Positions 1 through 64,000 of a stretch of DNA of 64,000 bases are shown here, piece after piece (the stretch's first letter is position 1; every line of letters starts with the position of its first letter). The DNA comes from a virus. The DNA lies in IMG/VR virus record IMGVR_UViG_3300044613_003770, positions 1 through 64,000 of that record; one strand, written 5' to 3'. The position numbers and the translations under genes were made by a program. The notes below the pieces were generated by a model that saw only the letters and a list, made by a program, of their open reading frames with translations, was not told the DNA's origin and did not search any database.

Positions 1-166
1 GGTATTACTGCAAATACCTCACCAATTACAGCAAACGCTGGTATTACTGCAAATACCTCACCAATTACAGCAAACGCTGGTATTACTGCAAATACCTCAC
101 CAATTACAGCAAACGCTGGTATTACTGCAAATACCTCACCAATTACAGCAAACGCTGGTATTACTG
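1..166 (+). repeat. 39-bp perfect tandem repeat, at least 4.25 copies (cut by window edge)
   Basis: ggtattactgcaaatacctcaccaattacagcaaacgct at 1, 40, 79, 118, partial at 157. Confidence 0.97.
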
Positions 167-789
167 TAACTGCAGGTGCATCATCTTTTAATGCAAGGCC
201 AAAAGTAAATGGAACAAATGTAGCATTAATTACGGACATTAGTGACGATTCTCAACCTCATATAGAAAGTATTTATATTAATGATTTAGGTTTGCAAGAC
301 GATAAATTCGATTTGTTTGTGGAAGGCGCTAAAATAGGTGATTTCGGTAGTGGTTCTGATTCTGGAGGAAGAGATTGGGAAATTAAATATTCAACAGCGA
401 AACGTGGATATTTAATGAGATTTAGAAACGCCGATACTAGCACATGGAGTTATGCTTTGTCTACAGCGCCAACAGAAAGAAAAAGGACGCTATACTTAAA
501 AACAAATAATGATGGCGGCGGCTCGGCAACTTTAAGATTTAAGACAACAACACAAATAACAATAAATATTGTATCTGGTGACACTGCATTTGCAGTTAGT
601 ATATACCCAGTTAATAATAATTTATTTGTTGATGGTGTATTAACAGATATAACAACATCAGCAAATTATTTTTCAAAATTTCTAACTTTTGATGTGGATG
701 TTGATTTAGAATCTGGCACAGCATTGCAAATAGCTCAACGAGTTATAAAATTTACAGATATAGCTTCAAACGCAGCTGATTGGGTGTAA
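1..789 (+). CDS. 5'-truncated virion/tail-fibre-like protein with 13-aa repeats
   Basis: Frame 1 is open from base 1 to the stop at 789 (track ORF 292..789 is only its tail). N-part is GITANTSPITANA repeats; Thr/Ala/Asn/Ser-rich; directly upstream of the endolysin. Confidence 0.55.
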   Translation, partial: GITANTSPITANAGITANTSPITANAGITANTSPITANAGITANTSPITANAGITVTAGASSFNARPKVNGTNVALITDISDDSQPHIESIYINDLGLQDDKFDLFVEGAKIGDFGSGSDSGGRDWEIKYSTAKRGYLMRFRNADTSTWSYALSTAPTERKRTLYLKTNNDGGGSATLRFKTTTQITINIVSGDTAFAVSIYPVNNNLFVDGVLTDITTSANYFSKFLTFDVDVDLESGTALQIAQRVIKFTDIASNAADWV

Positions 790-797
790 ATACTTAT

Positions 798-1427
798 ATG
801 AAGTTCCAAGGAAAAGAAGAATTAGTAAAAAAAGCTCAAAAATCTTTAGGTTTAAAGGTAGATGGACAGGATGGAGTTATGACATGGAATGCAATTTTAA
901 ATAAATTAGGTGTCGTTTCACAAAGTGAAACCGAAACAAAAAAAGGAACTCTTGCCGAAAAACTTGTTGCTTTAGCAAGAAAAGAAGTTGGCGTTGAAGA
1001 AATCAATGGAACTAATTGTGGTCCTAGAGTTAATGAATACAAATCTGCTACTTGGTTAGATTCAACAAAATCATGGCCATGGTGTGCCGCTTTTATTTGC
1101 TGGTTATTTAGAGAAGCTATGAAAGATGGTAAATATAGTTTCAAAAGACCCCAAACAGCAGGTGCATATGATTTTGAAAACTGGTGCAGAGAGCAAGATA
1201 CAAACGTTCTTTTAAAGAAACCTCATGGTGGAGACATTAAAGCGGGAGATATTGTTATCTTTACTTTTTCTCATATTGGTTTAGCAATTAGCGGACCAGA
1301 TGAGTCTGGTTATGTTACAACTATTGAAGGAAATACTGATGGTGCTGGATCTCGTGAAGGTGGCGCAGTTTTAATTAAGAAACGTAAACTTTCTTCGATT
1401 AGAAGTAGAATTCGTGTTTTAGTTTAG
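798..1427 (+). CDS. endolysin: peptidoglycan-binding N-domain + CHAP amidase
   Basis: VKKAQKSLGLKVDGQDGVMTW (PG-binding-like); WCAAF, SHIG and TIEGNT CHAP motifs; ATG 798 follows GTGTAA motif. Confidence 0.85.
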   Translation: MKFQGKEELVKKAQKSLGLKVDGQDGVMTWNAILNKLGVVSQSETETKKGTLAEKLVALARKEVGVEEINGTNCGPRVNEYKSATWLDSTKSWPWCAAFICWLFREAMKDGKYSFKRPQTAGAYDFENWCREQDTNVLLKKPHGGDIKAGDIVIFTFSHIGLAISGPDESGYVTTIEGNTDGAGSREGGAVLIKKRKLSSIRSRIRVLV

Positions 1428-1441
1428 TGTAAACTAAAATT

Positions 1442-1594
1442 ATGATTGAATTAATTCTAGCGCTAATAATAGGGTATTTTATTGGTTTTTTTCATCGTAG
1501 AGGTATAGAAGCTAGAAGGCGAGAGAAAATAAAAGATCTTTTAAACGAATTAAAAGCCAGGGCTAGAAAAAATAGATCTGAAAAAAACATTTGA
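1442..1594 (+). CDS. small N-terminally anchored membrane protein (possible lysis accessory)
   Basis: MIELILALIIGYFIGFFHRR followed by a basic tail, 50 aa; GTGTAA motif upstream; not in track. Confidence 0.5.
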   Translation: MIELILALIIGYFIGFFHRRGIEARRREKIKDLLNELKARARKNRSEKNI

Positions 1595-1624
1595 CAGAGG
1601 TTGTATTTGTGTTATCATCAATTG

Positions 1625-1993
1625 ATGAACGCAAAAACCTTGATTTTCACATTCATGTTGATTTGCGGCAATTTATTCGCAAGTAATACTGTCGCAAGGG
1701 TCACTTATTATTGGGGATGCACAAACACCTCAACTGGAAATAGACCAGTTTCTGGGAAAACAATTGCGGTTGATCCAAAAATTATTCCTTATGGATCAAA
1801 GGTTATTATCCCACAAATGGGAAAAACTTTTATAGCTCATGACACAGGAAGCGCAGTTAAATCTCGTTTAGCTTCAAGAAAGCATGGGCGAAATAATATT
1901 GTTGTTGACATCTTTTGTTATTCGGAAGCTCAAGCTCGACAGTATATTAAAAAATATCCAATGTTCATGCCAATTAAAATCATTAAAAAATGA
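1625..1993 (+). CDS. 3D-domain (MltA-like) cell-wall hydrolase with signal peptide
   Basis: TIAVDPKIIPYGS, AHDTGSAVK and VDIF carry the three Asp; start set by promoter geometry. Confidence 0.8.
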   Translation: MNAKTLIFTFMLICGNLFASNTVARVTYYWGCTNTSTGNRPVSGKTIAVDPKIIPYGSKVIIPQMGKTFIAHDTGSAVKSRLASRKHGRNNIVVDIFCYSEAQARQYIKKYPMFMPIKIIKK

Positions 1994-2143
1994 ACTTTGA
2001 AGATATAGTAGTTTTTTTAGCTTTTATTCTTTACTTAATTGTGGGGATAAGCTACCTTATTAAAGGAGAATACGCTTGGTCACTTGTGTGGATGAGTTAT
2101 TCAGTAGCAAATTTAGGATTAATTTTAGCAGCAAATAAATAAA

Positions 2144-2860
2144 ATGGGAATGTTCGATTATGTAAGAGTAGGAACAACTCTACCAGAGTTGCCAGATGCG
2201 GTTATCTCTCGTTGGGGAGATAAGGTGAGCGATATCGCCTTTCAAACGAAAGACACACCAAACCAAGCAATGTCAACCTATAGGATCGATGGTGCTGGTC
2301 AATTGTGGATTGAAAAAACAGAAGGTCATTGGGAAGAAGGGCAATCTACACCAGATGACGCAAGTATTGGCGCTAAATTAGCGGCAATGGGTAAGTTTGT
2401 CGTTGATCAAAGGTGGTATGAAACAGAAGATTTCAGTGGGGCTATTTGCTTTTATGAAAGCTACAGTCATCCAGAGTATTATGAAATTGATGGCGCTCAT
2501 ATTAATGATGATTGGATGCGTTTTGAGTATGGTTGGATTGAATATCGTGCGCTCTTTAAAAATGGAAAGTTAATTTGTGATATTGAACTTATTGAGCTTA
2601 AAGAACCCAAGAAGCTTTCTAATGAAGAACTGCAAGAACGTAAATCCGAAAATAAAAAAAGAAGAGAAGAAACAGAAATCTCATTAAAGGAAAATCGTAA
2701 AAAATATCCTACTGCAGAGCAAAAACTTATTGATAATGTTGATAGAGAGTGTAAGCTCGCTGAAACAATTATGGATGAGAATGATATCGATCATGCTTTA
2801 AGTAATATTAGAATTTTGATTAAAGAATATAGACAAAAACACGATAGATGGTATGAATAA
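2144..2860 (+). CDS. hypothetical phage protein
   Basis: 238-aa ORF; MGMFDY...FQTKD N-terminus typical of phage hypotheticals. Confidence 0.7.
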   Translation: MGMFDYVRVGTTLPELPDAVISRWGDKVSDIAFQTKDTPNQAMSTYRIDGAGQLWIEKTEGHWEEGQSTPDDASIGAKLAAMGKFVVDQRWYETEDFSGAICFYESYSHPEYYEIDGAHINDDWMRFEYGWIEYRALFKNGKLICDIELIELKEPKKLSNEELQERKSENKKRREETEISLKENRKKYPTAEQKLIDNVDRECKLAETIMDENDIDHALSNIRILIKEYRQKHDRWYE

Positions 2861-3056
2861 ATTAAATCAACAACAGCAAGAAAAGCTTGAAATCGCAAGA
2901 CAATCAATCATCAAACTTCAAAAAGAAGAAACTATAATTTACGATAATCTTACAGAAGAAATTGGTGAGGATAATGATTGGATTTTTGATTATGTCTTCA
3001 ATTGTGCTGAAGAAAGCGAATACACAAACACGGTTAGAAATCAAATTTTCGAATAA
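2853..3056 (+). CDS. hypothetical protein
   Basis: Overlaps or abuts both neighbours in the operon. Confidence 0.6.
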   Translation: MNKLNQQQQEKLEIARQSIIKLQKEETIIYDNLTEEIGEDNDWIFDYVFNCAEESEYTNTVRNQIFE

Positions 3057-3581
3057 ATGTTTTACAGAAATAAATACGATCAAACTGGCGAATCTTCTCA
3101 AATGGGGGAATCTGCCGAACTACAATTCAAAAAAATAGCTGAAAAAATTGGTAATCAAGTGACAGACGCGACTTTTAGAGAACAGATTAGCCATATTGAT
3201 TTTCACATTATCGATAAAAAAGGTGAAAAATATACAGTCGATGTAAAGTCAAGAAAAAAAGTCAAAAGAAAAGATAATAATGTTGATGATGAAGTCATTT
3301 GGATTGAATTTAAAAATGTTCAAGGAAAAAAAGGATGGCTTTATGGAATGGCAAATTTTATTGCCTTTGAAAGAGAAGACTCTTTTTTAATGGTCAGTCG
3401 TCCTGCATTAGCAGAATTATGTGAAAAAATTGTTGATCTTGAAAAAATTAATGATAATATCAAATATCCTCTTTATACAGGATACCAAAGATACGGTAGA
3501 AAAGATCTTCTTTCCTTAATTAAGATAGAAGATATTACAAATAATTTAAGTCACACATTTTTTAAAAAGAATGAAGATTAA
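3057..3581 (+). CDS. PD-(D/E)XK-type nuclease-like protein
   Basis: GESAE...HIDF...VDVKSRKK motif order. Confidence 0.6.
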   Translation: MFYRNKYDQTGESSQMGESAELQFKKIAEKIGNQVTDATFREQISHIDFHIIDKKGEKYTVDVKSRKKVKRKDNNVDDEVIWIEFKNVQGKKGWLYGMANFIAFEREDSFLMVSRPALAELCEKIVDLEKINDNIKYPLYTGYQRYGRKDLLSLIKIEDITNNLSHTFFKKNED

Positions 3582-3795
3582 CGGTGAGTTAGAAATAAAA
3601 TTATCTGATAAATCTAAAAAAGAAGTTTTTTACACTTTAATGTGGGAGAAATTTGGGTTCCATAAAGATTATTTTATTGAAGGCGCTAGTGTTTATGAAA
3701 TGAGATCGAATGGGGTTGGACAAGAACCTTACTTTCTCAAAAAAGCTAGTCCGTTGCAAATGTGTATTTTTGAAATATTTAAACAATTAAAATGA
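3571..3795 (+). CDS. hypothetical protein
   Basis: Overlaps neighbours at both ends. Confidence 0.6.
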   Translation: MKINGELEIKLSDKSKKEVFYTLMWEKFGFHKDYFIEGASVYEMRSNGVGQEPYFLKKASPLQMCIFEIFKQLK

Positions 3796-4442
3796 TTAAG
3801 GTAGAGTTTATTGATAAAATGGGATCGGATATTTCTGTGGTTAATGCCGCAAGAGTTTCTTTCAATAAGAATTCTGATTATAATGAAGACGGAAGTTTCA
3901 AAGAAGGTGATGAAAAACTTATTGCTTTTTTAGCAAGAGAAAATCATTGGACTCCATTTGGTCACGCTTCACTTTCTTTTCATATTAAAGCGCCAATCTT
4001 TGTTGCTAGACAACTAGTAAAACATACTGTTGGTTTAGTATGGAATGAAGTTAGTCGCCGCTATGTAGACTCTGAACCAGAAATCTATTATCCAGATAAT
4101 TGGCGCAAAAAGAATGAAGATAAAAAACAAGGATCTCATGAAGATCAATTTGTAGATGTGTCTTTTGGAGATGACTGTAGTATTTATGCTAGTTGTCAAA
4201 TTGCAGTAGCAACTTATAAAAGCCTTCTCGCTTCTGGCGTTTGCGCTGAACAAGCTAGAATGGTTTTACCACAATCTACTATGACAGAATGGTATTGGTC
4301 TGGTTCTCTTCACGCCTTCGCTCGCGTTTGTAATCTACGTTGTAAAAAGGATACTCAAAAAGAAACTAGAGATGTCGCAAATCAAATTGATGAAATCGCT
4401 AAAGAACATTTTCCTGTTAGTTGGAAATATTTGAGACAATGA
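3792..4442 (+). CDS. thyX: FAD-dependent thymidylate synthase
   Basis: VNAARVSF, HWTPF, PIFVARQLVKH, WNEVSRRYV, EQARMVLP, TQKETR. Confidence 0.96.
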   Translation: MIKVEFIDKMGSDISVVNAARVSFNKNSDYNEDGSFKEGDEKLIAFLARENHWTPFGHASLSFHIKAPIFVARQLVKHTVGLVWNEVSRRYVDSEPEIYYPDNWRKKNEDKKQGSHEDQFVDVSFGDDCSIYASCQIAVATYKSLLASGVCAEQARMVLPQSTMTEWYWSGSLHAFARVCNLRCKKDTQKETRDVANQIDEIAKEHFPVSWKYLRQ

Positions 4443-5011
4443 ATATTGTAACATCGCAATGTAAAACAACACTTTTGCTTAATAATGCTTGGCAACCAAT
4501 CAATGCTATTACAGCAAGAGCCGCATTCTCACATTTGTTGAAGGGTCATATTACTGCGCTCGATAAAAATAATAATGTCTTTCATTCTTTAGATAGATGG
4601 AATAAAGATGCTGAGTTTTATGAAGATCAACCTGTATTGAGAAGTGCTAAAGGTGTTTGGCCTATTCCAACTGTTATCATCGTAACGAGTAAATTTTTTC
4701 GTCGCCCAAGGAAAAAGAAATTGACCACCTTGGAGATGGCAAAGATTTATAACTTTACTTGCCAGTATTGTTTAAATAAATTTAAAATCGCTGATTTAAC
4801 AATTGATCACATCAACCCCAAAAGTAAAGGGGGGACTGATGATCATGAAAATAGAACGTTGGCATGTAAACCTTGCAACACAAGAAAGGCTAGTAAGTTT
4901 CCATTTTTTAATGTTAAAAATGAACCAGTTGCTGCGCCAGAAATTCCCGCTTTAATGTTGAACACAAGTAAGGTAAGAGAAGAGTGGGAATATTTTTTGG
5001 GTTCTGTGTAA
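4439..5011 (+). CDS. HNH endonuclease (McrA-like)
   Basis: LLLN..WQPI N-terminus; CQYC...LTIDHINPKSKGG...N...ACKPCN. Confidence 0.88.
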   Translation: MNIVTSQCKTTLLLNNAWQPINAITARAAFSHLLKGHITALDKNNNVFHSLDRWNKDAEFYEDQPVLRSAKGVWPIPTVIIVTSKFFRRPRKKKLTTLEMAKIYNFTCQYCLNKFKIADLTIDHINPKSKGGTDDHENRTLACKPCNTRKASKFPFFNVKNEPVAAPEIPALMLNTSKVREEWEYFLGSV

Positions 5012-5018
5012 ATCTATG

Positions 5019-5046
5019 TTGACAAAAACACAAATTTGATTAAAAT
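5019..5046 (+). promoter_or_regulatory. sigma70-type promoter of the ncRNA/tRNA cluster
   Basis: TTGACA-N16-TAAAAT. Confidence 0.7.
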
Positions 5047-5052
5047 AAAAAT

Positions 5053-5256
5053 TGAGGGTAGTAAACACCAGAAGTTACTAAGGTCCGAAAGGGAGATTGG
5101 GTTGAGATAAACCTACTAATTAGAAAGTTTTATATACTTTGCCTTTAGAGGGGTTAAAGGGCTTCATGCCCTGTACTATAATGTAGATGACATGCAGGAC
5201 TGCGTATGCGGGTGCGTATGGGAATATATTATAGTCGCCTCTCTAACAGGCATCAA
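5053..5256 (+). ncRNA. unassigned structured RNA A
   Basis: Non-coding; starts at predicted TSS. Hairpins TAGTAA/TTACTA, CC-GAAA-GG, AAAGT/ACTTT, GGGC/GCCC, ACTATAAT/ATTATAGT; long-range TGCCT-T-TAGAGGGG / CCTCTCTA-AC-AGGCA. Confidence 0.5.
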
Positions 5257-5264
5257 TTTTCAAT

Positions 5265-5341
5265 CGCGGGGCAGTCAGTAGTGGTGCTGAACTAGTCTCA
5301 TAAGCTAGGATTCGGTGTGAGTTCGACTCTCACCTCCGCAA
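5265..5341 (+). tRNA. tRNA-Met(CAT), initiator-like acceptor, atypical
   Basis: C1:A72 mismatch, loop CTCATAA, T-loop TTCGACT; no encoded CCA. Confidence 0.8.
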
Positions 5342-5348
5342 TTTTTAT

Positions 5349-5434
5349 GGGTAGATACCCAAGTGGCTAAAGGGGGCAGACTGTAAATCTGCTGATGTAT
5401 GTCTACGTTGGTTCGAATCCAACTCTGCCCACCA
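5349..5434 (+). tRNA. tRNA-Tyr(GTA)
   Basis: Cloverleaf, long variable arm, CTGTAAA loop, CCA. Confidence 0.95.
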
Positions 5435-5439
5435 TTTTC

Positions 5440-5514
5440 GCGGGATTCGTATATCGGCTAATATGTGAGTTTTCCAAACTTGAGAGATCAGTTCGACTCT
5501 GATATCCCGCACCA
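5440..5514 (+). tRNA. tRNA-Gly(TCC)
   Basis: GCGGGAT/ATCCCGC acceptor, TTTCCAA loop, CCA. Confidence 0.92.
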
Positions 5515-5518
5515 ATTT

Positions 5519-5707
5519 TTCCCTGCCATTGTAGGCGATGATCCTACAATGAGCATTGAGGCTAAGAGCGGGTTAGCAACCCGATGACGCTAAATGTAAT
5601 CCGACACAAATTAAAGTAGGCTTGGAGTCGCTACCAAGATGAAATAGTCACTGTGTTTCTTCAAATTGGTCAAAGCTCCGCTTGGCTAATTAATCGGTAG
5701 TGGGGAA
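5519..5707 (+). ncRNA. unassigned structured RNA B
   Basis: Ends pair (TTCCC-TGCC / GGTA..GGGAA). Hairpins CATTGTAGG/CCTACAATG, CGGGTT/AACCCG, CTTGG/CCAAG, AATTGGTCAA/TTGGCTAATT. Confidence 0.55.
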
Positions 5708-5715
5708 AATACTTT

Positions 5716-5784
5716 GCGAGAGGGATCATACGGAGATCGCTAGGCCCATAGTCTAGAGTGGAGGTTAAATTCCTTCCCCTCGTG
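5716..5784 (+). tRNA. degenerate tRNA-like gene (CAT anticodon)
   Basis: GCGAGAG/CCCTCGT acceptor; CTAGG-CCCATAG-TCTAG anticodon arm; GGAGG-TTAAATT-CCTTC T-arm; shrunken D-arm. Confidence 0.5.
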
Positions 5785-5897
5785 ATTCGTATTCATACGC
5801 GATAAAGTATGACGTTGCTAGGAGCGGTTCCCTAGATAGTCACAGCCCTTGACGAGTCGTAGGCCGAAATGCTATGGGCAAATCATTTTCTATGTTT

Positions 5898-6035
5898 TTT
5901 CTATTGTGGTCTTTATCGCCCGAAGTATGTTGGGAAAGCAGATTGGAAATCTCCGACGAGCCTCTACTAGCAGAAAAGTGACAGAAGGATAAACAAGTGG
6001 TGTCTTTAAGACCAAAGCTTCTTCAGCAATAGAAA
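5898..6035 (+). ncRNA. unassigned structured RNA D
   Basis: 9-bp closing stem TTTCTATTG/CAATAGAAA; nested TGGTCTT/AAGACCA, TTATC/GATAA, GTTGG/CCGAC, AGATT/AATCT. Confidence 0.5.
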
Positions 6036-6046
6036 GTATTTTTAAC

Positions 6047-6122
6047 TCCAAAGTAGCTCAGTGGAACGAGCGGGAAGCTGTTAACTTCTAGGTCGTTGGT
6101 TCGATCCCAACCTTTGGAGCCA
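6047..6122 (+). tRNA. tRNA-Asn(GTT)
   Basis: Cloverleaf, CTGTTAA loop, CCA. Confidence 0.95.
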
Positions 6123-6128
6123 TTTTTA

Positions 6129-6203
6129 GCCGATTTAGCACAGTGGTAGTGCAACTCATTTGTAATGAGTAGGTCGTTGGTTCGAATCCGACAATCGGCT
6201 CCA
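6129..6203 (+). tRNA. tRNA-Thr(TGT)
   Basis: Cloverleaf, TTTGTAA loop, CCA. Confidence 0.95.
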
Positions 6204-6209
6204 TTTTTT

Positions 6210-6286
6210 CGGGATGTAACTCAGCTTGGTAGAGTGCTGCGTTTGGGACGCAGATGTCGCATGTTCGAATCGTGTCATCCCGACCA
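6210..6286 (+). tRNA. tRNA-Pro(TGG)
   Basis: Cloverleaf, TTTGGGA loop, CCA. Confidence 0.95.
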
Positions 6287-6290
6287 TTAG

Positions 6291-6362
6291 GGGGGTATAG
6301 CTCAGTGGTAGAGCGTTAGCTTTGCAAGCTAAATGTCTGGGGTTCGAATCCCCATGTCTCCA
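6291..6362 (+). tRNA. tRNA-Ala(TGC)
   Basis: G3:U70 pair, TTTGCAA loop. Confidence 0.93.
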
Positions 6363-6389
6363 CAATTTTTATTAATTAAATATATTAAC

Positions 6390-6462
6390 GGGGAGTTAGC
6401 ACAGCGGTAGTTGCGTCTGCTTTACACGCAGAATGTCGGGGGTTCGAATCCCTCACTCCCTA
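6390..6462 (+). tRNA. tRNA-Val(TAC)
   Basis: GGGGAGT/ACTCCCT acceptor, TTTACAC loop. Confidence 0.93.
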
Positions 6463-6825
6463 TTTTATATCAATATTTATATTATATGAACCAGCATCTA
6501 TAATACTAATTTGACGTTTAATTACAGTACCGTTTAAATTTTCATCTATAGGAAGATCCGTGGTAATATTAACGTTATTAGCTAAAAATGATATAATATC
6601 AACTCCACATCGTTCATATGAATTTAAATTAAAAGTATAGTTATATGTACCAGATGAAGTCAAATCTATACAATCTATACCGTTATCATCTATTAAAAAT
6701 TCTTGCCCTTCTGGAAGAGAATATGGTTCTTTAAAAACATTAACTCTTGGTATAGATCTATCTCCGCTAGGCTGTTGGCCTATAAGAATATCATTTATTG
6801 TTAAATTTAAATATACGGTTTTCAT
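6460..6825 (-). CDS. hypothetical protein
   Basis: 121-aa ORF downstream of the 443-aa gene on the same strand. Confidence 0.6.
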   Translation of the reverse strand: MKTVYLNLTINDILIGQQPSGDRSIPRVNVFKEPYSLPEGQEFLIDDNGIDCIDLTSSGTYNYTFNLNSYERCGVDIISFLANNVNITTDLPIDENLNGTVIKRQISIIDAGSYNINIDIK

Positions 6826-6855
6826 TGTTATATATTATATTTTAATAAAGTAAAA

Positions 6856-8187
6856 TTATCTACTTATTTCTTCCCAGTCAATAGAGCCATGAACAAGCTC
6901 ACCATTAGTACTAGCTGTTACCACAAGTGTAAGTTCATACGGTGTGCTAGTAAATGAGTTTCTTTCAAGTTGAAATTTAAATAAAGCTTCTTTAAGAATA
7001 TCTATAGTAGTTGATGCCTGTGTATTAGACGTTAAGTAGCCTGATGTCAGTGTTCTTCCGCCTGTAATGCCTGTAGCATCTAATTTATATTCTACAGAAG
7101 AATTAGCGCCAGCACTAATCCAAGTACCGCTACCACCTGTTGTTGTACCACTAGCTATCACTGACCATTGATATATTCCTGTAGCTACACCCATAACAGA
7201 TATAGCTGTAAGTATAGCAATTGCATCGAGTCTGCCTGATTTGAGTCTTATAGTAGCTACAGGATATAAAACACCTGCTGTAGTAAGTCCTTTTGGTGCT
7301 GTAATTGTAGTACCGATAGCTTGTTGCAGCCCTCTCAATTCATATCCACCTTCTGAAATAACAGAAGAACAAATTTGTTTCAATGTACTGCTGCCAGAAG
7401 TTGCGGCAGTATTTGCTATTTCATATCTCAGCGGCAAAGAAGCTGTAGTAATATAAGTAGAAGTAATAATATTAGCGTGATGGAAAGTATGACAAAGAAT
7501 AAATTGTCCATTAATAACAAACCCCATTCTTACTGAACCTAATCCCAACCACTCAATATCCATCCATAAAATTTGGGCTTTTGATATATCTAAAGTAAAT
7601 CCAGACGCGCCAGTTCCGTCTAACTTGTCTCCATTCCAATTTGCTTGAGATGCTCTTGTTTCTGTGATAGGAGATCCATTAACTAAAGAACGCTCAACAA
7701 AACTTAAAGTAGAACCATCGAGTTCTAAATACATTCCATTATCAGCACCATAGTAACCTACTCTTTGTCTTAAACCAGTTTTTGCTGGTGACATTACAAA
7801 AGTATTTAAGGTTAATAATGATTTTCCTGGTTGATAAGCAAAAACTTTTGTTGTTTCTCTAGTAACGAATGAACCAGAAGCGTTTGTTACAGTCAAATCA
7901 ACCAATCCTTGATTTTGATTAAAAGAACCACTACCACTAACACCACTAGCAGTAGACCAAAGACCATTGTCAGCATACCTATGACTTGAATCAAATAAAG
8001 TCAATGGAGAAGAAGTTCTCATGCGACCAAACGCATCAAAAGCAGTAGAACTAGCAGAATTGGCAAAACTTAAATCGCTTTGCTCTAAGGGTCTGTATAC
8101 ATCGTTTGCGCGATCATATATACAAGGGATTTGTCCTGCTGTATGCGACAATTGACCAAGGTTTTGGAAAGTATAGAGATCTGCCAT
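6856..8187 (-). CDS. beta-rich hypothetical, probable virion protein
   Basis: 443 aa, Ser/Thr/Gly-rich; DAFGRMRTS, YQPGKS, QRVGY, WLGLGSVRMG; GTGTAA motif 8 nt upstream. Confidence 0.7.
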   Translation of the reverse strand: MADLYTFQNLGQLSHTAGQIPCIYDRANDVYRPLEQSDLSFANSASSTAFDAFGRMRTSSPLTLFDSSHRYADNGLWSTASGVSGSGSFNQNQGLVDLTVTNASGSFVTRETTKVFAYQPGKSLLTLNTFVMSPAKTGLRQRVGYYGADNGMYLELDGSTLSFVERSLVNGSPITETRASQANWNGDKLDGTGASGFTLDISKAQILWMDIEWLGLGSVRMGFVINGQFILCHTFHHANIITSTYITTASLPLRYEIANTAATSGSSTLKQICSSVISEGGYELRGLQQAIGTTITAPKGLTTAGVLYPVATIRLKSGRLDAIAILTAISVMGVATGIYQWSVIASGTTTGGSGTWISAGANSSVEYKLDATGITGGRTLTSGYLTSNTQASTTIDILKEALFKFQLERNSFTSTPYELTLVVTASTNGELVHGSIDWEEISR

Positions 8188-8284
8188 CCATTTATTTACA
8201 CTTTTAATTCGAAAACTTTCTGAAATTTATCTTGATCTCAAGTGAATGTGTGATATGCTAGTTTCACAGTCGAGAGATTGTAAT

Positions 8285-8371
8285 GGCCGTGTGGTGAAAT
8301 TGGTAAACACTGCGGACTTAAAATCCGTTGCCTTTATCGGCTTGTCGGTTCGAGTCCGACCACGGCTACCA
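8285..8371 (+). tRNA. tRNA-Leu(TAA)
   Basis: Long variable arm, CTTAAAA loop, CCA; promoter TTGATC-N16-TATGCT at 8232-8259. Confidence 0.95.
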
Positions 8372-8582
8372 CTTTTTATAAAAACAAAGAACAAAATAAA
8401 ACAATGAAAGTAAAAATGCAAGTAAAAGCCGTTATTGAAGTTGAAGCTCAAACTACTGATGAAGCTTTTGATCTAATCCATGAAATTACAGATGATTCTT
8501 GGGAAATTGAAGAGATTGTTTGTTTGACAGATGGAGTTCCTAATGCGGAAAATTCTCCTTTTAATGAATAAATTTTTAAAAT

Positions 8583-8658
8583 AGGGATGTAGCTTAAAGG
8601 TCAAAGCAGCCGACTCATAATCGGTTGAGTGTGGGTTCGAATCCCACCGTCCCTACCA
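8583..8658 (+). tRNA. tRNA(CAT), probably Ile2 (lysidine type)
   Basis: GCCGA-CTCATAA-TCGGT arm resembles bacterial Ile2; paired 1:72; CCA. Confidence 0.85.
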
Positions 8659-8660
8659 TA

Positions 8661-8736
8661 CCTCCATTAACTCAATCGGTAGAGTATCTTCTTTATAAGG
8701 GGAAAGTTACTGGTTCAAGTCCAGTATGGAGGACCA
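8661..8736 (+). tRNA. tRNA-Ile(TAT)
   Basis: CCTCCAT/ATGGAGG acceptor; TCTTC-TTTATAA-GGGGA anticodon arm; CCA. Confidence 0.85.
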
Positions 8737-8907
8737 ATTTCCAATAACATGAAAATAACAATCGAAATCGAGGGTAATAAATTTGAAGCAGAAGGAGATT
8801 ATATTCCTGTTGTTTTGGATCAAGTCCTACATGAAGCAGGAGTACTTGAGTATGAAGAGAATGTTTTTTTTTCTAGACAAAGGTCAGCAAAAGAATTATT
8901 ATAGGTA

Positions 8908-9276
8908 TTGTTAAAAAATATTCAAATGATAGTCAATAAAATAAAAGATACATTAGAAAAAAAAGCACCTCTTATTGCTTTTCGTTCTATTAAATGGCCA
9001 AATGTAAGAGCAGCATTTTTAAAAGAAAATCCTAAATGCGCATGTTGTGGTGGAGAGAGTAATTTAAACGTACACCATGTTAAACCATTTCATTTGTTTC
9101 CAGAGCTTGAATTAGAACCAACAAACCTAATAACTCTTTGTGAAAAAAATTCAAAAGGTATGAATTGTCATATTTTATTAGGTCATTTGGGTAACTATAA
9201 AAATATTAATCCATATATATATCAAGACATAAAAATTTGGAGCAAACGTTATAAGAGTAAAAGATGCCTCTTATAA
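8908..9276 (+). CDS. HNH endonuclease
   Basis: W..VR.AFLKENPKCACCG...VHHVKP...NLITLC...CH..GH. Confidence 0.85.
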   Translation: MLKNIQMIVNKIKDTLEKKAPLIAFRSIKWPNVRAAFLKENPKCACCGGESNLNVHHVKPFHLFPELELEPTNLITLCEKNSKGMNCHILLGHLGNYKNINPYIYQDIKIWSKRYKSKRCLL

Positions 9277-9283
9277 CATATAA

Positions 9284-9374
9284 GGGTAGATGGCTGAGTT
9301 GGTCTAAGGCGCTCGACTTGAAATCGAGAGAGGTTTAATCGCCTCCGTGGGTTCGAATCCTACTCTACCCGCCA
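9284..9374 (+). tRNA. tRNA-Ser(TGA)
   Basis: Long variable arm, CTTGAAA loop, GCCA. Confidence 0.95.
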
Positions 9375-9417
9375 AGTTTAATATGATTAATGTTTAAAAA
9401 GTTGTGTAATAAAAGGT

Positions 9418-9657
9418 ATGGAGCCAAGATATTTGCAATCTTTAATTCATGCTGATTATAGTAATGAATCTAACATTTGGTCTTCATATAGATTACAGAT
9501 TAAATCTATATATGAATCATCATCATCTAAAGCAGATTTTAATGATCATTTGATTAGAGAGTATAATAAAAAAATAGATAGATTAAATCAATCTACAAGT
9601 TTATATATTTTACCATTCGATGGGGGTTTTAGATTTATTGGGGATTCTATAGTTTAA
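9418..9657 (+). CDS. hypothetical protein
   Basis: GTGTAA motif 8 nt upstream of ATG. Confidence 0.55.
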   Translation: MEPRYLQSLIHADYSNESNIWSSYRLQIKSIYESSSSKADFNDHLIREYNKKIDRLNQSTSLYILPFDGGFRFIGDSIV

Positions 9658-9676
9658 AATATATTATAAAAATATT

Positions 9677-9889
9677 ATGCCTTTACCAAAACCAAAGAAC
9701 AAAGAAAAGAGAAGCGACTTTATTGGTCGCTGCGTATCTCAAGTAGCAAAAGACCCAAAGTTTAAAGATAACAAACAAAGAGTTGCTATTTGCTATACTC
9801 AATTCAAAGAAGCAAAAGCTTCTGCAGATGGTGTAGTCGCTCTTGCTAATAATGATGAAATGCTTATTTTCCAGAATGAGTTGAATTAA
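9677..9889 (+). CDS. small phage protein (MPLPKP...F+.RC...QR.AICY type)
   Basis: Motif I recognise from phage head-region hypotheticals. Confidence 0.6.
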   Translation: MPLPKPKNKEKRSDFIGRCVSQVAKDPKFKDNKQRVAICYTQFKEAKASADGVVALANNDEMLIFQNELN

Positions 9890-9926
9890 TCATTTATTGG
9901 TGTATTTATATATATAAATATATTAT

Positions 9927-11225
9927 ATGTCAACTAGAACGATATCCTTGAAACCAGAAAATGGAGCGGCCACAATCACTGCTATTAATTGTGGAACTTC
10001 GTCACCTAAATTAGGCGGCACAATAGATGTCTCTGCTTTTCCTAATTTGCGGCAGTTTATATGTCAGGGTAATGATGTTACAGCTATTAGTGGCTATCAA
10101 AATAATGCAAATTTACGAGATATAAGACTTACAAGTAATAAAATTTCAGGATCACTGCCATCTTTTGCAGGAACTCCAAATTTGCGAGTTGCTAGTTATA
10201 CTAACAATTTATATACAGGTACTATTCCACCATGGAATAATGCTATAGCTAATTTTCAAGCTGCTCAAAATCAACTGACTGGCTCTATTCCAAATTTTAT
10301 TAATAACCGTTGGACTACATTGGTGATTCAGGATAATAATTTAACAGGAGGAATTCCGCCCGCTTTAAGCAATCAAAACGGTATGGTAACTTTTTCTTGT
10401 CATACAAACCCTAGTTTAGGAGGATCTATTCCCAATATTAATACACTGACACTATTAGACAGGTTTTTGGTTGCTTCATGTAATTTAACAGGCTCTATAC
10501 CAAATCTAACAAATAATGTAGATCTCACGGAGTGCTGGTTTCATAATAATAGTTTAACAGGCACTATACCAAATCTAACAAACAATATAAAACTAGAGTC
10601 TTTTTATTGTAATGACAATCAGTTAACTAGCTCTATTCCAAGTTTGACTGGGTTGACTAATTTGCAAGTTTTTCGTTGTTTTAACAACCAACTCACAGGA
10701 CCGATCCCAAGTTTAAGTGGGCTGACTAATTTGCAAAATTTTCGTTGCGACAACAATCAACTTACAGGGTCGATTCCAAGCTTGACTGGGTTGACTGGTT
10801 TGCGGGATTTTCAATGCCACACAAATCAACTCACAGGATCGATTCCAAGCTTGACTGGGTTGACTAATTTGCAAGTTTTTGATTGTGTTAATCAAACAGG
10901 ATCAACAAAACTCACAGGGTCGATTCCAAGCTTGACTGGGTTGACTGGTTTGCAAGCTTTTTATTGTAGTGCCAATCAACTTACTGATTTTGCTGGTGGA
11001 TCTGTTTCTAACACTTTGGGGCAATTTGAAGCACAGAATAATCAACTAACCTCAACCGCAGTAAATGCTATTCTAGCAGCGTTTGTAGCGGCTGGAAGAA
11101 CAATCGCAAGCGGGACATGTATATTGAATCTTGGCGGAACTAATGCTTCACCTACTGGAGGGGTAAATAATACAGACAAATTAACACTTGAAGGAAGAGG
11201 CTGGCTTGTAACTGTAACACCATAA
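9927..11225 (+). CDS. leucine-rich-repeat protein, plant-type LRR consensus
   Basis: About 12 repeats of NxLxGxIPxLxxLxxLxxFxC. Confidence 0.9.
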   Translation: MSTRTISLKPENGAATITAINCGTSSPKLGGTIDVSAFPNLRQFICQGNDVTAISGYQNNANLRDIRLTSNKISGSLPSFAGTPNLRVASYTNNLYTGTIPPWNNAIANFQAAQNQLTGSIPNFINNRWTTLVIQDNNLTGGIPPALSNQNGMVTFSCHTNPSLGGSIPNINTLTLLDRFLVASCNLTGSIPNLTNNVDLTECWFHNNSLTGTIPNLTNNIKLESFYCNDNQLTSSIPSLTGLTNLQVFRCFNNQLTGPIPSLSGLTNLQNFRCDNNQLTGSIPSLTGLTGLRDFQCHTNQLTGSIPSLTGLTNLQVFDCVNQTGSTKLTGSIPSLTGLTGLQAFYCSANQLTDFAGGSVSNTLGQFEAQNNQLTSTAVNAILAAFVAAGRTIASGTCILNLGGTNASPTGGVNNTDKLTLEGRGWLVTVTP

Positions 11226-11229
11226 TTTT

Positions 11230-11460
11230 ATGATGAATGTATATAAAGATCCTAAAAATGTAGAAACAAATCAAGACCAGTGGTGGTTTGTTTATGAAGA
11301 ACCTAGTAAAAATGTTATTGTAGAGCCTCAACAATGCTCTGGTTCTACTTCTGGACCACACACGATGGTTATTGCAGATACTAAAGAAGAGTGTGATCAG
11401 TATATTGCGGACAATGAATTATCACATCCAAATTACGAAGATTTAATTACAGAACAATAA
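11230..11460 (+). CDS. hypothetical protein
   Basis: Acidic 76-aa ORF directly after the LRR gene. Confidence 0.6.
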   Translation: MMNVYKDPKNVETNQDQWWFVYEEPSKNVIVEPQQCSGSTSGPHTMVIADTKEECDQYIADNELSHPNYEDLITEQ

Positions 11461-11472
11461 CATATACACTTT

Positions 11473-11546
11473 AGATCTATGGTGTAATGGTAGCACTACT
11501 GATTTTGATTTAGTCTGTTTGGGTTCAAGTCCTGATAGATCTACCA
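11473..11546 (+). tRNA. tRNA-Gln(TTG)
   Basis: AGATCTA/TAGATCT acceptor, TTTTGAT loop, CCA. Confidence 0.92.
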
Positions 11547-11548
11547 CT

Positions 11549-11638
11549 GGTGAGATGGCTGAGTGGTTTAAAGCACTCCCTTGCTAAGGGAACGTAGTAG
11601 AAATATTACCAAGGGTTCAAATCCCTTTCTCGCCGCCA
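11549..11638 (+). tRNA. tRNA-Ser(GCT)
   Basis: Long variable arm, TTGCTAA loop, GCCA. Confidence 0.93.
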
Positions 11639-11682
11639 TTTTTACTTGATTTATATTATAAATTATATTAAGATTTAAATCT

Positions 11683-12027
11683 ATGGAAGAAAAACAATAC
11701 GAACAACTCCAAAAATTGGTGATTAAATGGGCTGAGGATAGAAATATTTTTGAATATTCTAATCCAATCAAACAGTTGACGAAAACTCAAGAAGAGTTAG
11801 ATGAAACTATGGACGCTCTCGTTAAATTTATTGACGCTAAAAATGAAACAGAAAAAAATCAAGCGTTTCTTGAGGCGATTGATGGAATTGGTGATATGTT
11901 AGTTACAATTATTTTATTGGGCAAAATGATTAACATTGATACGGTAAAGGCTTTAGACACAGCTTATAATGTAATTAAAGACAGAAAAGGTAAAATGATT
12001 AACGGTTTATTTGTTAAAGAATCTTAA
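11683..12027 (+). CDS. MazG-like nucleotide pyrophosphohydrolase
   Basis: WAEDRNI, KTQEELDE, DGIGDMLVT, AYNVIKDRKGKMING.FVK. Confidence 0.85.
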   Translation: MEEKQYEQLQKLVIKWAEDRNIFEYSNPIKQLTKTQEELDETMDALVKFIDAKNETEKNQAFLEAIDGIGDMLVTIILLGKMINIDTVKALDTAYNVIKDRKGKMINGLFVKES

Positions 12028-12042
12028 ATAAATAATAAAAAA

Positions 12043-12174
12043 ATGGCAACTAAAACACTAAATAAAATCGATAAAAAAAGAGTAAAACGCAAGGGAATTC
12101 ATGCAAAAAGCAAGACTTCTCATTTGAAGCAGTCTAAAAATTATAAAAAACCCTATCGAAGGCAGGGTAAATAG
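12043..12174 (+). CDS. very basic 43-aa peptide
   Basis: MATKTLNKIDKKRVKRKG...KNYKKPYRRQGK; not in track. Confidence 0.55.
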   Translation: MATKTLNKIDKKRVKRKGIHAKSKTSHLKQSKNYKKPYRRQGK

Positions 12175-12187
12175 TGTAATATAAAAT

Positions 12188-12355
12188 ATGAAGAAAACAT
12201 TCATCATAATTATGTGCCTTTTCCAAGCCTCATGTGCTGGATTTATTGGGAGCGTAGATACTCCATACGGTTTCATTAAATTTAATGAAAAAAATGTAGA
12301 AATAGCACCAAAAGCTATTTCTTATGATGGAAAAGAAATAAAATCAACAAAATAA
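12188..12355 (+). CDS. small putative lipoprotein
   Basis: MKKTFIIIMCLFQASC lipobox-like; GTGTAA motif upstream; not in track. Confidence 0.5.
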   Translation: MKKTFIIIMCLFQASCAGFIGSVDTPYGFIKFNEKNVEIAPKAISYDGKEIKSTK

Positions 12356-12357
12356 AT

Positions 12358-12564
12358 ATGAACTTAGAATTGACATTACAATTGATTACATCGGTGTTGC
12401 AAAATAGCCCATACTTGAGCATTTTTACTGCAGTCGTTACTTTGGCTTCAGCTATTGCCGCTTCAACCCCAACCCCTAAAAAAGGAAGCGTACTCGGCAA
12501 AGCATACAGAATTGTAGATATTCTCGCTTTAAATATTGGAAAAGCAAAAGACAAGGGACAATAA
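12358..12564 (+). CDS. holin-like small membrane protein
   Basis: Hydrophobic segment, then ASAIAASTPTP...YRIVDILALNIGKAK. Confidence 0.55.
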   Translation: MNLELTLQLITSVLQNSPYLSIFTAVVTLASAIAASTPTPKKGSVLGKAYRIVDILALNIGKAKDKGQ

Positions 12565-12610
12565 ACCAAAAAAACCTTGACTGCTGAAATTATTTGAATA
12601 TAATGGACGC

Positions 12611-12733
12611 ATGACAGAAGAAATCGATAGACTTGAAGGAGCGTTTGACCGTTTGCAAGATCAATATGCCGCACTGCGGGAAGATGTTGAAAACATGATT
12701 GCAGTACTTCAAGGTCTAATTGGAGAGGAATAA
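12611..12733 (+). CDS. 40-aa acidic coiled-coil peptide (stand-alone transcription unit)
   Basis: TTGACT-N16-TATAAT-N6-ATG upstream, terminator downstream. Confidence 0.6.
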   Translation: MTEEIDRLEGAFDRLQDQYAALREDVENMIAVLQGLIGEE

Positions 12734-12741
12734 TAATAATT

Positions 12742-12768
12742 AAACCCCACCGAAAGGTGGGGTTTTTT
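12742..12768 (+). terminator. intrinsic terminator
   Basis: AAACCCCACC-GAAA-GGTGGGGTTT followed by T run. Confidence 0.9.
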
Positions 12769-12781
12769 AATCAATAAAATT

Positions 12782-12991
12782 ATGACTACTTATTATCTAA
12801 GAGAAAAAAATACTGCTGGTAAAGAAATTACAATTGATTTTGGCGATTCTTTTGATTCGATTAATCAAAGATTTCAAAATTATTGCTCTAATTTCCCACA
12901 AAATAAATATAAAATTCTTAAAAAAGAAACTGTGACTTCAGTCGTTAAAGAATCTGAAGATTATAGACAGTCTTTATTTTCTTTTGTTTAA
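12782..12991 (+). CDS. hypothetical protein
   Basis: 69-aa ORF. Confidence 0.5.
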   Translation: MTTYYLREKNTAGKEITIDFGDSFDSINQRFQNYCSNFPQNKYKILKKETVTSVVKESEDYRQSLFSFV

Positions 12992-13003
12992 AATCTGCAG
13001 TAT

Positions 13004-13064
13004 AGGTCAAGCTAGAGTTGACCTGTTGCGAAAAATTCAAACAGGGTCAAAAAAATCTTGACCC
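13004..13064. promoter_or_regulatory. tandem palindromic operators RGGTCAA-N7-TTGACCY
   Basis: 13004-13024 and 13044-13064; the second overlaps the -35 (TTGACC) of the rII promoter. Confidence 0.6.
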
Positions 13065-13094
13065 CAACCATATTTGCTGTAAACTGATTTCACT

Positions 13095-14987
13095 ATGAAA
13101 ACTGCCGCTATTGCCTCCCCAATTATTGCATCAGAAAACATGGAGAGTTCCGTAATGGGAATGGACTCCGTTGGAATGGATCTCGCAACATATTTCATGC
13201 GAGACAAGATCTATTCGAATAAGATTCGCGCAGTTGTGCGCGAGTATCTTTGTAATGCCGTTGATGAACATGTTAAATTTGATGTTAATCAACCTGTTCA
13301 AGTAGGTTTGCGCTCTGAAAACAACGAAGTTGTTTTTTATGTTCGTGATTATGCTAAAGGTCTTGATGAAGATGGTGTTCGCAACATTTTTGGAATGTAT
13401 TTCCGTAGTACAAAATCCAAATCGAACGATTCGATTGGTGGTTTTGGAGTTGGTTCAAAAGCGGGTCATTGCTACAATGATACATTTTTTGTCACCTCAT
13501 ATTTTAATGGTAAAAAAAGTGTGTACACTTGTATGCTTGGCGCTGGTGATTCTGGTGTTCCAGTTGGTCACATTTATAAAGTAGATGAGTGCGAAACCAA
13601 AGAAAGTGGTTTGGAAGTTTCTGTGCCAGTAAAGCATAGAGACTATACCTCTTTCGAAGAAGAGATTGATTTTTTTGTTTGTAATTCACCTCACGATATC
13701 GAATGTAAAATTTTTGAGCGTGAAACTTATAAACCAAATGAATTAGTTAATTCCATCGAATTCGATGGAATTAAAATCCGACTCTTAAAAACTAAAAACG
13801 AAAGTTATTCTTCTGGCAGTATTATTTTGCAAATGGGTGGAGTAACATATGGTCAGATTAGCATTTTTGAATTTGATTTTAAAATCAAAATGGGTCATGA
13901 GCTTTGTGTTGATATTCCAATTGGCTCAATGACTATTCCAATCAGTCGTGAATCTTTCGAGGAAACGCCTCAAAACAAAAATGTTATTAACCGCATTAAA
14001 GAAATCGTTCAAGAACTCGCTGATAAGGATCTTGCCCAATTTAAAGTCAAGGGTACTCTTGAACTTTTGAATGATCTTCTTGGTGGAATGCGGAATGGAG
14101 AATATGAGGGAAATGTTTTCTCATGCCGCACACAAAGTCTTTTTAAAGATGTTTGGAGCGTTGTTGGCAATTCTCACAAGCTATTTGATTCGGATGTGAC
14201 TAAAAAGAATGGCAAGCCAATTCTTGTTTCAATTCCAGATAATCATAACTCGGAGTACTGGCGTACAAAAGTTAGAAACTTTGCAAAAGATAACAATGAA
14301 AATTATTTTATTGTTTGTGAAAGCAGATTCTCTTCTAAAGATATTAATCCACAAAAAATTAATGATGCTTTAACTGTTATTTCTGCTAAGAAAATCAAAT
14401 ACCCCAAAGTAAAAAAGAATAATCAACTTTTTGCGGTATACGAACTTCATGGTAGAAAAATTGGTGAAATGACTTCTTTTGAGCTTCATAATCATGCTCG
14501 CGCACATAGAGGTCTTCCACTCGCAAGCGACGAAAATGAAGCAAGGGAACAGAATGAAGAGTATTTCTCTGACCTTGAAAAATGCGATATCGAATCTTTC
14601 ACTATCAGTTTAAAGAGTGGATCTCACCGATGCTATAGATGCAATTCAACATCTCTTATTAAAGAAATGAAAGAGTTGGGTTGGTTGGATTTCACCTCAG
14701 CAGAATGCAAAGAACTTCGGAGCAAACTTCAGAAACTTAAAGAAGAAAAATATCAGAAAAATTGCGTAATTAATGGTGCTAAAAAGTCATGGCTAATCTT
14801 TTCTGAAAAAACAGAAAAAAGAATTAAAGAATATAAAAACGCCAAACGTTTACAGGATCTGTGGGATAAAATTGATAAAGAAGATTCGACTCGCTCAAAG
14901 ATTATTAAATCTTTTAATAGTGGATCTTATTATTCCTCACCCAAATATTCTCGCGCCGAATTTAGAACCATCATGAAGTTGAAATAA
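13095..14987 (+). CDS. rIIA: RIIA-like protein (GHKL/HSP90-type ATPase N-domain)
   Basis: IYSNKIRAVVREYLCNAVD, VRDYAKGL, STK..SND.IGGFGVGSK, SRES; followed by rIIB. Confidence 0.88.
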   Translation: MKTAAIASPIIASENMESSVMGMDSVGMDLATYFMRDKIYSNKIRAVVREYLCNAVDEHVKFDVNQPVQVGLRSENNEVVFYVRDYAKGLDEDGVRNIFGMYFRSTKSKSNDSIGGFGVGSKAGHCYNDTFFVTSYFNGKKSVYTCMLGAGDSGVPVGHIYKVDECETKESGLEVSVPVKHRDYTSFEEEIDFFVCNSPHDIECKIFERETYKPNELVNSIEFDGIKIRLLKTKNESYSSGSIILQMGGVTYGQISIFEFDFKIKMGHELCVDIPIGSMTIPISRESFEETPQNKNVINRIKEIVQELADKDLAQFKVKGTLELLNDLLGGMRNGEYEGNVFSCRTQSLFKDVWSVVGNSHKLFDSDVTKKNGKPILVSIPDNHNSEYWRTKVRNFAKDNNENYFIVCESRFSSKDINPQKINDALTVISAKKIKYPKVKKNNQLFAVYELHGRKIGEMTSFELHNHARAHRGLPLASDENEAREQNEEYFSDLEKCDIESFTISLKSGSHRCYRCNSTSLIKEMKELGWLDFTSAECKELRSKLQKLKEEKYQKNCVINGAKKSWLIFSEKTEKRIKEYKNAKRLQDLWDKIDKEDSTRSKIIKSFNSGSYYSSPKYSRAEFRTIMKLK

Positions 14988-15028
14988 TCATTGACAAAAA
15001 TATCAATCTAACTTATTATAAATAGTAT

Positions 15029-16018
15029 ATGAAGTACATCATTAATGCCGCTGGAATCGTGTTCTTTCATCAGAACAAACCAATTAAAATTGACAAATCA
15101 TCGCCCCAATATTTGCGTGTTGTGAAGGCTTTTGACTTGCCAGAAAGTGAACAAGAGCAAGCAATTGTTGAAATCTTGGATCAAACCGCAGGTAACTTTG
15201 AACGAGATGGATTTAAAATCACTCCAGATGAAGTCATCTATAACAATGAAGTAATGCCGCGAGCATTGGCAGATAAGATTCGTGCAATCGCACAAGAAGG
15301 TTTGCCAGTTTCTATTTTTGCAAAATTCTGGGATAATCTTCAACTTAACCCTTCTGCAAATTCTGTTCGTGAGCTTTATGATTTCCTTGCCTATAAGGAG
15401 CTTCCAATTACTGAAGATGGATGCTTTCTCGCTTATAAAGGATTGACTAAAGATGGTTGGTCAATCTCTGGAAACAAAGAAACAAAAGTTCTTAAAGGTA
15501 AGGTTGATAATGCTGGTAGAATCTTTAATGGTCTAAACGAAGAAATTGAAGTTCGTCGTTGGGACGTTGATGATAATCGTCAAAATGGTTGCTCTTATGG
15601 ACTCCATGTTGGATCTCTTGATTATGCACAAGGTTTTGCCCAAGGACAGGTTGTTGTTGTAAAAGTCAATCCAAAAGATGTTGTTAGCGTTCCAGAGGAT
15701 TGTGGTTGCCAAAAGTGCAGGGTCTGTGCTTATAAAGTAGTTGATGTTTTCTCAAAAGAAATTGAATGCCCTGTTTGTGATGAATGCGGTGATGAAATTC
15801 TTAATGATGATCAAATTGAATATACTGAATTTGAAACGCGAATCGACAACTATATTCGTAAGAAGTATGAACAGGAATATGATCTCGTATCTGTTCGTGC
15901 AATCCAAAACTCTTTTTCTCCAGAGTATCCATCAAAGGTTCGTGTGCTTGATGCACTAAATACCCTTGGTTATACTTGGATTAAAGATGAAGATGGGAAT
16001 GAGCAAGTTCTCGTCTAA
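15029..16018 (+). CDS. rIIB: RIIB-like protein
   Basis: ELYDFL...LPITEDGCFLAYK, CSYGLHV, VKVNPKDVVSVP.D. Confidence 0.9.
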   Translation: MKYIINAAGIVFFHQNKPIKIDKSSPQYLRVVKAFDLPESEQEQAIVEILDQTAGNFERDGFKITPDEVIYNNEVMPRALADKIRAIAQEGLPVSIFAKFWDNLQLNPSANSVRELYDFLAYKELPITEDGCFLAYKGLTKDGWSISGNKETKVLKGKVDNAGRIFNGLNEEIEVRRWDVDDNRQNGCSYGLHVGSLDYAQGFAQGQVVVVKVNPKDVVSVPEDCGCQKCRVCAYKVVDVFSKEIECPVCDECGDEILNDDQIEYTEFETRIDNYIRKKYEQEYDLVSVRAIQNSFSPEYPSKVRVLDALNTLGYTWIKDEDGNEQVLV

Positions 16019-16036
16019 CAATGGCAGTGGCAATAA

Positions 16037-16074
16037 GCAGGAGGGGTTGGGGAACCCCTCCTGCACATCTTTTT
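16037..16074 (+). terminator. probable terminator after rIIB
   Basis: 12-bp stem GCAGGAGGGGTT/AACCCCTCCTGC. Confidence 0.7.
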
Positions 16075-16078
16075 AAAA

Positions 16079-16411
16079 ATGGCAAAGAACGATATCACAG
16101 GAGACGAAATTAAATCAAAAGCCCTTTCTAAACAAGGAAGGGAAAACTACGACTCTATTTTTAGAAAAAAACAAATGAAACCAAATTATAAATTAGCAAG
16201 CGCAAGTTGGTGTGGACCATGTTCAGCATTGAAATCTCGTATCGCAAAAGAAGGTCTTTCTGTTGAGATTGAAGATATGGATGACAATCCAGACTTTTTT
16301 AAGCATTTTAATATCAAATCTGTGCCACAACTCGTTGTTTTTTATGAATATTCTTTCGAGCTTATTTCTGGATCTGAAGAGATTGTTAAATTTATCAAAG
16401 AAAACCAATGA
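16079..16411 (+). CDS. thioredoxin/glutaredoxin-like protein
   Basis: WCGPC and IKSVP motifs; may be a small N-terminal peptide fused to a thioredoxin starting at 16175. Confidence 0.8.
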   Translation: MAKNDITGDEIKSKALSKQGRENYDSIFRKKQMKPNYKLASASWCGPCSALKSRIAKEGLSVEIEDMDDNPDFFKHFNIKSVPQLVVFYEYSFELISGSEEIVKFIKENQ

Positions 16412-16644
16412 GCGAATACGAAGGTCTACTTAAAATGGATGGTTATGATGACTGTCTTGTTGGTGTGGTTGAAAGATTTGGTGAAGATTCATATTTTATT
16501 TACGATAGAGAATTGGTTCTTGAAAAACTTCAAAAAGGTGGTATGTCTTATGAAGAGGCGCTTGAGTACTATGAATTTAATCAATTAGGTGCTTACGTTG
16601 GAGAAAGAACACCTGCATTTTTAATTAGAGATTATGAGCTATAA
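16408..16644 (+). CDS. hypothetical phage protein
   Basis: DGYDDC..GV...M..EEALEYYEFN..GAYVGE.TP. Confidence 0.7.
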   Translation: MSEYEGLLKMDGYDDCLVGVVERFGEDSYFIYDRELVLEKLQKGGMSYEEALEYYEFNQLGAYVGERTPAFLIRDYEL

Positions 16645-16892
16645 CTTATTTTTAGATGATTTAAGAAAACCAGAACACGCTTATATTTATCCCAAACGTA
16701 ATGGCGCTGGTTTGATCATTGAAACGCAAAGTTTAAAATATGTTTCTAATGTTGATAATGATAATTGGATTGTGGTAAGAAATTATGATGACTAAAAAAC
16801 AACAACTAAAAAATCTTCCAGAAGTTTTTATTCACAGCGCCAATAAATGGGGCGTTGAAGAAATTAAAAAAGTATTAAAACAATTATATTAA
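16634..16892 (+). pseudogene. split receiver-like (cyclic-phosphate-processing type) gene
   Basis: N-half LFLDDLRKP...WIVVRNYDD* (16634-16795) and C-half in another frame IHSANKWG (16785-16892); central part missing. Confidence 0.55.
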
Positions 16893-16894
16893 AT

Positions 16895-17896
16895 ATGAAA
16901 GTATACATGTCTCATTGGACAGTTCCTACAATGAGAGAATTGATTCAAAAATATACAAATGGCAATAATGATTTTCCGCATGAAGTTGAAATGGTTAAAA
17001 AATCCGTAGAATTTTTAAATAAAGCATACGGCGAAGTTCATTTTATAACTGACAATGAAGGTGCAAAAAAATTCTCATCAATTGAATGGGCATCTGTTGA
17101 TACATCTTTAAACAGTCTACCTAAAGAATATTATCATACATGGAGTCTCGGTAAAATAAAAGCATATAATATTATAGCTCAAAAAGGAGAACCATTTTTA
17201 CACTTTGATGGAGATTTTTTTATAAATCAAAGACTTCCAAAAGATATTGAAGAAAAACCTATTATATTTCAAAATACTGAAGCTGCGAATTATAATGATA
17301 ATTATGTTATTTATGCGTTTAGATGGTTTTGCCCATTTAAACATTTAACATCAACTAATGATATTTTTACTTTAAATAATAAAAAGAATTGCAGTAAGCA
17401 ATATAATGGTTTATTACCATTTAATGCTTATAATTGTGGAATTGTTGGAGGTTCTGATTTAGATTACTTTTTTAATTATTCAGAAAGTTCTTTAAGAACA
17501 GTTTTTGATCCATTTAATAAACCATTTTGGACTACAGATTTTAGAGTATCCAAAAGATATCATGAAGGTATGCGTTCATGGACATTAGCTATTCTAGCGG
17601 AGCAATATTATGCATCTTTAGTTGCAGATCATATGGGAAAGAGTCCGTATTTTCTTAGTTGCCCAAATACAGAAGATCCTTTAGTAGAAAAAAGAATAAA
17701 AGATTGGTTAGGTTCAGATCAGTTAGAATTTGAATTTAATGAAGAAGAAACAAATAAGTTTAAATGGATTCATCTTTATGGGCATTTTAAATTACATTAT
17801 GAACAAATATTTCATAAAAAAATATATAAACGCGAAGATCCATTTTGGGGGACATCATTATATAATAAAAAATATATACTAAATAAAGAACAATAA
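16895..17896 (+). CDS. glycosyltransferase-like protein (DUF6734-like)
   Basis: HFITD, WSLGKIKAY, EPFLHFDGD, NCGIVGG, AEQY. Confidence 0.6.
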   Translation: MKVYMSHWTVPTMRELIQKYTNGNNDFPHEVEMVKKSVEFLNKAYGEVHFITDNEGAKKFSSIEWASVDTSLNSLPKEYYHTWSLGKIKAYNIIAQKGEPFLHFDGDFFINQRLPKDIEEKPIIFQNTEAANYNDNYVIYAFRWFCPFKHLTSTNDIFTLNNKKNCSKQYNGLLPFNAYNCGIVGGSDLDYFFNYSESSLRTVFDPFNKPFWTTDFRVSKRYHEGMRSWTLAILAEQYYASLVADHMGKSPYFLSCPNTEDPLVEKRIKDWLGSDQLEFEFNEEETNKFKWIHLYGHFKLHYEQIFHKKIYKREDPFWGTSLYNKKYILNKEQ

Positions 17897-17900
17897 AATT

Positions 17901-18419
17901 ATGATTAAAAGAATATTTCAGGACTTAGACGAATGCATTCTACATACATATGCAAACAGCATGCCGCCTAGCGAGTATGTTGAGTTTATACTCAGTGAAG
18001 ACATGCATACCTATCGTACGATGATTCGTCCGTGCGCAAAGCGCCTCTTTGAATACTACAACAGTGTCGTAGGCAAAGAAAATGTTTATATTCTTACAAG
18101 CGCAACTCGTGACTATGCTGAAAGCTTGAATCGTCTTGGTGAGTTTGGTTTGGATAACGATCACATCTACACACGCGAAGACATTCAGCAGTATAGCATT
18201 TCACATGGCTATGGTGGCGAAGGCACTCTTCCAATGCCTATCGCTGATAAAGACAATGTTCTCATTGACAATCTTCCACCTCGCTATAATTACAACAAGA
18301 TGGACATGATGGGTATCGTCACTAAAAACTACTATCAAACAAGAGAGTATTATGGCTTGAATGATGATGACGAATATTTCTTTGAAGATGTTGTAGAGTT
18401 TATCAAAGCGAGACTATGA
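17901..18419 (+). CDS. HAD-superfamily (NIF/FCP1-like) phosphatase
   Basis: DLDECILHT, IRP, LTSATRDYA, VLIDN. Confidence 0.75.
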   Translation: MIKRIFQDLDECILHTYANSMPPSEYVEFILSEDMHTYRTMIRPCAKRLFEYYNSVVGKENVYILTSATRDYAESLNRLGEFGLDNDHIYTREDIQQYSISHGYGGEGTLPMPIADKDNVLIDNLPPRYNYNKMDMMGIVTKNYYQTREYYGLNDDDEYFFEDVVEFIKARL

Positions 18420-18763
18420 TCAGAGAGTTGAAATTTAGAGTTTATATTCCAGAACATGAAGGATTTTCTTATTTTGAATTAGGAAATTTTGATTATTCAG
18501 ACAGATATTTGTATCAACATAACTATCCTGTTCAACAATACACTGGTCTCAAAGATAAAAACGGTGATGAGATTTATGAGGGAGATATTGTAAAAGCGAC
18601 ATCTGACCAATACGAAAATGAAAACTTTGTAGGCAAAGTGATTTTTGATGAAGGGTGTTTTTTAACTTGGATTAATAAAAATGATATTCGTGGAATTTGG
18701 GGTGAGGATGATATTGAAGTAATCGGAAACATCTTTGAAAATAGTGAATTATTAAAACAATGA
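18416..18763 (+). CDS. YopX-family protein
   Basis: RELKFR, QYTGLKDKNG.EIYEGDIV, EVIGNIFEN.ELL. Confidence 0.92.
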   Translation: MIRELKFRVYIPEHEGFSYFELGNFDYSDRYLYQHNYPVQQYTGLKDKNGDEIYEGDIVKATSDQYENENFVGKVIFDEGCFLTWINKNDIRGIWGEDDIEVIGNIFENSELLKQ

Positions 18764-18999
18764 GCAGTGAAGAAGTAACATTTACCATAGAATGTAAAAT
18801 GAGAGAACGATGGGTTTCACATTTTATGAGTATGCTAAAATATATGGAGGATCTTGGAGGTTTAGGTAGCTCCAGAACAGTAGGCATCTATTCAGACGGT
18901 GACGGAGACTTTAGACCAAAATTTAATTTTTCTATCGACGCTGCAGTTGTCAAACCAAAAACAGATGACAAAGGAAACAGACTATATGACGCAGGATAA
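18760..18999 (+). CDS. hypothetical phage protein
   Basis: LG.LGSSR...DGDGDFRPKF. Confidence 0.65.
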   Translation: MSSEEVTFTIECKMRERWVSHFMSMLKYMEDLGGLGSSRTVGIYSDGDGDFRPKFNFSIDAAVVKPKTDDKGNRLYDAG

Positions 19000-19278
19000 A
19001 CAAACGAAATATAAAATTACAATTAGCGAAGGATGCACGGCATTCTATACAGAAATCAACGGTAAATTTGTTGGTGGAGAAGATCCACGATACGACTTTA
19101 CGGAAAAAGAAATTGATGAGCTTATTGATTATCTTTGCGAGCGATTCAAAGAAGAACGCAAACAATGCACGGTACAACTCGACGATTTAATCAAATGCTT
19201 TCAACCTGACAGTTGGCACTATGACGACGAGTCCTGCGATCAATGCGGTGATACTGTAAGTACGCAAACTTGGGAGTT

Positions 19279-19938
19279 ATGATTGAAATTTTAGTAGTTA
19301 GCGATATTCATCTTGGAACTTCAGTAAGTCAAAAAGAAAAGGTATTAGAAGTTCTTTCGCTTGATTTTAATACATTATTAATCAACGGTGACTTGTTCGA
19401 TAACTATTCATTCAAACGCTATGACAAGCGCGATTGGAAAATCCTTGGAAAGATTCGTAAACTTTCAAAAACACATAATGTTATTTTAGTTAAGGGCAAT
19501 CATGACAGCAACGCAGAATTTTTAAGCGCAATTACTGGAATGGAACTGCTAGAAAATTATGCAACCACAATCAATAACAAAAGATTCTTTTTTGAACATG
19601 GTGACAAGTATGATCATTGGATAAAACACCGACCATTTTTAACATGGTTTTTTACTGGTCTCTATTATTGGATTCAAAAATGTGATAGATCTCACAAAAC
19701 TTCAAGGTTTTTAAAACGATTGAGTAAATCTTGGATTGACGCTAAAGATATTGTATCTCGAAAATTTGCAGAGAAACATGGAAAGAAATATCATGTCTTG
19801 CTTGCTGGTCATACACACCATGCTGAAATAAAACAATTTGACACATGTGTCTATATTAATTCTGGTTCATTTTGTGATCATCAATGCTCGTTTATTGAAA
19901 TTTATTCAGATGGAAAATTTGAATTAAAATACATTTAG
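19279..19938 (+). CDS. metallophosphoesterase, LpxH-like
   Basis: SDIHLG, GDLFD, GNHD, EHGD.YD, GHTH, NSGS. Confidence 0.8.
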   Translation: MIEILVVSDIHLGTSVSQKEKVLEVLSLDFNTLLINGDLFDNYSFKRYDKRDWKILGKIRKLSKTHNVILVKGNHDSNAEFLSAITGMELLENYATTINNKRFFFEHGDKYDHWIKHRPFLTWFFTGLYYWIQKCDRSHKTSRFLKRLSKSWIDAKDIVSRKFAEKHGKKYHVLLAGHTHHAEIKQFDTCVYINSGSFCDHQCSFIEIYSDGKFELKYI

Positions 19939-20796
19939 TTGTTTACAAACGGAAGGAACTGTGATATAATGAGCTTATGAACAACCTAAGTCCACTTGAA
20001 ATTTACTCTCTCGTCGAGTATGAGAAATTGCGGAGTTTTGTCGAGCTTGTGTCAAATGGCAAACGACCAGATGGTACATACAACTATTGTCGTGAAGCAT
20101 TAGAAAAGAAAGCACAGCAACTGCTAGAAGAATTAAAACAAATTAAACAAGACGGATTGAGAAATCTTTGCTAATATGAAGTTATGAATGAAGCGGATAC
20201 AATTATTGAATACAGAGATTGCAATCATAAATTGCATGAAATGGCATTTGACGAGTCATTGGAGTATATCAAGAAGTCAATTGCCTCAGTATACGAACAA
20301 GGCGCTTCAGAGTTTGTGGTAATTCGCAATGATCGAGATTATGACTTCTTTTGGTTAAATGATTATCAATAATGGAACTCAGATAAAATATGATTATGAA
20401 TATAAAATATAAACATTACGCAGGTATTACTCCTATTGATTATCTAGATGGGAAACTTTATGATATTGAGTTGCATAACGGAACCTGTATAGAAGGAGTA
20501 GAGTACTGGGATTTTGGTGATGGATTTATATCTCACCCACGCAAAGAAAGAAGAGAGATGGTTGATTATCATATTGGTGATATTATTTCATTTCAATTAA
20601 GTAAAAAGGAACAAAACTAAAATATGAATAAAAAACCTAAAGTCACTTATGAATGCTCGTGTTTAAAATATGGAGTTTTGAGAAGTGCTTGTAGAGGACC
20701 ACAAGGTTGCCAAGCTGACAGAGATCGTGAAGCGTATTTGGAATCAAAGAAACCAAAGCGTTGGGTTTGGAAAGGGAACTCTAATAAAATATGATT

Positions 20797-21102
20797 ATGA
20801 CTAACGAACAAATAAACATCGCCATCGCTGAAGCGTGTGGATGGACGGACACTAAAATCGTCAATGAGGGTGGAAAACTAATGTATGGGCAGACAGAAGT
20901 CCCCGACTACTGCAACGACCTAAACGCAATGCACGAAGCAGAGAAAGTGCTTGGCGAAATCTACTCTATTAAGTCTTGTGAATATGATGATTGGTTACAA
21001 TCCGTAATCGGACATGATCAAAAATGGAGGGCAACATCTGCCCAACGCGCTGAAGCATTTCTTAAAAATATTAACAAGTGGGAAGAATGGAGCGATGAGT
21101 AA
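20797..21102 (+). CDS. hypothetical phage protein, paralogue A
   Basis: NEQINIAIAEACGW...PDYCNDLNAMHEAEK...AT.AQRAEAFLK. Confidence 0.75.
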   Translation: MTNEQINIAIAEACGWTDTKIVNEGGKLMYGQTEVPDYCNDLNAMHEAEKVLGEIYSIKSCEYDDWLQSVIGHDQKWRATSAQRAEAFLKNINKWEEWSDE

Positions 21103-21415
21103 CGAACAAATCAACATAGCAATTGCAGAAGCGTGTGGGTGGACCTCTATTTGCTACAATTCTATCCACGGTAAATGGATGGGAACACAGCCACAAGAAG
21201 ACCGTGATGCTTATCACCTCCCCGACTACTGCAACTGCCTAAACGCAATGCACGAAGCGGAGAAGGTATTTGATACCGCACTGTATTGTCGATATATTAA
21301 CGAGCTTTGCGATCTAACAATTAAAGGGAACAACTCTATGTATATGGCAACAGCCGCCCAACGCGCTGAAGCATTTCTAAAAACAATTAAGAAATGGAAC
21401 TCTAATAAAATATGA
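21095..21415 (+). CDS. hypothetical phage protein, paralogue B
   Basis: Same motifs as 20797..21102. Confidence 0.75.
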   Translation: MSNEQINIAIAEACGWTSICYNSIHGKWMGTQPQEDRDAYHLPDYCNCLNAMHEAEKVFDTALYCRYINELCDLTIKGNNSMYMATAAQRAEAFLKTIKKWNSNKI

Positions 21416-21896
21416 TTATGACAACTGTACCCGATAAAAAAGATTTAAAAAGAATCGACAAATATGATTCTTTGACTCAACTTATGATTCTCAAAGATAT
21501 TTGTAATCGCATGTATATTGCACGAAACATTACAATGTCACAAGATTCTATAGTTGACAATTTAGAAAAACTTGATAGACTGTTCAGAGATGAAAATTAC
21601 AATTGAATTTGTGTCTGATCTTTCTGAAGCAGAAGTGCGTCAACTACTGTTTGATATCTATGAGCGAGTGCCAATCGCTGGTGAAGATCTTTCTTATTCA
21701 GCATTGCCAGATAAAATTACTCGCTATGTTAATGAAGCGCATCGTCTCTTTAAACTAGAAGAAGCGGTAACAGCATATATTGTTAACGAATGTAATAATG
21801 GAGACATTGGTGTTCAAGACCCGATTAACTTTTTGCTTGCATCTCATCGTATGCTGAGATATAATCTACACGATACTTGGAAAGAAGAATACTAAT

Positions 21897-22487
21897 ATGA
21901 TAATAGATACATATACAACTAATGTTTGGAGAGTCTTCAAACACCCGTCATTGCTGTTTAACAGCTTTTTTTGGTGGGATGTGAGATATAGAATATCTGC
22001 ATTTTTTAATCCACGTCAAAAGTGGTTGACAAAAACTATTCCAAATACATGGTGTGATAAGGTGTCACTCATTCCTCATTTGCTTTTTACGTGCCTCATT
22101 CATTATGTAGAAAAAGAAGAAGGGCTTAGTGATAATTATGATTATGCTGAAGATCTTGAAAAAGGATATATCTCGCAAGAGTATGTTGATAGTGTTAAAA
22201 ACACTGATAATGAACTTCGTGAAGTTTATAATTATATTAAAACTGAACGTCCCGAACTTGAAAAACAACATGAGAATTCTTATCCAACACCAAGTTCAAA
22301 AGCAATCAATGATCTTTTCATTAAAGAGGAAGATGGCAATTGTACAATGAGAAGCTGTGAAGAGCTTTACGGTATGTCATATAAAGAAGCGTATGCTGAA
22401 ACTCATCGTCTTGAAGCGCTAATTGAAGAAAAAGATATGTGGGCTATGAACACTATCGTCAAACACTATCAAAAAATGTGGACATGA
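21897..22487 (+). CDS. hypothetical protein
   Basis: 196-aa ORF in a tightly packed operon. Confidence 0.7.
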   Translation: MIIDTYTTNVWRVFKHPSLLFNSFFWWDVRYRISAFFNPRQKWLTKTIPNTWCDKVSLIPHLLFTCLIHYVEKEEGLSDNYDYAEDLEKGYISQEYVDSVKNTDNELREVYNYIKTERPELEKQHENSYPTPSSKAINDLFIKEEDGNCTMRSCEELYGMSYKEAYAETHRLEALIEEKDMWAMNTIVKHYQKMWT

Positions 22488-23092
22488 AAAACTACTTTGC
22501 AGACAACAACTATGGCATTCGTTTTAAATCCAAAACAGAAGCGATTGAACAACTATGCTTAAAGGTTTTTGGAGCGACTCCTGTTTATGAATCGTCTCTT
22601 GAAGAATTAAAAACAGAAGAAATTGAACAGTTGTGTTTGAAAGTTTTTGAAGAAACTGTGTATGGATCATCTCTTGAAAACTTAAATAGAGAAACAGTGG
22701 AAAGCATGTATGCAAATGTAGTTTCTATAGCTTTAGAATGTGATCCAATTCCAGCAAAAGATCGTGCGGATGGTAAAATAGAACCACCGTGGGAAGTTTT
22801 TGCGCGAGTTAAACGTGAACGCGACATTTGGATAGCTGAAGCTGAACGCTGGAGAAAAAACACTGATCTTTATCACACTGTTTTAGGGCAACGCGACAGG
22901 CTGGCGGAGGCAATACGAAAACACAGAGATGAGCTTGAACTGACTTCTGGTGATTCTGTTGACAGGATTTTATGGAACGCCCTCACCGCTGTAAAAGAAA
23001 ACCAAAAGACAGACAGTCAAAGTTGTCCAGAGTGTGATGTTTTGGCAAGTCATGGAGCTAATGATGGACCATGTGAAACACATAAGTTATGA
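22484..23092 (+). CDS. hypothetical mosaic protein
   Basis: Internal EQLCLKVF duplication; C-terminal block shared with 28277..28840. Confidence 0.65.
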   Translation: MKNYFADNNYGIRFKSKTEAIEQLCLKVFGATPVYESSLEELKTEEIEQLCLKVFEETVYGSSLENLNRETVESMYANVVSIALECDPIPAKDRADGKIEPPWEVFARVKRERDIWIAEAERWRKNTDLYHTVLGQRDRLAEAIRKHRDELELTSGDSVDRILWNALTAVKENQKTDSQSCPECDVLASHGANDGPCETHKL

Positions 23093-23817
23093 AATATAAA
23101 TCAGTAGAAGAACTAAAAGAACATATTCTAAGTGAAATAGAGGATGGTGATATATTTGAAGAGTATCTCTTTAAAAAATATCCTCGTTTGTTTCCAACTA
23201 ATGAGAATGGGGAGTTATTGCCACAAAGTCAACGTTGTTGGAATGATTGTCCAATTGGATGGATGAGCATTATCGATTCATTGTTTGGGTGTATTGATGA
23301 CTATGTGTCTAATCATAAGCATACTGAAATTAATCCTAAGCAAAGACTTCGTCTAAAGTTTCGTCAACTATTTTGGAAGTATGTGAGAGATCCAATTTAT
23401 AGAAAGTTCAATCCATATAGAGATTTTGAAAAGCGACTGCCCAAAGGCGCAAAGTTTGCTTCTCCAAGCAATGAAGAGAGAGAGAAAATTAACAAAACTT
23501 TTGCTGCATGTATTCGTAATATTGTAAGTACGATTGATAAAATTCTTTTTAATCGTCTAGATCTTTATATTGGAGTCTCTCCACCTGCTGTAACGATAGC
23601 TCAATATAAAGAAAAGTTTGGCACTCTACGTGTCTATTATGATGGTGGCAATGATGTTGTAAAAGGTATGGTTCGTTATGCCGAACATCTTTCTTCACTT
23701 ACTTGTCAAGATACAGGAAAGCGTGGACAACTATGCAAGCGTGGATCGTGGTATGCTACATTGTGTGATCAAGAAGCACAGAAAGAAGGTTATAAGCCTG
23801 TTGATGAGGAACTTTAA
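23089..23817 (+). CDS. hypothetical phage protein
   Basis: GW..II...QYKEKFGTLRVY...AE.LS..TC...G..G family motif. Confidence 0.75.
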   Translation: MKYKSVEELKEHILSEIEDGDIFEEYLFKKYPRLFPTNENGELLPQSQRCWNDCPIGWMSIIDSLFGCIDDYVSNHKHTEINPKQRLRLKFRQLFWKYVRDPIYRKFNPYRDFEKRLPKGAKFASPSNEEREKINKTFAACIRNIVSTIDKILFNRLDLYIGVSPPAVTIAQYKEKFGTLRVYYDGGNDVVKGMVRYAEHLSSLTCQDTGKRGQLCKRGSWYATLCDQEAQKEGYKPVDEEL

Positions 23818-24094
23818 TATAATCATAGTATGAACACTACTAAGATCGATATCGCAAAACTATCAAATGACACCAATAGTAACAATTAGAACTAATCTCG
23901 ATAGTTGTTGCTATGAGATGATCTTAGACACATCGAACCCAACAACGCAGATTGGTGATGGGCAACGATTCACGCAACGCACTCACTTTACAACGTTCGA
24001 TGGCAATCAGAAGAAGCAATTAGTTTTTTTGTTTAGAGAAATGGCTAATTTGATCGAAAAAGAATGGGAAGAAAGAACTTTAATATAATAAAGT

Positions 24095-24766
24095 ATGAGC
24101 AAACCAATTTACATAGTAGGAGATATCCATGGTAAATGGGATCAATTATTTTTGAAAATAAAAGCATCAGAGATTCGTAACTTCACACTGATTGGTGTGG
24201 GCGATTTGGGTATTGGATTTAAACTTGACAAACAACAATCTCGTCAGTTTGACTATATCAATAGTTTTTTTGGTGGCAAGGGCATTGACTTTATTGGCAT
24301 TCGTGGCAATCATGATGATCCATCTTATTTTGATGGAAGAGTAAGCATGAGTAATTTTAAACTATTGCCCGATTATACTTATCTAACGCTAAACGACAAA
24401 AAGTTTGGTTTTGTTGGTGGTGCAGTTAGCATTGATCGTCGTATGCGAACACAAGGTATCTCATACTGGAAAGATGAAAAGTTTGTTTTAGATCATTCAA
24501 AAATTGAGCGTTGTGATGTACTTATCACCCATAGCGCCCCATCGTGGAATGGTCCGTGTGATAAATCGGGTATTGGTTCTTGGTGTGATCGTGATGCTAC
24601 TCTTTGGGATGAGTGTGTACAAGAACGCAAAGAACATGATATACTTTTAAAACTATGCGGGGCGAGCCGCCACTTCGCAGGGCATTTTCATTGTTGTTTT
24701 TCAGTTGACTTTGATGGATGTGCGAGTACAATATTAGACGAACTAGAAATCAAAGAAATAAGATGA
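24095..24766 (+). CDS. metallophosphoesterase
   Basis: GDIHG, GDLG, GNHD, GGA.SID, THSAP, GHFH. Confidence 0.88.
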   Translation: MSKPIYIVGDIHGKWDQLFLKIKASEIRNFTLIGVGDLGIGFKLDKQQSRQFDYINSFFGGKGIDFIGIRGNHDDPSYFDGRVSMSNFKLLPDYTYLTLNDKKFGFVGGAVSIDRRMRTQGISYWKDEKFVLDHSKIERCDVLITHSAPSWNGPCDKSGIGSWCDRDATLWDECVQERKEHDILLKLCGASRHFAGHFHCCFSVDFDGCASTILDELEIKEIR

Positions 24767-26192
24767 ACAAACAACTTACTATTGAAGAACTAAACAAAAT
24801 TTTAGATTCATATATTGCTTTGAAAAAAGTAATGGACAAAGCGCATGATGCGGGGTTTATGGATATTAATAGTTCATTTTACAATACTGTTTGGAAAGCA
24901 TTTGAAGATACAGTAGATATTATTGATCCAGAAAGTTGGATTATGTGGTATATCTATGACAATGATATGGGAGAAAGAGGTATGCAGGTAAAAATTGCCG
25001 ATAAAGAATTTTCTGTTAAAAACAGAAGAGATTTGCTGGAAGTTATGAACTCTTATTATGATTAAAAATACTATTATTATTATTCTATTGATTATTCATA
25101 CTTTCTTATGTATGATGGCAGGTTTTTATGCTGGCGTTGATAATACAGAAAGAAAAGCGTATGAAAATGGTCATATGACTATTGAAAGAGTAGGTGATAA
25201 AAGAAATTACCGTTGGATAGAAACTCATAAATTAGGATACGATTATGATGAGTGAAATAAATATTATTTTATACACTGCTTCAATGGTAATTTTTGGAAT
25301 TGTTGCACTTATTCTTTTTGATAAATATGATGATGAATAAAAATTAAATTATAAAAATATATGAATGGTAAATTTTTTAAATGTGACTGCGGACATGGTG
25401 GACTTTATGTAAGTCATGATCCAGATTTTGGAACTGAATTCGCTCATTTTCAGTATGATATTTCCATTGGTTTTATCTTTAGAATTAAACAAGCGTGGTT
25501 GACTCTGCGGGGCAAACCTTATACTGATATGACCATTCTCAGCGATCAAGAACTGGCAAATCTCGTTGATCACTTGGCAGAAATTCAAAACCTTAAATAT
25601 AAAAAAGATTATTAATATGATATACTCCCAAAAAGAACCAATTAAAATAACAATTGAAGGTGGTTTTCGTCCAGATAAAACTATTCAGTTGACACTTTGT
25701 CCAGATGCTGATATAAATGATTGGATTGAAACATTTAAAACAATTTTAATTCACCAATCTTTCAGCGAAACAACTATCAAGGAGCTTTTTGAAGAACCAG
25801 ATTACAATGAATCATATGAGCTTTAAGAATAAAAAAGAAGCAATTACTTTTCTTGAATCATTTGAGGTTTTTGTTTCAGATGAAAACGACATTCTCCTGC
25901 CGAAGAAAAAACTTTTTGATGATGAGGTGCATAATGCAATTGATTATTTGATTGATGAGTGTGATTTTGGAATTAAATATATATGAAAGTAAAAGAGTTA
26001 ATCGAAAAACTTCAGAGATATGACTCTGAACAAATGGTTGTTATTCGTGGATATGAGGGAGGAGTAGATGCGTGTTCTTGTTGTAAGGAAGAGCATATAA
26101 AGTTAGGCGTAAATAGCGAATGGTACTATGGTAATCATGAAATTGCCAATGATGGAGAAGATTTTGATTGCAAAGCGGTTTTGATTGGATAG
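24763..26192 (+). other. run of about 7 small hypothetical CDS
   Basis: Overlapping stop/start junctions at 24763, 25058, 25361, 25617, 25816, 25983. Confidence 0.6.
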
Positions 26193-26201
26193 AATTTTGC
26201 C

Positions 26202-26741
26202 ATGAACATATTCTGCGTAGACAAAAGTCCTGTAATCGCTGCACAACAAATGTGCGATAAACATATTGTCAAGATGATCTTGGAATCATCTCAGATGTTG
26301 GCTAACTGTTTTAGTTTGTCTCGTCTTGCTCAATCAGATTGTCCTCGTACTGCCAAGGGTACACCTCGTCTTCATGCTTACTCCAAGCATCCTTGCACAC
26401 TATGGGCAATGAAAACATCAGAGAATATGCAATGGCTCATTGATCATGCTCTTGCGATGCTAGAAGAAAAAATTTATCGTTACGGTTCTGGACATTTCTG
26501 CAAAGATTTTTTGGAGTGGTGTGACGCTCACATGGCAGAATCAAATGTTTCTTCTGGTTCTCTTACGGAATTTGCTATTGCAATCTCACCAGAACAAAAA
26601 TGCCGCAAACATCCAAACTTTGATTCTCTTTCTCCAGTAGAAAAATATCGTTTATATTATATCTACGATAAGGCAGATTTCTGCACATGGAAAAAAAGAT
26701 CTGCACCAGAATGGTTTCGCCTTGACTTGATTCAGAATTAG
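26202..26741 (+). CDS. pyrimidine-dimer DNA glycosylase-like protein
   Basis: MNIF......AAQ..CDKHIVKMILES.QML, HPCT.W, YR.YY..DK, W.KR..PEW. Confidence 0.8.
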   Translation: MNIFCVDKSPVIAAQQMCDKHIVKMILESSQMLANCFSLSRLAQSDCPRTAKGTPRLHAYSKHPCTLWAMKTSENMQWLIDHALAMLEEKIYRYGSGHFCKDFLEWCDAHMAESNVSSGSLTEFAIAISPEQKCRKHPNFDSLSPVEKYRLYYIYDKADFCTWKKRSAPEWFRLDLIQN

Positions 26742-26757
26742 TGACATGCTTTGATCA

Positions 26758-27335
26758 TGACAACGCTAATTGACCCCAAAAACATCACCAACTTCAATCG
26801 CAGTGACGCAGAACTCCAAGCATTTTGGCTTTTCGGAATGTTTGTTGCAGGAAAGAATAGTGATCATGCCAGCAAGTGCCTTGCTCGTCTATTAAATAAA
26901 GATGTCCTTCCATTTGAATACCTACAAAACCTTGGTGAAATCGGCATTCATAATGCTCTCGTTGCTTCTCGCATTGGTCAGTATAACAGACTCTCCAAAG
27001 CTATTTTGGATTCTCTCAATCTTGATTTGCGTAATTGCTCTTTGGAAGATCTTTTGCAAGTTCGTGGTGTTGGACCGAAAACTGCTCGTTTCTTTTTGTT
27101 GCATACTAGACAGGATTGTGAGTGTGCCGTACTTGATACTCATATTCTTGCTTGGATGCGTGATAACGGTGTCGAAGACGCTCCAGAAAGCACACCTCAA
27201 AATCAAAAAGTTTATCAACAACTAGAAAAACAATTTTTGTTTTTGGCTAAACATAATTTCCCACAAATGAGCGTGGCACAAATTGATCTTATGATTTGGA
27301 TGAAGCAAAGTGGTAGACTCCAAGACGAAATTTAA
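26758..27335 (+). CDS. HhH-GPD DNA glycosylase (Ogg-like)
   Basis: HhH VRGVGPKTARFFL followed by AVLDTHIL. Confidence 0.75.
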
Positions 27336-27345
27336 TTCATAAAAA

Positions 27346-27732
27346 ATGAAAATCAGAATTGACAACATTGGCGCACAACCTCCGACTTATATTGGTAAGT
27401 CTCCAGAAGATGTAGACAAAAGAGTTGTTATTGTTAAGTTCTTCCCTAATCCTAAATATGGTAAATTGCAGGAATATATTGATGATGGTTGGAATGATAT
27501 TGGAGATCGCATCATAAAAGATATGTGTAGCATTCACAAGAACTGCTTTGAAGGCAAAGAGAATAATATAGTGATTGCTGATCTTACCTATAGCACTAAA
27601 GAGGAAGACACATTCTTAGAGACTGTAGGTGAGCGAGTGCTACAGCTATCACTAGAAGATCGTGAAACTTTCTTTGAGGTCTATGCTCTTGCGGCAAAGA
27701 AACTAGCTAAACAACATAAAACAGATGAGTAA
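27346..27732 (+). CDS. hypothetical protein
   Basis: 128-aa ORF. Confidence 0.65.
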   Translation: MKIRIDNIGAQPPTYIGKSPEDVDKRVVIVKFFPNPKYGKLQEYIDDGWNDIGDRIIKDMCSIHKNCFEGKENNIVIADLTYSTKEEDTFLETVGERVLQLSLEDRETFFEVYALAAKKLAKQHKTDE

Positions 27733-28041
27733 ACAATATAGAATTGTAGAACGCATAGCTATTCCAACTGCTAGAATATACTATGCAATTCAAGTAAAGT
27801 TTCTTTGGTTTTGGGTCACAGAGTATCATTATGGAATTTGGGCGACAGCGGAAGCCGCAGAAGATATGGTTATGAAACTGATGAAAAATCCAAACAGAGT
27901 AGTAAAAACATTTTCTTATGAGTGATATGTGGATAGCAATAATAGTTTTAGCATCTCTGGCAACATTTGCAGTATGTTATATTATTTATAAAGCTAGTGA
28001 TGAAGATTTTTGGTATTAACGAACACCAATATAATAAGAGT

Positions 28042-28248
28042 ATGAAACAAGACAAAGTTACCAAATTTACTGTCACTTGGAAATCTCCTATGCAAAGTGA
28101 ACGAAAGACAGTTATGTTCCGCAAGCAGAGTGATGCAGAAGAGTTCTACAAAGAGAAGCACTACGAAAACAAATCACCTGCTTTGTACATCACAGAGTTA
28201 ATAACCAGTACTCGATTGCTGAAACTCAATACAACTGTTCAATCCTAA
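28042..28248 (+). CDS. hypothetical protein
   Basis: Start reassigned to the ATG 6 nt after TATAAT. Confidence 0.55.
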   Translation: MKQDKVTKFTVTWKSPMQSERKTVMFRKQSDAEEFYKEKHYENKSPALYITELITSTRLLKLNTTVQS

Positions 28249-28276
28249 TATAAAAAAACTAAAATAGAATAAAATT

Positions 28277-28840
28277 ATGAGTGAAACACCAGAAACAGAT
28301 GCAGCTCAAATCTTTTTAGGGTTTAACCCCGATGAAGGTGACTATTTTGTGCCAGCAGAAATTGCTAGTGAGTTAGAACGCCAGCGCAACGAGACAAGTC
28401 ACAATCTCGCTTCAATTGTCGCCGCAATTCTCAAGCGGGATGGTCGAGACGTTTTCGACATGTCGGCAACCGACCGCCTTGCAGAGCTTCATGCCGCAGA
28501 GCGTCAGCGCAACGAAGCAGTTGACAACTATGAAACTGCCGTGCTACGTGAACATCGTATGCAGGAGCAACGCGATGAAGCATTAAGCGATTTGAAAATT
28601 ACTCAAGAAGCATGGATACAAGCCAAGGTAGAAAGAGTAGAAGCATTACGTGAACGCGATGAAGCAAGAGAGACTGCTGAAAGGTATCGTTTAGAGGCGA
28701 ATGCTATGATGATGCAACGCGACAGGCTGGCTGAGGCAATACGAAAACACAGAGATGAGCTTGAACTAACGTCTGGTGATTCTGTTGACAGGATTTTATG
28801 GAACGCACTCGCTGCCGTGAAAGGAGAAAAAAATGAGTGA
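28277..28840 (+). CDS. coiled-coil hypothetical protein
   Basis: MSETPETDA N-terminus, repeated (E/Q)RDEA / ERQRNE units. Confidence 0.7.
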   Translation: MSETPETDAAQIFLGFNPDEGDYFVPAEIASELERQRNETSHNLASIVAAILKRDGRDVFDMSATDRLAELHAAERQRNEAVDNYETAVLREHRMQEQRDEALSDLKITQEAWIQAKVERVEALRERDEARETAERYRLEANAMMMQRDRLAEAIRKHRDELELTSGDSVDRILWNALAAVKGEKNE

Positions 28841-29560
28841 TACTAAAAAAACTGAAAAGAGAATCAAATACCTCGAAAAGAAACTTGCTTCATATAAAGA
28901 ACTCTTTGAAGAAAGTAAAGTAATAATTAATAAACAAAGAATGGATGTTATTCGTGAACGAGCTTGGCGAATAAGTTTTCGGAAACTGATGCAGGAGGCA
29001 GTTGAAGATGATGATTTTCAACATCTTTAAAAATATTAATATAACAAAATTATGCCAAACTTTAGAATTGTAAAAGAATATCGCAATAGAAACTCTAAAT
29101 TAAGTAAATATAAATTTTACATTCAAAAAAAATGGCTTTTTGGGTGGAATGATGTTGTTCCTTATGATATTGATTCTGAGTTTTATGGCAGGGGATTGAG
29201 TTGGGATACTTTTGAAGAGGCACTTGAAATTTATCGTGAAATTGAAGAAGTTCTCAAAATCCAAAGAAAAAAAACAGAAGTTGTTTGGCCTTCACCTCGC
29301 CGCGAATTTTAAATTAATTTAATACTAGAATGACTAAAGAAGAATTCCTTTTTCAGCTTTATGAAATTGCCGATTATCCAGAAAATTGGCTTGACAAACC
29401 CAATGTTGTATTCAATAATCAGTACCCGCGAGACATGATGGAAACACCAGATGGTCTTGCTAAACTTAAAGAAATGATTGAATTCCTAAAAAAAGAAACA
29501 TTTTAATTATAAATAGACAAATTTTATTCTTGGGGTAAAGATAATGTGTAAATATTTTTG

Positions 29561-32500
29561 ATGGAATATAAGATACAAACCTTTATTTTTAATGAAAAAA
29601 ATCAAACAGAAAAAACTTTAAAACTTGAAAAACAAATCAATGAAATTTTTCTTGTTTCTAATGAAGAACAAAAATTATTAAAACAGTTTGATTCTTTCAA
29701 AGATAATATAAAAAAATATGAATTATTCGTAATTAATAGTGATTCAGAAAATAGATTTGATCATTGGATCAATATTGGCGAAGATACGCATTTTAATGAC
29801 CGCTTTTTTAAAGCGGTTGATTTGTTTGATGGGGATGTGTTTTTTTATATTGATTGTGATTCAATTTGTAATGATTGGACAAATTTAATAAAAAATTTAG
29901 AAAAATTTCATAAACAAAATAATTGTGGTATCTATTCTCCGAATATAATACCAACACAATATCATTCTTCAAAAAATGATATAAAAGAATTTTTAATAAA
30001 TTCAAATACTCAAATCGTATCAACAATAGATAAAAATTGTTGGTCTGCGGATAAAACAATAATAGATGAATTCGACAAATATTGCAGACCCTTTTTAAGG
30101 GAAAACAAACATGGAATATGTATAAATTTACTATTGTCATCAATATCTCATTTTAAAAATAAACCAGTTATAAGAGATTATAATTTTACAGTAAATTCTA
30201 ATGTTGATTTAAATTCTAACACATCTATTTTGGGTACTCTTTATATTAATGAGTTAGATACAAGAATACAAAATATATTTTTAGCAACAACTAAAATAAA
30301 GGAAGTGTCATTTGATTTTAAACAAAATTTTCTAGATGAAATAGGTATGTATCAGTTTGATAAAACTCAAATAAATACACCAGTTTATTGCATTAATCTT
30401 AAAAGGGCAAAAGAACGTAAAAAATATATTACCGAAGAATGGATTATTAAAAGAAATGTTCCAGTGACTTTTTTTGAAGGCATAGATTGTGAAGATATTG
30501 ATGAATCAAACTATGATCAAATACCAGAACCTTTTAGACAGAATTTAATTAATGCTAATGCAAATAAATATCAACGTTCAAATTTAGGTTTTGACCACGA
30601 TGAATTAAAAATGGGTGAAATTTGTTGTTCGATATCTCACTGTTTGCTTCTAAAAGAATTAATAAATCTTGGTGTTGATGAAGCAATAATAATAGAAGAT
30701 GATGCAGAACCTTTATTCGAAAATATAACTGATTTATATAGAAGAATAAATAAATTCAAAATCGATATGAATGGTATTAATGTAATGCTGCTTCATGAAC
30801 CAAGAAAATCTGATTTTTCAATAAATGAAGATAGACAAGATTTCTGTATTCCAAATGATCTTATATATTGTACACAATGCATTTATTACACAAGACAGGG
30901 TATGATAGATTGCTATGAACACGCATCTAAATTAATTTTACCAATGGATTGGACTTGGGTTTTTGGATTTATTGAAAACAAACAGATAGGTTTAATAAAA
31001 AATCCAATCACTGAACACAACATAATGACAACATATGTTAATTCAGATAATCAGTATAGATTATATATTCATAAAAATAAATGTATAATAGATGAAAGAT
31101 TTAAAAAATTTAGAAAAAAGTATGATAAAAAAAAGCATCCTTTTTATAATGAAGGATTATTTTTAGAAGAATATTTCTATAATTTCTATCAAAAAAATAA
31201 AAATAAATTTGACGAGATTGGCTATACTTATTTACCTATTTTTTGGACTGACACTTATTTATTAAATTCAGATAACAATCAAAAGATATATAAATTAGAT
31301 GAATCTTTAAGAAATTTTAGAAAAATAAATCCATCAGAGAAATATTTTGTTGTTTGTCAACACGATGATGCCCCAAGAGAATCATTACCAAGTAATACTG
31401 TTTTATTTTGTGCAGGAGGTAATATAAAAAATTCGATACCAATACCATTAATATCTGAAGCAAAAATAGAAAATGAAATCACATATGAAAAAGACATTTT
31501 TTGTAGTTTTGTTGGGTCGATTACACACCCATGTAGAGATAAAATATATGAAATATTTTCAGAAAGAGGTGATTATAGAATAATTACTAAAAAATGGTCC
31601 AAAGAAATAAGCGATAAAGAAAAAAATTTATTTATAAATATTACTAAAAGAAGTAAATATACATTATGTCCACGTGGTTATGGACCTACTAGTTGGAGAT
31701 TGTATGAAGCAATGCAGCTTGGATCAGTTCCTGTATACATATACGATGAACCGCATTTACCTTATAAAGATCAAATAGATTGGGAAAAGATATGCGTTAT
31801 GATTCACATAAATGATATACAAAATATAGATAAAATTTTAAAATCTATACCAGATCATGTATATAATGAAATGATAACAAATATACAAAAGATATATCCA
31901 CTCTATTTTAATTTAGAATACATGTGTCAGTATATTTTAAATAATTTAACATCAAACAATACCTTAAACAACATTCAGATTAATGATTTTATAGATCCTC
32001 AAACAGATCCTCAAATAGATGCTTTTATTTTTAATTGGAAAGGTCAATTACAAAAAACATTAAAAACAGAATCAGAACTATGTAAGATATTTGATAAAGT
32101 TACTGTAATAAATAGTGATGATGGTAATAAATTTGATCATTGGATCAATATTGGTGAGGATGCATATTTCAGTGCGCAATTTTTAAAAGCATTAGAATTA
32201 TTCGATGGAGATATACTTTTTCATGTACAAGGGGATGTTACATATGATAACTGGTCGTCAATCATAGAAGATGCTAAATTATATTATAAAAAATATAAAT
32301 ATGGTATTTATTCGCCCAATGTTGATTACACTCATTGGGATTCTACAAGAGTTGATATTGATTCATTTGGAGAAATGGATAATGAAAAATTGAAATTAGT
32401 TTCAATGACAGATTGTAGTTGTTGGTTTATTAATAAAGAAATCATAAATGAATACAAAATAAAATATTCGGATAGTTTCAAAAAAAATAAATATGGTTTT

Positions 32501-33637
32501 GGAGCTGATTTAATTAATTGTGCAATTTCTTTTAAAAAGAATATGCCAGTTCTTAGAGATTATAAATATACAGTAGATCATCCAGAATCAACCAATTATT
32601 CTTCTAAAGATGCAAGAATAATGCTAGAAGAATACATCGAAACTATTAAAGATGAAGAATTAAAATTTTTAATTAAAAAAATTAGAAATTGTGAAATTTA
32701 TGAACTCAAGGGTTATTTAAATTCGAATATAAAGTATAGTGAAATCATTAATAGCCATGTCGGAGATCATTACAATGGGTGGGCCTATATTATTAATAAA
32801 TTAAAATCTAACATAAATCTAGACGACGATGGAATAATTTTAGATGGATTTGCCGACAATTGTTTATGGGAAAAAGAAAAAAAAACAATACAAAAACCTT
32901 GGATCGGAATAGTCCACGCTTGCGAAATAAGTCCCACTGATAAAAATCAAACATGCATAGATGCATTTATTAATAATAATTGGTTCATACAAAGCTCACC
33001 ATTTTGTATCGCTTTGATTACATTATCGAGTCATCACGCAAAAATTTTACAAAAAAAAGTAAATGTGCCAGTATTTAATACTACTCATCCAAAAGAAACT
33101 AGTCAAACATTTGATATTGATTCATATTTTGAAAACCCATCGATAATGCATAGTGGATTTTTTAATAGAAATTATTCAAATCTTGCTAGATTTAAAACAT
33201 CGATTCAAAAAAATATAAATATTAATAAAATTTGGTATATTGAATCAATGAATGATTGTTTTAAATTAAATGATGTTGATGGTAATGATATAAATTCATT
33301 ATGTATTAATAATGTTTTTTTAAATGATGAAGATTATATTAAAAATTTATGTAAAAACATTGGATTTTGTTATTTTTATGATGCTGCAGCAAATAATTCA
33401 GTTTTAGAGCACATCATGAGTAATACTCCAATTATTGCTAATAAAATACCTTCTACAATAGAATATCTTGGCGAAGAGTATCCTATGTTTTATGAAAATA
33501 TAAAAGATAATCCAGATAAATATTTACTTGATAGAAAATATATTCAAAAAGTATCTGATTATTTAAAAAATAGGTCAAATAATGATATATTTAAAATAAA
33601 TCATTTTATAAATTTCATGAGAACATTAAAAATTTAA
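29561..33637 (+). CDS. multidomain glycosyltransferase (GT-like repeat + GT25 + exostosin/GT47 + C-terminal GT-like)
   Basis: YCINLKRAKERK...GEICC.ISH...IIEDDA (GT25); SFVGS.TH..R...LCPRGYGPTSWRLYEA..LG.VPVY (exostosin); duplicated INSD..N.FDHWINIGED domain. Confidence 0.85.
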   Translation: MEYKIQTFIFNEKNQTEKTLKLEKQINEIFLVSNEEQKLLKQFDSFKDNIKKYELFVINSDSENRFDHWINIGEDTHFNDRFFKAVDLFDGDVFFYIDCDSICNDWTNLIKNLEKFHKQNNCGIYSPNIIPTQYHSSKNDIKEFLINSNTQIVSTIDKNCWSADKTIIDEFDKYCRPFLRENKHGICINLLLSSISHFKNKPVIRDYNFTVNSNVDLNSNTSILGTLYINELDTRIQNIFLATTKIKEVSFDFKQNFLDEIGMYQFDKTQINTPVYCINLKRAKERKKYITEEWIIKRNVPVTFFEGIDCEDIDESNYDQIPEPFRQNLINANANKYQRSNLGFDHDELKMGEICCSISHCLLLKELINLGVDEAIIIEDDAEPLFENITDLYRRINKFKIDMNGINVMLLHEPRKSDFSINEDRQDFCIPNDLIYCTQCIYYTRQGMIDCYEHASKLILPMDWTWVFGFIENKQIGLIKNPITEHNIMTTYVNSDNQYRLYIHKNKCIIDERFKKFRKKYDKKKHPFYNEGLFLEEYFYNFYQKNKNKFDEIGYTYLPIFWTDTYLLNSDNNQKIYKLDESLRNFRKINPSEKYFVVCQHDDAPRESLPSNTVLFCAGGNIKNSIPIPLISEAKIENEITYEKDIFCSFVGSITHPCRDKIYEIFSERGDYRIITKKWSKEISDKEKNLFINITKRSKYTLCPRGYGPTSWRLYEAMQLGSVPVYIYDEPHLPYKDQIDWEKICVMIHINDIQNIDKILKSIPDHVYNEMITNIQKIYPLYFNLEYMCQYILNNLTSNNTLNNIQINDFIDPQTDPQIDAFIFNWKGQLQKTLKTESELCKIFDKVTVINSDDGNKFDHWINIGEDAYFSAQFLKALELFDGDILFHVQGDVTYDNWSSIIEDAKLYYKKYKYGIYSPNVDYTHWDSTRVDIDSFGEMDNEKLKLVSMTDCSCWFINKEIINEYKIKYSDSFKKNKYGFGADLINCAISFKKNMPVLRDYKYTVDHPESTNYSSKDARIMLEEYIETIKDEELKFLIKKIRNCEIYELKGYLNSNIKYSEIINSHVGDHYNGWAYIINKLKSNINLDDDGIILDGFADNCLWEKEKKTIQKPWIGIVHACEISPTDKNQTCIDAFINNNWFIQSSPFCIALITLSSHHAKILQKKVNVPVFNTTHPKETSQTFDIDSYFENPSIMHSGFFNRNYSNLARFKTSIQKNININKIWYIESMNDCFKLNDVDGNDINSLCINNVFLNDEDYIKNLCKNIGFCYFYDAAANNSVLEHIMSNTPIIANKIPSTIEYLGEEYPMFYENIKDNPDKYLLDRKYIQKVSDYLKNRSNNDIFKINHFINFMRTLKI

Positions 33638-33642
33638 TAATT

Positions 33643-34308
33643 ATGACTATTTATGTTGCTTATTCAAAATCGCATGAAGTATTTAAACCATGGTTTGAAT
33701 CAATATATAAAATTTATCCAGAGATAAATATCAAATATTTTATTTTAGATCAAAAATGTCAAACTGGTGAATTTAGAGAGCGAGGATGGGGCGAAGCGAC
33801 TCGCCAAAAATTAAAAAAAATGTTAGAAGCATTTAATGACCCACTGAATAAAGATGAATATTTTATATTTAGTGATATAGATATACAATTTTTTAATAAA
33901 TTCGATGAAATAATTGAAAATTTATTGCAGGATAATGATTTTTTATTTCAAAACGATCATGCTGCAGGTTTATGCACAGGATTTTTTGTGGCTAAAAAAA
34001 ATAGAAAAGTAAAAAAAATCCTTAAAAATGCGATTAAATATTTTGAATTAGGAGATCAACCTTCAATACAAGAAGCTTTGCGTAGAAATCCAAAAGTTAA
34101 ATATAAATTATTACCAGATGAATTTTTTACTATAGGGTTATATTGCGGGAAAACACCTTGGAAATCAGAACAAGAAAGAAAAATTTTTAATTTTAAAATA
34201 CCAGATAACATTATCATGCATCATGCAAATTGGACTAATGGAATTAAAAATAAATTAAGATTATTAAGTTTAATTAAATATTCATACGAAAAAATAAATC
34301 ATGAATAA
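33643..34308 (+). CDS. nucleotide-diphospho-sugar transferase (GT77-like)
   Basis: FSDIDIQF, FQND, CTGFF, DQ, HHANW...K. Confidence 0.8.
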   Translation: MTIYVAYSKSHEVFKPWFESIYKIYPEINIKYFILDQKCQTGEFRERGWGEATRQKLKKMLEAFNDPLNKDEYFIFSDIDIQFFNKFDEIIENLLQDNDFLFQNDHAAGLCTGFFVAKKNRKVKKILKNAIKYFELGDQPSIQEALRRNPKVKYKLLPDEFFTIGLYCGKTPWKSEQERKIFNFKIPDNIIMHHANWTNGIKNKLRLLSLIKYSYEKINHE

Positions 34309-34551
34309 ATATGAAAATTTTATTTATGGTTTATAATGAAAAAATATCTTGACATTGGGTAAATTTATGGTAATTTCGTCTCATGAAAGAGAAAGACGAA
34401 CTTTTAAAACTTATACAAATTTGGACTGGTCGAGAAGAAGCTTCGGCAAAAGTTTTTCTTGGATTTATTAGTTTTATTTGTGTTTTATTGGTTGTTTCTG
34501 GTTTTTTTATAATTTGCGAGGTTGCTGAATTTATTTTTAATCTTTTTTAAT

Positions 34552-34818
34552 ATGAAAGAGTTCCCCAATGGATTTGCTTCGTGGCAAGAGACTCATTATG
34601 AAGTCGTTGCCGCTATTACTAACGAAATTGCTGACGATCTTAATAGCGAATTTCGTGAAGATTTAGTTCATAAAACCTTGAGAGAGAATGGCCATGGTGG
34701 TCTTTACGAACTTGCTGAAGAACTCACCGATGAATTTGAATTACTCAATAAAGATCGTGAGTGGGATGGTGAATTTTTTGACGAGATAGAAAGATTTTTG
34801 GATGAAAAGTTCAAATGA
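34552..34818 (+). CDS. acidic hypothetical protein
   Basis: MKEFPNGF.SWQETHYEVV. Confidence 0.6.
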   Translation: MKEFPNGFASWQETHYEVVAAITNEIADDLNSEFREDLVHKTLRENGHGGLYELAEELTDEFELLNKDREWDGEFFDEIERFLDEKFK

Positions 34819-35187
34819 AGATTTAATTAATGCTTTAAAAGAAGCTGCAGATAGAATTAAAGAACTTGAAAAAGAAAAACAAGAACTATACTGCAAGGTT
34901 CGTGAGCTTGAAATGTCTTTAGATGATTTAAGAGCGGCAATTATTAGATGATATGAAAATGAAACCTAATAAATTTGTTTGTATTATTAGTTCACCATTT
35001 GAACATACTATAAAGACCGCTGATAGTTTTGCAAGTTTTCCTAAATGGGTCAAAGACTACATTAAAAAACAACATAATAAAGGAGAATGGATTCTATTTA
35101 AGGCGGGTGATGATGGTAAAATTCATCGTTGCTATTCAAATGGAAGAAAAATATTGACTTAGAACCTAATATAGCTAAGATTAACTC

Positions 35188-35466
35188 ATGAAGTTGCTCA
35201 CCGAATATAGTAAACACAAATATGACTTCACAATCAAACACAGAGAAGGAGACATTGCAATCGCATATGGAAAACATCGAATCCATGAGCATGACAATTG
35301 GGAAGTTATCCGCATCCGCAGTCACAATGGACTCCAGATGGGAGACAACTTCGTTCCTCCCGCCGAATTTGGACCTTCAGATCGGGAATGGGGTGTGCAT
35401 GGATTCACAGCACTAAATGAAGCACACGCTTTCGACATTTTTAATAAATTAAAATCCAACCAATAA
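35188..35466 (+). CDS. hypothetical protein
   Basis: TTGACT-N16-TAAGAT-N6-ATG. Confidence 0.7.
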   Translation: MKLLTEYSKHKYDFTIKHREGDIAIAYGKHRIHEHDNWEVIRIRSHNGLQMGDNFVPPAEFGPSDREWGVHGFTALNEAHAFDIFNKLKSNQ

Positions 35467-35470
35467 TATT

Positions 35471-35947
35471 ATGGGCCTCGACATGTACTTGTTCAAAACA
35501 AAGAAAACTAATCATTCGGTTAAAGAGTTGAATGCTCTTGATAGATATGACCTCAGTCCAGATGACGAGGATATTAAAGAGTTTTTGCCGCTTTATGAGT
35601 CTAAATATGAGGATGGTCGTTATTCTATTTTTAAAGAAATCTCATATTGGCGCAAATTTAATGCTCTTCATAGTTGGTTTGTGACTAATGTTCAAATCGG
35701 GGTAGATGATTGTGGCTCATATGAAGTGTCGCAAGATCATATTGATGATTTACTTTTAACCCTTGAAAATACTTTGGCGTATAGAGACCCAACTGATATG
35801 ATGCCTGTTAGCGGATTCTTTTTTGGTAGTACAATAGTTGATGAGTATTATTGGCAAAATATGGAAGATACCTACGATAAGATTTATAATATCTCAACAA
35901 CCTTTGATTGGGAGAAAGAGAGATTGTTTTATATGTCTAGTTGGTAG
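35471..35947 (+). CDS. conserved phage hypothetical protein
   Basis: MGLDMY...YWRKFNALH.WF...GFFFG...Y..SW. Confidence 0.8.
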   Translation: MGLDMYLFKTKKTNHSVKELNALDRYDLSPDDEDIKEFLPLYESKYEDGRYSIFKEISYWRKFNALHSWFVTNVQIGVDDCGSYEVSQDHIDDLLLTLENTLAYRDPTDMMPVSGFFFGSTIVDEYYWQNMEDTYDKIYNISTTFDWEKERLFYMSSW

Positions 35948-36022
35948 TTTTTATAAAAAATACATACTTATTTAATATAATATTGTAAGCTTTTGGGTCA
36001 TCAATTAGCTATGTAAATAAAA

Positions 36023-36682
36023 ATGGAACAGTTTTTACCATATTTGTTGGGTGGTGGGGGATGGGTAAATCATTTAATTTTTTATCGTATACCTAAAAAT
36101 GCAAGCACTTCAATTTTTAATCATTTAGAGGCTTGGAATTTGCTTAAAAAATATGAAAAACTATTTCAACAGAATGCTGATAAAAGATTATATAGAAATT
36201 GGTTTGATGCCACACATGCTAAACCAGACGAGGCTTATAGAGTATTTAAAAGAGATTTAGAAAACTATTTTTCTTTCTGCGTAGTAAGGAATCCTTGGGA
36301 TAGAGCAGTTTCTATATACCATTTTGCCGAAAAAGAAAAACTATATAAACTATATGGATTTAGTAAGGGTATTGAATTCACGGAATACTGCAAAATACTC
36401 CTAGAATACAAGGATGATCCATATTTTATAGCCACAAATAAACAGGTGGACTGGTTAAAAGGGTATTGCCCCCCAAAAGAAATACTCAGATTCGAAAATT
36501 TGAATGAAGATTTCTCAAATATGCTCAAAAACTACAATATTACCCACATTAGCGACAAATTACCTCACCTCAATAGTACAAAGCATTCAAATTATAGGGA
36601 TTATTATGACTCAGAAACTAAAAAGATAATTGCTAATGTTTTTGAGGAGGATATAGATACATTAAAATATACTTTTGATTAA
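36023..36682 (+). CDS. sulfotransferase family 2 protein
   Basis: 5'-PSB RIPKNASTS, 3'-PB VRNPWDRAVS.Y, RFENL, H.N.T, D...Y.F. Confidence 0.88.
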   Translation: MEQFLPYLLGGGGWVNHLIFYRIPKNASTSIFNHLEAWNLLKKYEKLFQQNADKRLYRNWFDATHAKPDEAYRVFKRDLENYFSFCVVRNPWDRAVSIYHFAEKEKLYKLYGFSKGIEFTEYCKILLEYKDDPYFIATNKQVDWLKGYCPPKEILRFENLNEDFSNMLKNYNITHISDKLPHLNSTKHSNYRDYYDSETKKIIANVFEEDIDTLKYTFD

Positions 36683-36984
36683 GATTTTGGAGCAAGTAGA
36701 TGTTTATTCTGCAACACCCAAGGGATTACTAAACTTTCCACACATCTAACATAAGCTTCTTCATCATTGTTTTCCATATAAGCAATACCAGTTAATCTGA
36801 ATATCATATGGGTGATCTCATGAACTAATGTTTGAAAAAAGAATTCGGGGCTTTTAGTCGTTGCTTCTGTTCTAATTTTAATGGTTAAAAAATCAGAATC
36901 GCATTCTCCCCACGCTTCAAGATCATCCTCATAAATTATTTGTACTTTTCTTCCAATAATATCTAAGGATTTTGGTAGGTTCAT
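36679..36984 (-). CDS. small HEXXH metallopeptidase-like protein
   Basis: WGEC...I.I...TLVHEITH...EE; GTGTAA motif 8 nt upstream. Confidence 0.7.
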   Translation of the reverse strand: MNLPKSLDIIGRKVQIIYEDDLEAWGECDSDFLTIKIRTEATTKSPEFFFQTLVHEITHMIFRLTGIAYMENNDEEAYVRCVESLVIPWVLQNKHLLAPKS

Positions 36985-37460
36985 ACAATATATTACACCC
37001 TAAAATATAATTACAAATGGATTTAAGGAAAAATAATTTGTTTTGATATATAAATTGTCAATTAGGATATATAAAATAAGGAGAATGCCATGCCAATACA
37101 ATAATATTGTAAACTATAATTAAAATGGTAGAAAAACACCCCAAAATACACCCAAATACATTGGTTTTTTAGTGGATATTTTTACCCATTTTACTGATGG
37201 TTTCAACGCCCCTCCGAGACCAACCAAAATACCCTACAACCTAGATAAACACTAGGAAAATAGACCAACACATACCACCCACATATATAAGATAATACAT
37301 AGAGTATAATAAGAGAAATAACAGAAACAAAACAATAGAAAAAACAAAATGATAAATAATGGGATGTGGATTCCCGTATTTAAAAATCTTTTTAATTCAA
37401 AAATGTCAAATTTTTCAAAAAAACCCTTGTTTTATAGAGTATTTCTGTTATAGTACTATC

Positions 37461-37697
37461 ATGAAGTTTGCGTTATTTAGCTTGTCTGTGTGGGTATTTG
37501 CGCTGATCGCATCCCCAATCGTTGCCCTGTTCATGGCTTTAGTTACATTTTTTTCTTCTTTTTTTGGGTTCTTTAGGGGCATATCTGTAGGTCTAGATAG
37601 AATAAAATCAAAAGAAACTGAGCCAAATAAAGCAGATGTAGTTGACATATGGGATAAGCATATCAATAGAATGAAAAACAAACAAAATAACAACTAA
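37461..37697 (+). CDS. small membrane protein
   Basis: TTGTTT-N16-TATAGT-N6-ATG; hydrophobic N-half. Confidence 0.55.
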   Translation: MKFALFSLSVWVFALIASPIVALFMALVTFFSSFFGFFRGISVGLDRIKSKETEPNKADVVDIWDKHINRMKNKQNNN

Positions 37698-38358
37698 TTT
37701 AAAAACGAAAAATAGCCCAATATAAAAGAGGGCTTGCGAAATAATGCTTTTTATTATGTCTTGCTTTTAGTTTAGTTTTTAGTTTGGTGCTCTTAGCGCG
37801 ATCTCTATGATCCGTTTACTCAGGGTTTCCACCTGTTCTTTGAGCCTAACTGTGAACTGCTAATTGCTTAATAACAAATAAACATTAGTATGTAGTTTGG
37901 TTTTTATTATTCTGAAAACCTAATCAGTAACAATATATATTACACAAACTGCGAACGATTTTCCACTAAATAAATAAAAAAAATATGTAGCCAAACGGCA
38001 ACAATTATTAATTGTGGTCGAACTGCGACATTTTTAACTGCAAATAAATAAATCCTAAATAATGAAAGATCTTTATTCAAATAAACAACGTATGATTTTG
38101 GTGCTTTTATATCTAGTATCATTCTTTTTATTCTGCGTTTCCGTGGATTGCATATCAGCACCAGAGGACATTCCACTGTCCCAAAAACTTATTTGTTTTT
38201 ATTCGGTATGGTTGATTGGGCGTTTGAGTAATTTTAAATTATTTTAAATACTTTTCGGATACTCTCATTTAATCTCACGGTTTTATTTGTTTTTTCAGCA
38301 CCGATTTTTTTTGATAAAAAAGTGTTGACTCGTGTTCTGATTGTTGTATACTACCCCC

Positions 38359-38601
38359 ATGCAAACGCAAACAAAACAAAGAGGTCGTCCCAAAGGTAGC
38401 AACTCATTCGTTAAGCTGAAGCTTAGTGATTTGATTTCTATCGTTGGGGCCGATGGTGTCGTGCCTGTATCTAAAGTATTCTTGCGCGAAAAAAATATTG
38501 ACATCGTGGAGAATGTCTCTAAAATCAGACTCGCCGCCGCAGAAGAACCTGTAGCACCAGAAGAGAAGATTGAATTCGCAATCACCTCGTTTGAAGACTA
38601 A
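38359..38601 (+). CDS. AT-hook-containing small DNA-binding protein
   Basis: KQRGRPKGS; promoter TTGACT-N16-TATACT-N6-ATG. Confidence 0.7.
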   Translation: MQTQTKQRGRPKGSNSFVKLKLSDLISIVGADGVVPVSKVFLREKNIDIVENVSKIRLAAAEEPVAPEEKIEFAITSFED

Positions 38602-38621
38602 CCCCAACTAAACTAAACAAA

Positions 38622-39521
38622 ATGTTTGACTCCCTCATTGGTCAAGACCACATTAAAAAACAACTTCAGTTCTATGCCGAGTCCCACAAGGCAACTGGAG
38701 TCAGTCCATTCCTTATGTTCAATGGAGCAAAGGGTTTGGGTAAGACAGAATTCGCAAAGCAGTATGCCAAGCAACTGAAGAAACCATTGCTTGAGATTAA
38801 CTGCTCTACGATTAAGAACAATGCCCAATTCTTTGAGCAGATCTTCATGCCTGTTATCATGGATAACGAATTGACGATTTTGTTTGATGAGGCTCACGCA
38901 TTGCCCAAGGATCTTGTTATGGCATTCCTTACGGTATTCAATGTGGAGAGCGCAAAATCCAAACGCTTTGAATGGCGCGAGAATACATTTGAATTCAACT
39001 TCGAAAAGCAAACTTATATCTTTGCGACTACTGAGTTGGACAAACTATTCCCTCCGTTTAAGGATCGCCTTACTATCATTGACTTCAAACCATATGAAGC
39101 AAATGAGTTGGGTAGTATCCTCAAGGGTCGTTTGGATTGGGTGAACTTCCAAGACAACATCGTAGATGACATTTCCAGGACTCTTCGTGGCAATGCTCGT
39201 AGTGCAGTTAAACGCGCAAAAGAAATTGAGATGTACTGCGAGAGCAGGAACACCAAGAACTTCGGCACAAAACAGTGGAAAGAATTGTGCGATCTAGTTG
39301 GTATCAAGGCTTATGGTCTTACCAATACCGAGATTGAGATTCTTCATACTCTCAAGAGTCGCGGCGACTGCACATTGGGAATGTTGAGTGCGGCAACTGG
39401 TTTGTCAAGGACTGCTATTCAACGAGACGCAGAAACTTATTTGCTTCGTAAAGCCTTGATCAAAATCGAGGGTACAAGAAAGATCACGCCAGAGGGGACA
39501 AAAATACTGGCGAGTGTATGA
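38622..39521 (+). CDS. ruvB: RuvB-like AAA+ ATPase
   Basis: F..LIGQ, GAKGLGKT, LFDEAH, ATT, P..DR, RGNAR.A, C-terminal winged helix E.YLLR..LI. Confidence 0.75.
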   Translation: MFDSLIGQDHIKKQLQFYAESHKATGVSPFLMFNGAKGLGKTEFAKQYAKQLKKPLLEINCSTIKNNAQFFEQIFMPVIMDNELTILFDEAHALPKDLVMAFLTVFNVESAKSKRFEWRENTFEFNFEKQTYIFATTELDKLFPPFKDRLTIIDFKPYEANELGSILKGRLDWVNFQDNIVDDISRTLRGNARSAVKRAKEIEMYCESRNTKNFGTKQWKELCDLVGIKAYGLTNTEIEILHTLKSRGDCTLGMLSAATGLSRTAIQRDAETYLLRKALIKIEGTRKITPEGTKILASV

Positions 39522-39528
39522 GGGGGAA

Positions 39529-39560
39529 GGGGAGGGGAATTTTTTCCCCTCCCCAACTTT
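39529..39560 (+). terminator. probable terminator
   Basis: GGGGAGGGGAA/TTCCCCTCCCC stem. Confidence 0.7.
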
Positions 39561-39601
39561 TCCTGTTGACAATCTCCACAAAACTGCTAACTTTCTCGCA
39601 C

Positions 39602-40012
39602 ATGAATCCCCTACAATACATCGTATCAACCAACGGTCTTGGCATCGCAATCGGCATCTGCGGCGACAAGCAACTCGCACTTCAAGATGCCACACTCGCT
39701 GAAAATATCTATGGATCAAATCATAATGACTCTTTGTTTAACCATTTGCTTTACATGCCTAGCCTTGAGGCATTCAAGAAGTTTCTAATCGTTAAAGAAT
39801 ATTTCTGTGTTTGGGATGAACACTTTTCCCGAAACAAGGGTACAGGTACTCGCACCAAGGGTAATGTAATGCAATTCACCCGCCGCGCAATCAAACGCGC
39901 AAGACTTATTATGGATTCTCAAGTTACCTATGAGAACTTCATGCAAAAAATCAGTAACCGCAACCAAGAGTACATGCTTGGCGCACATCAAGATGAACAA
40001 GAAGAAGAGTAA
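39602..40012 (+). CDS. hypothetical protein
   Basis: TTGACA-N16-TAACTT-N8-ATG sets the start. Confidence 0.65.
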   Translation: MNPLQYIVSTNGLGIAIGICGDKQLALQDATLAENIYGSNHNDSLFNHLLYMPSLEAFKKFLIVKEYFCVWDEHFSRNKGTGTRTKGNVMQFTRRAIKRARLIMDSQVTYENFMQKISNRNQEYMLGAHQDEQEEE

Positions 40013-40239
40013 TATAAAAGAATATATGAAAATACTTGCACCAAACTTTGAAGACATGGAATCTGTTCTTGATTCCTGTGGTCATGAACTAATTAATGAA
40101 GTTAATATTGCTTATGAAAAACTTGGCAAAGATAATCTTTGGGAGTTGACAGATAAGTTCCTAGAGTTTCAACGTCTCCTTCGTCAACAAATTAAAGAGC
40201 TTCACCCAGACCACAACTTTCAAAACTTCTAATAATTTT

Positions 40240-40314
40240 GGGCTGTTAGTTAAGTGGATATAACAAGAAACTTCTAATTTTTAGTCGATGGTTCGATTCC
40301 ATCACGGCCTACCA
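40240..40314 (+). tRNA. tRNA-Arg(TCT)
   Basis: GGGCTGT/ACGGCCT acceptor, CTTCTAA loop, CCA. Confidence 0.9.
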
Positions 40315-40335
40315 ATCTAATAATAAATAAATAAT

Positions 40336-40587
40336 ATGTTTACATTCCTTCAACCAAAAAGACAAGTAGTCATTGAGCATAATATCACCTCAAATATTGA
40401 TGGCGAGAGATTCGCGCCAGTAGTTATTGATGGAAGTTATTGGGGCGCAGATTTTGACACCTTCAATGGCGACACTCTTATCCATGATGATGGTGAGTAC
40501 GGCAAGATCCCTGTCACTTTCCACCAGACATTCTTAACTACCCGCATGACAGACGAACAACTTCTCCGTAAATACAGAAACATATGA
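40336..40587 (+). CDS. hypothetical protein
   Basis: 83-aa ORF, coupled to the next gene. Confidence 0.6.
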   Translation: MFTFLQPKRQVVIEHNITSNIDGERFAPVVIDGSYWGADFDTFNGDTLIHDDGEYGKIPVTFHQTFLTTRMTDEQLLRKYRNI

Positions 40588-40811
40588 AACTAATCGTAAC
40601 AGAAGAAGATCTCATCCTTGATACCGAACAAGGAACTTACACAATAAAACGCGCCCATGAAGAAGATGAGTGGCATTCAATTACTGAATTTGTTGATTTA
40701 AATTTTTTCTACGATTCATATGATGATAAATACCATGCCGCAATCTATCTTGTTTTAGAAGGACAAACCCAAACAGATACAGGGTGTGAGATCGAAGTAG
40801 AATTCACATAA
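40584..40811 (+). CDS. acidic hypothetical protein
   Basis: Last + strand gene before the convergence point. Confidence 0.6.
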   Translation: MKLIVTEEDLILDTEQGTYTIKRAHEEDEWHSITEFVDLNFFYDSYDDKYHAAIYLVLEGQTQTDTGCEIEVEFT

Positions 40812-40930
40812 TGTGAAATAATAAACTGCCAAATAATAAAAGGCTAAATAACAAAATAGCAAATAATAAAATAGCAAATAATAAAACGCTTAATAAACCC
40901 GTGGAATTCGACGGGTTAAAGGGGGTCGGA

Positions 40931-40973
40931 ACTTACGTTGCGGCGACCCCTACGGGGTCCAATCGCTGTAAGT
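40931..40973 (-). repeat. 43-bp element copy 1 (inverted)
   Basis: ACTTAC GTTGCGGC GACCCC TAC GGGGTC CAATCGCT GTAAGT. Confidence 0.95.
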
Positions 40974-41001
40974 TTTGGATTCAAGGTCGCAATTTGCGAC
41001 C

Positions 41002-41196
41002 TTATTTGATTTCGTAGCGATCAACAATCTCAAGCGTTTCCGTATCAAGATGGACAACAAAACCCTCTCTCCCTTTTTCAAGTGCGCGTTCTTCCGTCTC
41101 CCTGTCAAGATTTGTTTCTTTCCAGCTTGGAGGCAAACCCTTTGAGTGGACAATGATGCGGGATTGATTAAGGAAGTCTAGTTGGTATGCTCTCAT
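41002..41196 (-). CDS. hypothetical protein
   Basis: 64-aa ORF with A-rich leader. Confidence 0.55.
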   Translation of the reverse strand: MRAYQLDFLNQSRIIVHSKGLPPSWKETNLDRETEERALEKGREGFVVHLDTETLEIVDRYEIK

Positions 41197-41338
41197 ATTT
41201 CTTTTTTTATTTCTTTTTTTATTTCTTTTTTACCATCGCTGCGCACTCGTTTATTCTGAACGCGCTTCCAGTATTTGCGTAAGTGCTTCCACCATTGAAC
41301 GGTTGGAACACTTCCTTTGCTTTTTGCTGAACTACTCA

Positions 41339-41710
41339 TTATTTTTGTGCGAGGATTTGTCTGCCTACGATGACAGCATATTTTGCTTTGTCAATGCTTT
41401 TGTTTGAAACGACTTCGTAGAACTTCCCGATGTCTCGATACGGGTTGTAAGAAACCCACATCCTTGGTTGCAGCTTTGTGCTTTCACCAAGTAAGACAAG
41501 ATCACCCTCAACAAACGCATGGACATTTTTCTTTCTTTCGCGCAGGACTCTTTGACGACCTGCTTCTGATACTTTAAAGGTGACATTCTCAAGAGTGACT
41601 TTGCTGGCGTGAAGCCAAACACGCCAGCCCTTTGGAGTTTTTTCTTGGACGGAGAGTTGTTTTCTGTGGAGGTTAAAGTAAAGCCTAACTTTTTTGTTGG
41701 TAGTTTTCAT
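41339..41710 (-). CDS. conserved phage hypothetical protein
   Basis: YFNLH, FKVSEAGRQRVLRERKKNVHAFV.G, YNPY; promoter TTGACA-N16-TAGACT upstream. Confidence 0.8.
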   Translation of the reverse strand: MKTTNKKVRLYFNLHRKQLSVQEKTPKGWRVWLHASKVTLENVTFKVSEAGRQRVLRERKKNVHAFVEGDLVLLGESTKLQPRMWVSYNPYRDIGKFYEVVSNKSIDKAKYAVIVGRQILAQK

Positions 41711-41843
41711 GGGGATGGAGTTGCCGCTCTTATCGGGCGAGCGGCGAGCCGTCTGTCGATATTCTTTGTACTTTTACTTGAGAGAAGTCTAGCAGGGAGA
41801 GTAGATATGTCAACTATTTTTTATTCTTTTTTTTGAATTAAAA

Positions 41844-41886
41844 ACTTACACTCATCGGACCCCGTAGGGGTCGCCGCGATGTAAGT
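41844..41886 (+). repeat. 43-bp element copy 2
   Basis: ACTTAC ACTCATCG GACCCC GTA GGGGTC GCCGCGAT GTAAGT. Confidence 0.95.
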
Positions 41887-41909
41887 TTCCTCACATGCGG
41901 CAACCTATG

Positions 41910-42113
41910 TCACCAGAGATCGTGTTCGTCAATTAGCTGTTCCGTTCTGTCTACAAACTCTTGAATCAAACCCATAGGAATTTCAAACTTGGTAAGGACA
42001 TAACCATCAAAAACAAGATGCAATGCCACATCGACAATTTTCTTTTCTTCGATTGTTGCATGGACTAGGTAAAGCCCGTATTCAGTTTCGAGAGTAGTTC
42101 GAAAAATTTTCAT
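41910..42113 (-). CDS. hypothetical protein
   Basis: Own promoter TTGACA-N16-TAGCTT; start MKIFRTT. Confidence 0.6.
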   Translation of the reverse strand: MKIFRTTLETEYGLYLVHATIEEKKIVDVALHLVFDGYVLTKFEIPMGLIQEFVDRTEQLIDEHDLW

Positions 42114-42171
42114 CGCTTGCGACAAGCTATCACAAAGAAGACGGCTGTCAAGATTAAAAGAAGTTCGATGT

Positions 42172-42870
42172 TCATGCTGGCTCCAAAACAAAACCCGTTT
42201 CATCTTTTTTGGCAAGACCTTTTTCTTTAAGCCCGACGATTTTTCCCTTGCCATCGAGAAAGCGGAGATCGGTATCGTCTCCGTCTACCACATCAAAGCC
42301 CTTGAAACTTTGCGGCAAAGACTTGCGGAAAACCATTGCGACATTGCCACCGCTTGCAAGAAAAGCCTCGGCAATGTTTCCATTCGATTCAGAGCGAGAA
42401 AAGGTCAGGTGATAGTTTTTCGGCATCTCACCAGCGAGAAAAGCAGTCATGCGGTCGGGACTTTTCGTGTAGTCGTAAAACTGCACACTTGGGAAAGTAG
42501 CGAAAACATTTAGGCCGTTGCGTTTGATTTTCTCCCATGGCAAGTCACTTGTGAGGTTTAAGCGGAAGCAAGGTGTCATGCCTTTTTTTTCGGCAGACTT
42601 CATTGACTTTGCAATTTCTTTCCAAAGGTTGGCGAGGAAAGACTGCTTGTCGGTAAAAAACAAACGAGTCTTTGCGATTCGTGCGCGTTGGACGGAAGAC
42701 ATTGCCCCACGCCCTGCGGTGTTGAGACAAGCGGCGGCGCAACCTTTGCTTGCGTCTTTGCATACATTAAACCCCGAAAGGTTAGCGGGTGCAAGGTGCA
42801 AACCGTAGGTGATAAAACCCTTCTTCTCTCCCTTGCGCGTCTTGGCGTTTCCTGTGTTGAGTAGTGACAT
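42172..42870 (-). CDS. GP88-like phage protein with Cys cluster
   Basis: C..AS.GC...CL..AGRG, RLN.TSD, QFYDYTK, NYHLTFS, DGD.TDLRFLD; leaderless start MSLL. Confidence 0.8.
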   Translation of the reverse strand: MSLLNTGNAKTRKGEKKGFITYGLHLAPANLSGFNVCKDASKGCAAACLNTAGRGAMSSVQRARIAKTRLFFTDKQSFLANLWKEIAKSMKSAEKKGMTPCFRLNLTSDLPWEKIKRNGLNVFATFPSVQFYDYTKSPDRMTAFLAGEMPKNYHLTFSRSESNGNIAEAFLASGGNVAMVFRKSLPQSFKGFDVVDGDDTDLRFLDGKGKIVGLKEKGLAKKDETGFVLEPA

Positions 42871-42979
42871 GGCCAAAGCATAGCATTTGAGGCGAGCATG
42901 GCAAGAGATTTTCTTACAATTTTTTTTCCGATAAATAGTGTTTTTTTCTTGACAAGCCATAAGCCATTCATGCTTAGAA

Positions 42980-43022
42980 ACTTACGCCAATCGGACCCCT
43001 TCGGGGTCGCCGCGATGTAAGT
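42980..43022 (+). repeat. 43-bp element copy 3
   Basis: ACTTAC GCCAATCG GACCCC TTC GGGGTC GCCGCGAT GTAAGT. Confidence 0.95.
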
Positions 43023-43035
43023 TTTTCCTGTAGAC

Positions 43036-43066
43036 AAAAAAACCCCCGCCCTTTCGGGCGAGGGTT
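43036..43066 (-). terminator. intrinsic terminator
   Basis: Minus strand AACCCTCGCCC-GAAA-GGGCGGGGGTT followed by T run. Confidence 0.85.
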
Positions 43067-43080
43067 CGTTTGCTTTACGC

Positions 43081-43875
43081 TTACGCTCCAACGACGACGA
43101 GCGTTTCCATTTCCTCCCCCGCATCAGCGGGATCGATTTCGGCCTCGATGGTCGGGCGATGCCCAGCGATGCGGTCAAAGACCGATTGAGCAGTCATCGT
43201 GCGAAACGGCAACTTGGACAGATCACCGCCCTTGAGGTTTTCGGTGATGGAGTTGTAAAGCGTCCAGAGTGTGCCACCCTTGAACTCGTCATGGCGAGGG
43301 TTGCGAAACTCTTGCACGGCGGCGTAAATGTCACGGGCGGGAAACGCTTTGACATCCACAAGGTCGATCAGCAAGTCAGCGGCACGATCACGGGAAATTT
43401 CGGTTTCCTTGTAAAGCTCGATGCGCTTGCCCATGTCGGCCCAATGCGAGACAACGCGAGCGACTGCATCGGAGAGAACGCGAGGAAGGTCAGCGATGAT
43501 GTTCGTGGTGTGGCGGCGAGCCAACTTGATGTCGGAAGAGAAGCAAAGATTCTCGCAAACCATCATGCGATTCCCCACGCAAATGCTTGCGGCAAAGGAC
43601 TTGTCGTGTGCGTTGCGTAGACCAAGCACGATTTGACGATCAGAACCAGTGATGTCCGCGCCCTTGAGAGCAAACCCGCCAAAGTAGCGTTGACCGCCAC
43701 GGGCGAGCGAATGTTCTTCCAGCGACACTTCAAGCCCTGCGCGTCCGATTGCCTCACGAGTCATTTCGACAAGCGAGAAATGCGGGATGGGTTGGAAGCG
43801 GTCAGCGGCTTCGGGAGTCTCAACGCCCATGAGTTGCTCGGCGTTCACTTTGTTTTTTGCGATGATCAGTGACAT
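43081..43875 (-). CDS. DUF932-family protein
   Basis: PIPH..L, LRNAHDKS, G..MMVCENLCF, RRHT, TLW.LYN..TE. Confidence 0.8.
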   Translation of the reverse strand: MSLIIAKNKVNAEQLMGVETPEAADRFQPIPHFSLVEMTREAIGRAGLEVSLEEHSLARGGQRYFGGFALKGADITGSDRQIVLGLRNAHDKSFAASICVGNRMMVCENLCFSSDIKLARRHTTNIIADLPRVLSDAVARVVSHWADMGKRIELYKETEISRDRAADLLIDLVDVKAFPARDIYAAVQEFRNPRHDEFKGGTLWTLYNSITENLKGGDLSKLPFRTMTAQSVFDRIAGHRPTIEAEIDPADAGEEMETLVVVGA

Positions 43876-44042
43876 ATTGTTTTTTTCTATTGGTTGGAGT
43901 TGGATGCGCCATCAGCGGCGACAAGGACAAGGTAGCAAAACCAGCGAGTTTGTCCACACATTTTTCATTGTTTTTGTGTTTTTGTTTTTTGAGCCAGGTG
44001 TGCTTTTTTGCTTGACATGGCATAAGTGATTGAGGATCAAAA

Positions 44043-44085
44043 ACTTACACCCCCAAGACCCCTTCGGGGTCCGAACCATGTAAGT
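44043..44085. repeat. 43-bp element copy 4 (divergent spacers)
   Basis: ACTTAC ACCCCCAA GACCCC TTC GGGGTC CGAACCAT GTAAGT. Confidence 0.9.
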
Positions 44086-44138
44086 TTTTTAGGCATAAGT
44101 TAGGAAGGGATCGCACTTTGCGACCCCTTCCCGTTATG

Positions 44139-44453
44139 TCAACCCACCCTTGCGAAACTTCTGATTGGATGATCGCCAACTACCTGTGGCACAAAGTCAA
44201 TCGTCGGAGAGTCACCGAATTTGTTTTTGTAAGCTCGGAGAAAGGCTGTCAAGTCGCAATCTTCTTCAAGGTAGAAGTTTGATTTGTCTTGGTAGCTGTA
44301 GTGGCTTAACTTTACGCCAAGAGCTTCGACTTCCCGCTTTGGCACTTCAAGCCATCCATGACCTGCGTCAGTATGGAGCTTGAGGATGAGTGTCTTTTGT
44401 GGTTCGCTTTCGAGGTAGCCAACGCCGCCTCCTTCAAGATGCAATGATTTCAT
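44139..44453 (-). CDS. conserved phage/plasmid hypothetical protein
   Basis: HTDAGHGWL.V...S.YSY.....YLEEDCD. Confidence 0.75.
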   Translation of the reverse strand: MKSLHLEGGGVGYLESEPQKTLILKLHTDAGHGWLEVPKREVEALGVKLSHYSYQDKSNFYLEEDCDLTAFLRAYKNKFGDSPTIDFVPQVVGDHPIRSFARVG

Positions 44454-44588
44454 GTGTGTTAGGTTGAATGAGTTTGATGAGGTAGTCAATTACTTTTTGC
44501 GGCTGCTCATTAAAAAGAGGATGAGAGCCATTCCGATTATCCATGCGATATGCAATGTGTCCATTATGAATGATAAAAACAAGATGTT

Positions 44589-44900
44589 TCATTGTTTGGA
44601 ATGTTTGGTGTGAAAACCCACAAAGTCTTCTGCGAGGTTATTGATTAGTTCTTCTACAAAAGCAAAAGGGCTGGCATCGTCCATCGGGTTCAATTCAAAC
44701 TTGGAGATTGCTTCCCAAACTTCGATTTGTTTTTGGTCTTCTTGTTGATTGTCTACGCTGTATTCATCAGCGAGCAAAGCAAGAGCGAGCCTTTCGGCAC
44801 TCCAATCTTGCGGCCATTTAGAAAGGAAATGACCTGCGGCGATTAGGTATGCTTCGGCGTGAATGGGATTGTTGGTGTCTATGTGAATGTAGTCTTGCAT
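44589..44900 (-). CDS. acidic hypothetical protein
   Basis: 103-aa ORF. Confidence 0.6.
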   Translation of the reverse strand: MQDYIHIDTNNPIHAEAYLIAAGHFLSKWPQDWSAERLALALLADEYSVDNQQEDQKQIEVWEAISKFELNPMDDASPFAFVEELINNLAEDFVGFHTKHSKQ

Positions 44901-44909
44901 GGCTGTAGG

Positions 44910-45116
44910 TTAGTCGTTGGCGTGATGATTGTCAAGAATAAGTTGAAGTTCATCGCGGAGTTCTTCCTCGACTTCACTTTCGCCGCCAGAATATGCTTCC
45001 GCAAGCTCTAATGCTTGTTGGGCAATGTCTTTGAGCTGTTCAATTGTGTTTAGTAGTTCTTCGATTGTGGTCATGTCGATATGTGGGCAACAATTGTGGT
45101 TTGGTTTGTCTGTCAT
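44910..45116 (-). CDS. acidic helical hypothetical protein
   Basis: Likely start MTDKPN after an A/C-rich leader. Confidence 0.5.
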   Translation of the reverse strand: MTDKPNHNCCPHIDMTTIEELLNTIEQLKDIAQQALELAEAYSGGESEVEEELRDELQLILDNHHAND

Positions 45117-45129
45117 GTTGTTTTGTTGG

Positions 45130-45471
45130 TTAGTTTGTTGGGATGAATCTACGGGCGTGAATGTTAAGATTGGAACACCATTTTTTCCAGTTTTTGCCAT
45201 GAAAGTCATTGCGGCCATTTTTCTTGTGTGTGCCAAAGAATTTTGTTCTTTCGGTTATGTCAAGAGCGTGTGCGAGTTCATGCAAGAAAACTTCAGAAAA
45301 CAAATGGAAGTTTTGTAGGATTTGATTTGAAAGCTCAATTCTTTTTTCCTCTATACGATAGCAACCCAATCTTCTTTTTGTGTTTGTCCAAAGGACTGGA
45401 ATGTGGGTCATGTTATGCTGACGCAAGGTCAAGCGGATGTATTGTTCGGCTTCTTGGTGAGTGATTTTCAT
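45130..45471 (-). CDS. SprT-like zinc metalloprotease
   Basis: RRLG.Y...I.LS...LHELAHA...HG..WK. Confidence 0.85.
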   Translation of the reverse strand: MKITHQEAEQYIRLTLRQHNMTHIPVLWTNTKRRLGCYRIEEKRIELSNQILQNFHLFSEVFLHELAHALDITERTKFFGTHKKNGRNDFHGKNWKKWCSNLNIHARRFIPTN

Positions 45472-45515
45472 GCGGGGAAAGTTTGGGGGCTTTCGCCCCC
45501 TATGTCAACTATTTT

Positions 45516-45998
45516 TTAGACATCAGCAGGAATTTCTTCGTCCTCGTCGTATTCGACAAAGCTAAAGTTTTCTTTTGCAAACTCTATGACATCAGCATCA
45601 TCGACTTGGTTGTCGTCAATTTGACCTTCGGAGATGATAGCAGTCCCAGCAAACCAGCAACCGCCCTCAAAGTAGTCGAGCGTAAATTGATCGTTTGGAA
45701 ACATTTCAGACAGAGCGGCAATCGCTTGAAGTGGTGGACTCCAAGCAGTCATGAATGGAGCTTGAAAGTCGCAATCTTCAGAGATGAGTTGATCAGCAAC
45801 TTCGCGTTGCTCTTGTTCACTCAAGTCCCATTTAGTTCCCCAGTTTTCAAGTCTCCAATTATACCATCCATTGCCCTCAAGCAATTCTGGTGGTGTGGGT
45901 TTGATTTTCTCAAAAGAAAGACCATTTTCTTTTAGATAGCTTTCCAATTCTGGAGAGCAATCCATGACCGACAATTTATTTTCGTTCCAGTTAGGCAT
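45516..45998 (-). CDS. DUF1281/YubB-like ferredoxin-fold protein
   Basis: MPNW..N, WYNWR..NWGTKW, F.TAWSPP, YFE.G..FAG. Confidence 0.85.
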   Translation of the reverse strand: MPNWNENKLSVMDCSPELESYLKENGLSFEKIKPTPPELLEGNGWYNWRLENWGTKWDLSEQEQREVADQLISEDCDFQAPFMTAWSPPLQAIAALSEMFPNDQFTLDYFEGGCWFAGTAIISEGQIDDNQVDDADVIEFAKENFSFVEYDEDEEIPADV

Positions 45999-46025
45999 GG
46001 CGGCAATGTAGGTTAGTGGTTGGGG

Positions 46026-46199
46026 TTAGTCAAGATTTTTTATTAGTGTGTGGGAGTATCTCAAGACATCTCCACAATCATCACAAGGTTCTCCGTTGTC
46101 TTGATAAAAGTCAGGAGAGACATGGACTTCTTCATTTGTTTCATCATTGATCCAAACATGAAGAACATTTTCATCGTTTATTTTGATCCAATCAGACAT
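46026..46199 (-). CDS. 57-aa acidic protein with CxxC
   Basis: MSDWIKINDENVLHVW...FYQDNGEPCDDCG; own promoter; not in track. Confidence 0.65.
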   Translation of the reverse strand: MSDWIKINDENVLHVWINDETNEEVHVSPDFYQDNGEPCDDCGDVLRYSHTLIKNLD

Positions 46200-46230
46200 G
46201 GCTTTAGTATGTGTTATTTTTTGGGGTTAG

Positions 46231-46482
46231 TCAATAGGTTTTTGCAAGTAAAACAAGAGGCTTCAATGTGATTGGCTTTTCAGCAACATAAAAGAAAAAA
46301 CCATATTCCAAAACCTCAATGTCGCCATCGACTTCGGCAAGTGAAACATAGTCATCGCCATGATTGTCGGCAACGAATGGGCCTTCATCATCATGCCCGA
46401 TAAAGTAAAGCGTATCGTTTAGATCGACAGCATAAGCGTCACTGAGTGCTTCGTGTAGTTGTTCAAGTGTGGTTGTTTGCAT
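46231..46482 (-). CDS. acidic hypothetical protein
   Basis: TTGACT-N16-CATACT-N6-ATG. Confidence 0.7.
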   Translation of the reverse strand: MQTTTLEQLHEALSDAYAVDLNDTLYFIGHDDEGPFVADNHGDDYVSLAEVDGDIEVLEYGFFFYVAEKPITLKPLVLLAKTY

Positions 46483-46508
46483 GGCAGTAGTATGTGTTAT
46501 TTTCGGGG

Positions 46509-46649
46509 TTAGTCAACAAGAAATCTGCGCTTCCATTGTGATTCTTGCACCTGCTTATCAAGCCAAGATTGTTGTTCAAAGATGCGCGATCCGTAAATTG
46601 ATTTGCGGTCGCGTGTGAATAGTGACAGGATGTGGTTGATGATTTGCAT
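46509..46649 (-). CDS. 46-aa peptide
   Basis: TTGACA-N16-TAAGTT-N6-ATG; MQIINHILSLF...; not in track. Confidence 0.6.
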   Translation of the reverse strand: MQIINHILSLFTRDRKSIYGSRIFEQQSWLDKQVQESQWKRRFLVD

Positions 46650-46814
46650 GGGGGAAACTTAACACAAAGACGCGAGGTGTCAAATTTTATTTTCAGAATA
46701 AACTGCAATTTTCTTCTTGACAAATCAACACTAGCAAATAGCAAAATAGTAAATAGCAAATCAGTTAATAGCTAATAGACTACAGGCGCGGCTGTAAGTC
46801 ATTGAGGATTAAAA

Positions 46815-46857
46815 ACTTACACCAATCGGACCCCGTAGGGGTCGCCGCGATGTAAGT
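46815..46857 (+). repeat. 43-bp element copy 5
   Basis: ACTTAC ACCAATCG GACCCC GTA GGGGTC GCCGCGAT GTAAGT. Confidence 0.95.
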
Positions 46858-46879
46858 TCTTGGCGACCAATGGGTTATG

Positions 46880-47158
46880 TTATTCCTCGTCGCAATCCTC
46901 AATCGTATCCGATTGCGACACTTCGGGATTGAACGGGCAAGCTTCCAAGACTCCCCAGCATTCTTTCCCTTGGAAGGTGAAGGATACACCCCACACAACC
47001 CAATTGTATTGCAACTCATCGACAATCTCGCGAAATTGCAGATCGTCAACCTTGCTTGTTGCTATCCTTTGGGGAATGGCAGTGAGGGCGGCGGCTTCCG
47101 CGAGAGCGGCGGCGTATTCTTCGGGCGAAACTTCGGAGGCGAGGTAGGTGATGGACAT
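46880..47158 (-). CDS. acidic hypothetical protein (N-terminus related to 48553..48690)
   Basis: TTGCGT-N16-TAACTT-N6-ATG. Confidence 0.7.
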   Translation of the reverse strand: MSITYLASEVSPEEYAAALAEAAALTAIPQRIATSKVDDLQFREIVDELQYNWVVWGVSFTFQGKECWGVLEACPFNPEVSQSDTIEDCDEE

Positions 47159-47257
47159 GGGAATAAGTTAATCGATTTTAAGAGAAACGCAACAAAAAAG
47201 TCATTTTTTATTTTTTTTATTTTTACTTGACAAATTGTAACTTATTCATTTTCAAAA

Positions 47258-47300
47258 ACTTACACCTATCGGACCCCGTAGGGGTCGCGGCGGTGTAAGT
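47258..47300 (+). repeat. 43-bp element copy 6
   Basis: ACTTAC ACCTATCG GACCCC GTA GGGGTC GCGGCGGT GTAAGT. Confidence 0.95.
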
Positions 47301-47594
47301 TATTCATTTTCAAGCGGTTATGATCGCGCCCCCACCACAGAGGCGCGATCTTTTATCCACCCACAAAATTATTCTTGCAATGCGTTTTTGAAGCACCCTG
47401 CCCAAGTCAACGCGAGGCAAAGCCAAAAAACAATAAAGTTTAGATCGTGTGGCACAATGTCATACACTCTCACAATCGAAAAAATTGCAATGTGTAAAGA
47501 AGAAAAGAAAAGACAAAGAGCGGCAGATTTCATTTTTTTTTATTTTTAAGGTTGAAAGGTTGGGCCTTTTAGTGTGATGCCCAGCACCGATTTT

Positions 47595-47876
47595 TTATTG
47601 AGCGGCAAAGGTCTTTTCGATTTTCCCGCATTTGAAATGGCGGACGGCTTCGGGTTTGAAGCTGAACCAGCCTTGATTGTTTCGATTGATTGCAGAGAAG
47701 TATCCAGCCGCCTTCAATCCATCAGTTCCAGCAGAGCCAGTTCCTTTGATCAAACCAATGTATTTGTCCTTGGCGTTGATTTGACGAATCGTGCCATCCT
47801 TCTTTTCAAAGGTGATCGAAAAGAATTTTCCTTTCGTGGCGGCGATCAGTTGTGCGATTTCGTTTTGTGTGGTCAT
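47595..47876 (-). CDS. SH3/WYL-like beta-barrel phage protein
   Basis: GKFFSITFEKKDGTIR.IN...W.SF. Confidence 0.7.
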   Translation of the reverse strand: MTTQNEIAQLIAATKGKFFSITFEKKDGTIRQINAKDKYIGLIKGTGSAGTDGLKAAGYFSAINRNNQGWFSFKPEAVRHFKCGKIEKTFAAQ

Positions 47877-47887
47877 GTTTTTGTTGG

Positions 47888-48022
47888 TTATTGTTTTGAG
47901 ATCATTTCCCGTTCCATCTCGTCGATTTCTTCGGGGGTCATGGTATCCTCGATTTCATGCGCGGCATGGAACATGGCGAGCAATTCAAGGGAATCAGCGT
48001 GGGCGAGTTGGTCAATGGACAT
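47888..48022 (-). CDS. 44-aa acidic peptide
   Basis: TTGCTA-N16-TAACTT-N6-ATG; MSIDQLAHADSLELL...; not in track. Confidence 0.65.
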   Translation of the reverse strand: MSIDQLAHADSLELLAMFHAAHEIEDTMTPEEIDEMEREMISKQ

Positions 48023-48063
48023 GAGAGAAAGTTAGTTGATTTTGAAAGAATAGCAAGAAAAAA

Positions 48064-48258
48064 TTAACCGATTTTCAAATTTTCAACTCGGCTAGATGCA
48101 ACGGTATTGACATCGCCGCAGTATGGGTCGCGGTAAATGATGATGAACGCGCCGTCGAGAGTGTCGCGGTCGGTGACGCTTCCCGTCAAATTCATTCCGC
48201 AGTAGGTGAATTCAACAAGGGTATTTAAGCGGGGGCGGGTGGTGGTCGTGTTGGACAT
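48064..48258 (-). CDS. small beta-rich protein, paralogue 1
   Basis: TTGCGT-N16-TAACTT-N6-ATG; paralogue at 49455. Confidence 0.75.
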   Translation of the reverse strand: MSNTTTTRPRLNTLVEFTYCGMNLTGSVTDRDTLDGAFIIIYRDPYCGDVNTVASSRVENLKIG

Positions 48259-48404
48259 GTAAGAAAGTTATCACAACTAACTCGAAACGCAACAAAAAAA
48301 ACAAAAATCTTTTTCGCCCAGTTGCAATTTTTTTCTTGACAAATAGAATGGGGGGGCTATTGGGGGGGCTGAAGGGAAGATTCATAACTCATTGAAAATC
48401 AAAA

Positions 48405-48447
48405 ACTTACACCCATCGGACCCCTTCGGGGTCGCCGCGATGTAAGT
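48405..48447 (+). repeat. 43-bp element copy 7
   Basis: ACTTAC ACCCATCG GACCCC TTC GGGGTC GCCGCGAT GTAAGT. Confidence 0.95.
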
Positions 48448-48552
48448 TTCACGGCAACCCCTCACCACTACATTTGCGCCGATATTATGGCAACCACAAG
48501 CCAAATCGCGGCATTTATTCCAATCAAAATTCCAAGTATTTCTTTCATGTTT

Positions 48553-48690
48553 TTATCCTTCCTTTTCGATGTGTTCAAGATACTCCGCGAACGCGAGTTC
48601 GGCGGCTTCCGCGAGGACGGCATCACGCTCCTCGATGGAAATTTCACTGGCAAAGTAGGTGGCGGCGGCGGTAGTGAGGTCGTTGGACAT
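48553..48690 (-). CDS. 45-aa acidic peptide
   Basis: MSNDLTTAAATYFASEISIEERDAVLAEAAEL...; TTGCGT-N16-TAACTT-N6-ATG; not in track. Confidence 0.7.
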   Translation of the reverse strand: MSNDLTTAAATYFASEISIEERDAVLAEAAELAFAEYLEHIEKEG

Positions 48691-48797
48691 GCAAGAAAGT
48701 TAGCATGGGATTCAGATAACGCAACAAAAAAGTGTTTTTTATTTATTTTTTTTTGTGTGTTTTTTCTTTACTTTTTGCAATTCGTTGAGCGTAAGAA

Positions 48798-48840
48798 ACT
48801 TACAGCTATCGGACCCCGTAGGGGTCGCGGCGGTGTAAGT
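48798..48840 (+). repeat. 43-bp element copy 8
   Basis: ACTTAC AGCTATCG GACCCC GTA GGGGTC GCGGCGGT GTAAGT. Confidence 0.95.
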
Positions 48841-48964
48841 TTTTGATTTCCAATGACTTACAACGGCAGCGGCAATGTAGTTATGCTATGCACTATGTGC
48901 CATACTACTACAAGCGTAGTAGTAAAGCACACAGCGTTTGCAATGATGTCTTGTAGTTCTTCAC

Positions 48965-49192
48965 TCATACAGACAAGTCGCAGTCTTCTTCTAGAAATTC
49001 CATTGCGGCTTCTTGTGCGTAGTCAAGTAGCTCACTCATGGGAGTCATGCTGTCTGCTTCTTCTATCATCTCTTCCAATGTGTCCACGTGATCACATAGA
49101 AGAGCGGTATCAGGTAGATCATCGAGTGACAAGCCTGTGATGGCGTAGACTTGTGCGTTGATCATCTTTCGTGCTTTGTTTCGTGCGCTCAT
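48965..49192 (-). CDS. acidic hypothetical protein
   Basis: GLSLDDLPD motif; A/C-rich leader. Confidence 0.65.
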   Translation of the reverse strand: MSARNKARKMINAQVYAITGLSLDDLPDTALLCDHVDTLEEMIEEADSMTPMSELLDYAQEAAMEFLEEDCDLSV

Positions 49193-49454
49193 GGTGTGTG
49201 TGTTGTTATTGGTTGATTGGTGTAGTGTCTTTCATATTATTATGCTTGTGTGTGTTAGTTATGCTTAACATAGGATTGAAGATGTGCAAGCGCATACATA
49301 GTCGCGCCAAAGGTTAAAAAACATATAGCGTCGAACACTTCGCTTCGTCCTCCGTAGATACAGAAGGCGCAAAGGCTAAAGACAGGCGACATGGTGATGA
49401 TGGCAGAGCCAAGGATTGTGATGATGTGTTTCATTTTTTTTCTATGTGTTATGT

Positions 49455-49649
49455 TTACCAGACTTTGATGATTTCAATTTGATTCGAACCGATAAAAGCG
49501 ATGTCGTTGCAAAGATCGCGATAGATGATGACAAAGCCGCCGTCGAGCGTGTTCCTATCGGTGACGCTACCGCAGAAGCGACGACCTTCATAGCGAAAGT
49601 CTACAGTAGAGTTAATGCGTGGGCGGGTGGTGGTAGTTGTGTTGGACAT
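49455..49649 (-). CDS. small beta-rich protein, paralogue 2
   Basis: TTGTGT-N16-TAACTT-N6-ATG; GSVTDR.TLDG.F.IIYRD shared with 48064. Confidence 0.75.
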   Translation of the reverse strand: MSNTTTTTRPRINSTVDFRYEGRRFCGSVTDRNTLDGGFVIIYRDLCNDIAFIGSNQIEIIKVW

Positions 49650-49763
49650 GGGAGAAAGTTAGCAGATGAGAGAGGGAACACAAGAAAAAAATCATTTATT
49701 TTTTTTTACGAAACTGCAATTTTTTTCTTGACAAATAGATATGCGGGGGGGTTTGGGGGGGCG

Positions 49764-49946
49764 CAAATAGCAAATGAATAAATAGCAAATTATCAAATAG
49801 CAAATAGCAAATGAATAAATAGTAAATAGATTAGCGATTGGGTAATGATTAGCGTGGCGGTAATCATTAGCGTGGCAGTCATGTATTCGCGTGGAATCCT
49901 TAGTGTGGAGGTAATCATTAGCGTGGAACAAATCATTAGCGTGGAA
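49764..49946 (+). repeat. AAATAGC heptamer tract followed by about 6 iteron-like TAATCATTAGCGTGG units
   Basis: Heptamer variants at 49764-49830; mostly 18-bp-period units at 49841-49946. Confidence 0.85.
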
Positions 49947-50038
49947 CATAGGTTTCGGGGGTGGCGGTCGCGTAAGTTTTCGGGGTGGGTCTGGGCATAA
50001 GTTGGGCGGGGTGGTTTCCCACCCCGCCTTGCCTTGGG

Positions 50039-50236
50039 TCATGCCTTGCGCCACGAGCGCAAGACTTGCGCCGCATAGTCGCGGGGGACATTAAAACTCT
50101 TCCCGTCTTTGTAAATGCCCGCGCCATTGGGAGTCATGACATAGTTTCGGATCGTGAAGAGGTGGAAATTTCCACAAGGGGAAAAATGGGAGTTCGTGCG
50201 AAAATTGCCTTTTCTGAGATAGCTTTTGATTTTCAT
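50039..50236 (-). CDS. basic hypothetical protein
   Basis: 65-aa ORF. Confidence 0.55.
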   Translation of the reverse strand: MKIKSYLRKGNFRTNSHFSPCGNFHLFTIRNYVMTPNGAGIYKDGKSFNVPRDYAAQVLRSWRKA

Positions 50237-50291
50237 GAGTCTGATTTTTTAAGGTTGGCAGGGCCGCCCTTGCGGCCCTGCTTGTCGTGGT

Positions 50292-50636
50292 TTAGCCCTT
50301 GGCGATACCTTGCCAAGTGGCGCGGGTTGCGGTTTGTCCTTCAACCCTCCCAAGAGCGGCGGCCTTGCAAAGGGTCTGGAATTTTTCGACCGCTTTTTTT
50401 TCAGCGGCGGACATAAAGGAAAGGGCGGATTCCTTGTCAGCATTGGAAACACTCGCGCTTGCCTTCGTGGTGATTTCCTCGCCGACGATTTCCAGCGCAA
50501 GCGTGAAGCTGTAGGCGTGACCATCGGGACTTGCTCCCATAGCGAGAGCGATTTCGCCAATGGTGGATGTTCCTTTGATGGGAAGCGCGATCTTGCTCGC
50601 GCTGGGCTTCGTGGTGGTGGTGGTGGTGGTGGTCAT
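50292..50636 (-). CDS. hypothetical protein with poly-Thr N-terminus
   Basis: MTTTTTTTTKPSASK...; hairpin GCAGGGCCGC/GCGGCCCTGC downstream. Confidence 0.7.
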   Translation of the reverse strand: MTTTTTTTTKPSASKIALPIKGTSTIGEIALAMGASPDGHAYSFTLALEIVGEEITTKASASVSNADKESALSFMSAAEKKAVEKFQTLCKAAALGRVEGQTATRATWQGIAKG

Positions 50637-50924
50637 GTGATGGAGTCGCTCGCGGCGACAAAGGAAAGATGCCACAAGCGGGAAAAATTGAAAGATTTTT
50701 CTTCGATTTTCTGAAAAAAGTTTTTTCAACGAAATGCGAAATTTTCTTGACAGCCTCCCCCCATTTCTCGGAAAAATTGCAAACGAACATCGCAGCCATC
50801 GGGGGGGGGACACTTTTTTCAATCTCCCCTAAAAATTACAATATTAGTATTTTCGTTGGCCTCAAAAAAAATCCGCCACTTAATTTCAAAAAACCTAATA
50901 AAATATTTAGTGTAATCATTAAGT

Positions 50925-51788
50925 ATGATATATAGAGATTTACCTATTTTTGTTGGCACAGCAAATCAAAATCCAAATACAATAAATAATAACTATTATT
51001 TGATGGCATCTCAGGTATCTATAGATATGTCCGCTGGCGGTCAAGCCAAAAGAAAAATAAATCAATCAATAAATCAATCCGACCAATTTACTCATCCAAA
51101 CCCTTTAGTTTGCAGAGTTAGCTTTCAATCTTATATACCAGGAAGTGATATAGAAGGATTTGTAATACCAGATTTATCATGGGCCGCGAAAATAATATTC
51201 ACTCAGGCTACTGGAGATAATTATCATGCAATAAAAATTGGAGAAAGTATTTTTGATAAATGCTACTTAAGTAATTATACAGTAAGCATAGATCCTTTTA
51301 GACCTGTCCAGCTTACAGCTGAGTTTATATGTAATGATCCACCGACTGGGTATGGCATATCAGAAAAAATCAATGGTGTAGATTCTTTCGTCGGTTCTAT
51401 AAGTTTTGCTGATAATATTATTCATGGTCATACATGCAATGTAATTGGGGCTAATAATATAGTTAGTGAAATTCAATCCTCAATCAAATATCAAGTAACA
51501 TGCAATAGAACGCCAGTATATGGCATTGGTTCAATTATGCCATCATCAATGATTTTAGATGAAATAGAAAGACAAATGGATATAAGTTCTACTGATATAT
51601 CATCAATAATTAATCAAGAAGGCGCGAAATTAACTTCTCCAGTTACTGTGGCGTTAAAACATAGCAACAGTTCAATTACTGCTTATTTAAATATGAATGC
51701 AGGATCAAAAATATTGTCCCAAAAAATACAAATGCAAGAAGGAGATTCTTTGATGACTGAAGTATCAATTAAAGAGTTTTTAGTGTAA
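50925..51788 (+). CDS. structural-region hypothetical protein (tail-tube-like, tentative)
   Basis: GTGTAA motif upstream; beta-rich two-domain look, RTPVYGIG. Confidence 0.5.
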   Translation: MIYRDLPIFVGTANQNPNTINNNYYLMASQVSIDMSAGGQAKRKINQSINQSDQFTHPNPLVCRVSFQSYIPGSDIEGFVIPDLSWAAKIIFTQATGDNYHAIKIGESIFDKCYLSNYTVSIDPFRPVQLTAEFICNDPPTGYGISEKINGVDSFVGSISFADNIIHGHTCNVIGANNIVSEIQSSIKYQVTCNRTPVYGIGSIMPSSMILDEIERQMDISSTDISSIINQEGAKLTSPVTVALKHSNSSITAYLNMNAGSKILSQKIQMQEGDSLMTEVSIKEFLV

Positions 51789-51799
51789 ATAAATACAAC

Positions 51800-52516
51800 A
51801 TGGCTCGCAAGAAAAATGAGAGGGAGACGGGTTCATTGGAGATTCAACCAGCCTTTGAACGAACAATAAAATTCAAATCAAGAAAATTCAAATTCACACC
51901 AAAACAAAAAATCTTTTTAGATATTTTACTTGATGAAGAAACAAAAATAATATTTTGCTCTGGGCCAGCAGGTTCTAGTAAAACTTATATGTCGCTTTAT
52001 GGGTGTTTGCAGTTAATGCAAGCAGACCCCGAAAAAGATTTATTATATATCAGAAGTATTGCTGAAAGTGCAGATAAAGGATTAGGAGCGCTTCCTGGCG
52101 ATATAGCTGAAAAATTTGATCCATTTTTAATGCCCTTATATGATAAACTTGAAGAAATTATACATGAGGGTGATGCGGCGTTTTTAAAAGCAAATGGAAG
52201 AATTGGCGCGGCTCCAATTAATTTTTTAAGAGGTGCAAGTTGGCAAAATAAATTGATTGTTGCTGATGAAGCTCAAAACTTCACTTTAAAAGAATTAACC
52301 ACATTGATTACTAGAATTGGAGAAAATACAAAAATAATTATCTGCGGCGACTTCATGCAAAGCGATATTATAAAAAGCGGCTTCGGCCATATGTTTAATT
52401 TATTTGATGACGACGAATCATCAAGTAATGGTATACGTTCATTTAAATTTAATGAATCAGATATCGTAAGAAGTGAAATTTTAAAATTTATTATCGCCCG
52501 ACTTAGTAAACAATAA
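51800..52516 (+). CDS. phoH: PhoH-family ATPase
   Basis: GPAGSSKT, LGALPG, FLRG, DEAQN, TRIG, GD..QSD, DIVRS. Confidence 0.95.
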   Translation: MARKKNERETGSLEIQPAFERTIKFKSRKFKFTPKQKIFLDILLDEETKIIFCSGPAGSSKTYMSLYGCLQLMQADPEKDLLYIRSIAESADKGLGALPGDIAEKFDPFLMPLYDKLEEIIHEGDAAFLKANGRIGAAPINFLRGASWQNKLIVADEAQNFTLKELTTLITRIGENTKIIICGDFMQSDIIKSGFGHMFNLFDDDESSSNGIRSFKFNESDIVRSEILKFIIARLSKQ

Positions 52517-52642
52517 AAGTGTAATTATATAAAACAGATAATCTTACGCTCAACTGCGAAAAGTTAATAAAAAATCAACAAGATGCACTGTTTTTGTCTT
52601 TAAAATTAGAAAAAAATAAAAAAATACTTATAAATAATAAGT

Positions 52643-52978
52643 ATGAATCACATATTTTGCTCTAACTGCGGGAACAAGATACAATATAATTTAGCAAAAC
52701 CAAACTTTTGTACAAAGTGTGGTAATTCACTATCGTCTCTAACCGCTTCGAGCCAAGTGGTTGAAAAAAAAGTTGTGCCAAAATTGGATATTGATCTTGA
52801 AGAAGATGAAACCGATATCGATGATATACCGAACTTAAGAAAAATCGCAGTTGAAATTGAAAATTTTTCTGAAAATTCATCGTTCACATTAGGAAATTTA
52901 TTTGGCACTCCAACCCAAGCATTCAAAGGGCGTAAAAACCGTTCTGTAGATGAATTTATTGATGAAAAGAAAGCCTAA
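52643..52978 (+). CDS. zinc-ribbon protein
   Basis: FCSNCG...FCTKCG plus acidic tail. Confidence 0.75.
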   Translation: MNHIFCSNCGNKIQYNLAKPNFCTKCGNSLSSLTASSQVVEKKVVPKLDIDLEEDETDIDDIPNLRKIAVEIENFSENSSFTLGNLFGTPTQAFKGRKNRSVDEFIDEKKA

Positions 52979-53663
52979 ATATAAATTTGAGGATTTTTCT
53001 GAAATCATAGATTCTTCAATCAAAAGACAAAGAGCAAAATGGCAGTTAAATGCCATTAACTGGTTTGATTTTGATGATGTAGAACAGATAATTAAGGTCC
53101 ATATTCATAAAAAATGGCATATGTGGGATCAAGAACGCCCATTAGAGCCATGGATAGGTAGGATCATCTCTAATCAGATTAGAAATTTAATTAGAAATCA
53201 TTATGGTAATTATATAAAGCCATGTAATGGTTGTCAATTTAGTCTTGATGATGATAAATGCTCCATAACTGCAAGTAATTTGCAAGACTCACAATGCAAA
53301 TTATACGAAAAATGGGAAAGTCAAAAAAAAGCTGGATTAGAGCTTAAAACTACACTTTCTATAGAAAATCATATGAGCGAAGTTTGTTCTAAGCCAGATG
53401 ATGATTTTTGTTATGAATCTTCTGTAGAGAAATTAAATCAATATATGAAAAAAGAGCTAAATCCAATTCATTATAAAGCTTATAAGATGTTATTTTTCGA
53501 AGATTGCAATGAAGAAGATGTGGCAAAATTTATGGGATACAAAACTAATGAAAAAAAACGAAAAGCTGGTTATCGCCAAGTCAAAAATCTTAAAAAAACA
53601 TTTCAAGCCAAGGCCGAGGAAATAATTAAAAAATTTGATATCATTATTCATGAACCTAACTAA
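52962..53663 (+). CDS. phage sigma70-like (ECF-size) sigma factor
   Basis: Region 2-like DDVEQ...W....L.PWI.RI..NQIRN..R; region 4-like HTH L...YKML......EDVAKFMG; Cys insert between. Confidence 0.7.
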   Translation: MKRKPKYKFEDFSEIIDSSIKRQRAKWQLNAINWFDFDDVEQIIKVHIHKKWHMWDQERPLEPWIGRIISNQIRNLIRNHYGNYIKPCNGCQFSLDDDKCSITASNLQDSQCKLYEKWESQKKAGLELKTTLSIENHMSEVCSKPDDDFCYESSVEKLNQYMKKELNPIHYKAYKMLFFEDCNEEDVAKFMGYKTNEKKRKAGYRQVKNLKKTFQAKAEEIIKKFDIIIHEPN

Positions 53664-54699
53664 AGAACAACAAGAATTTATCGCAAAAGAAGCAAAGAAT
53701 AATACAAATTTAAATGAATTAACTCAAAAATGCTTTAATAACGATGATTTAGATGGTCGCTCCAAAGAAGGGCGGTTAGTTCGTCAATTTTTAATTGAAA
53801 ATGAAATTAAATTTATTACAAGTCGTCGTCCAAAAAAAGATGAAATTAATTTTTCACAACAACAAAAAGATTTTATTATACAACAAGCGGAAGCTGGCTT
53901 ATCTTCTTTAAAAATAGCTGAAATAATTTTTCCAGATAGAGATGTAAAGCCTTTAAGCAACGAACAAAGGAGTGTTTTAGAAGCAATTAAAGAAATAAAT
54001 CCTGATTTTCTACCATCACAAGATTCTGGGGCATTAAATGATTATATAGCCCCAAAATCACCCCCAAGGATAGTTAAAAAGATTAATGATGCTACTGGGA
54101 TGAATTTAGATGAAGCAAAATTAAATAGACCAATGAAAATTTGTGTCGAAAGATTGGGTATTAATTTAAATAATTCTAGATTCGTTAAAATCGTCAATAA
54201 CTATCTATCAAAAAGCGATCGGGAGTTATTTGAACAAGAATTTATTCGTTTAACATGGGATAAGCCAGATTTAACTGCAGATGAAATTAATTTATATTTA
54301 AATGTCTGCAAGGAAATCATTAATTTGGAAGTAATTAGCTGTCATTTGAATAAATTAAATGAAATGTTTGATATAGCTGATGATCAAAACGAAATGAGCG
54401 TTCGTTTATCAGAGATAATTAAAGCAAAAAGCAGCGAATACCATCAATGCGAAAATCGCATAGAAAATTTAACAAAAAAACTTCAAGGTGATAGAGCTGA
54501 AAGAATGAAAAGCAGACAAAAAGAAAATGCTTCGATTTTATCAATAGTTCAATTATTTCAAGAACAAGATGAAAGACAAAACATGGTTCGTATAGCAGAA
54601 ATGCAAAAAGAATTAGTCAAAGAAGAGGCTAATCGTTTAGAAGGAATGTCTGAATGGAAAGCCAGGGTCTTAGGAATATATCAAGATGATGTCATTTAA
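53650..54699 (+). CDS. helical hypothetical protein (possible terminase small subunit)
   Basis: Two HTH-like repeats plus C-terminal coiled coil, two genes upstream of terL. Confidence 0.5.
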   Translation: MNLTKEQQEFIAKEAKNNTNLNELTQKCFNNDDLDGRSKEGRLVRQFLIENEIKFITSRRPKKDEINFSQQQKDFIIQQAEAGLSSLKIAEIIFPDRDVKPLSNEQRSVLEAIKEINPDFLPSQDSGALNDYIAPKSPPRIVKKINDATGMNLDEAKLNRPMKICVERLGINLNNSRFVKIVNNYLSKSDRELFEQEFIRLTWDKPDLTADEINLYLNVCKEIINLEVISCHLNKLNEMFDIADDQNEMSVRLSEIIKAKSSEYHQCENRIENLTKKLQGDRAERMKSRQKENASILSIVQLFQEQDERQNMVRIAEMQKELVKEEANRLEGMSEWKARVLGIYQDDVI

Positions 54700-55651
54700 A
54701 TGCAAAGAGTGTAATCAGGAATTTCCTGGTTTAAAAAACCTCCATACGCATATCAAAAAACATGATATGTTTCTTGGGGACTATTATGTAAAACATTTTC
54801 AAAGAAAAAATAAATTAACGGGCGAATTATTACCATTTAAAAATTATGATGATTATTTTGAAAAAGATTTCTCTCAACCAAAACAACTTCAAGAATGGTG
54901 TGAAAAAGCATCTTTTATGGATGTTAAAGAATATATTATCGAATTAATGGATAGGAGAATCAAGGCAAAGAATCTTAATTCAGGTTTAAGTTCTCTTGAG
55001 CTTTGGACTGCTGGTTTGCCTGATATTGACATGTATAAAAAATACTTTGGGAGTTATACTGATGCATGTAAAAAATGTTTAATCGAACCAATGTTTAATG
55101 GAAAATTACCCAAAGAGTTTTGGAATGATTATTCAAACATAAAAATTCTAATTGATACTAGAGAACAAAAACCATTATGGTTTAATAAATCAGAGATTTT
55201 AAAATTAGATATAGGAGATTATGCTGTTTCTGGAGATAAATATGATTATACTTATGTAGACCGCAAATCTTTCAATGACTTCTGTGGTACAGTTACATCA
55301 TCTTACAATAGATTTGTTAAAGAGTTGGAGAGGTGCAGGAGTTTAGGCTGTTATTTATTTATTGTTATAGAAGCACCCCTTCATAAGATGGATGAATACA
55401 ACAAAAATAGTTATAAAAAATTCAACCTTAATTATGTTTTTCATAACATGAGGCAGCTACAAAGAGATTACAGCAATTGTTGTCAATTTGTCTTTAGTGG
55501 CTCTAGAGGTTTGAGTGCAGAATTAATACCAAAATTATTGATACTCGGAAAATCCTTATGGAAGACTGATATGCAGTATTTTTGGTCAAAAAGAATAGAA
55601 AAATATGGCTTGGATAACAGGAGTACAAAAGAGGAGAAAAAGATTTCCTAA
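54689..55651 (+). CDS. C2H2 zinc finger + ERCC4/XPF-type nuclease
   Basis: CKEC...H...H; IDTREQ, L..GDY, DRKS..D, E..R, IVIE. Confidence 0.8.
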   Translation: MSFKCKECNQEFPGLKNLHTHIKKHDMFLGDYYVKHFQRKNKLTGELLPFKNYDDYFEKDFSQPKQLQEWCEKASFMDVKEYIIELMDRRIKAKNLNSGLSSLELWTAGLPDIDMYKKYFGSYTDACKKCLIEPMFNGKLPKEFWNDYSNIKILIDTREQKPLWFNKSEILKLDIGDYAVSGDKYDYTYVDRKSFNDFCGTVTSSYNRFVKELERCRSLGCYLFIVIEAPLHKMDEYNKNSYKKFNLNYVFHNMRQLQRDYSNCCQFVFSGSRGLSAELIPKLLILGKSLWKTDMQYFWSKRIEKYGLDNRSTKEEKKIS

Positions 55652-57467
55652 AATTAATGAAGAATTGATGAATAAAGAAGGCTTCTTGGAAGATACAGAA
55701 GCTAAAATATTATTTTATAAATTTTTAAGAGAAAACCCATCATTTGCTTCAGAATTAATTACTGGAGTTAAATTATTTCCATTCCAACATATGTCAATTA
55801 AAGCTATGATGGAAACTGATTACTTTTTAGGCATATGGAGTCGTGGTATGAGTAAATCTTTCTCAACTGCAATTTTTGCAGTATTAGATGCCATTTTACA
55901 CCAAGGCATTCATATAGGTATCATTAGTAAATCTTTTAGACAAGCTAAAATGATTTTTAGAAAAATAGAAGAAATTTCTCGCAGCCCAAAAGCTGTATTT
56001 CTATCCCAAGCAATCACGAGGGTTTCCAAAAATAATGATGAATGGGTTATGGAAATTGGTCAAAGCAGAATAACGGCGCTGCCTTTGGGTGATGGCGAAA
56101 AACTGCGCGGCTTCCGTTTCCAAAGAATGATTATTGATGAGCTTTTATTAATGCCAGAAAAAGTATTAAATGAGGTTATTATGCCGTTCTTGTCTGTTGT
56201 TGAGAATCCAACCGAAAGACAAGAAATACATGATCTTGAAACAAAAATGATTGCTCAAGGCAAAATGACAGAAGAAGATAGAAAACAATGGCCAAACAAT
56301 AAAATAATTGGATTATCTTCCGCATCTTATAAATTCGAATATTTATACAAGCTATATTCTCAATACGAATCATTGATTCTTAATCCTAACGATCAAGATG
56401 GCGCTCATAGAGTTATAATGCATTTTAGTTATGATTGCGCTCCAGAGCAATTATATGATCAAAATTTAATTAATCAATCTAAAGCTACAATGAGTCAATC
56501 TCAATTTGATAGAGAATTTGGAGCTATGTTTACTGATGATAGTTCTGGTTACTTTAAAGTAAGCAAAATGGCGGCTTGTACTATAGCTGATGGAGAAGGT
56601 CAGTGCGTTGAGGTTATAGGCGATTCTAAGTCAGAATATATACTCGCAATAGACCCGTCTTGGTCTGAAAGTGAAAGCTCTGATGATTTTGCTATGATTT
56701 TAATTAAATTAGATAAAGATAAACCCAAAGGTACTGTAGTTCATAGTTATGCAATGTCTGGAACAAATTTAAAAAGTCATATTATTTATTTACATTATTT
56801 ATTAACTTATTTTAATATTGTGAGTATAGTTGCCGACTATAATGGCGGTGTTCAATTTATTAATTCATGCAATGAAAGCGATATATTTAAACAATATAAT
56901 TTAAAGTTAGATGCTTTTGATGCAGATTTTGATAATATTCAAGAATACGATAAAAATCTTAGAGATGCAAGAAATCAATACAATTTGCAAAGCAAAAAAA
57001 TAGTTTATTTAAGAAAACCAAGTTCTCAGTGGATTAGATACGCAAATGAATCTCTACAATCAGCATTCGATCATAAACGAATTTTATTTGCTGGAGCTGC
57101 TATGGATGACAATTATAATATACAGCGCAAATCAAACATACCAATTAAAGAATTAAAATTTTTAAGAAACAATGAAGAAGAACAAGGTGTTTCAGCAAAA
57201 ATGATTGATTTTGTTGAACATCAAAAAGATATGATGGATCTTATTAAAGTTGAATGTGCTTTAATTCAAGTAACAACTACGGCGCAAGGTACACAAAGTT
57301 TTGATCTGCCTCATAATTTAAAAAAACAAAGAGGAGCCGATAAAGCTAGAAAAGACTCTTATTCTGCTTTAGTATTAGGAAATTGGATGATACCAATTCA
57401 TTTCGACATGATGAATCAGAAAGCTGAAAATATACAAACCACATTTACTCCAATGTTTATAAATTAA
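55605..57467 (+). CDS. terL: terminase large subunit
   Basis: LFPFQ, SRGMSKS, LRG.R, IIDE, LSSA, AIDP...D, KDSYSA. Confidence 0.88.
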   Translation: MAWITGVQKRRKRFPKINEELMNKEGFLEDTEAKILFYKFLRENPSFASELITGVKLFPFQHMSIKAMMETDYFLGIWSRGMSKSFSTAIFAVLDAILHQGIHIGIISKSFRQAKMIFRKIEEISRSPKAVFLSQAITRVSKNNDEWVMEIGQSRITALPLGDGEKLRGFRFQRMIIDELLLMPEKVLNEVIMPFLSVVENPTERQEIHDLETKMIAQGKMTEEDRKQWPNNKIIGLSSASYKFEYLYKLYSQYESLILNPNDQDGAHRVIMHFSYDCAPEQLYDQNLINQSKATMSQSQFDREFGAMFTDDSSGYFKVSKMAACTIADGEGQCVEVIGDSKSEYILAIDPSWSESESSDDFAMILIKLDKDKPKGTVVHSYAMSGTNLKSHIIYLHYLLTYFNIVSIVADYNGGVQFINSCNESDIFKQYNLKLDAFDADFDNIQEYDKNLRDARNQYNLQSKKIVYLRKPSSQWIRYANESLQSAFDHKRILFAGAAMDDNYNIQRKSNIPIKELKFLRNNEEEQGVSAKMIDFVEHQKDMMDLIKVECALIQVTTTAQGTQSFDLPHNLKKQRGADKARKDSYSALVLGNWMIPIHFDMMNQKAENIQTTFTPMFIN

Positions 57468-57520
57468 CTTTTTTAAAGTTAAAGTTAACTTTTTAACTTT
57501 ATTGTGTAATATATATAGTT

Positions 57521-59482
57521 ATGTCTAAAAGGTCTTATAACAAGAAATCTCAATATTGGGAAAAGTTTAATAAAATTAATAATACATTTATACAAGAATC
57601 TCAGGCAAGTTTTAATCCAAGTTTATCGGGAGATCCTTTTTATGTATCAGATGCTTCTTATTCTCGCGTTTCAAATACAAGCAACACAAATACTTCAAGA
57701 ATTAATAGGTCAGCAGTATCTCCAACTATAGACAGGTACAGCAGCATAAGAGGAGGTCTTTTGCCATACAACTATGCGATGGATGGAGTTAATGTTAGAG
57801 AAGCTATTGAATTATGTCAAAAAGCATATGCTAATGTGGCTATTTTTAGAAACGCAATAGATATTATGTCTGAATTCGCAAATAGCGAAATATTTTTAGA
57901 AGGTGGCAATAAAAAAAGTAGAGATTTCTTTTATGAATGGTTTAAAAAAATTAATTTATGGAATTTAAAAGATCAATATTTTAGAGAATACTATAGAAGT
58001 GGTAATATTTTTATTTATAGAATAGACGGAAGATTTCAAACAGAAGATTTTATTAAATTAATTAATTCTATATCTCCTATAAGTAGTGCAACTAATAAAA
58101 TACCATTAAGGTATATAATTTTAAATCCATTTGATATAATAGCAAAAAGAAGTTCAACATTCGCTATAGGAGCTTACGAAAAGATACTCTCTGAATACGA
58201 AATGTCTCGTTTGCAAAATCCTTCTACAGAGGAAGATCAAGCTATTTTTGATAGTTTGCCAAAAGATGTAAAAGAAAATATCAAAAAAGGCGCTTATTAT
58301 ACCGATGGATTAAAAATCGAACTAGATCCAAAAAAATTAGCTTATTCTTTTTATAAAAAACAAGACTATGAACCTTTTGCAATTCCATTTGGATATCCTG
58401 TTCTTGAAGACATAAATGCAAAACTTGAACTCAAAAAAATGGATCAAGCAATTACAAGGACAGTCGAAAATGTTATACTTTTAATCACAATGGGTGCAGA
58501 TCCTGATAAAGGAGGTATTAATGCACAAAATTTGAATGCAATGCAGAGTTTATTTAAAAACGAAAGCGTGGGGAGAGTTCTTGTTTCGGATTATACAACA
58601 AAAGCTGATTTTATTATACCAGATTTAAATAAGGTTTTAGGACCAGAAAAATATAAGGTATTAAATGAAGATATTAAACAAGGACTTCAAAATATAGTCA
58701 TTGGTGAGGAAAAATATAGTGCGACAGAAGTCAAAGCTCAAATTTTTGTAGATAGATTAAAAGAAGCAAGACAAGCGTTTTTAAGCGATTTCTTGCAAAA
58801 AGAAATTAAAAGAATATCAAATGATTTAGGTTTTAGATCTTATCCAACTGCAGTATTTAAAGATATTGACATGAGAGATGAAACCCAATTGATGAGAGCT
58901 TCTACGAGATTAATGGAATTAGGTATTTTAACACCACAACAAGGCATGGAAATGTTTCATAATGGTAAATTCCCTAAGCCCGAAGAAATTGCTCCAGCTC
59001 AATCAGTATTCATCAAAGAAAGAGAAGATGGTTATTACAATCCAATTGTTGGTGGTATTCCAATGATATCACCACCAGAAAGTAATACAAAAGATAAAAA
59101 TACTACTAATAAAGTTTCTGGAAGACCAGAAGGGACAACAGGCATACCATTAGCTAAAGCTCAATTTTCAAGAAAAAACATACAAGAAATTGTTGGAGAA
59201 ATAGAGTTGATTAGGAGTTTTGCAAAACAAGAAATTAAAAAAAGTCTCAATATAAAGAAATTTAACAAGGAGCAAGAAAATATTTTAGATAAGTTGTGTG
59301 AAGCTGTAATTTGCTCTACATCAATAGAAAACTGGAAAGAAGAATTATCATCATGTATAAAAAACTTTGATAAAATAGAATCATTAGGTGTAAATAGCAA
59401 TATATTAGAAATTGCTAGTATACATCAATTAGATATATATCCAGCAGCAATTTTATTCCATAGCACTCAAAATGAAAATTAA
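57521..59482 (+). CDS. portal protein
   Basis: Position after terL, 653 aa; Y...IFRNAID.M, YYRSGN.F. Confidence 0.75.
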   Translation: MSKRSYNKKSQYWEKFNKINNTFIQESQASFNPSLSGDPFYVSDASYSRVSNTSNTNTSRINRSAVSPTIDRYSSIRGGLLPYNYAMDGVNVREAIELCQKAYANVAIFRNAIDIMSEFANSEIFLEGGNKKSRDFFYEWFKKINLWNLKDQYFREYYRSGNIFIYRIDGRFQTEDFIKLINSISPISSATNKIPLRYIILNPFDIIAKRSSTFAIGAYEKILSEYEMSRLQNPSTEEDQAIFDSLPKDVKENIKKGAYYTDGLKIELDPKKLAYSFYKKQDYEPFAIPFGYPVLEDINAKLELKKMDQAITRTVENVILLITMGADPDKGGINAQNLNAMQSLFKNESVGRVLVSDYTTKADFIIPDLNKVLGPEKYKVLNEDIKQGLQNIVIGEEKYSATEVKAQIFVDRLKEARQAFLSDFLQKEIKRISNDLGFRSYPTAVFKDIDMRDETQLMRASTRLMELGILTPQQGMEMFHNGKFPKPEEIAPAQSVFIKEREDGYYNPIVGGIPMISPPESNTKDKNTTNKVSGRPEGTTGIPLAKAQFSRKNIQEIVGEIELIRSFAKQEIKKSLNIKKFNKEQENILDKLCEAVICSTSIENWKEELSSCIKNFDKIESLGVNSNILEIASIHQLDIYPAAILFHSTQNEN

Positions 59483-59858
59483 TCCACAAGATATACAAGT
59501 TCCTCTTGAAAAAATAGTTAGTTATACTAATGGTCAAGTAGAAGTTTCTCTCGCAAAAATGAGTGAGGAAAAATCAGAAAAATATAAGAAATTCATGGCT
59601 ACTTGCATGAGCAATGATAAATCTTATGTTGATACCGAAGGCATGGATAAAGACAACGCTCAAAAAGCGTGTGCTATGTATTGGGACAAATCAAAAGGCA
59701 AAATTGAAATCGAGATTGAAGAAGATGAGCCTGAAGATGTGGAAGAGAAAGAAGATATGGAAGAAGGAGACGCTTCTGGCCAATCAACAAAAATGCTTTC
59801 TAAAAAAAATGCATCCAAAGAAGTTTTCGATGGTGAGACTTTAAAAATTAATAAATAA
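59472..59858 (+). CDS. hypothetical head-region protein
   Basis: FMATCM...ACAMYW plus acidic tract. Confidence 0.65.
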   Translation: MKINPQDIQVPLEKIVSYTNGQVEVSLAKMSEEKSEKYKKFMATCMSNDKSYVDTEGMDKDNAQKACAMYWDKSKGKIEIEIEEDEPEDVEEKEDMEEGDASGQSTKMLSKKNASKEVFDGETLKINK

Positions 59859-59866
59859 ATTTATTA

Positions 59867-61399
59867 ATGAATTATAAATATACTACAATATTTGAAGCTC
59901 CTGTTCAAGCTTGCAAAATAAGTGATAACTCATTTATCTCAAAAGCTTCTTTAGATAATCTGCATTCTTTTGTTCCCAAAGATATAGATTTTGAACAAAA
60001 TATTGATTTAATTGGTGTAGCATTTAATGCTGCAGTTGTTAATAAGTTCAATAAAAATGGCGATGGCATGGATACAGATACAGCCATAACATTTACCAAA
60101 AACTTTTTACATAAACCGACAAACATAGAACATAATAAAGAAAAAATTGTTGGACATATAGCCAGTGCTGGATTTAGCAAATATGGATCAAGTGAAATTT
60201 TAACCCCAGAGGAAGTAGAGGGTAAAAACGATATGTTTAACATAGCTCTTGGTGCTGTTGTTTATCGTTCTGCAAATAAAGCTTTTGCTGATCTATTAGA
60301 AAGATCTACAGATCCTAATGATCCATATTATCAAAAAATATCGACAAGCTGGGAAGTCGGATTCACTGATTATGTTTTAGCTTTAGGAAGTTCAGATTTA
60401 AAAGATGCTGAAATCATTTCGGATGAAAAAGCAATTGATAGTTTGAAAAAACATTTAAGAATTTATGGAGGAAGCGGTAAAACAGAAGATGGTAAAAATA
60501 TTTATCGTTTAATAACTGGTAAAATTTATCCTCTAGGAATTGGTTTTACAACTAACCCAGCTGCAGATGTAAAAGGAGTATTTAAACCTCAAGAAAATCA
60601 ACCATTAATAAAAATTAATGATAAAAGAGATAAAAATACTAATAAAATTTCACAAAGTGAAAATATTAATGTAAAAAATAAAAACAAATTCATTATGGAT
60701 ATCGAAACAATGATCTCAGAATTAAAAGATCTTCTTATAGAGAAAAAGTTTTCTGAAGAGGCTGTCGCTTCTATGACTACTACTTTTGCTGACGCAATCA
60801 GACAAAAGGACGAGCAATATCGTCAAGATATTGAAGCCGTTAAGTTAGAAAAAGAGACAATCGCAAAAGAACACTCTGAACTTAAAGAGTCTGTAGAAAC
60901 GCTTCATAACAAACTTACAGAAGCGCAAGAAAAAATAAATTCTTTTGAAGCTACGCAAAAAGCTGAACAAGCTATTGCTAGATTTAATGAAAGAATGGAT
61001 CTCATTGATCAAGAGTACTCTCTTGAAGATGAAGATCGTGAATTTCTTGCTCAAGAGCTTAAAACTCTTGATGTAAATGAAGAAGCTTTTGCTTCTTTTA
61101 AAGAAAAACTTTCTATTCTTTGGAAGGATAAAAATAAAGAAGCTAAGGCGGCTTTTGAGGCTCAAATTCAAGCTCGTATTGATGCCGAGGTCGAAAAACG
61201 CCTTTCAAAAGTTTCAACTGCATCATTGAGTGATCCAGAAGAATCCGATAAAGAGGTATCTACAGAAGAAATTCTTGATAATGTAGAGACATCTGAAGCG
61301 GGAATCGCTAATTCAAACGAAACAGCATCGAGAGACTCGATCTCTCTTCGTGATAAATTTGCTGCAGCTTTTAATCGTGAAAATATAACAATATCTTAA
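59867..61399 (+). CDS. prohead protease fused to coiled-coil scaffold
   Basis: NKNGD, NIEH...IVG, SWEVG, G.GFT.NPA; acidic coiled-coil C-half. Confidence 0.8.
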   Translation: MNYKYTTIFEAPVQACKISDNSFISKASLDNLHSFVPKDIDFEQNIDLIGVAFNAAVVNKFNKNGDGMDTDTAITFTKNFLHKPTNIEHNKEKIVGHIASAGFSKYGSSEILTPEEVEGKNDMFNIALGAVVYRSANKAFADLLERSTDPNDPYYQKISTSWEVGFTDYVLALGSSDLKDAEIISDEKAIDSLKKHLRIYGGSGKTEDGKNIYRLITGKIYPLGIGFTTNPAADVKGVFKPQENQPLIKINDKRDKNTNKISQSENINVKNKNKFIMDIETMISELKDLLIEKKFSEEAVASMTTTFADAIRQKDEQYRQDIEAVKLEKETIAKEHSELKESVETLHNKLTEAQEKINSFEATQKAEQAIARFNERMDLIDQEYSLEDEDREFLAQELKTLDVNEEAFASFKEKLSILWKDKNKEAKAAFEAQIQARIDAEVEKRLSKVSTASLSDPEESDKEVSTEEILDNVETSEAGIANSNETASRDSISLRDKFAAAFNRENITIS

Positions 61400-61422
61400 T
61401 AACAACAAACTAAACTAAAATT

Positions 61423-62043
61423 ATGGCACTTCGTATTTTACCATTCAGACAATATGACGAAAATGATGTAATTAACATGTTCGCTCTTGGCGATGCATAT
61501 GTTAATGAATCAACAACGGGAAGTTCATTTGGTGACGCTGGCGTTTTTGTCGCTGTTGATGCAGCAGACTTTAATGCAGATCCAGTCACCTATGGAACGG
61601 ATTCTTATCTTGGCAAAACAGATTATCCATTTGTTGGAGCTAATCAATACCCAAGTGTTTCATTGAAAGTTAAGCCAGCAGTTAGCGGAACCGCTCTCCT
61701 TGGTCTTACCCTCCGTCAAACAGCTAAGTTCGACGAAAATGGAGAAAAGCTTCTCTATTATCCACAGAAGAAGGAAGAGCTTCAGTGCGTTCTTCCAGGA
61801 CAAGCTGTTCCAGTTGCAACACGTGGGGTATTTACTATCACAGCAGGAGCTTACACAGGCGCTCTTACAGTTGGTGGCGGTATCAAGCTTACTACTGGTG
61901 TAGCAGCAAGTGGAAAAGTTGGCGCTTGTCCTGTAAATGATCCAGCTCGCGTTGGACTTGTTATCGGAACTGGCTCAAGATCAAGCGGAACCATTACCGA
62001 TGCACTTGCAGGAAACTATGCAGTTATCGCACTTGGCTTATAA
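61423..62043 (+). CDS. head decoration / minor capsid protein
   Basis: Between scaffold and capsid; Gly/Ala-rich; highly biased codons. Confidence 0.6.
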   Translation: MALRILPFRQYDENDVINMFALGDAYVNESTTGSSFGDAGVFVAVDAADFNADPVTYGTDSYLGKTDYPFVGANQYPSVSLKVKPAVSGTALLGLTLRQTAKFDENGEKLLYYPQKKEELQCVLPGQAVPVATRGVFTITAGAYTGALTVGGGIKLTTGVAASGKVGACPVNDPARVGLVIGTGSRSSGTITDALAGNYAVIALGL

Positions 62044-62072
62044 TTTAAAAAAAGAAAGAAAAAATATTTAAC

Positions 62073-63194
62073 ATGAAAATTACTTTAAAAAGAACTCCAG
62101 AACAAGTTGAGTTAATTAAGGCTATGGCTTCAAAGAACCGTTCGGTTGCTTATGAAGCTCAAGTTGCATTAGCTGAATTTATCGGTCCAGTATTGGCTGA
62201 AGTTATTAATAACGCTCCAACACTTAGCAATTTATTCACAACACTTCAATTTAATGCTGATGACAATCCAAGTATCCCACTTGATCTTTATTACGACATT
62301 ACTGATGAAGATTATATCCAAGTTTATAGCCAAGCAGTTGCTGGCGGTCTCCCACAGAATCAAGTTCTCCCAACTGCTTCTGAAATGAAGATTGCTACAT
62401 ATACTCTTGATTCAGCTCTTAGCTTTGATAGACGTTATGCAGCAAAAAGCCGCATGGATGTAGTTAGCAAAACATTTACTCGCATGGCTCAAGAAATTCT
62501 TCTTAAGCAAGAGAAAACATCTGCTAATCTTATTTTAACGGCCCTCGCAAACGCAACAACAAATGGCAAAGATCACATCATTAATGCAGGAACAAGCGGA
62601 AGATTCCTTCTTAATGACCTTAATAGACTTTTTACCCTCGCTAAAAGAATTAATACTTCATTCAGCAAAGGTACTCCAGTTAGCCGCTCAAGCCGTGGTT
62701 TAACAGATCTTATTGTATCGCCAGAAGTTGTTCAAGAGCTTCGTGCAATGGCTTACAATCCAATCAATACCAAGGGTTCACCTGCTGGTGGAACACCTAC
62801 AGATGGTATTGCTGCTCCAGAAGACATGAGAACAGCTATTTATAATAGCGCTGGTATTCCTGAGTTTTATGGTGTTTCGATCATGGAAGCTAATGAGCTT
62901 GGAGTTGGTCAGAAATTTAATACAATCTTTGGTGCTGTTGCAGGTGCAGGTTCAACGACAGCTCAAACCTTTGATGTTTCAAAAGAAATCATCATTGGTC
63001 TTGATCGTAGCCGTGAATCTCTTGTTCGTGCAGTTGCTGTTGATTCGGATAGCGGTTCGGAGTTCTCCCTTACTGCAGACGATCAGTACAGCATCCGCCA
63101 AAATAAGATCGGTTATTTTGGTAGCCTTGAAGAAGGGCGCATGGTTCTCGATAACCGCGCTCTTGTTGGTGTCATCGCCACTGGTCTTGCTTAA
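62073..63194 (+). CDS. major capsid protein
   Basis: 373 aa, canonical position, strong codon bias, followed by terminator. Confidence 0.8.
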   Translation: MKITLKRTPEQVELIKAMASKNRSVAYEAQVALAEFIGPVLAEVINNAPTLSNLFTTLQFNADDNPSIPLDLYYDITDEDYIQVYSQAVAGGLPQNQVLPTASEMKIATYTLDSALSFDRRYAAKSRMDVVSKTFTRMAQEILLKQEKTSANLILTALANATTNGKDHIINAGTSGRFLLNDLNRLFTLAKRINTSFSKGTPVSRSSRGLTDLIVSPEVVQELRAMAYNPINTKGSPAGGTPTDGIAAPEDMRTAIYNSAGIPEFYGVSIMEANELGVGQKFNTIFGAVAGAGSTTAQTFDVSKEIIIGLDRSRESLVRAVAVDSDSGSEFSLTADDQYSIRQNKIGYFGSLEEGRMVLDNRALVGVIATGLA

Positions 63195-63210
63195 TCAAGA
63201 CAATTAAATT

Positions 63211-63243
63211 AAGGGTCGCCCTTGAGGGGGCGACCCTTTTTTT
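63211..63243 (+). terminator. intrinsic terminator after capsid gene
   Basis: AAGGGTCGCCC...GGGCGACCCTT followed by T run. Confidence 0.92.
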
Positions 63244-63277
63244 GTTTAATTATTGTTAATATAATATATAATATATT

Positions 63278-63715
63278 ATGAGCAAAAAAGTTGCAAAAAA
63301 AATGAAGGTATCCTACGGCATAGATAGCAATTCAAACAATCAAGGATTACTTGCTGAATTAGATTACATGAAATCTATTGGAGCCACAAATACAAAAGAA
63401 TTTAAAGAAAAAACCAAAGAATTAGAGATTTTATTAGGGGTTAATACAATTAATCCTTTTGGCACTAATGAATTAGATATTTTTGAAGACGATTTAAAAT
63501 CAATGTCACTTTCTGATATGAGGAAATTAGCAGAAAAAATTGGGATCAACTCAATGCAAGATAGACCGACATTAAAAACAATATTAATTAATGAGTTTAA
63601 AGCTTCTAATAGAAATAATCGTCGTAATATAATGCCAAATTCAATCAATAGTGTGATATTAGATCCTAAAAATCCACTTCATGCTGAAGCCCTTAAAATT
63701 TTAGGAGATATTTAA
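63278..63715 (+). CDS. hypothetical protein
   Basis: 145 aa; LKSMSLSDMRKLAEKIG resembles a Rho-N/SAP-like hairpin. Confidence 0.6.
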   Translation: MSKKVAKKMKVSYGIDSNSNNQGLLAELDYMKSIGATNTKEFKEKTKELEILLGVNTINPFGTNELDIFEDDLKSMSLSDMRKLAEKIGINSMQDRPTLKTILINEFKASNRNNRRNIMPNSINSVILDPKNPLHAEALKILGDI

Positions 63716-63735
63716 TTTTAAGTGTAAAATAAGGC

Positions 63736-64000
63736 ATGAACGTAATTGAAAGTTTATCATTAAGCATCTTCCAAACTGAGTTTGATGGAGATACAGGCAT
63801 TATGCCGCGCTCTTATATTTCAGGATGGCTCAGTGAAAATATAGGTTCTTTAAATACATTATTAAATACATCTTATAGTGGAATTGATTCAAATATAGAT
63901 TTAGAGGCTCAAGCTATATACAAAGAATTATACTTGGCTCACTATTATAGAAAACAATCTAGAAACGCATTAAGGGGAATTATAGATAGCTCTAATGGAC
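63736..64000 (+). CDS. 3'-truncated structural-region protein
   Basis: GTGTAA-N8-ATG; open to the window end. Confidence 0.6.
   Translation, partial: MNVIESLSLSIFQTEFDGDTGIMPRSYISGWLSENIGSLNTLLNTSYSGIDSNIDLEAQAIYKELYLAHYYRKQSRNALRGIIDSSNG

Follow-up and report, generated by a model that had tools for sequence, protein, structure and literature searches.

The window analysed here, the first 64,000 nucleotides of an 85-kb virus record (IMGVR_UViG_3300044613_003770), carries a hyperplastic island (40931..50850) in which some 26 small genes on the minus strand form about 10 units. Convergent plus-strand genes and a tRNA form its left border and a divergent promoter region its right, and its GC content of 0.454 vs 0.333 in the remainder of the record agrees with a first-pass annotation that had described the module as GC-richer than its flanks. 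A repeated intergenic element divides the island at distances of 393-2772 bp, and the minus-strand genes between copies include L5-gp82-like, GP88, DUF932, SprT-like and DUF1281_C members. The cassettes carry their own promoters, and 13 of 26 island genes have a leaderless geometry with the promoter abutting the start codon; in one sigma70-type example (48259..48299, minus strand), TTGCGT, 16 nt, TAACTT and 6 nt lead into the ATG. A gene for an ERCC4-family nuclease is found at a distance of 4 kb, and a phage sigma-factor gene (Sigma70_r2; 52950..53663, plus strand), whose link to the element is putative, is separated from the island by ~2 kb in G000, G002 and G004 and by ~9 kb in G003.

A triple palindrome at the ends of units

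The element has an exact 43-bp core with eight copies in the window, at 40931..40973 on the plus strand and at 41844..41886, 42980..43022, 44043..44085, 46815..46857, 47258..47300, 48405..48447 and 48798..48840 on the minus strand. A search allowing up to three mismatches found all eight with 0 mismatches, their 24 arm bases and 8-3-8 spacing are invariant in 8/8, the pattern occurred 0 times in 100 dinucleotide shuffles, and the whole 85-kb record holds the same eight copies and no further ones. The rigid eight-copy pattern of the first-pass annotation is thus borne out, as is its right-half remnant past the island's first unit (49954..49977, minus strand), a degenerate half element that reads, by eye, GGGGGT, 9 nt, GTAAGT. 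The 43-mer is exact as a core but is not the whole element. Comparison of copy flanks showed that it is the centre of a dyad-symmetric composite of ~85-97 bp, in which a 27-bp palindrome (P1, of the type GTAAGT-NN-TTGA-N3-TCAA-NN-ACTTAC) extends beyond the 43-mer; the order is P1, 8 nt, P2, 8 nt and P1 again, P2 being the invariant 15-bp GC palindrome GACCCC-N3-GGGGTC. The P1 that overlaps the promoter-side arm is retained in five to six window copies (44022..44048, with 1 mismatch, and equivalents at 46794-46820, 47237-47263 and 48384-48410), P1-like palindromes lie on both sides of copy 48798 (48777-48803 and 48835-48861), and other lineages retain both sides. With conserved promoter-side sequence, the composite forms a repeated module of ~150-250 bp. 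'Empty' tandem elements also occur, with a spacing of 96 bp and a linker of 11 nt.

The composite marks the 3′ boundary of every unit in this one island of small early/host-interaction genes. It is present after each unit, the last included, and absent before the first, and its proposed intergenic placement, past the preceding unit and ahead of the next promoter region, was confirmed. After the last unit, one element (40931 in the window) or a tandem pair (in G004) faces convergent genes; judged by its N8 sequences, copy 40931 has the opposite orientation to the remaining seven. Four of these eight begin 20-23 nt past a stop codon with no other terminator there; copy 41844 lies ~23 nt past the stop of gene 41910-42254, copy 46815 lies 22 nt past that of gene 46880-47158, and copy 48405 lies ~20 nt past a small membrane-peptide ORF. 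In several units a canonical terminator stands directly ahead of the element. Copy 42980 has the DUF932 terminator on one side and the GP88 promoter region on the other, and copy 44043 lies upstream of the DUF932 unit. The intrinsic terminator of that unit (43040..43067, minus strand; stem coordinates by scan, with a T run next on the minus strand) sits just before copy 42980. Downstream of the composite comes a conserved TTGTCAAG + A-tract box (48335..48341, minus strand, CTTGACA on the plus strand; other boxes start at 42948, 44011, 46716, 47226, 49727 and 50746), followed by a TTGnnn-16/17-TAnnnT promoter. From P2 down to the next start codon the distance is 114-182 nt, and the element leaves the -35 and -10 boxes free.

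Conservation of the core is absolute: it is unchanged across at least five lineages, with 24/24 bases invariant although lineage proteins are only 30-75% identical, and an exact P2 stands at exactly 31 nt in 275/277 arm pairs (864 kb). The N8 spacers and loops drift, P1 positions 7-8 and 20-21 vary without compensation, and G.T vs A.C mismatches are mirrored between the two P1 copies, a symmetry at the DNA level. This invariance points to a putative DNA-binding partner, and much of it would be expected of an operator array, in which P1 and/or P2 would be high-affinity sites for a phage- or host-encoded regulator that switches the early island from a distance, cassette breakpoints at elements being a by-product of repeated sequence. 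KorB acts in such a manner on IncP plasmids, through operators as far as 1 kb away from the promoters. Invariant arms beside drifting spacers and loops, rigid spacing and overall dyad symmetry with mirrored mismatches argue for operators, the uncompensated P1 positions vary as non-contacted spacer bases would, and conservation fully explains the pairing. P1 also resembles a palindrome repeated ~284 times in one Bacteroidota MAG (Microscillaceae), suggesting a host protein that reads such sites. However, the first unit has no element in front of it, the last is followed by one at a place that offers no promoter to control, and at the distance from start codons noted above the element does not reach the -35 and -10 boxes. 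No candidate regulator was found: the complete genomes have no ParB, and no island or neighbouring gene has an annotated DNA-binding domain. We consider an operator array a possible but unlikely explanation.

All three palindromes have a 3-nt centre, and the P2 loop is GTA, TAC, GAA or TTC only, in either orientation, so that one strand always reads G-W-A. This is a GNA triloop, a very stable DNA hairpin loop, and the flipping orientation of the P2 centre suggests that hairpins form at least during replication. Single-strand DNA and RNA folds are strong (z -2.6 to about -7.6). Nevertheless, the first-pass reading of the element as a hairpin gained no support from covariation: we detected no pairing covariation beyond sequence conservation, and N8:N8 pairing is 28% Watson-Crick, which is about random. 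It is also conceivable that the element, transcribed at the unit 3′ end, acts in RNA by terminating transcription intrinsically, by stabilising the 3′ end as a hairpin or by marking a processing site. The four window copies that closely follow a stop codon with no other terminator are consistent with such a role, as are gene-strand RNA folds of -25 to -45 kcal/mol, the A and T runs that flank the hairpin in the window lineage, and, in lineages B and D, an N8 behind P2 that is rich in U. In contrast, the P2 loop triplet and its complement occur in the same context, the wobble asymmetry follows mirror symmetry and not the strand, several copies stand behind a canonical terminator, and the stem base is AT-rich. 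A terminator scan does not call the element, the window lineage has no U-tract after P2 and has T runs only past the AT-rich outer arm, and an Rfam search gave it no family match, returning only a tRNA (40240-40311) and three chance-level matches. We therefore doubt that function resides in RNA and give that explanation little weight.

Cassette turnover in related phages

Scanning genomes and metagenomes for the pattern, a check suggested in the first pass, returned the same eight copies in the record and arrays in related freshwater phages. The element is limited to one clade of uncultured freshwater (lake) phages with giant tape-measure proteins; it had 0 matches in 185,579 prokaryote genomes and none in isolate phages or plasmids. 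The two complete genomes contain one island each, that of G004 having 10 copies and that of G003 having 9. P2 is found inside elements only, and the bacterial P1-like copies seen are single palindromes that lack P2. One could regard the element as a selfish REP/MITE-like repeat, spread through the intergenic DNA of the island and functionless for the phage, since an additional copy separates two genes of one relative but is missing from that place in the window, and since P1 resembles a high-copy bacterial palindrome family. This is very improbable in our judgement: every genome keeps the element within one syntenic island, its copies share a single orientation and position class, the core does not vary in at least five lineages, no transposase accompanies the element, and neither target duplications nor scattered insertions were seen.

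The central claim of the first-pass annotation, that the element partitions a gene-cassette array, held when relatives were aligned. Their islands show gain, loss, replacement and translocation of whole cassettes at elements while the backbone is collinear; in G000, G003 and G004, a PhoH-sigma-terminase-tape measure block is collinear and shared island genes are reordered. Clustering of the 178 inter-element segments gave 56 groups, and whole cassettes distinguish one array from another ([7,5,1,4,6,2,0,9] vs [7,5,1,4,6,3,2,0,19] vs [7,5,1,-,6,2,34,3]). Synteny breakpoints lie within 60 bp of the P2 centre in 27/120 cases vs ~9.5% expected, counts that do not represent independent events, and -47, where P1 has its outer edge, is a recurrent position. 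Roughly half of all breakpoints fall away from elements, and some single-gene indels lie at short intergenic repeats with no element there. In three genomes whose backbones have GC contents of 0.33, 0.38 and 0.40 the island stays at 0.43-0.45, which is what a shared cassette pool would produce.

One clean cassette indel of 865 bp, with flanks 97% identical, has its crossover in the conserved promoter-side flank. This is the sole mappable crossover; its position outside the core fits general homologous recombination over a dedicated site-specific reaction. It thus weighs against a dedicated attC-like recombination site, at which a hairpin/cruciform would be cut or exchanged by an unrecognised recombinase or structure-specific nuclease. 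Such a site would explain why an element stands at each cassette 3′ end, the last included, and is in keeping with the 'empty' tandem elements, the 3-nt palindrome centres with their flipping G-W-A in P2, the strong single-strand folds and the nearby ERCC4-family nuclease gene. Against it, downstream homology limits vary from +97 to +210, the cassettes have their own promoters, and covariation is lacking, with N8:N8 pairing at the random level. A look-up of circles and junctions in assembled contigs of public runs gave weak joints only, with sides of 21-30 nt, and no supported circle or junction contigs. Co-occurring recombinase, HUH or virion RNA polymerase genes, which the first pass had proposed to look for, did not appear in the two complete genomes. 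The tyrosine recombinase domain (PF00589) is absent from these and from G000 and G002, although controls matched; serine recombinases are missing from the two complete genomes, and the Y1 HUH/RAYT transposase (PF01797) from the phages searched. The T7-type RNA polymerase search had 0 matches in the complete genomes, which is weak evidence as its controls were also unmatched; the only giant ORF per genome is the tape-measure protein, not an N4-type virion polymerase. A dedicated recombination site accordingly has, in our view, a slim chance of being correct.

Relation to known systems and a proposed role

The expectation that the element would match none of the attC sites, REP/HUH repeats or N4 hairpin promoters exactly was upheld, there being no integrase, no Y1 transposase and no match to a T7-type RNA polymerase. 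Like integron attC sites, it is an imperfect palindrome that follows each cassette, the last included, in a one-directional array with high turnover. Unlike attC, it lacks an IntI/tyrosine recombinase, R/L boxes and conserved extrahelical bases, its cassettes are not promoterless, and its mappable crossover is outside the core; the absence of PF00589 and of paired R/L boxes, as judged from the N8:N8 pairing and covariation, led us to reject this class. REP/BIME elements are similarly mosaics of palindromic units with short conserved linkers, extragenic and located at gene 3′ ends, and P1 matches the Microscillaceae palindrome family. Here, however, the arms start with GTAAGT and bear no GTAG or CGTC tag, no RAYT is present, and a single island is occupied; a REP/BIME system with RAYT was thus rejected. 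In the Microscillaceae MAG, the Y1 genes are not flanked by the P1-like palindromes. N4 hairpin early promoters share short hairpins, 3-nt loops and proximity to early genes, but the element follows units and is absent before the first one; this candidate, too, was set aside, the giant ORFs being tape measures and the polymerase search as described above.

In contrast to these three, the promoter-early stem-loops (PeSLs) of T4-type phages, also named in the first pass, are functionally alike, and the comparison does not support the claim of a categorically new system. PeSLs are promoter + stem-loop cassettes concentrated in hyperplastic regions, where they mediate indels and mini-circles (Arbiol et al. 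2010, PMC2839356; Comeau et al. 2014, PMC4122927). As with PeSLs, a stem-loop-capable sequence and a sigma70-type early promoter share one intergenic module, copies gather in a hyperplastic region of small function-unassigned genes (here one ~10-kb island per genome), and the motifs delimit the indels and replacements that distinguish close relatives, with no dedicated recombinase. The PeSL stem-loop, however, is a simple, variable G/C hairpin, whereas the triple palindrome of the element is invariant and its 8-15-8 spacing fixed; PeSLs occur dispersed in several regions rather than in a single island; and the phages studied here have mostly leaderless mRNAs (predicted) and a giant tape-measure gene and are not known T4-type myoviruses. 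Terminator activity and mini-circles have been demonstrated for PeSLs (PMC2839356, PMC4122927), and both are putative for the present element. PeSL stem-loops also lie inside or next to the promoter, in contrast to the upstream position of P2.

The explanation that we favour, at about an even chance, combines a PeSL-like boundary, homology patches that work without a dedicated recombinase, and protein-bound invariant arms. By analogy, the module would act as a transcription barrier or insulator, protein-bound or hairpin-forming, placed ahead of the next sigma70-type, mostly leaderless promoter. Its near-identical copies may serve as homology patches for phage general recombination, through which cassettes could be exchanged within a genome and between co-infecting relatives. 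Arms and spacing would owe their absolute conservation to a putative protein complex, probably of two-fold symmetry, that binds them; since P1 matches a palindrome that recurs in some bacterial genomes, this complex may come from the host. Several observations sit uneasily with the boundary/patch component: besides the breakpoints and indels away from elements, the terminator scan and the remote position of P2, a second terminator seems redundant where a canonical one precedes the element, and 24/24 invariance far exceeds the need of a terminator or a mere homology patch. Nothing points to the DNA-entry role proposed in the first pass.

It is also conceivable, though we think it rather unlikely, that the triple palindrome is the site of a dedicated protein that exchanges autonomous cassettes among co-infecting lytic phages. 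That protein could be a structure-specific nuclease/recombinase, or a host factor that also reads P1-like chromosomal repeats, and the system would then amount to an 'integron without integrase' of phages, with cruciform/hairpin DNA as its basis.

To our knowledge, phage accessory and counter-defence genes turn over fast by routes that are largely unknown outside work on T4-type PeSLs. PeSL logic now appears in an unrelated clade of uncultured freshwater phages, in one well-defined island and with a boundary element that is far more elaborate and absolutely conserved. Public metagenomes already hold dozens of natural array variants, and cassette exchange and its sequence requirements are thus directly testable.

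Composition and distribution of the boundary element

The 43-bp motif ACTTAC-N8-GACCCC-N3-GGGGTC-N8-GTAAGT had been singled out in a first-pass annotation as a set of eight exact copies, and this was confirmed. A pattern search that allowed three mismatches found eight copies in the window, all with none, 100 shuffles of the window gave no match, and a scan of the 85,303-bp IMG/VR virus record that contains it, estimated to be 68% complete, returned the same eight copies and no others. The description of the surrounding island also holds: GC content is 0.454 in the copy-bearing block vs 0.333 outside, and its small minus-strand genes include L5-gp82-like, GP88, DUF932, SprT-like and DUF1281_C members by Pfam. 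The other 16 island products tested matched no Pfam family above the cut-off, and PHROG searches with nine of these gave a single family, of unknown function. Elsewhere the phage encodes rIIA/rIIB, a clamp-loader-like ATPase, PhoH, a sigma factor, terminase and a 3286-aa tape-measure protein; no close isolate relative was found. A tRNA gene (40240-40311, 62.7 bits) is found 620 bp away from the island's distal boundary, and short repeat runs resembling AAATAGCAAAT occur beside three boundaries (40840-40885, 46735-46775 and 49760-49830).

Scanning viral metagenomes, as had been proposed, showed that the 43-mer recurs in about 15 viral contigs, where 26 stretches contain it, and in another 50 contigs from metagenomes, and is absent from 185,579 prokaryote genomes, isolate phages and plasmids. 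Sequencing runs in which the island of the window occurs come from freshwater or lake metagenomes. The element is real and clade-wide; a literature search for the motif strings retrieved an unrelated primer as its sole match.

Alignment of the flanks identified the 43-mer as the core of a longer composite with the order P1, 8 nt, P2, 8 nt, P1. P1 is a 27-bp palindrome, GTAAGT-CGTTGA-N3-TCAACG-ACTTAC, whose final hexamer doubles as the 43-mer's "left arm", and P2 is the 15-bp palindrome at the centre, between the two 8-nt segments. Lineages B and C have two intact copies of P1; lineage D and the window's own lineage, A, retain the promoter-side P1, and the opposite one has shrunk to its inner hexamer. 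Over 864 kb of element-bearing DNA, the arms of 275 of 277 pairs stand exactly 31 nt apart with an exact P2 between them. No variants of the P2 core were found beyond the two exceptions, which share a single viral contig (L066:5278-5320 and 6279-6323) and have a 7-bp stem, with 33 nt between the arms, or one stem mismatch. The N8 segments are asymmetric, alike within one genome and unlike among at least five lineages. Four triplets alone occur at the centre of P2 (GTA, TAC, GAA and TTC), and the same N8 context can hold either member of a complementary pair. Tandem runs of two or three complete elements ("empty cassettes") with a 96-bp period, separated by an 11-nt linker of the GAC-N5-GTC type, occur at the island's distal end and inside some arrays (L044:4134-4272, equivalent to 64134-64272 of the complete relative G004, and L024:2803-3037).

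Gene order, promoters and cassette exchange

On the gene strand, a stop codon and sometimes a canonical terminator (for example the stem at 43067-43040) are followed by the element, a conserved box of TTGTCAAG plus an A-tract, an AT-rich stretch and the promoter. The promoter, TTGnnn-16/17-TAnnnT-5..8-ATG, leaves no room for a leader; this geometry is seen at 13 of 26 island genes, and where an element precedes the gene, P2 lies 114-182 nt upstream of the ATG. Leaderless promoters of similar type are also found outside the island in the same phage. Between 1591 and 49683, many genes start 5-8 nt after TTGACA-16/17-TAnnnT (as upstream of 1625, 13095, 21590, 35188 and 38359), so that their mRNAs would be leaderless; no Shine-Dalgarno sequence is visible. 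An antisense promoter reading from the plus-strand TTGACA boxes was rejected, as a -10 box at a fixed distance is absent. Tracts of seven or eight G adjoin two TTGACA boxes (48345-48370 and 49745-49760). In lineage B, up to three 11-bp palindromes, GTTAG-N-CTAAC, separated by T-runs, stand between the element and the next gene (L044:13780-13900 and other promoter regions), and look like a second, lineage-specific set of putative protein sites.

Upstream of the island's first unit there is no element, and the last unit is followed by one: the inverted copy at 40931 in the window, and in G004 a tandem pair, 96 bp apart, facing convergent genes, with the same behaviour in the second complete relative, G003. 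This assigns the element to the boundaries of units, or to their 3′ side, and it is not simply an upstream activator. An array of operators has lower odds than the modular reading that follows.

Each complete relative carries a single island, with 10 copies in G004 (133.8 kb) and 9 in G003 (146.9 kb). The island adjoins the PhoH-sigma-terminase block in G004 and in the genomes G000 and G002; in G003 about 9 kb separate it from the sigma gene. Between PhoH and the tape measure the backbone is collinear, with proteins 30-80% identical, and the order of common island genes (DUF932, GP88, SprT-like and two small proteins) differs. The first-pass proposal of a cassette array is supported, with replacement, insertion or deletion, and re-ordering of units breaking at elements. 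In the related genome G001, unrelated DNA replaces unit 46815-47258, with breaks at both elements. Contigs L012 and L013 hold an 865-bp cassette plus element that is missing from G004 between flanks that are 97% identical, and a homologue of this cassette lies elsewhere in G004. Clustering of 178 inter-element segments gave 56 clusters, and it is by entire cassettes that arrays differ. Of 120 breakpoints of synteny, 27 are no more than 60 bp from the centre of a P2, vs about 9.5% expected, and breakpoints recur at -47, the outer edge of P1; these counts do not represent independent events. Other indels lie at short intergenic repeats without an element. Island GC is 0.43-0.45 in G000, G003 and G004, over backbones of 0.33, 0.38 and 0.40, and this near-uniformity fits a common cassette pool. 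Reads were searched for junctions and circular forms: Logan contigs are interrupted at the repeats, joints from run X8 have sides of only 21-30 nt and are not trustworthy, and RNA contigs from X20 are confined to gene bodies.

The best-supported reading is a module resembling the promoter/stem-loop cassettes (PeSLs) of T4-type phages, in which a boundary element and promoter region are repeated between autonomous units. Copies of the module would supply homology at which general recombination could exchange cassettes. A dedicated recombination site, at which an enzyme would act on the element itself, has lower odds. The crossover of the 865-bp cassette lies in the conserved promoter-side flank, not in the core. 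The phage island and PeSLs have the logic of promoter plus boundary module in common, the island's element being the more elaborate, and the mechanism is most likely a known principle in a new, more elaborate form. The PeSL-like reading leaves the absolute invariance and the rigid triple-palindrome geometry unexplained, and these call for a specific binding partner.

Symmetry of the element and candidate partners

Folding of single strands of the element is strong, z scores for DNA and RNA ranging between -2.6 and about -7.6. In a gapless alignment of 68 distinct copies, a model of three local hairpins gave 84.2% paired cells vs 83.5% with partners shuffled, and one long hairpin gave 85.2% vs 84.3%; covariation scores fell inside the shuffle range. 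Both structures were set aside on these counts, which speak against selection for pairing; sequence conservation accounts for it. The two N8 segments pair at a random level (28% Watson-Crick), and a staggered-bulge pairing between them holds for the window lineage only. The original description of the element as a hairpin gains no support from covariation. The 3-nt centres, the G-W-A rule and P2-centre flipping suggest that hairpins form at least transiently.

Within P1, positions 7-8 and 20-21 vary without compensation. Among the mismatched pairs, A.C dominates in the upstream P1 copy and G.T in the downstream one. Such mirroring is the pattern expected of a single large dyad-symmetric duplex site and not of a one-strand RNA, so that a strand-specific RNA signal drawn from G.U vs A.C was rejected. 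A role at RNA 3′ ends receives lower odds. No Rfam family matches the element. We favor recognition of its double-stranded DNA by a partner that would have two-fold symmetry.

Searches of Pfam, solved structures and PHROGs yielded no DNA-binding candidate among island or neighboring genes. The genomes G003 and G004, both complete, and G000 and G002 encode no tyrosine or serine recombinase, Y1 transposase or ParB, and RNA_pol searches for a T7-type polymerase in the same four genomes were blank, which is weak evidence because controls were also unmatched. Mechanisms of the attC/integron, serine-invertase and HUH/REP types were discarded on the absence of a matching enzyme from the two complete genomes, and a ParB/KorB-type clamp on the lack of a ParB_N match. 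N4-like hairpin promoters were rejected since the giant ORFs are tape measures and RNA_pol was unmatched, as were its controls. An IHF consensus within P1 was also rejected, since copies with a loop ending in A are the only ones to match it. Immediately ahead of the terminase gene, 54686-55651 encodes an ERCC4-family (XPF/Mus81-type) nuclease with an N-terminal C2H2 zinc finger, which may be the phage's structure-specific nuclease.

P1-like palindromes in bacteria

Searched for by itself, the P1 pattern is present in 36 bacterial contigs, part of which may be chance palindromes. A Microscillaceae (Bacteroidota) MAG, G008, carries about 284 copies with at most two mismatches (contigs L067, L090, L097 and L103-L122), and a reversed-pattern control gave 0. 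Its palindrome, GTAAGT-NN-TTGA-N3-TCAA-NN-ACTTAC, has 20 fixed bases identical to phage P1. The copies examined are single and intergenic with unrelated flanks; they are not beside the MAG's Y1 transposase genes, and no RAYT link was found. Four other genomes (two Fibrobacter MAGs, a Pedosphaera MAG and a gammaproteobacterial MAG) have 2-7 copies each. A few small MAG contigs have P1, a GC-rich core and P1, with cores that differ from P2. One of them, L095:1-1302, binned in a Flavobacteriaceae MAG, places P1, a 16-nt GC-rich core and P1 before a DUF932 gene whose product is 37% identical to that of the window, and suggests a wider family of boundaries of the form P1, GC core, P1. On these comparisons P1 is both more ancient and more widespread than the P2 core, and it may be recognized by a host protein.

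Follow-up and report, generated by a model that had tools for sequence, protein, structure and literature searches.

The early region of an uncultured lake phage carries a 45-base palindromic signal in eight copies between its small genes, and the question is what this signal marks and whether it acts as folded DNA, as folded RNA or as a duplex binding site. The locus is analyzed here in a window of 64,000 nucleotides (positions 1 to 64,000 of IMG/VR record IMGVR_UViG_3300044613_003770) and in related phages.

An invariant core at fixed spacing

The element follows the formula AACTTAC-N8-GACCCC-N3-GGGGTC-N8-GTAAGTT. Its inner part, CTTAC-N8-GACCCC-N3-GGGGTC-N8-GTAAG, has eight exact matches in the window (40932, 41845, 42981, 44044, 46816, 47259, 48406, and 48799) versus 0 in 100 shuffles, which confirms the eight copies and the loops given in the first-pass annotation. 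A pattern search of the whole 85-kb record returned no further copy. The copies are spaced at cassette-sized intervals of 393-2772 bp, and copy 1 stands in reverse-complement orientation to the rest.

40930..40974, + strand: copy 1, inverted relative to copies 2-8, at a convergent junction after + strand genes; loop TAC on +
41843..41887, - strand: copy 2, loop GTA on + and TAC on the transcribed - strand
42979..43023, - strand: copy 3, loop TTC on + and GAA on -; a canonical terminator precedes it on the - strand
44042..44086, - strand: copy 4, loop TTC on +; spacers unlike the others, not fitting the bulged fold
46814..46858, - strand: copy 5, loop GTA on +; homology to the relative L019 stops exactly at 46858
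47257..47301, - strand: copy 6, loop GTA on +; homology to the relatives L019 and L022 restarts at 47251
48404..48448, - strand: copy 7, pattern match, loop TTC on +
48797..48841, - strand: copy 8, pattern match, loop GTA on +

With these loops, C-G(A/T)A-G always stands on one of the two strands. The wider sample comprises 66 distinct copies from four related phage lineages and seven from one mis-binned contig, and the 15-base core is invariant across all of them. The loop is GAA, GTA, TTC, or TAC in 67 of 67 distinct copies, with no intermediates and an unvarying stem; the earlier claim of a GNA triloop on one strand thus holds in the larger alignment, where loops are not arbitrary. At the duplex level, only two variants exist, GAA/TTC and GTA/TAC. 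With the asymmetric spacers aligned one way, all four loop states are found, so the constraint applies to the duplex core whichever way it sits. The positions on either side of the dyad are always G and A and never a symmetric pair, and the 8-nt distance between core and arm never varies in the four lineages. Mosaic copies occur in which the left spacer comes from one type and the loop and right spacer from another.

A self-contained duplex module that exists in two variants and sits either way round between asymmetric flanks (n = 67) would suit a role as DNA-level structure. In supercoiled DNA or during replication, the core would extrude and form a cruciform or hairpin with an extra-stable d(C-GNA-G) triloop cap, helped by protein-induced bends at the flanking palindromes. 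Junction enzymes would recognize or cut it, which would create hot spots of recombination or else a boundary, topological or insulating. Either orientation without intermediates is expected if a GNA loop on either strand suffices. Folds calculated with DNA parameters exceed shuffles in stability (z -2.5 to -4), the spacing is rigid although the spacers are unpaired, and the mosaic copies also fit. However, the 6-bp stem is very short for extrusion. Other lineages hold quite different GC hairpins between the same palindromes, and since these have loops CCCC, GCC, or GA, or cores that fold poorly, the GNA loop is no requirement of the class. Overall, extrusion is an unlikely, though not negligible, explanation.

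Flanking palindromes and the apparent outer stem

The arms of the element belong to P, a 25-bp palindrome (TAAGT-NN-TTGA-NNN-TCAA-NN-ACTTA) that reads like an integration host factor (IHF) site. The segment between two palindromes is 33 nt long, built as N8, the invariant 15-base hairpin, and N8. In the window, one of the two palindromes is often decayed, and P-like sites with at most four mismatches are found only beside elements.

42960..42984: P, 4 mismatches, gives the arm of copy 3
44023..44047: P, exact match, gives the arm of copy 4
46795..46819: P, 1 mismatch, gives one arm of copy 5
46853..46877: degenerate P, 4 mismatches, opposite side of copy 5
47238..47262: P, 2 mismatches, gives one arm of copy 6
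47296..47320: P, 3 mismatches, opposite side of copy 6
48385..48409: P, 1 mismatch, one arm of copy 7; exact WATCAANNNNTTR at 48397-48409
48778..48802: degenerate P, 4 mismatches, gives one arm of copy 8
48836..48860: P, 1 mismatch, opposite side of copy 8; exact WATCAANNNNTTR on the - strand at 48836-48848

The facing halves of P supply the apparent outer stem, in which there are no compensatory changes; arm pair 3-43 is mismatched in 16 of 54 copies and compensated in none. The NN positions of P are complementary no more often than by chance (52 and 51 observed versus 58.8 and 53.0 expected), and the half-sites vary independently of each other. Judged by sequence, the outer stem is thus best taken as the facing halves of two adjacent palindromic sites and not as the product of selection for pairing. 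P is present in more than 119 uncultured viral contigs. The full WATCAANNNNTTR is matched in 76 of 99 distinct P sites versus 47% expected from composition, and the IHF consensus is enriched in P sites by sequence match. P therefore fits the IHF consensus as a putative protein site.

Conserved rather than covarying sequence, with an invariant core, uncompensated arm changes, and fixed spacing, would also suit an operator array, as would the independent half-sites, the wide occurrence of P, and the IHF enrichment. Here the 45-85 bp unit of core and palindromes would be a duplex platform for a phage or host regulator, neither strand being folded, which controls or silences the early cassettes or organizes the DNA. 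The constant G and A flanking the dyad would be unexpected under binding by a symmetric dimer and are usual in hairpin loops. Furthermore, the cores of other lineages are wholly different in sequence, yet GC-rich and mostly hairpin-forming, and in the distant lineage L050 the stem is extended to 7 bp by a paired C/G insertion. The phage records searched held no HU/IHF gene, and neither a P-binding protein nor a candidate regulator was found. An operator array is likewise improbable, to about the same degree as extrusion.

In enterobacteria, REP/BIME elements are multi-copy, GC-rich intergenic palindromes at gene 3' ends, implicated in mRNA-end stabilization, attenuation, and rearrangements; in the BIME-1/RIP type, an IHF site lies between two REPs. 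The phage element shares the combination of a GC-rich intergenic palindrome with an IHF-consensus motif. It differs in that its hairpin lies between two IHF-like palindromes and in a phage instead of a chromosome.

The spacers are not selected for pairing

The first-pass annotation proposed that the N8 spacers pair with staggered 4-nt bulges, one compensatory change supporting the fold. The complementary ATCG/CGAT segments do exist in copies 2, 3, 5, and 7, copies 6 and 8 have ATCG/CGGT, and copy 4 does not fit; as a selected pairing, they are not confirmed beyond shared descent. The change in copy 1 (GTTG/CAAT on the + strand, ATTG/CAAC on the strand read at first) gains no support as a compensatory one; the latter strand also shows an A.C mismatch that had gone unmentioned. 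Across relatives (54 distinct 45-mers), pairing at the four staggered positions occurs in 50.9% of cells, which is not above the shuffles, and covariation shows no excess either (47 of 500 shuffles reach the observed score). The staggered fold is missing from three lineages, and three of its four pairs are hardly ever formed in lineages B and C. Permuting the base order inside both spacers leaves the folding energy the same (mean z +0.4 to -0.5). With DNA parameters, ViennaRNA forms three staggered-stem pairs on the + strand of copies 5 (-12.6 kcal/mol) and 7 (-12.5 kcal/mol); with RNA parameters, the staggered stem is not predicted. The N8 spacers therefore lack selected pairing.

The bulges had also been likened to the extrahelical bases by which a recombinase reads a folded attC site in an integron-type cassette system. 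Imperfect palindromes at cassette joints, cassette-sized spacing, and the replacement of cassettes between neighboring sites (see below) are shared with attC. However, conserved bulges and a GTTRRRY core are absent, every cassette bears its own promoter, and the core is invariant in sequence, whereas attC conserves structure rather than sequence. Phage_integrase and Resolvase had no match in the window's record, nor did Phage_integrase in two complete relatives. An attC-like site is very unlikely, and the analogy is not supported.

Each cassette carries its own promoter

Every copy lies between genes: a stop codon precedes it by 19-123 nt, and a promoter follows at 100-180 nt. Orientation tracks transcription, and this holds for the inverted copy at a convergent junction both in the window and in the relative G002. 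On the - strand of the array, ten units of the form -35/N16-17/-10/N6/ATG are present; the downstream genes are leaderless and start from a sigma-70-type promoter 6 nt from the ATG. Lineage B has TTGACA-N17-TAnnnT units.

42868..42904, - strand: TTGCCA-N16-TATGCT-N6-ATG, GP88-family gene downstream of copy 3
45996..46033, - strand: TTGACT-N17-TACATT-N6-ATG, Api92-like gene
46197..46234, - strand: TTGACT-N17-CATACT-N6-ATG, cassette start without a hairpin element
46480..46516, - strand: TTGACT-N16-CATACT-N6-ATG, cassette start without a hairpin element
47156..47192, - strand: TTGCGT-N16-TAACTT-N6-ATG, leaderless start of a 92-aa gene downstream of copy 6
48256..48292, - strand: TTGCGT-N16-TAACTT-N6-ATG, downstream of copy 7
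48688..48724, - strand: TTGCGT-N16-TAACTT-N6-ATG, downstream of copy 8

These promoters bear on a further reading, that the element is a single-stranded hairpin promoter for a virion RNA polymerase of the N4 type. In N4 promoter hairpins and the d(GCGAAGC) mini-hairpin, a C-G pair closes a short stem capped by a G-N-A triloop, and the 6-bp stem and 3-nt loop of the element match this. The array also lies in an early region, beside the genome end in G002. Unlike in N4, the loop stands on either strand relative to the downstream gene, and host-type promoters with their own -10 boxes are present 100-180 nt away from the hairpin. T7/N4-like RNA polymerases had no match in a search run without a positive control. 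Of all the explanations weighed, an N4-type promoter is the least probable.

The hairpin as a possible terminator or attenuator

On the sense strand, the stem is followed by a run of at least four T in 21 of 28 copies of lineage A and 27 of 29 of lineage B (antisense: 12 of 28 and 0 of 29). Lineage C has the T-run in 2 of 9 copies only, and in lineage D T5-T6 follows the hairpin. The sense RNA is more stable than the antisense RNA in 27 of 29 copies (B), 7 of 7 (D), 6 of 9 (C), and 16 of 28 (A), an advantage that is compositional, since it is kept after shuffling the spacer order. A terminator scan of the window called none of the eight copies. Copies 1 and 3 adjoin canonical terminators, and copies 4 and 6 come after separate GC hairpins.

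40983..41003, + strand: canonical terminator-like hairpin just downstream of copy 1
43040..43067, - strand: intrinsic terminator of canonical form, with a 12-bp stem and a T7 run, lying between copy 3 and the DUF932 gene

With the latter terminator at hand, the element is not needed for termination at copy 3. The invariant stem, the G-W-A loop, and the unvarying 8-nt spacing in four lineages go beyond the needs of a plain terminator. As the loop is found in both orientations on the transcribed strand, the RNA loop is now GNA, now UNC, which a constraint at the RNA level does not explain. On the earlier preference for DNA over RNA folding, the evidence points both ways: a core constraint indifferent to orientation fits a DNA-level reading (cruciform or protein on duplex) and is not obviously predicted by an RNA reading, whereas the transcribed strand has U-runs and additional G.U pairs, which are strand-specific and speak against DNA-level structure.

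Cassettes are replaced between elements

Relatives exchange cassettes exactly between neighboring elements. Between the window and L019, homology stops at 46858 and restarts at 47251, with 392 nt giving way to 934 nt of unrelated DNA; the element at L019:2202-2323 has no counterpart at 45477-45507. A RuvB-like ATPase gene lies 1.4 kb from the array, and the window also holds an ERCC4-type nuclease gene. Breakpoints at elements and these two genes would suit extruded DNA acted on by junction enzymes, but homologous recombination between repeats suffices, and one population variant joins two repeated promoter segments (47198 to 48071), not two hairpins.

The closest known arrangement is found in T4-type phages. 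Their PeSL (promoter-early stem-loop) cassettes join a GC stem-loop, for which termination of transcription has been shown, to an AT-rich stretch and an early promoter of the sigma-70 class, and indels are flanked by them; protein binding to the conserved stem-loop has been speculated upon (Arbiol et al. 2010, PMC2839356; Comeau et al. 2014, PMC4122927). In the lake phage, too, small accessory genes form a hyperplastic region in which an intergenic unit recurs. The unit has a GC stem-loop of the GGGG/CCCC type together with AT-rich sequence and a sigma-70-type promoter, and indels or replacements between close relatives are located at its copies. In contrast to published PeSLs, whose stem-loop is adjacent to the promoter, its stem-loop is 100-180 nt away and flanked by 25-bp palindromes at a constant distance of 8 bp, the 15-base core is invariant across lineages, the genes are leaderless, and termination is putative. 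The large terminase is ~27% identical to those of Clostridium and Bacillus phages, and by this sequence evidence the phage is not demonstrably T4-type.

A cultured T4-type phage, Stenotrophomonas phage DLP6, carries the half-site TCAACGACTTAG 16 times forward and 0 times in reverse, arranged in tandem pairs with a GC stem-loop and a TTTAC-N17-TATAAT promoter immediately downstream; the repeated motif has been described as a "phage promoter" motif (PMC5349666). The same 11-mer, TCAACGACTTA, heads gene clusters near GC stem-loops and early-type promoters in both phages. Unlike P, the DLP6 motif is a direct tandem pair on one strand without a palindrome, and its stem-loops are ordinary variable terminators abutting the -35 box.

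A proposed portable boundary module

The preferred reading, given roughly an even chance, takes the element for a variant of the PeSLs, the terminator/promoter linker cassettes known from T4-type phages. On this reading, it is the module that marks boundaries in a PeSL-like system of cassettes, which occupies the early, hyperplastic part of the genome of a large freshwater phage not yet in culture. That such a module terminates or attenuates transcription, that a protein binds P, and how recombination proceeds are what we infer. The central GC hairpin, GACCCC-G(A/T)A-GGGGTC, would most likely be an attenuator or 3'-end hairpin on the transcribed strand and would insulate the independently promoted cassettes from each other. 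A protein that is dimeric or bends DNA may bind, in duplex form, the one or two P that flank the core at the fixed 8-bp distance. The complete unit recurs at each joint and would thereby provide portable homology, at which related phages may exchange, gain, and lose cassettes.

The element and its invariant core

The 45-base element AACTTAC-N8-GACCCC-N3-GGGGTC-N8-GTAAGTT is present in eight copies between 40930 and 48841. The eight copies and the loops assigned to them in the first-pass annotation are confirmed, as the exact pattern CTTAC-N8-GACCCC-N3-GGGGTC-N8-GTAAG occurs eight times and in none of 100 shuffles. Copy 1 is the reverse complement of copies 2–8, and no further copy is found elsewhere in the 85-kb record. 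A half-element pattern search of IMG/VR yields 18 stretches in ten contigs. Two related genomes that are complete with terminal repeats harbor ten copies in one 10-kb array (G001, 134 kb) and nine copies, eight of which lie in the first 9 kb (G002, 147 kb). A scan of species genomes finds the element on two contigs of metagenome-assembled genomes (MAGs) only. The first is a phage-like 139-kb contig binned as ‘Candidatus Saccharibacteria’ (L033, CAZDRR010000001.1) that carries seven copies with the same core, palindromes, and T-runs and is probably a phage genome binned by mistake. The second holds the core alone with a GCT loop and unrelated flanks, which is probably a chance match.

After removal of duplicates, the copy set comprises 66 distinct copies in the related phage lineages A (window-like), B, and C, with lineage D additional. 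The 15-base core GACCCC-NNN-GGGGTC is identical in all 67 distinct copies, and no core variant was found with two substitutions allowed. The 54 distinct 45-mers align without gaps, the distance between core and right arm is exactly 8 nt in every one of them, and the arm positions T40, A41, A42, and T44 are invariant. A different left arm is found in lineages C and D, where heptamers of the GGGT(T/C)GC type take its place (L028, at 4291, 5258, and 7997, and most L033 copies). These heptamers complement GCGACCC, which forms the 5′ half of the core hairpin, so that an alternative, anti-terminator-like hairpin is possible on the sense strand.

The loop takes four states among the 67 copies (GAA 17, GTA 18, TTC 20, TAC 12) and no others. 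The earlier observation that one strand always reads C-GNA-G is thereby confirmed and extended to 67/67 copies with an invariant stem. When the copies are placed in one common orientation by their asymmetric spacers and the gene direction, lineages A and B show all four states and lineage C shows three. The reverse complement of GACCCCGAAGGGGTC is GACCCCTTCGGGGTC, and the duplex core therefore has two variants only (A or T at the dyad), which are seated either way round. On one strand, the dyad is always flanked by G and A and never by a symmetric pair, while the adjoining spacers vary widely. What is constrained is the duplex module and not a single strand, and the central triplet must have been inverted at least once. 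Mosaic copies, in which the left spacer of one type is joined to the loop and right spacer of another, show recombination within the core. Both the hairpin and its G-N-A loop hold up as real and conserved, and they are of greater interest than a generic terminator would be.

Structural support for pairing of the core comes only from outside these lineages: the distant L050 has a 7-bp stem through a paired C/G insertion, and in other lineages unrelated GC hairpins take the same place. A cruciform-based reading, in which the core acts as extruded DNA, is in line with a duplex module that offers a GNA loop on either strand; it is considered unlikely.

Folding of the spacers

The first-pass annotation further proposed a bulged fold, in which the N8 spacers pair as ATCG/CGAT beside staggered 4-nt bulges, together with a compensatory change in copy 1 and an analogy to the extrahelical bases of integron attC sites. 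None of the three holds. The complementarity as such is present in copies 2, 3, 5, and 7, with a G-T pair in copies 6 and 8, and copy 4 shows none of this pairing, as had been noted. Using DNA parameters, the + strand of copies 5 and 7 forms three staggered-stem pairs (−12.6 and −12.5 kcal/mol, z about −2.5 and −3.1), and using RNA parameters, the spacers of the + strand remain open. Across the 54 distinct copies, 50.9% of the cells of the staggered 4-bp stem are paired, and the observed covariation score is reached by 47 of 500 shuffles. Three of the four staggered pairs are formed in only 0/22, 3/22, and 2/22 copies of lineage B, and lineage C is no better. The folding energy does not change on either strand when the base order inside both spacers is permuted, with a sense-strand mean z after permutation of +0.23 (A), −0.54 (B), −0.24 (C), and −0.41 (D).

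Copy 1 does carry one double change, which is accompanied by one mismatch or wobble. As the staggered pairing is no better than in shuffles, and is absent in lineages B and C, and as the folding energy is insensitive to spacer order, this change is not evidence for the fold. By the same results, attC-style extrahelical bases are not a conserved feature. A symmetric, unstaggered pairing of the N8 spacers was also discarded (49% of cells, which neither exceeds shuffles nor improves on permuted spacers).

The flanking palindromes and the outer stem

In each arm, the element contains the inward-facing half of a 25-bp palindrome, P (TAAGT-NN-TTGA-NNN-TCAA-NN-ACTTA). The window contains nine P-like sites (≤4 mismatches), which are located only beside elements and one of which is exact (44023–44047), and lineage B carries a full P on both flanks. 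P by itself occurs in more than 119 viral contigs, and the usual layout among the listed matches is two P around a very GC-rich stretch of 16–17, 23–25, or 33 nt, with 33 nt corresponding to this element. A blastn search of a twin-palindrome unit against 50,697 cultured phage records gave no match.

Two adjacent palindromes necessarily face each other as inverted repeats, which explains both the apparent outer stem and its uncompensated changes; the outer-arm pair 3–43 has a mismatch in 16 of the 54 copies, none of them compensated. In the outer arms, G.U outnumbers A.C by about 15 to 10 cells, a strand asymmetry that is not informative. The free NN positions of P are complementary in 52/146 and 51/146 sites, compared to 58.8 and 53.0 expected if independent. 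Since this is not above chance, P was rejected as a hairpin; its two half-sites are conserved independently of each other, as is characteristic of a duplex protein site.

At least one full match to WATCAANNNNTTR, which we take to be the IHF consensus, is present in 76 of 99 distinct P versus 47% expected from the composition of the central triplet, and P may be bound by IHF. In the window, the exact match is found at copies 7 and 8 only. No HU/IHF homologue (PF00216) is encoded in the window's record or in four relatives, which would make a host protein the candidate binder of P. An operator-type reading, in which the element serves as a duplex DNA site, is in line with these half-sites; it is likewise considered unlikely.

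Genomic setting of the array

The record originates from freshwater lakes, recurs in lake metagenomes from 2016 to 2024, and is 85 kb long and 68% complete. It encodes rIIA, rIIB, a clamp-loader-like or RuvB-like ATPase, PhoH, a sigma-like protein, a large terminase, and a portal-like protein. Of the genes that bear on a T4-type assignment, rIIA, rIIB, the clamp-loader-like gene, and PhoH are present, and the large terminase shares only ~27% identity with cultured phages, the closest of which are non-T4. At about 38–52 kb, the G+C content rises from 30–36% to 40–50%, and the genes turn to the − strand and become small. This region contains L5 gp82, GP88, DUF932, SprT-like, and Api92-like genes together with many ORFans. 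All eight copies are confined to 40.9–48.9 kb amid genes of 44–264 aa. Two candidate junction-processing enzymes are encoded nearby:

38622–39521, 1.4 kb from the array: RuvB-like AAA+ ATPase (RuvB_N and RuvB_C domains)
54686–55651, downstream: ERCC4 nuclease domain protein with a weak, sub-threshold zinc-finger match

Several other repeats and features surround the array. AAATAGCAAAT-like repeat tracts with a period of 7–8 or 15 nt are located at 40801–40900, 46717–46782, and 49761–49848, that is, at both array ends and upstream of copy 5. Five iteron-like 18-nt repeats of the GGTAATCATTAGCGTGG type follow at 49823–49944, just past the last element. Paired runs of 6–7 G (e.g., G7-CTATT-G7) lie at 48349–48368 and 49744–49761, between a TTGACA-containing motif and the element or repeat tract. 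A 1359-aa ORF (29558–33637) with a weak glucosyltransferase match only occupies the most AT-rich part of the window (25% G+C).

Promoters, T-runs, and terminators

On the transcribed strand, the order is stop codon, element, P, a TTGTCAAG motif with an A-run, an A-rich tract, and the promoter. The TTGTCAAG motif with its A-run lies between element and promoter at the following positions of the transcribed strand:

42949–42956: TTGTCAAG and A-run
44011–44018: TTGTCAAG and A-run
46716–46723: TTGTCAAG and A-run
47227–47234: TTGTCAAG and A-run
48335–48342: TTGTCAAG and A-run

The motif is conserved in L012 and many other class members as well, and in L053, L060, and L083 it is found inside the loop of a GC hairpin just ahead of P.

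Ten −35/N16–17/−10/N6/ATG units are present on the − strand at 42868–49683. With this spacing, transcription would start at or next to the start codon and the genes would be effectively leaderless. Lineage B carries TTGACA-N17-TAnnnT promoter units with A-rich tracts ahead. Bacteroidetes-type promoters were rejected in view of the sigma-70-type units, and the + strand TTGACA boxes were dismissed as antisense promoters for want of a usable −10 box at 16–18 nt.

The stem-loop is oriented with transcription at 100–180 nt from the promoter. Copy 1 sits at a convergent junction in sense orientation for the + strand genes, an arrangement that is also found in G002. A run of at least four T follows a stem in the sense direction in 21/28 copies of lineage A and 27/29 of lineage B, versus 12/28 and 0/29 in the antisense direction. 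Lineage C shows such a run in 2/9 copies, and in lineage D most copies have T5–T6 straight after the hairpin. The sense RNA is more stable than the antisense RNA in 27/29 (B), 7/7 (D), 6/9 (C), and 16/28 (A) copies, which is a composition effect, as it is unchanged by permutation of the spacer order. A consensus terminator scan called none of the eight window copies and called canonical terminators beside copies 1 and 3. An Rfam scan of 40.5–50.5 kb (E≤1) returned two chance-level matches and none at the elements. The RNA libraries (one freshwater metatranscriptome, one wastewater) contain ~6% of words, only in contigs at 85–95% identity, and are uninformative on transcript ends and strands. 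Breaks of DNA contigs at the repeated core are an effect of assembly.

Comparison with known systems

To our knowledge, no linker system has been described other than the promoter-early stem-loop cassettes (PeSLs) of a few cultured T4-type phages. In these small intergenic units, a GC stem-loop for which terminator activity has been demonstrated is combined with an AT-rich tract and a sigma-70 early promoter. The units cluster in hyperplastic regions, border indels, and give rise to mini-circles, and protein binding by the conserved GGGG/CCCC stem-loop was put forward by their authors as a possibility (PMC2839356, PMC4122927). The window resembles them in the confinement of the copies to a region of small genes, which corresponds to a hyperplastic region, and in the sigma-70-type promoter with its AT-rich upstream tract that accompanies each small gene or gene pair.

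A second comparable system is found in the cultured T4-type Stenotrophomonas phage DLP6 (KU682439.2, L149–L160), in which the 12-mer half-site TCAACGACTTAG occurs 16 times on the forward strand and not once on the reverse strand. Most of these half-sites are arranged in tandem pairs with 25 nt between partners, and a GC stem-loop and a TTTAC-N17-TATAAT promoter follow directly downstream; a full P is absent from DLP6 at ≤1 mismatch. The stem-loops were listed by the authors as terminators, and a repeated motif detected with PHIRE, mostly in pairs, was reported as a phage promoter (PMC5349666). We infer that the PHIRE motif is the TCAACGACTTAG motif. In DLP6, a cultured phage appears to carry a previously undescribed PeSL-type unit with IHF-consensus sites. 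A literature search for the exact core or palindrome strings led to the DLP6 terminator table only. Judged by sequence, the element is a variant of the PeSL/DLP6 kind of unit, from which it differs in its twin palindromes at a fixed distance, its frozen core, and its leaderless genes. A PeSL-like boundary module with a putative attenuator hairpin has about an even chance of being the correct description.

Mechanisms like those of attC sites or N4-type hairpin promoters are given little weight. In integrons, attC structure is kept while its sequence varies, and the cassettes are promoterless; here, the core is invariant in 67/67 copies, the cassettes have their own promoters, extrahelical bases are not conserved, and no IntI-type recombinase is found in G000–G004 (the window's record and four relatives). 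Like the N4-type hairpin promoters, the element has a 6-bp stem (within 5–7 bp) and a 3-nt G-W-A loop. Unlike them, with their fixed template-strand loop, it presents all four loop states in the same direction to the gene in lineages A and B. The T7-type RNA polymerase profile PF00940 has no match in the window's record, but the control also matched nowhere and the record is 68% complete.

Exchange of cassettes

The homology of the related contig L019 to the window (97.7%) stops at 46858, where copy 5 has its last base, and sets in again at 47251, six bases ahead of copy 6. The 392 nt between these two points are replaced in L019 by 934 nt of unrelated DNA, and an L022 match likewise begins at 47251. 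L019 additionally has an element-bearing segment of 122 nt in place of 31 nt in the window (45477–45507). The replacement between copies 5 and 6, which is bounded by elements, and this presence or absence of an element resemble PeSL-flanked indels. In a variant contig from another lake, 47198 is joined to 48071 with 20 other letters between, which deletes about 870 bp between two diverged promoter and gene-start segments. Cassettes are thus also lost by recombination between promoters rather than hairpins. Tyrosine recombinases (Phage_integrase, PF00589) have no match in G000, in the complete genomes G001 and G002, or in G003 and G004, with the control positive in 14/14 genomes, and serine recombinases (Resolvase) have none in the window's record.

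Implications for lytic lake phages

A bolder proposal assigns the exchange to the element itself. The core, rigidly spaced by 8 bp from a bend-inducing palindrome on either side, would be a structure-dependent joint at DNA level; bending at both flanks would extrude a GNA-capped mini-cruciform, which the RuvB-like ATPase and the ERCC4-type nuclease would process. This is quite improbable. If true, lytic freshwater phages would possess an integrase-free, integron-like way to capture and reshuffle promoter-bearing cassettes.

The turnover of accessory genes in large lytic phages, which probably serve host takeover or anti-defence, is poorly understood. Uncultured lake phages commonly carry a linker that is related to the PeSLs and more elaborate, with twin IHF-like palindromes and a GC hairpin. 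One lineage has this hairpin fixed as a single 15-base sequence, with a G-N-A loop on one strand in every copy, and this frozen core offers a clean experimental handle to distinguish between action as RNA, as extruded DNA, and as a duplex site.
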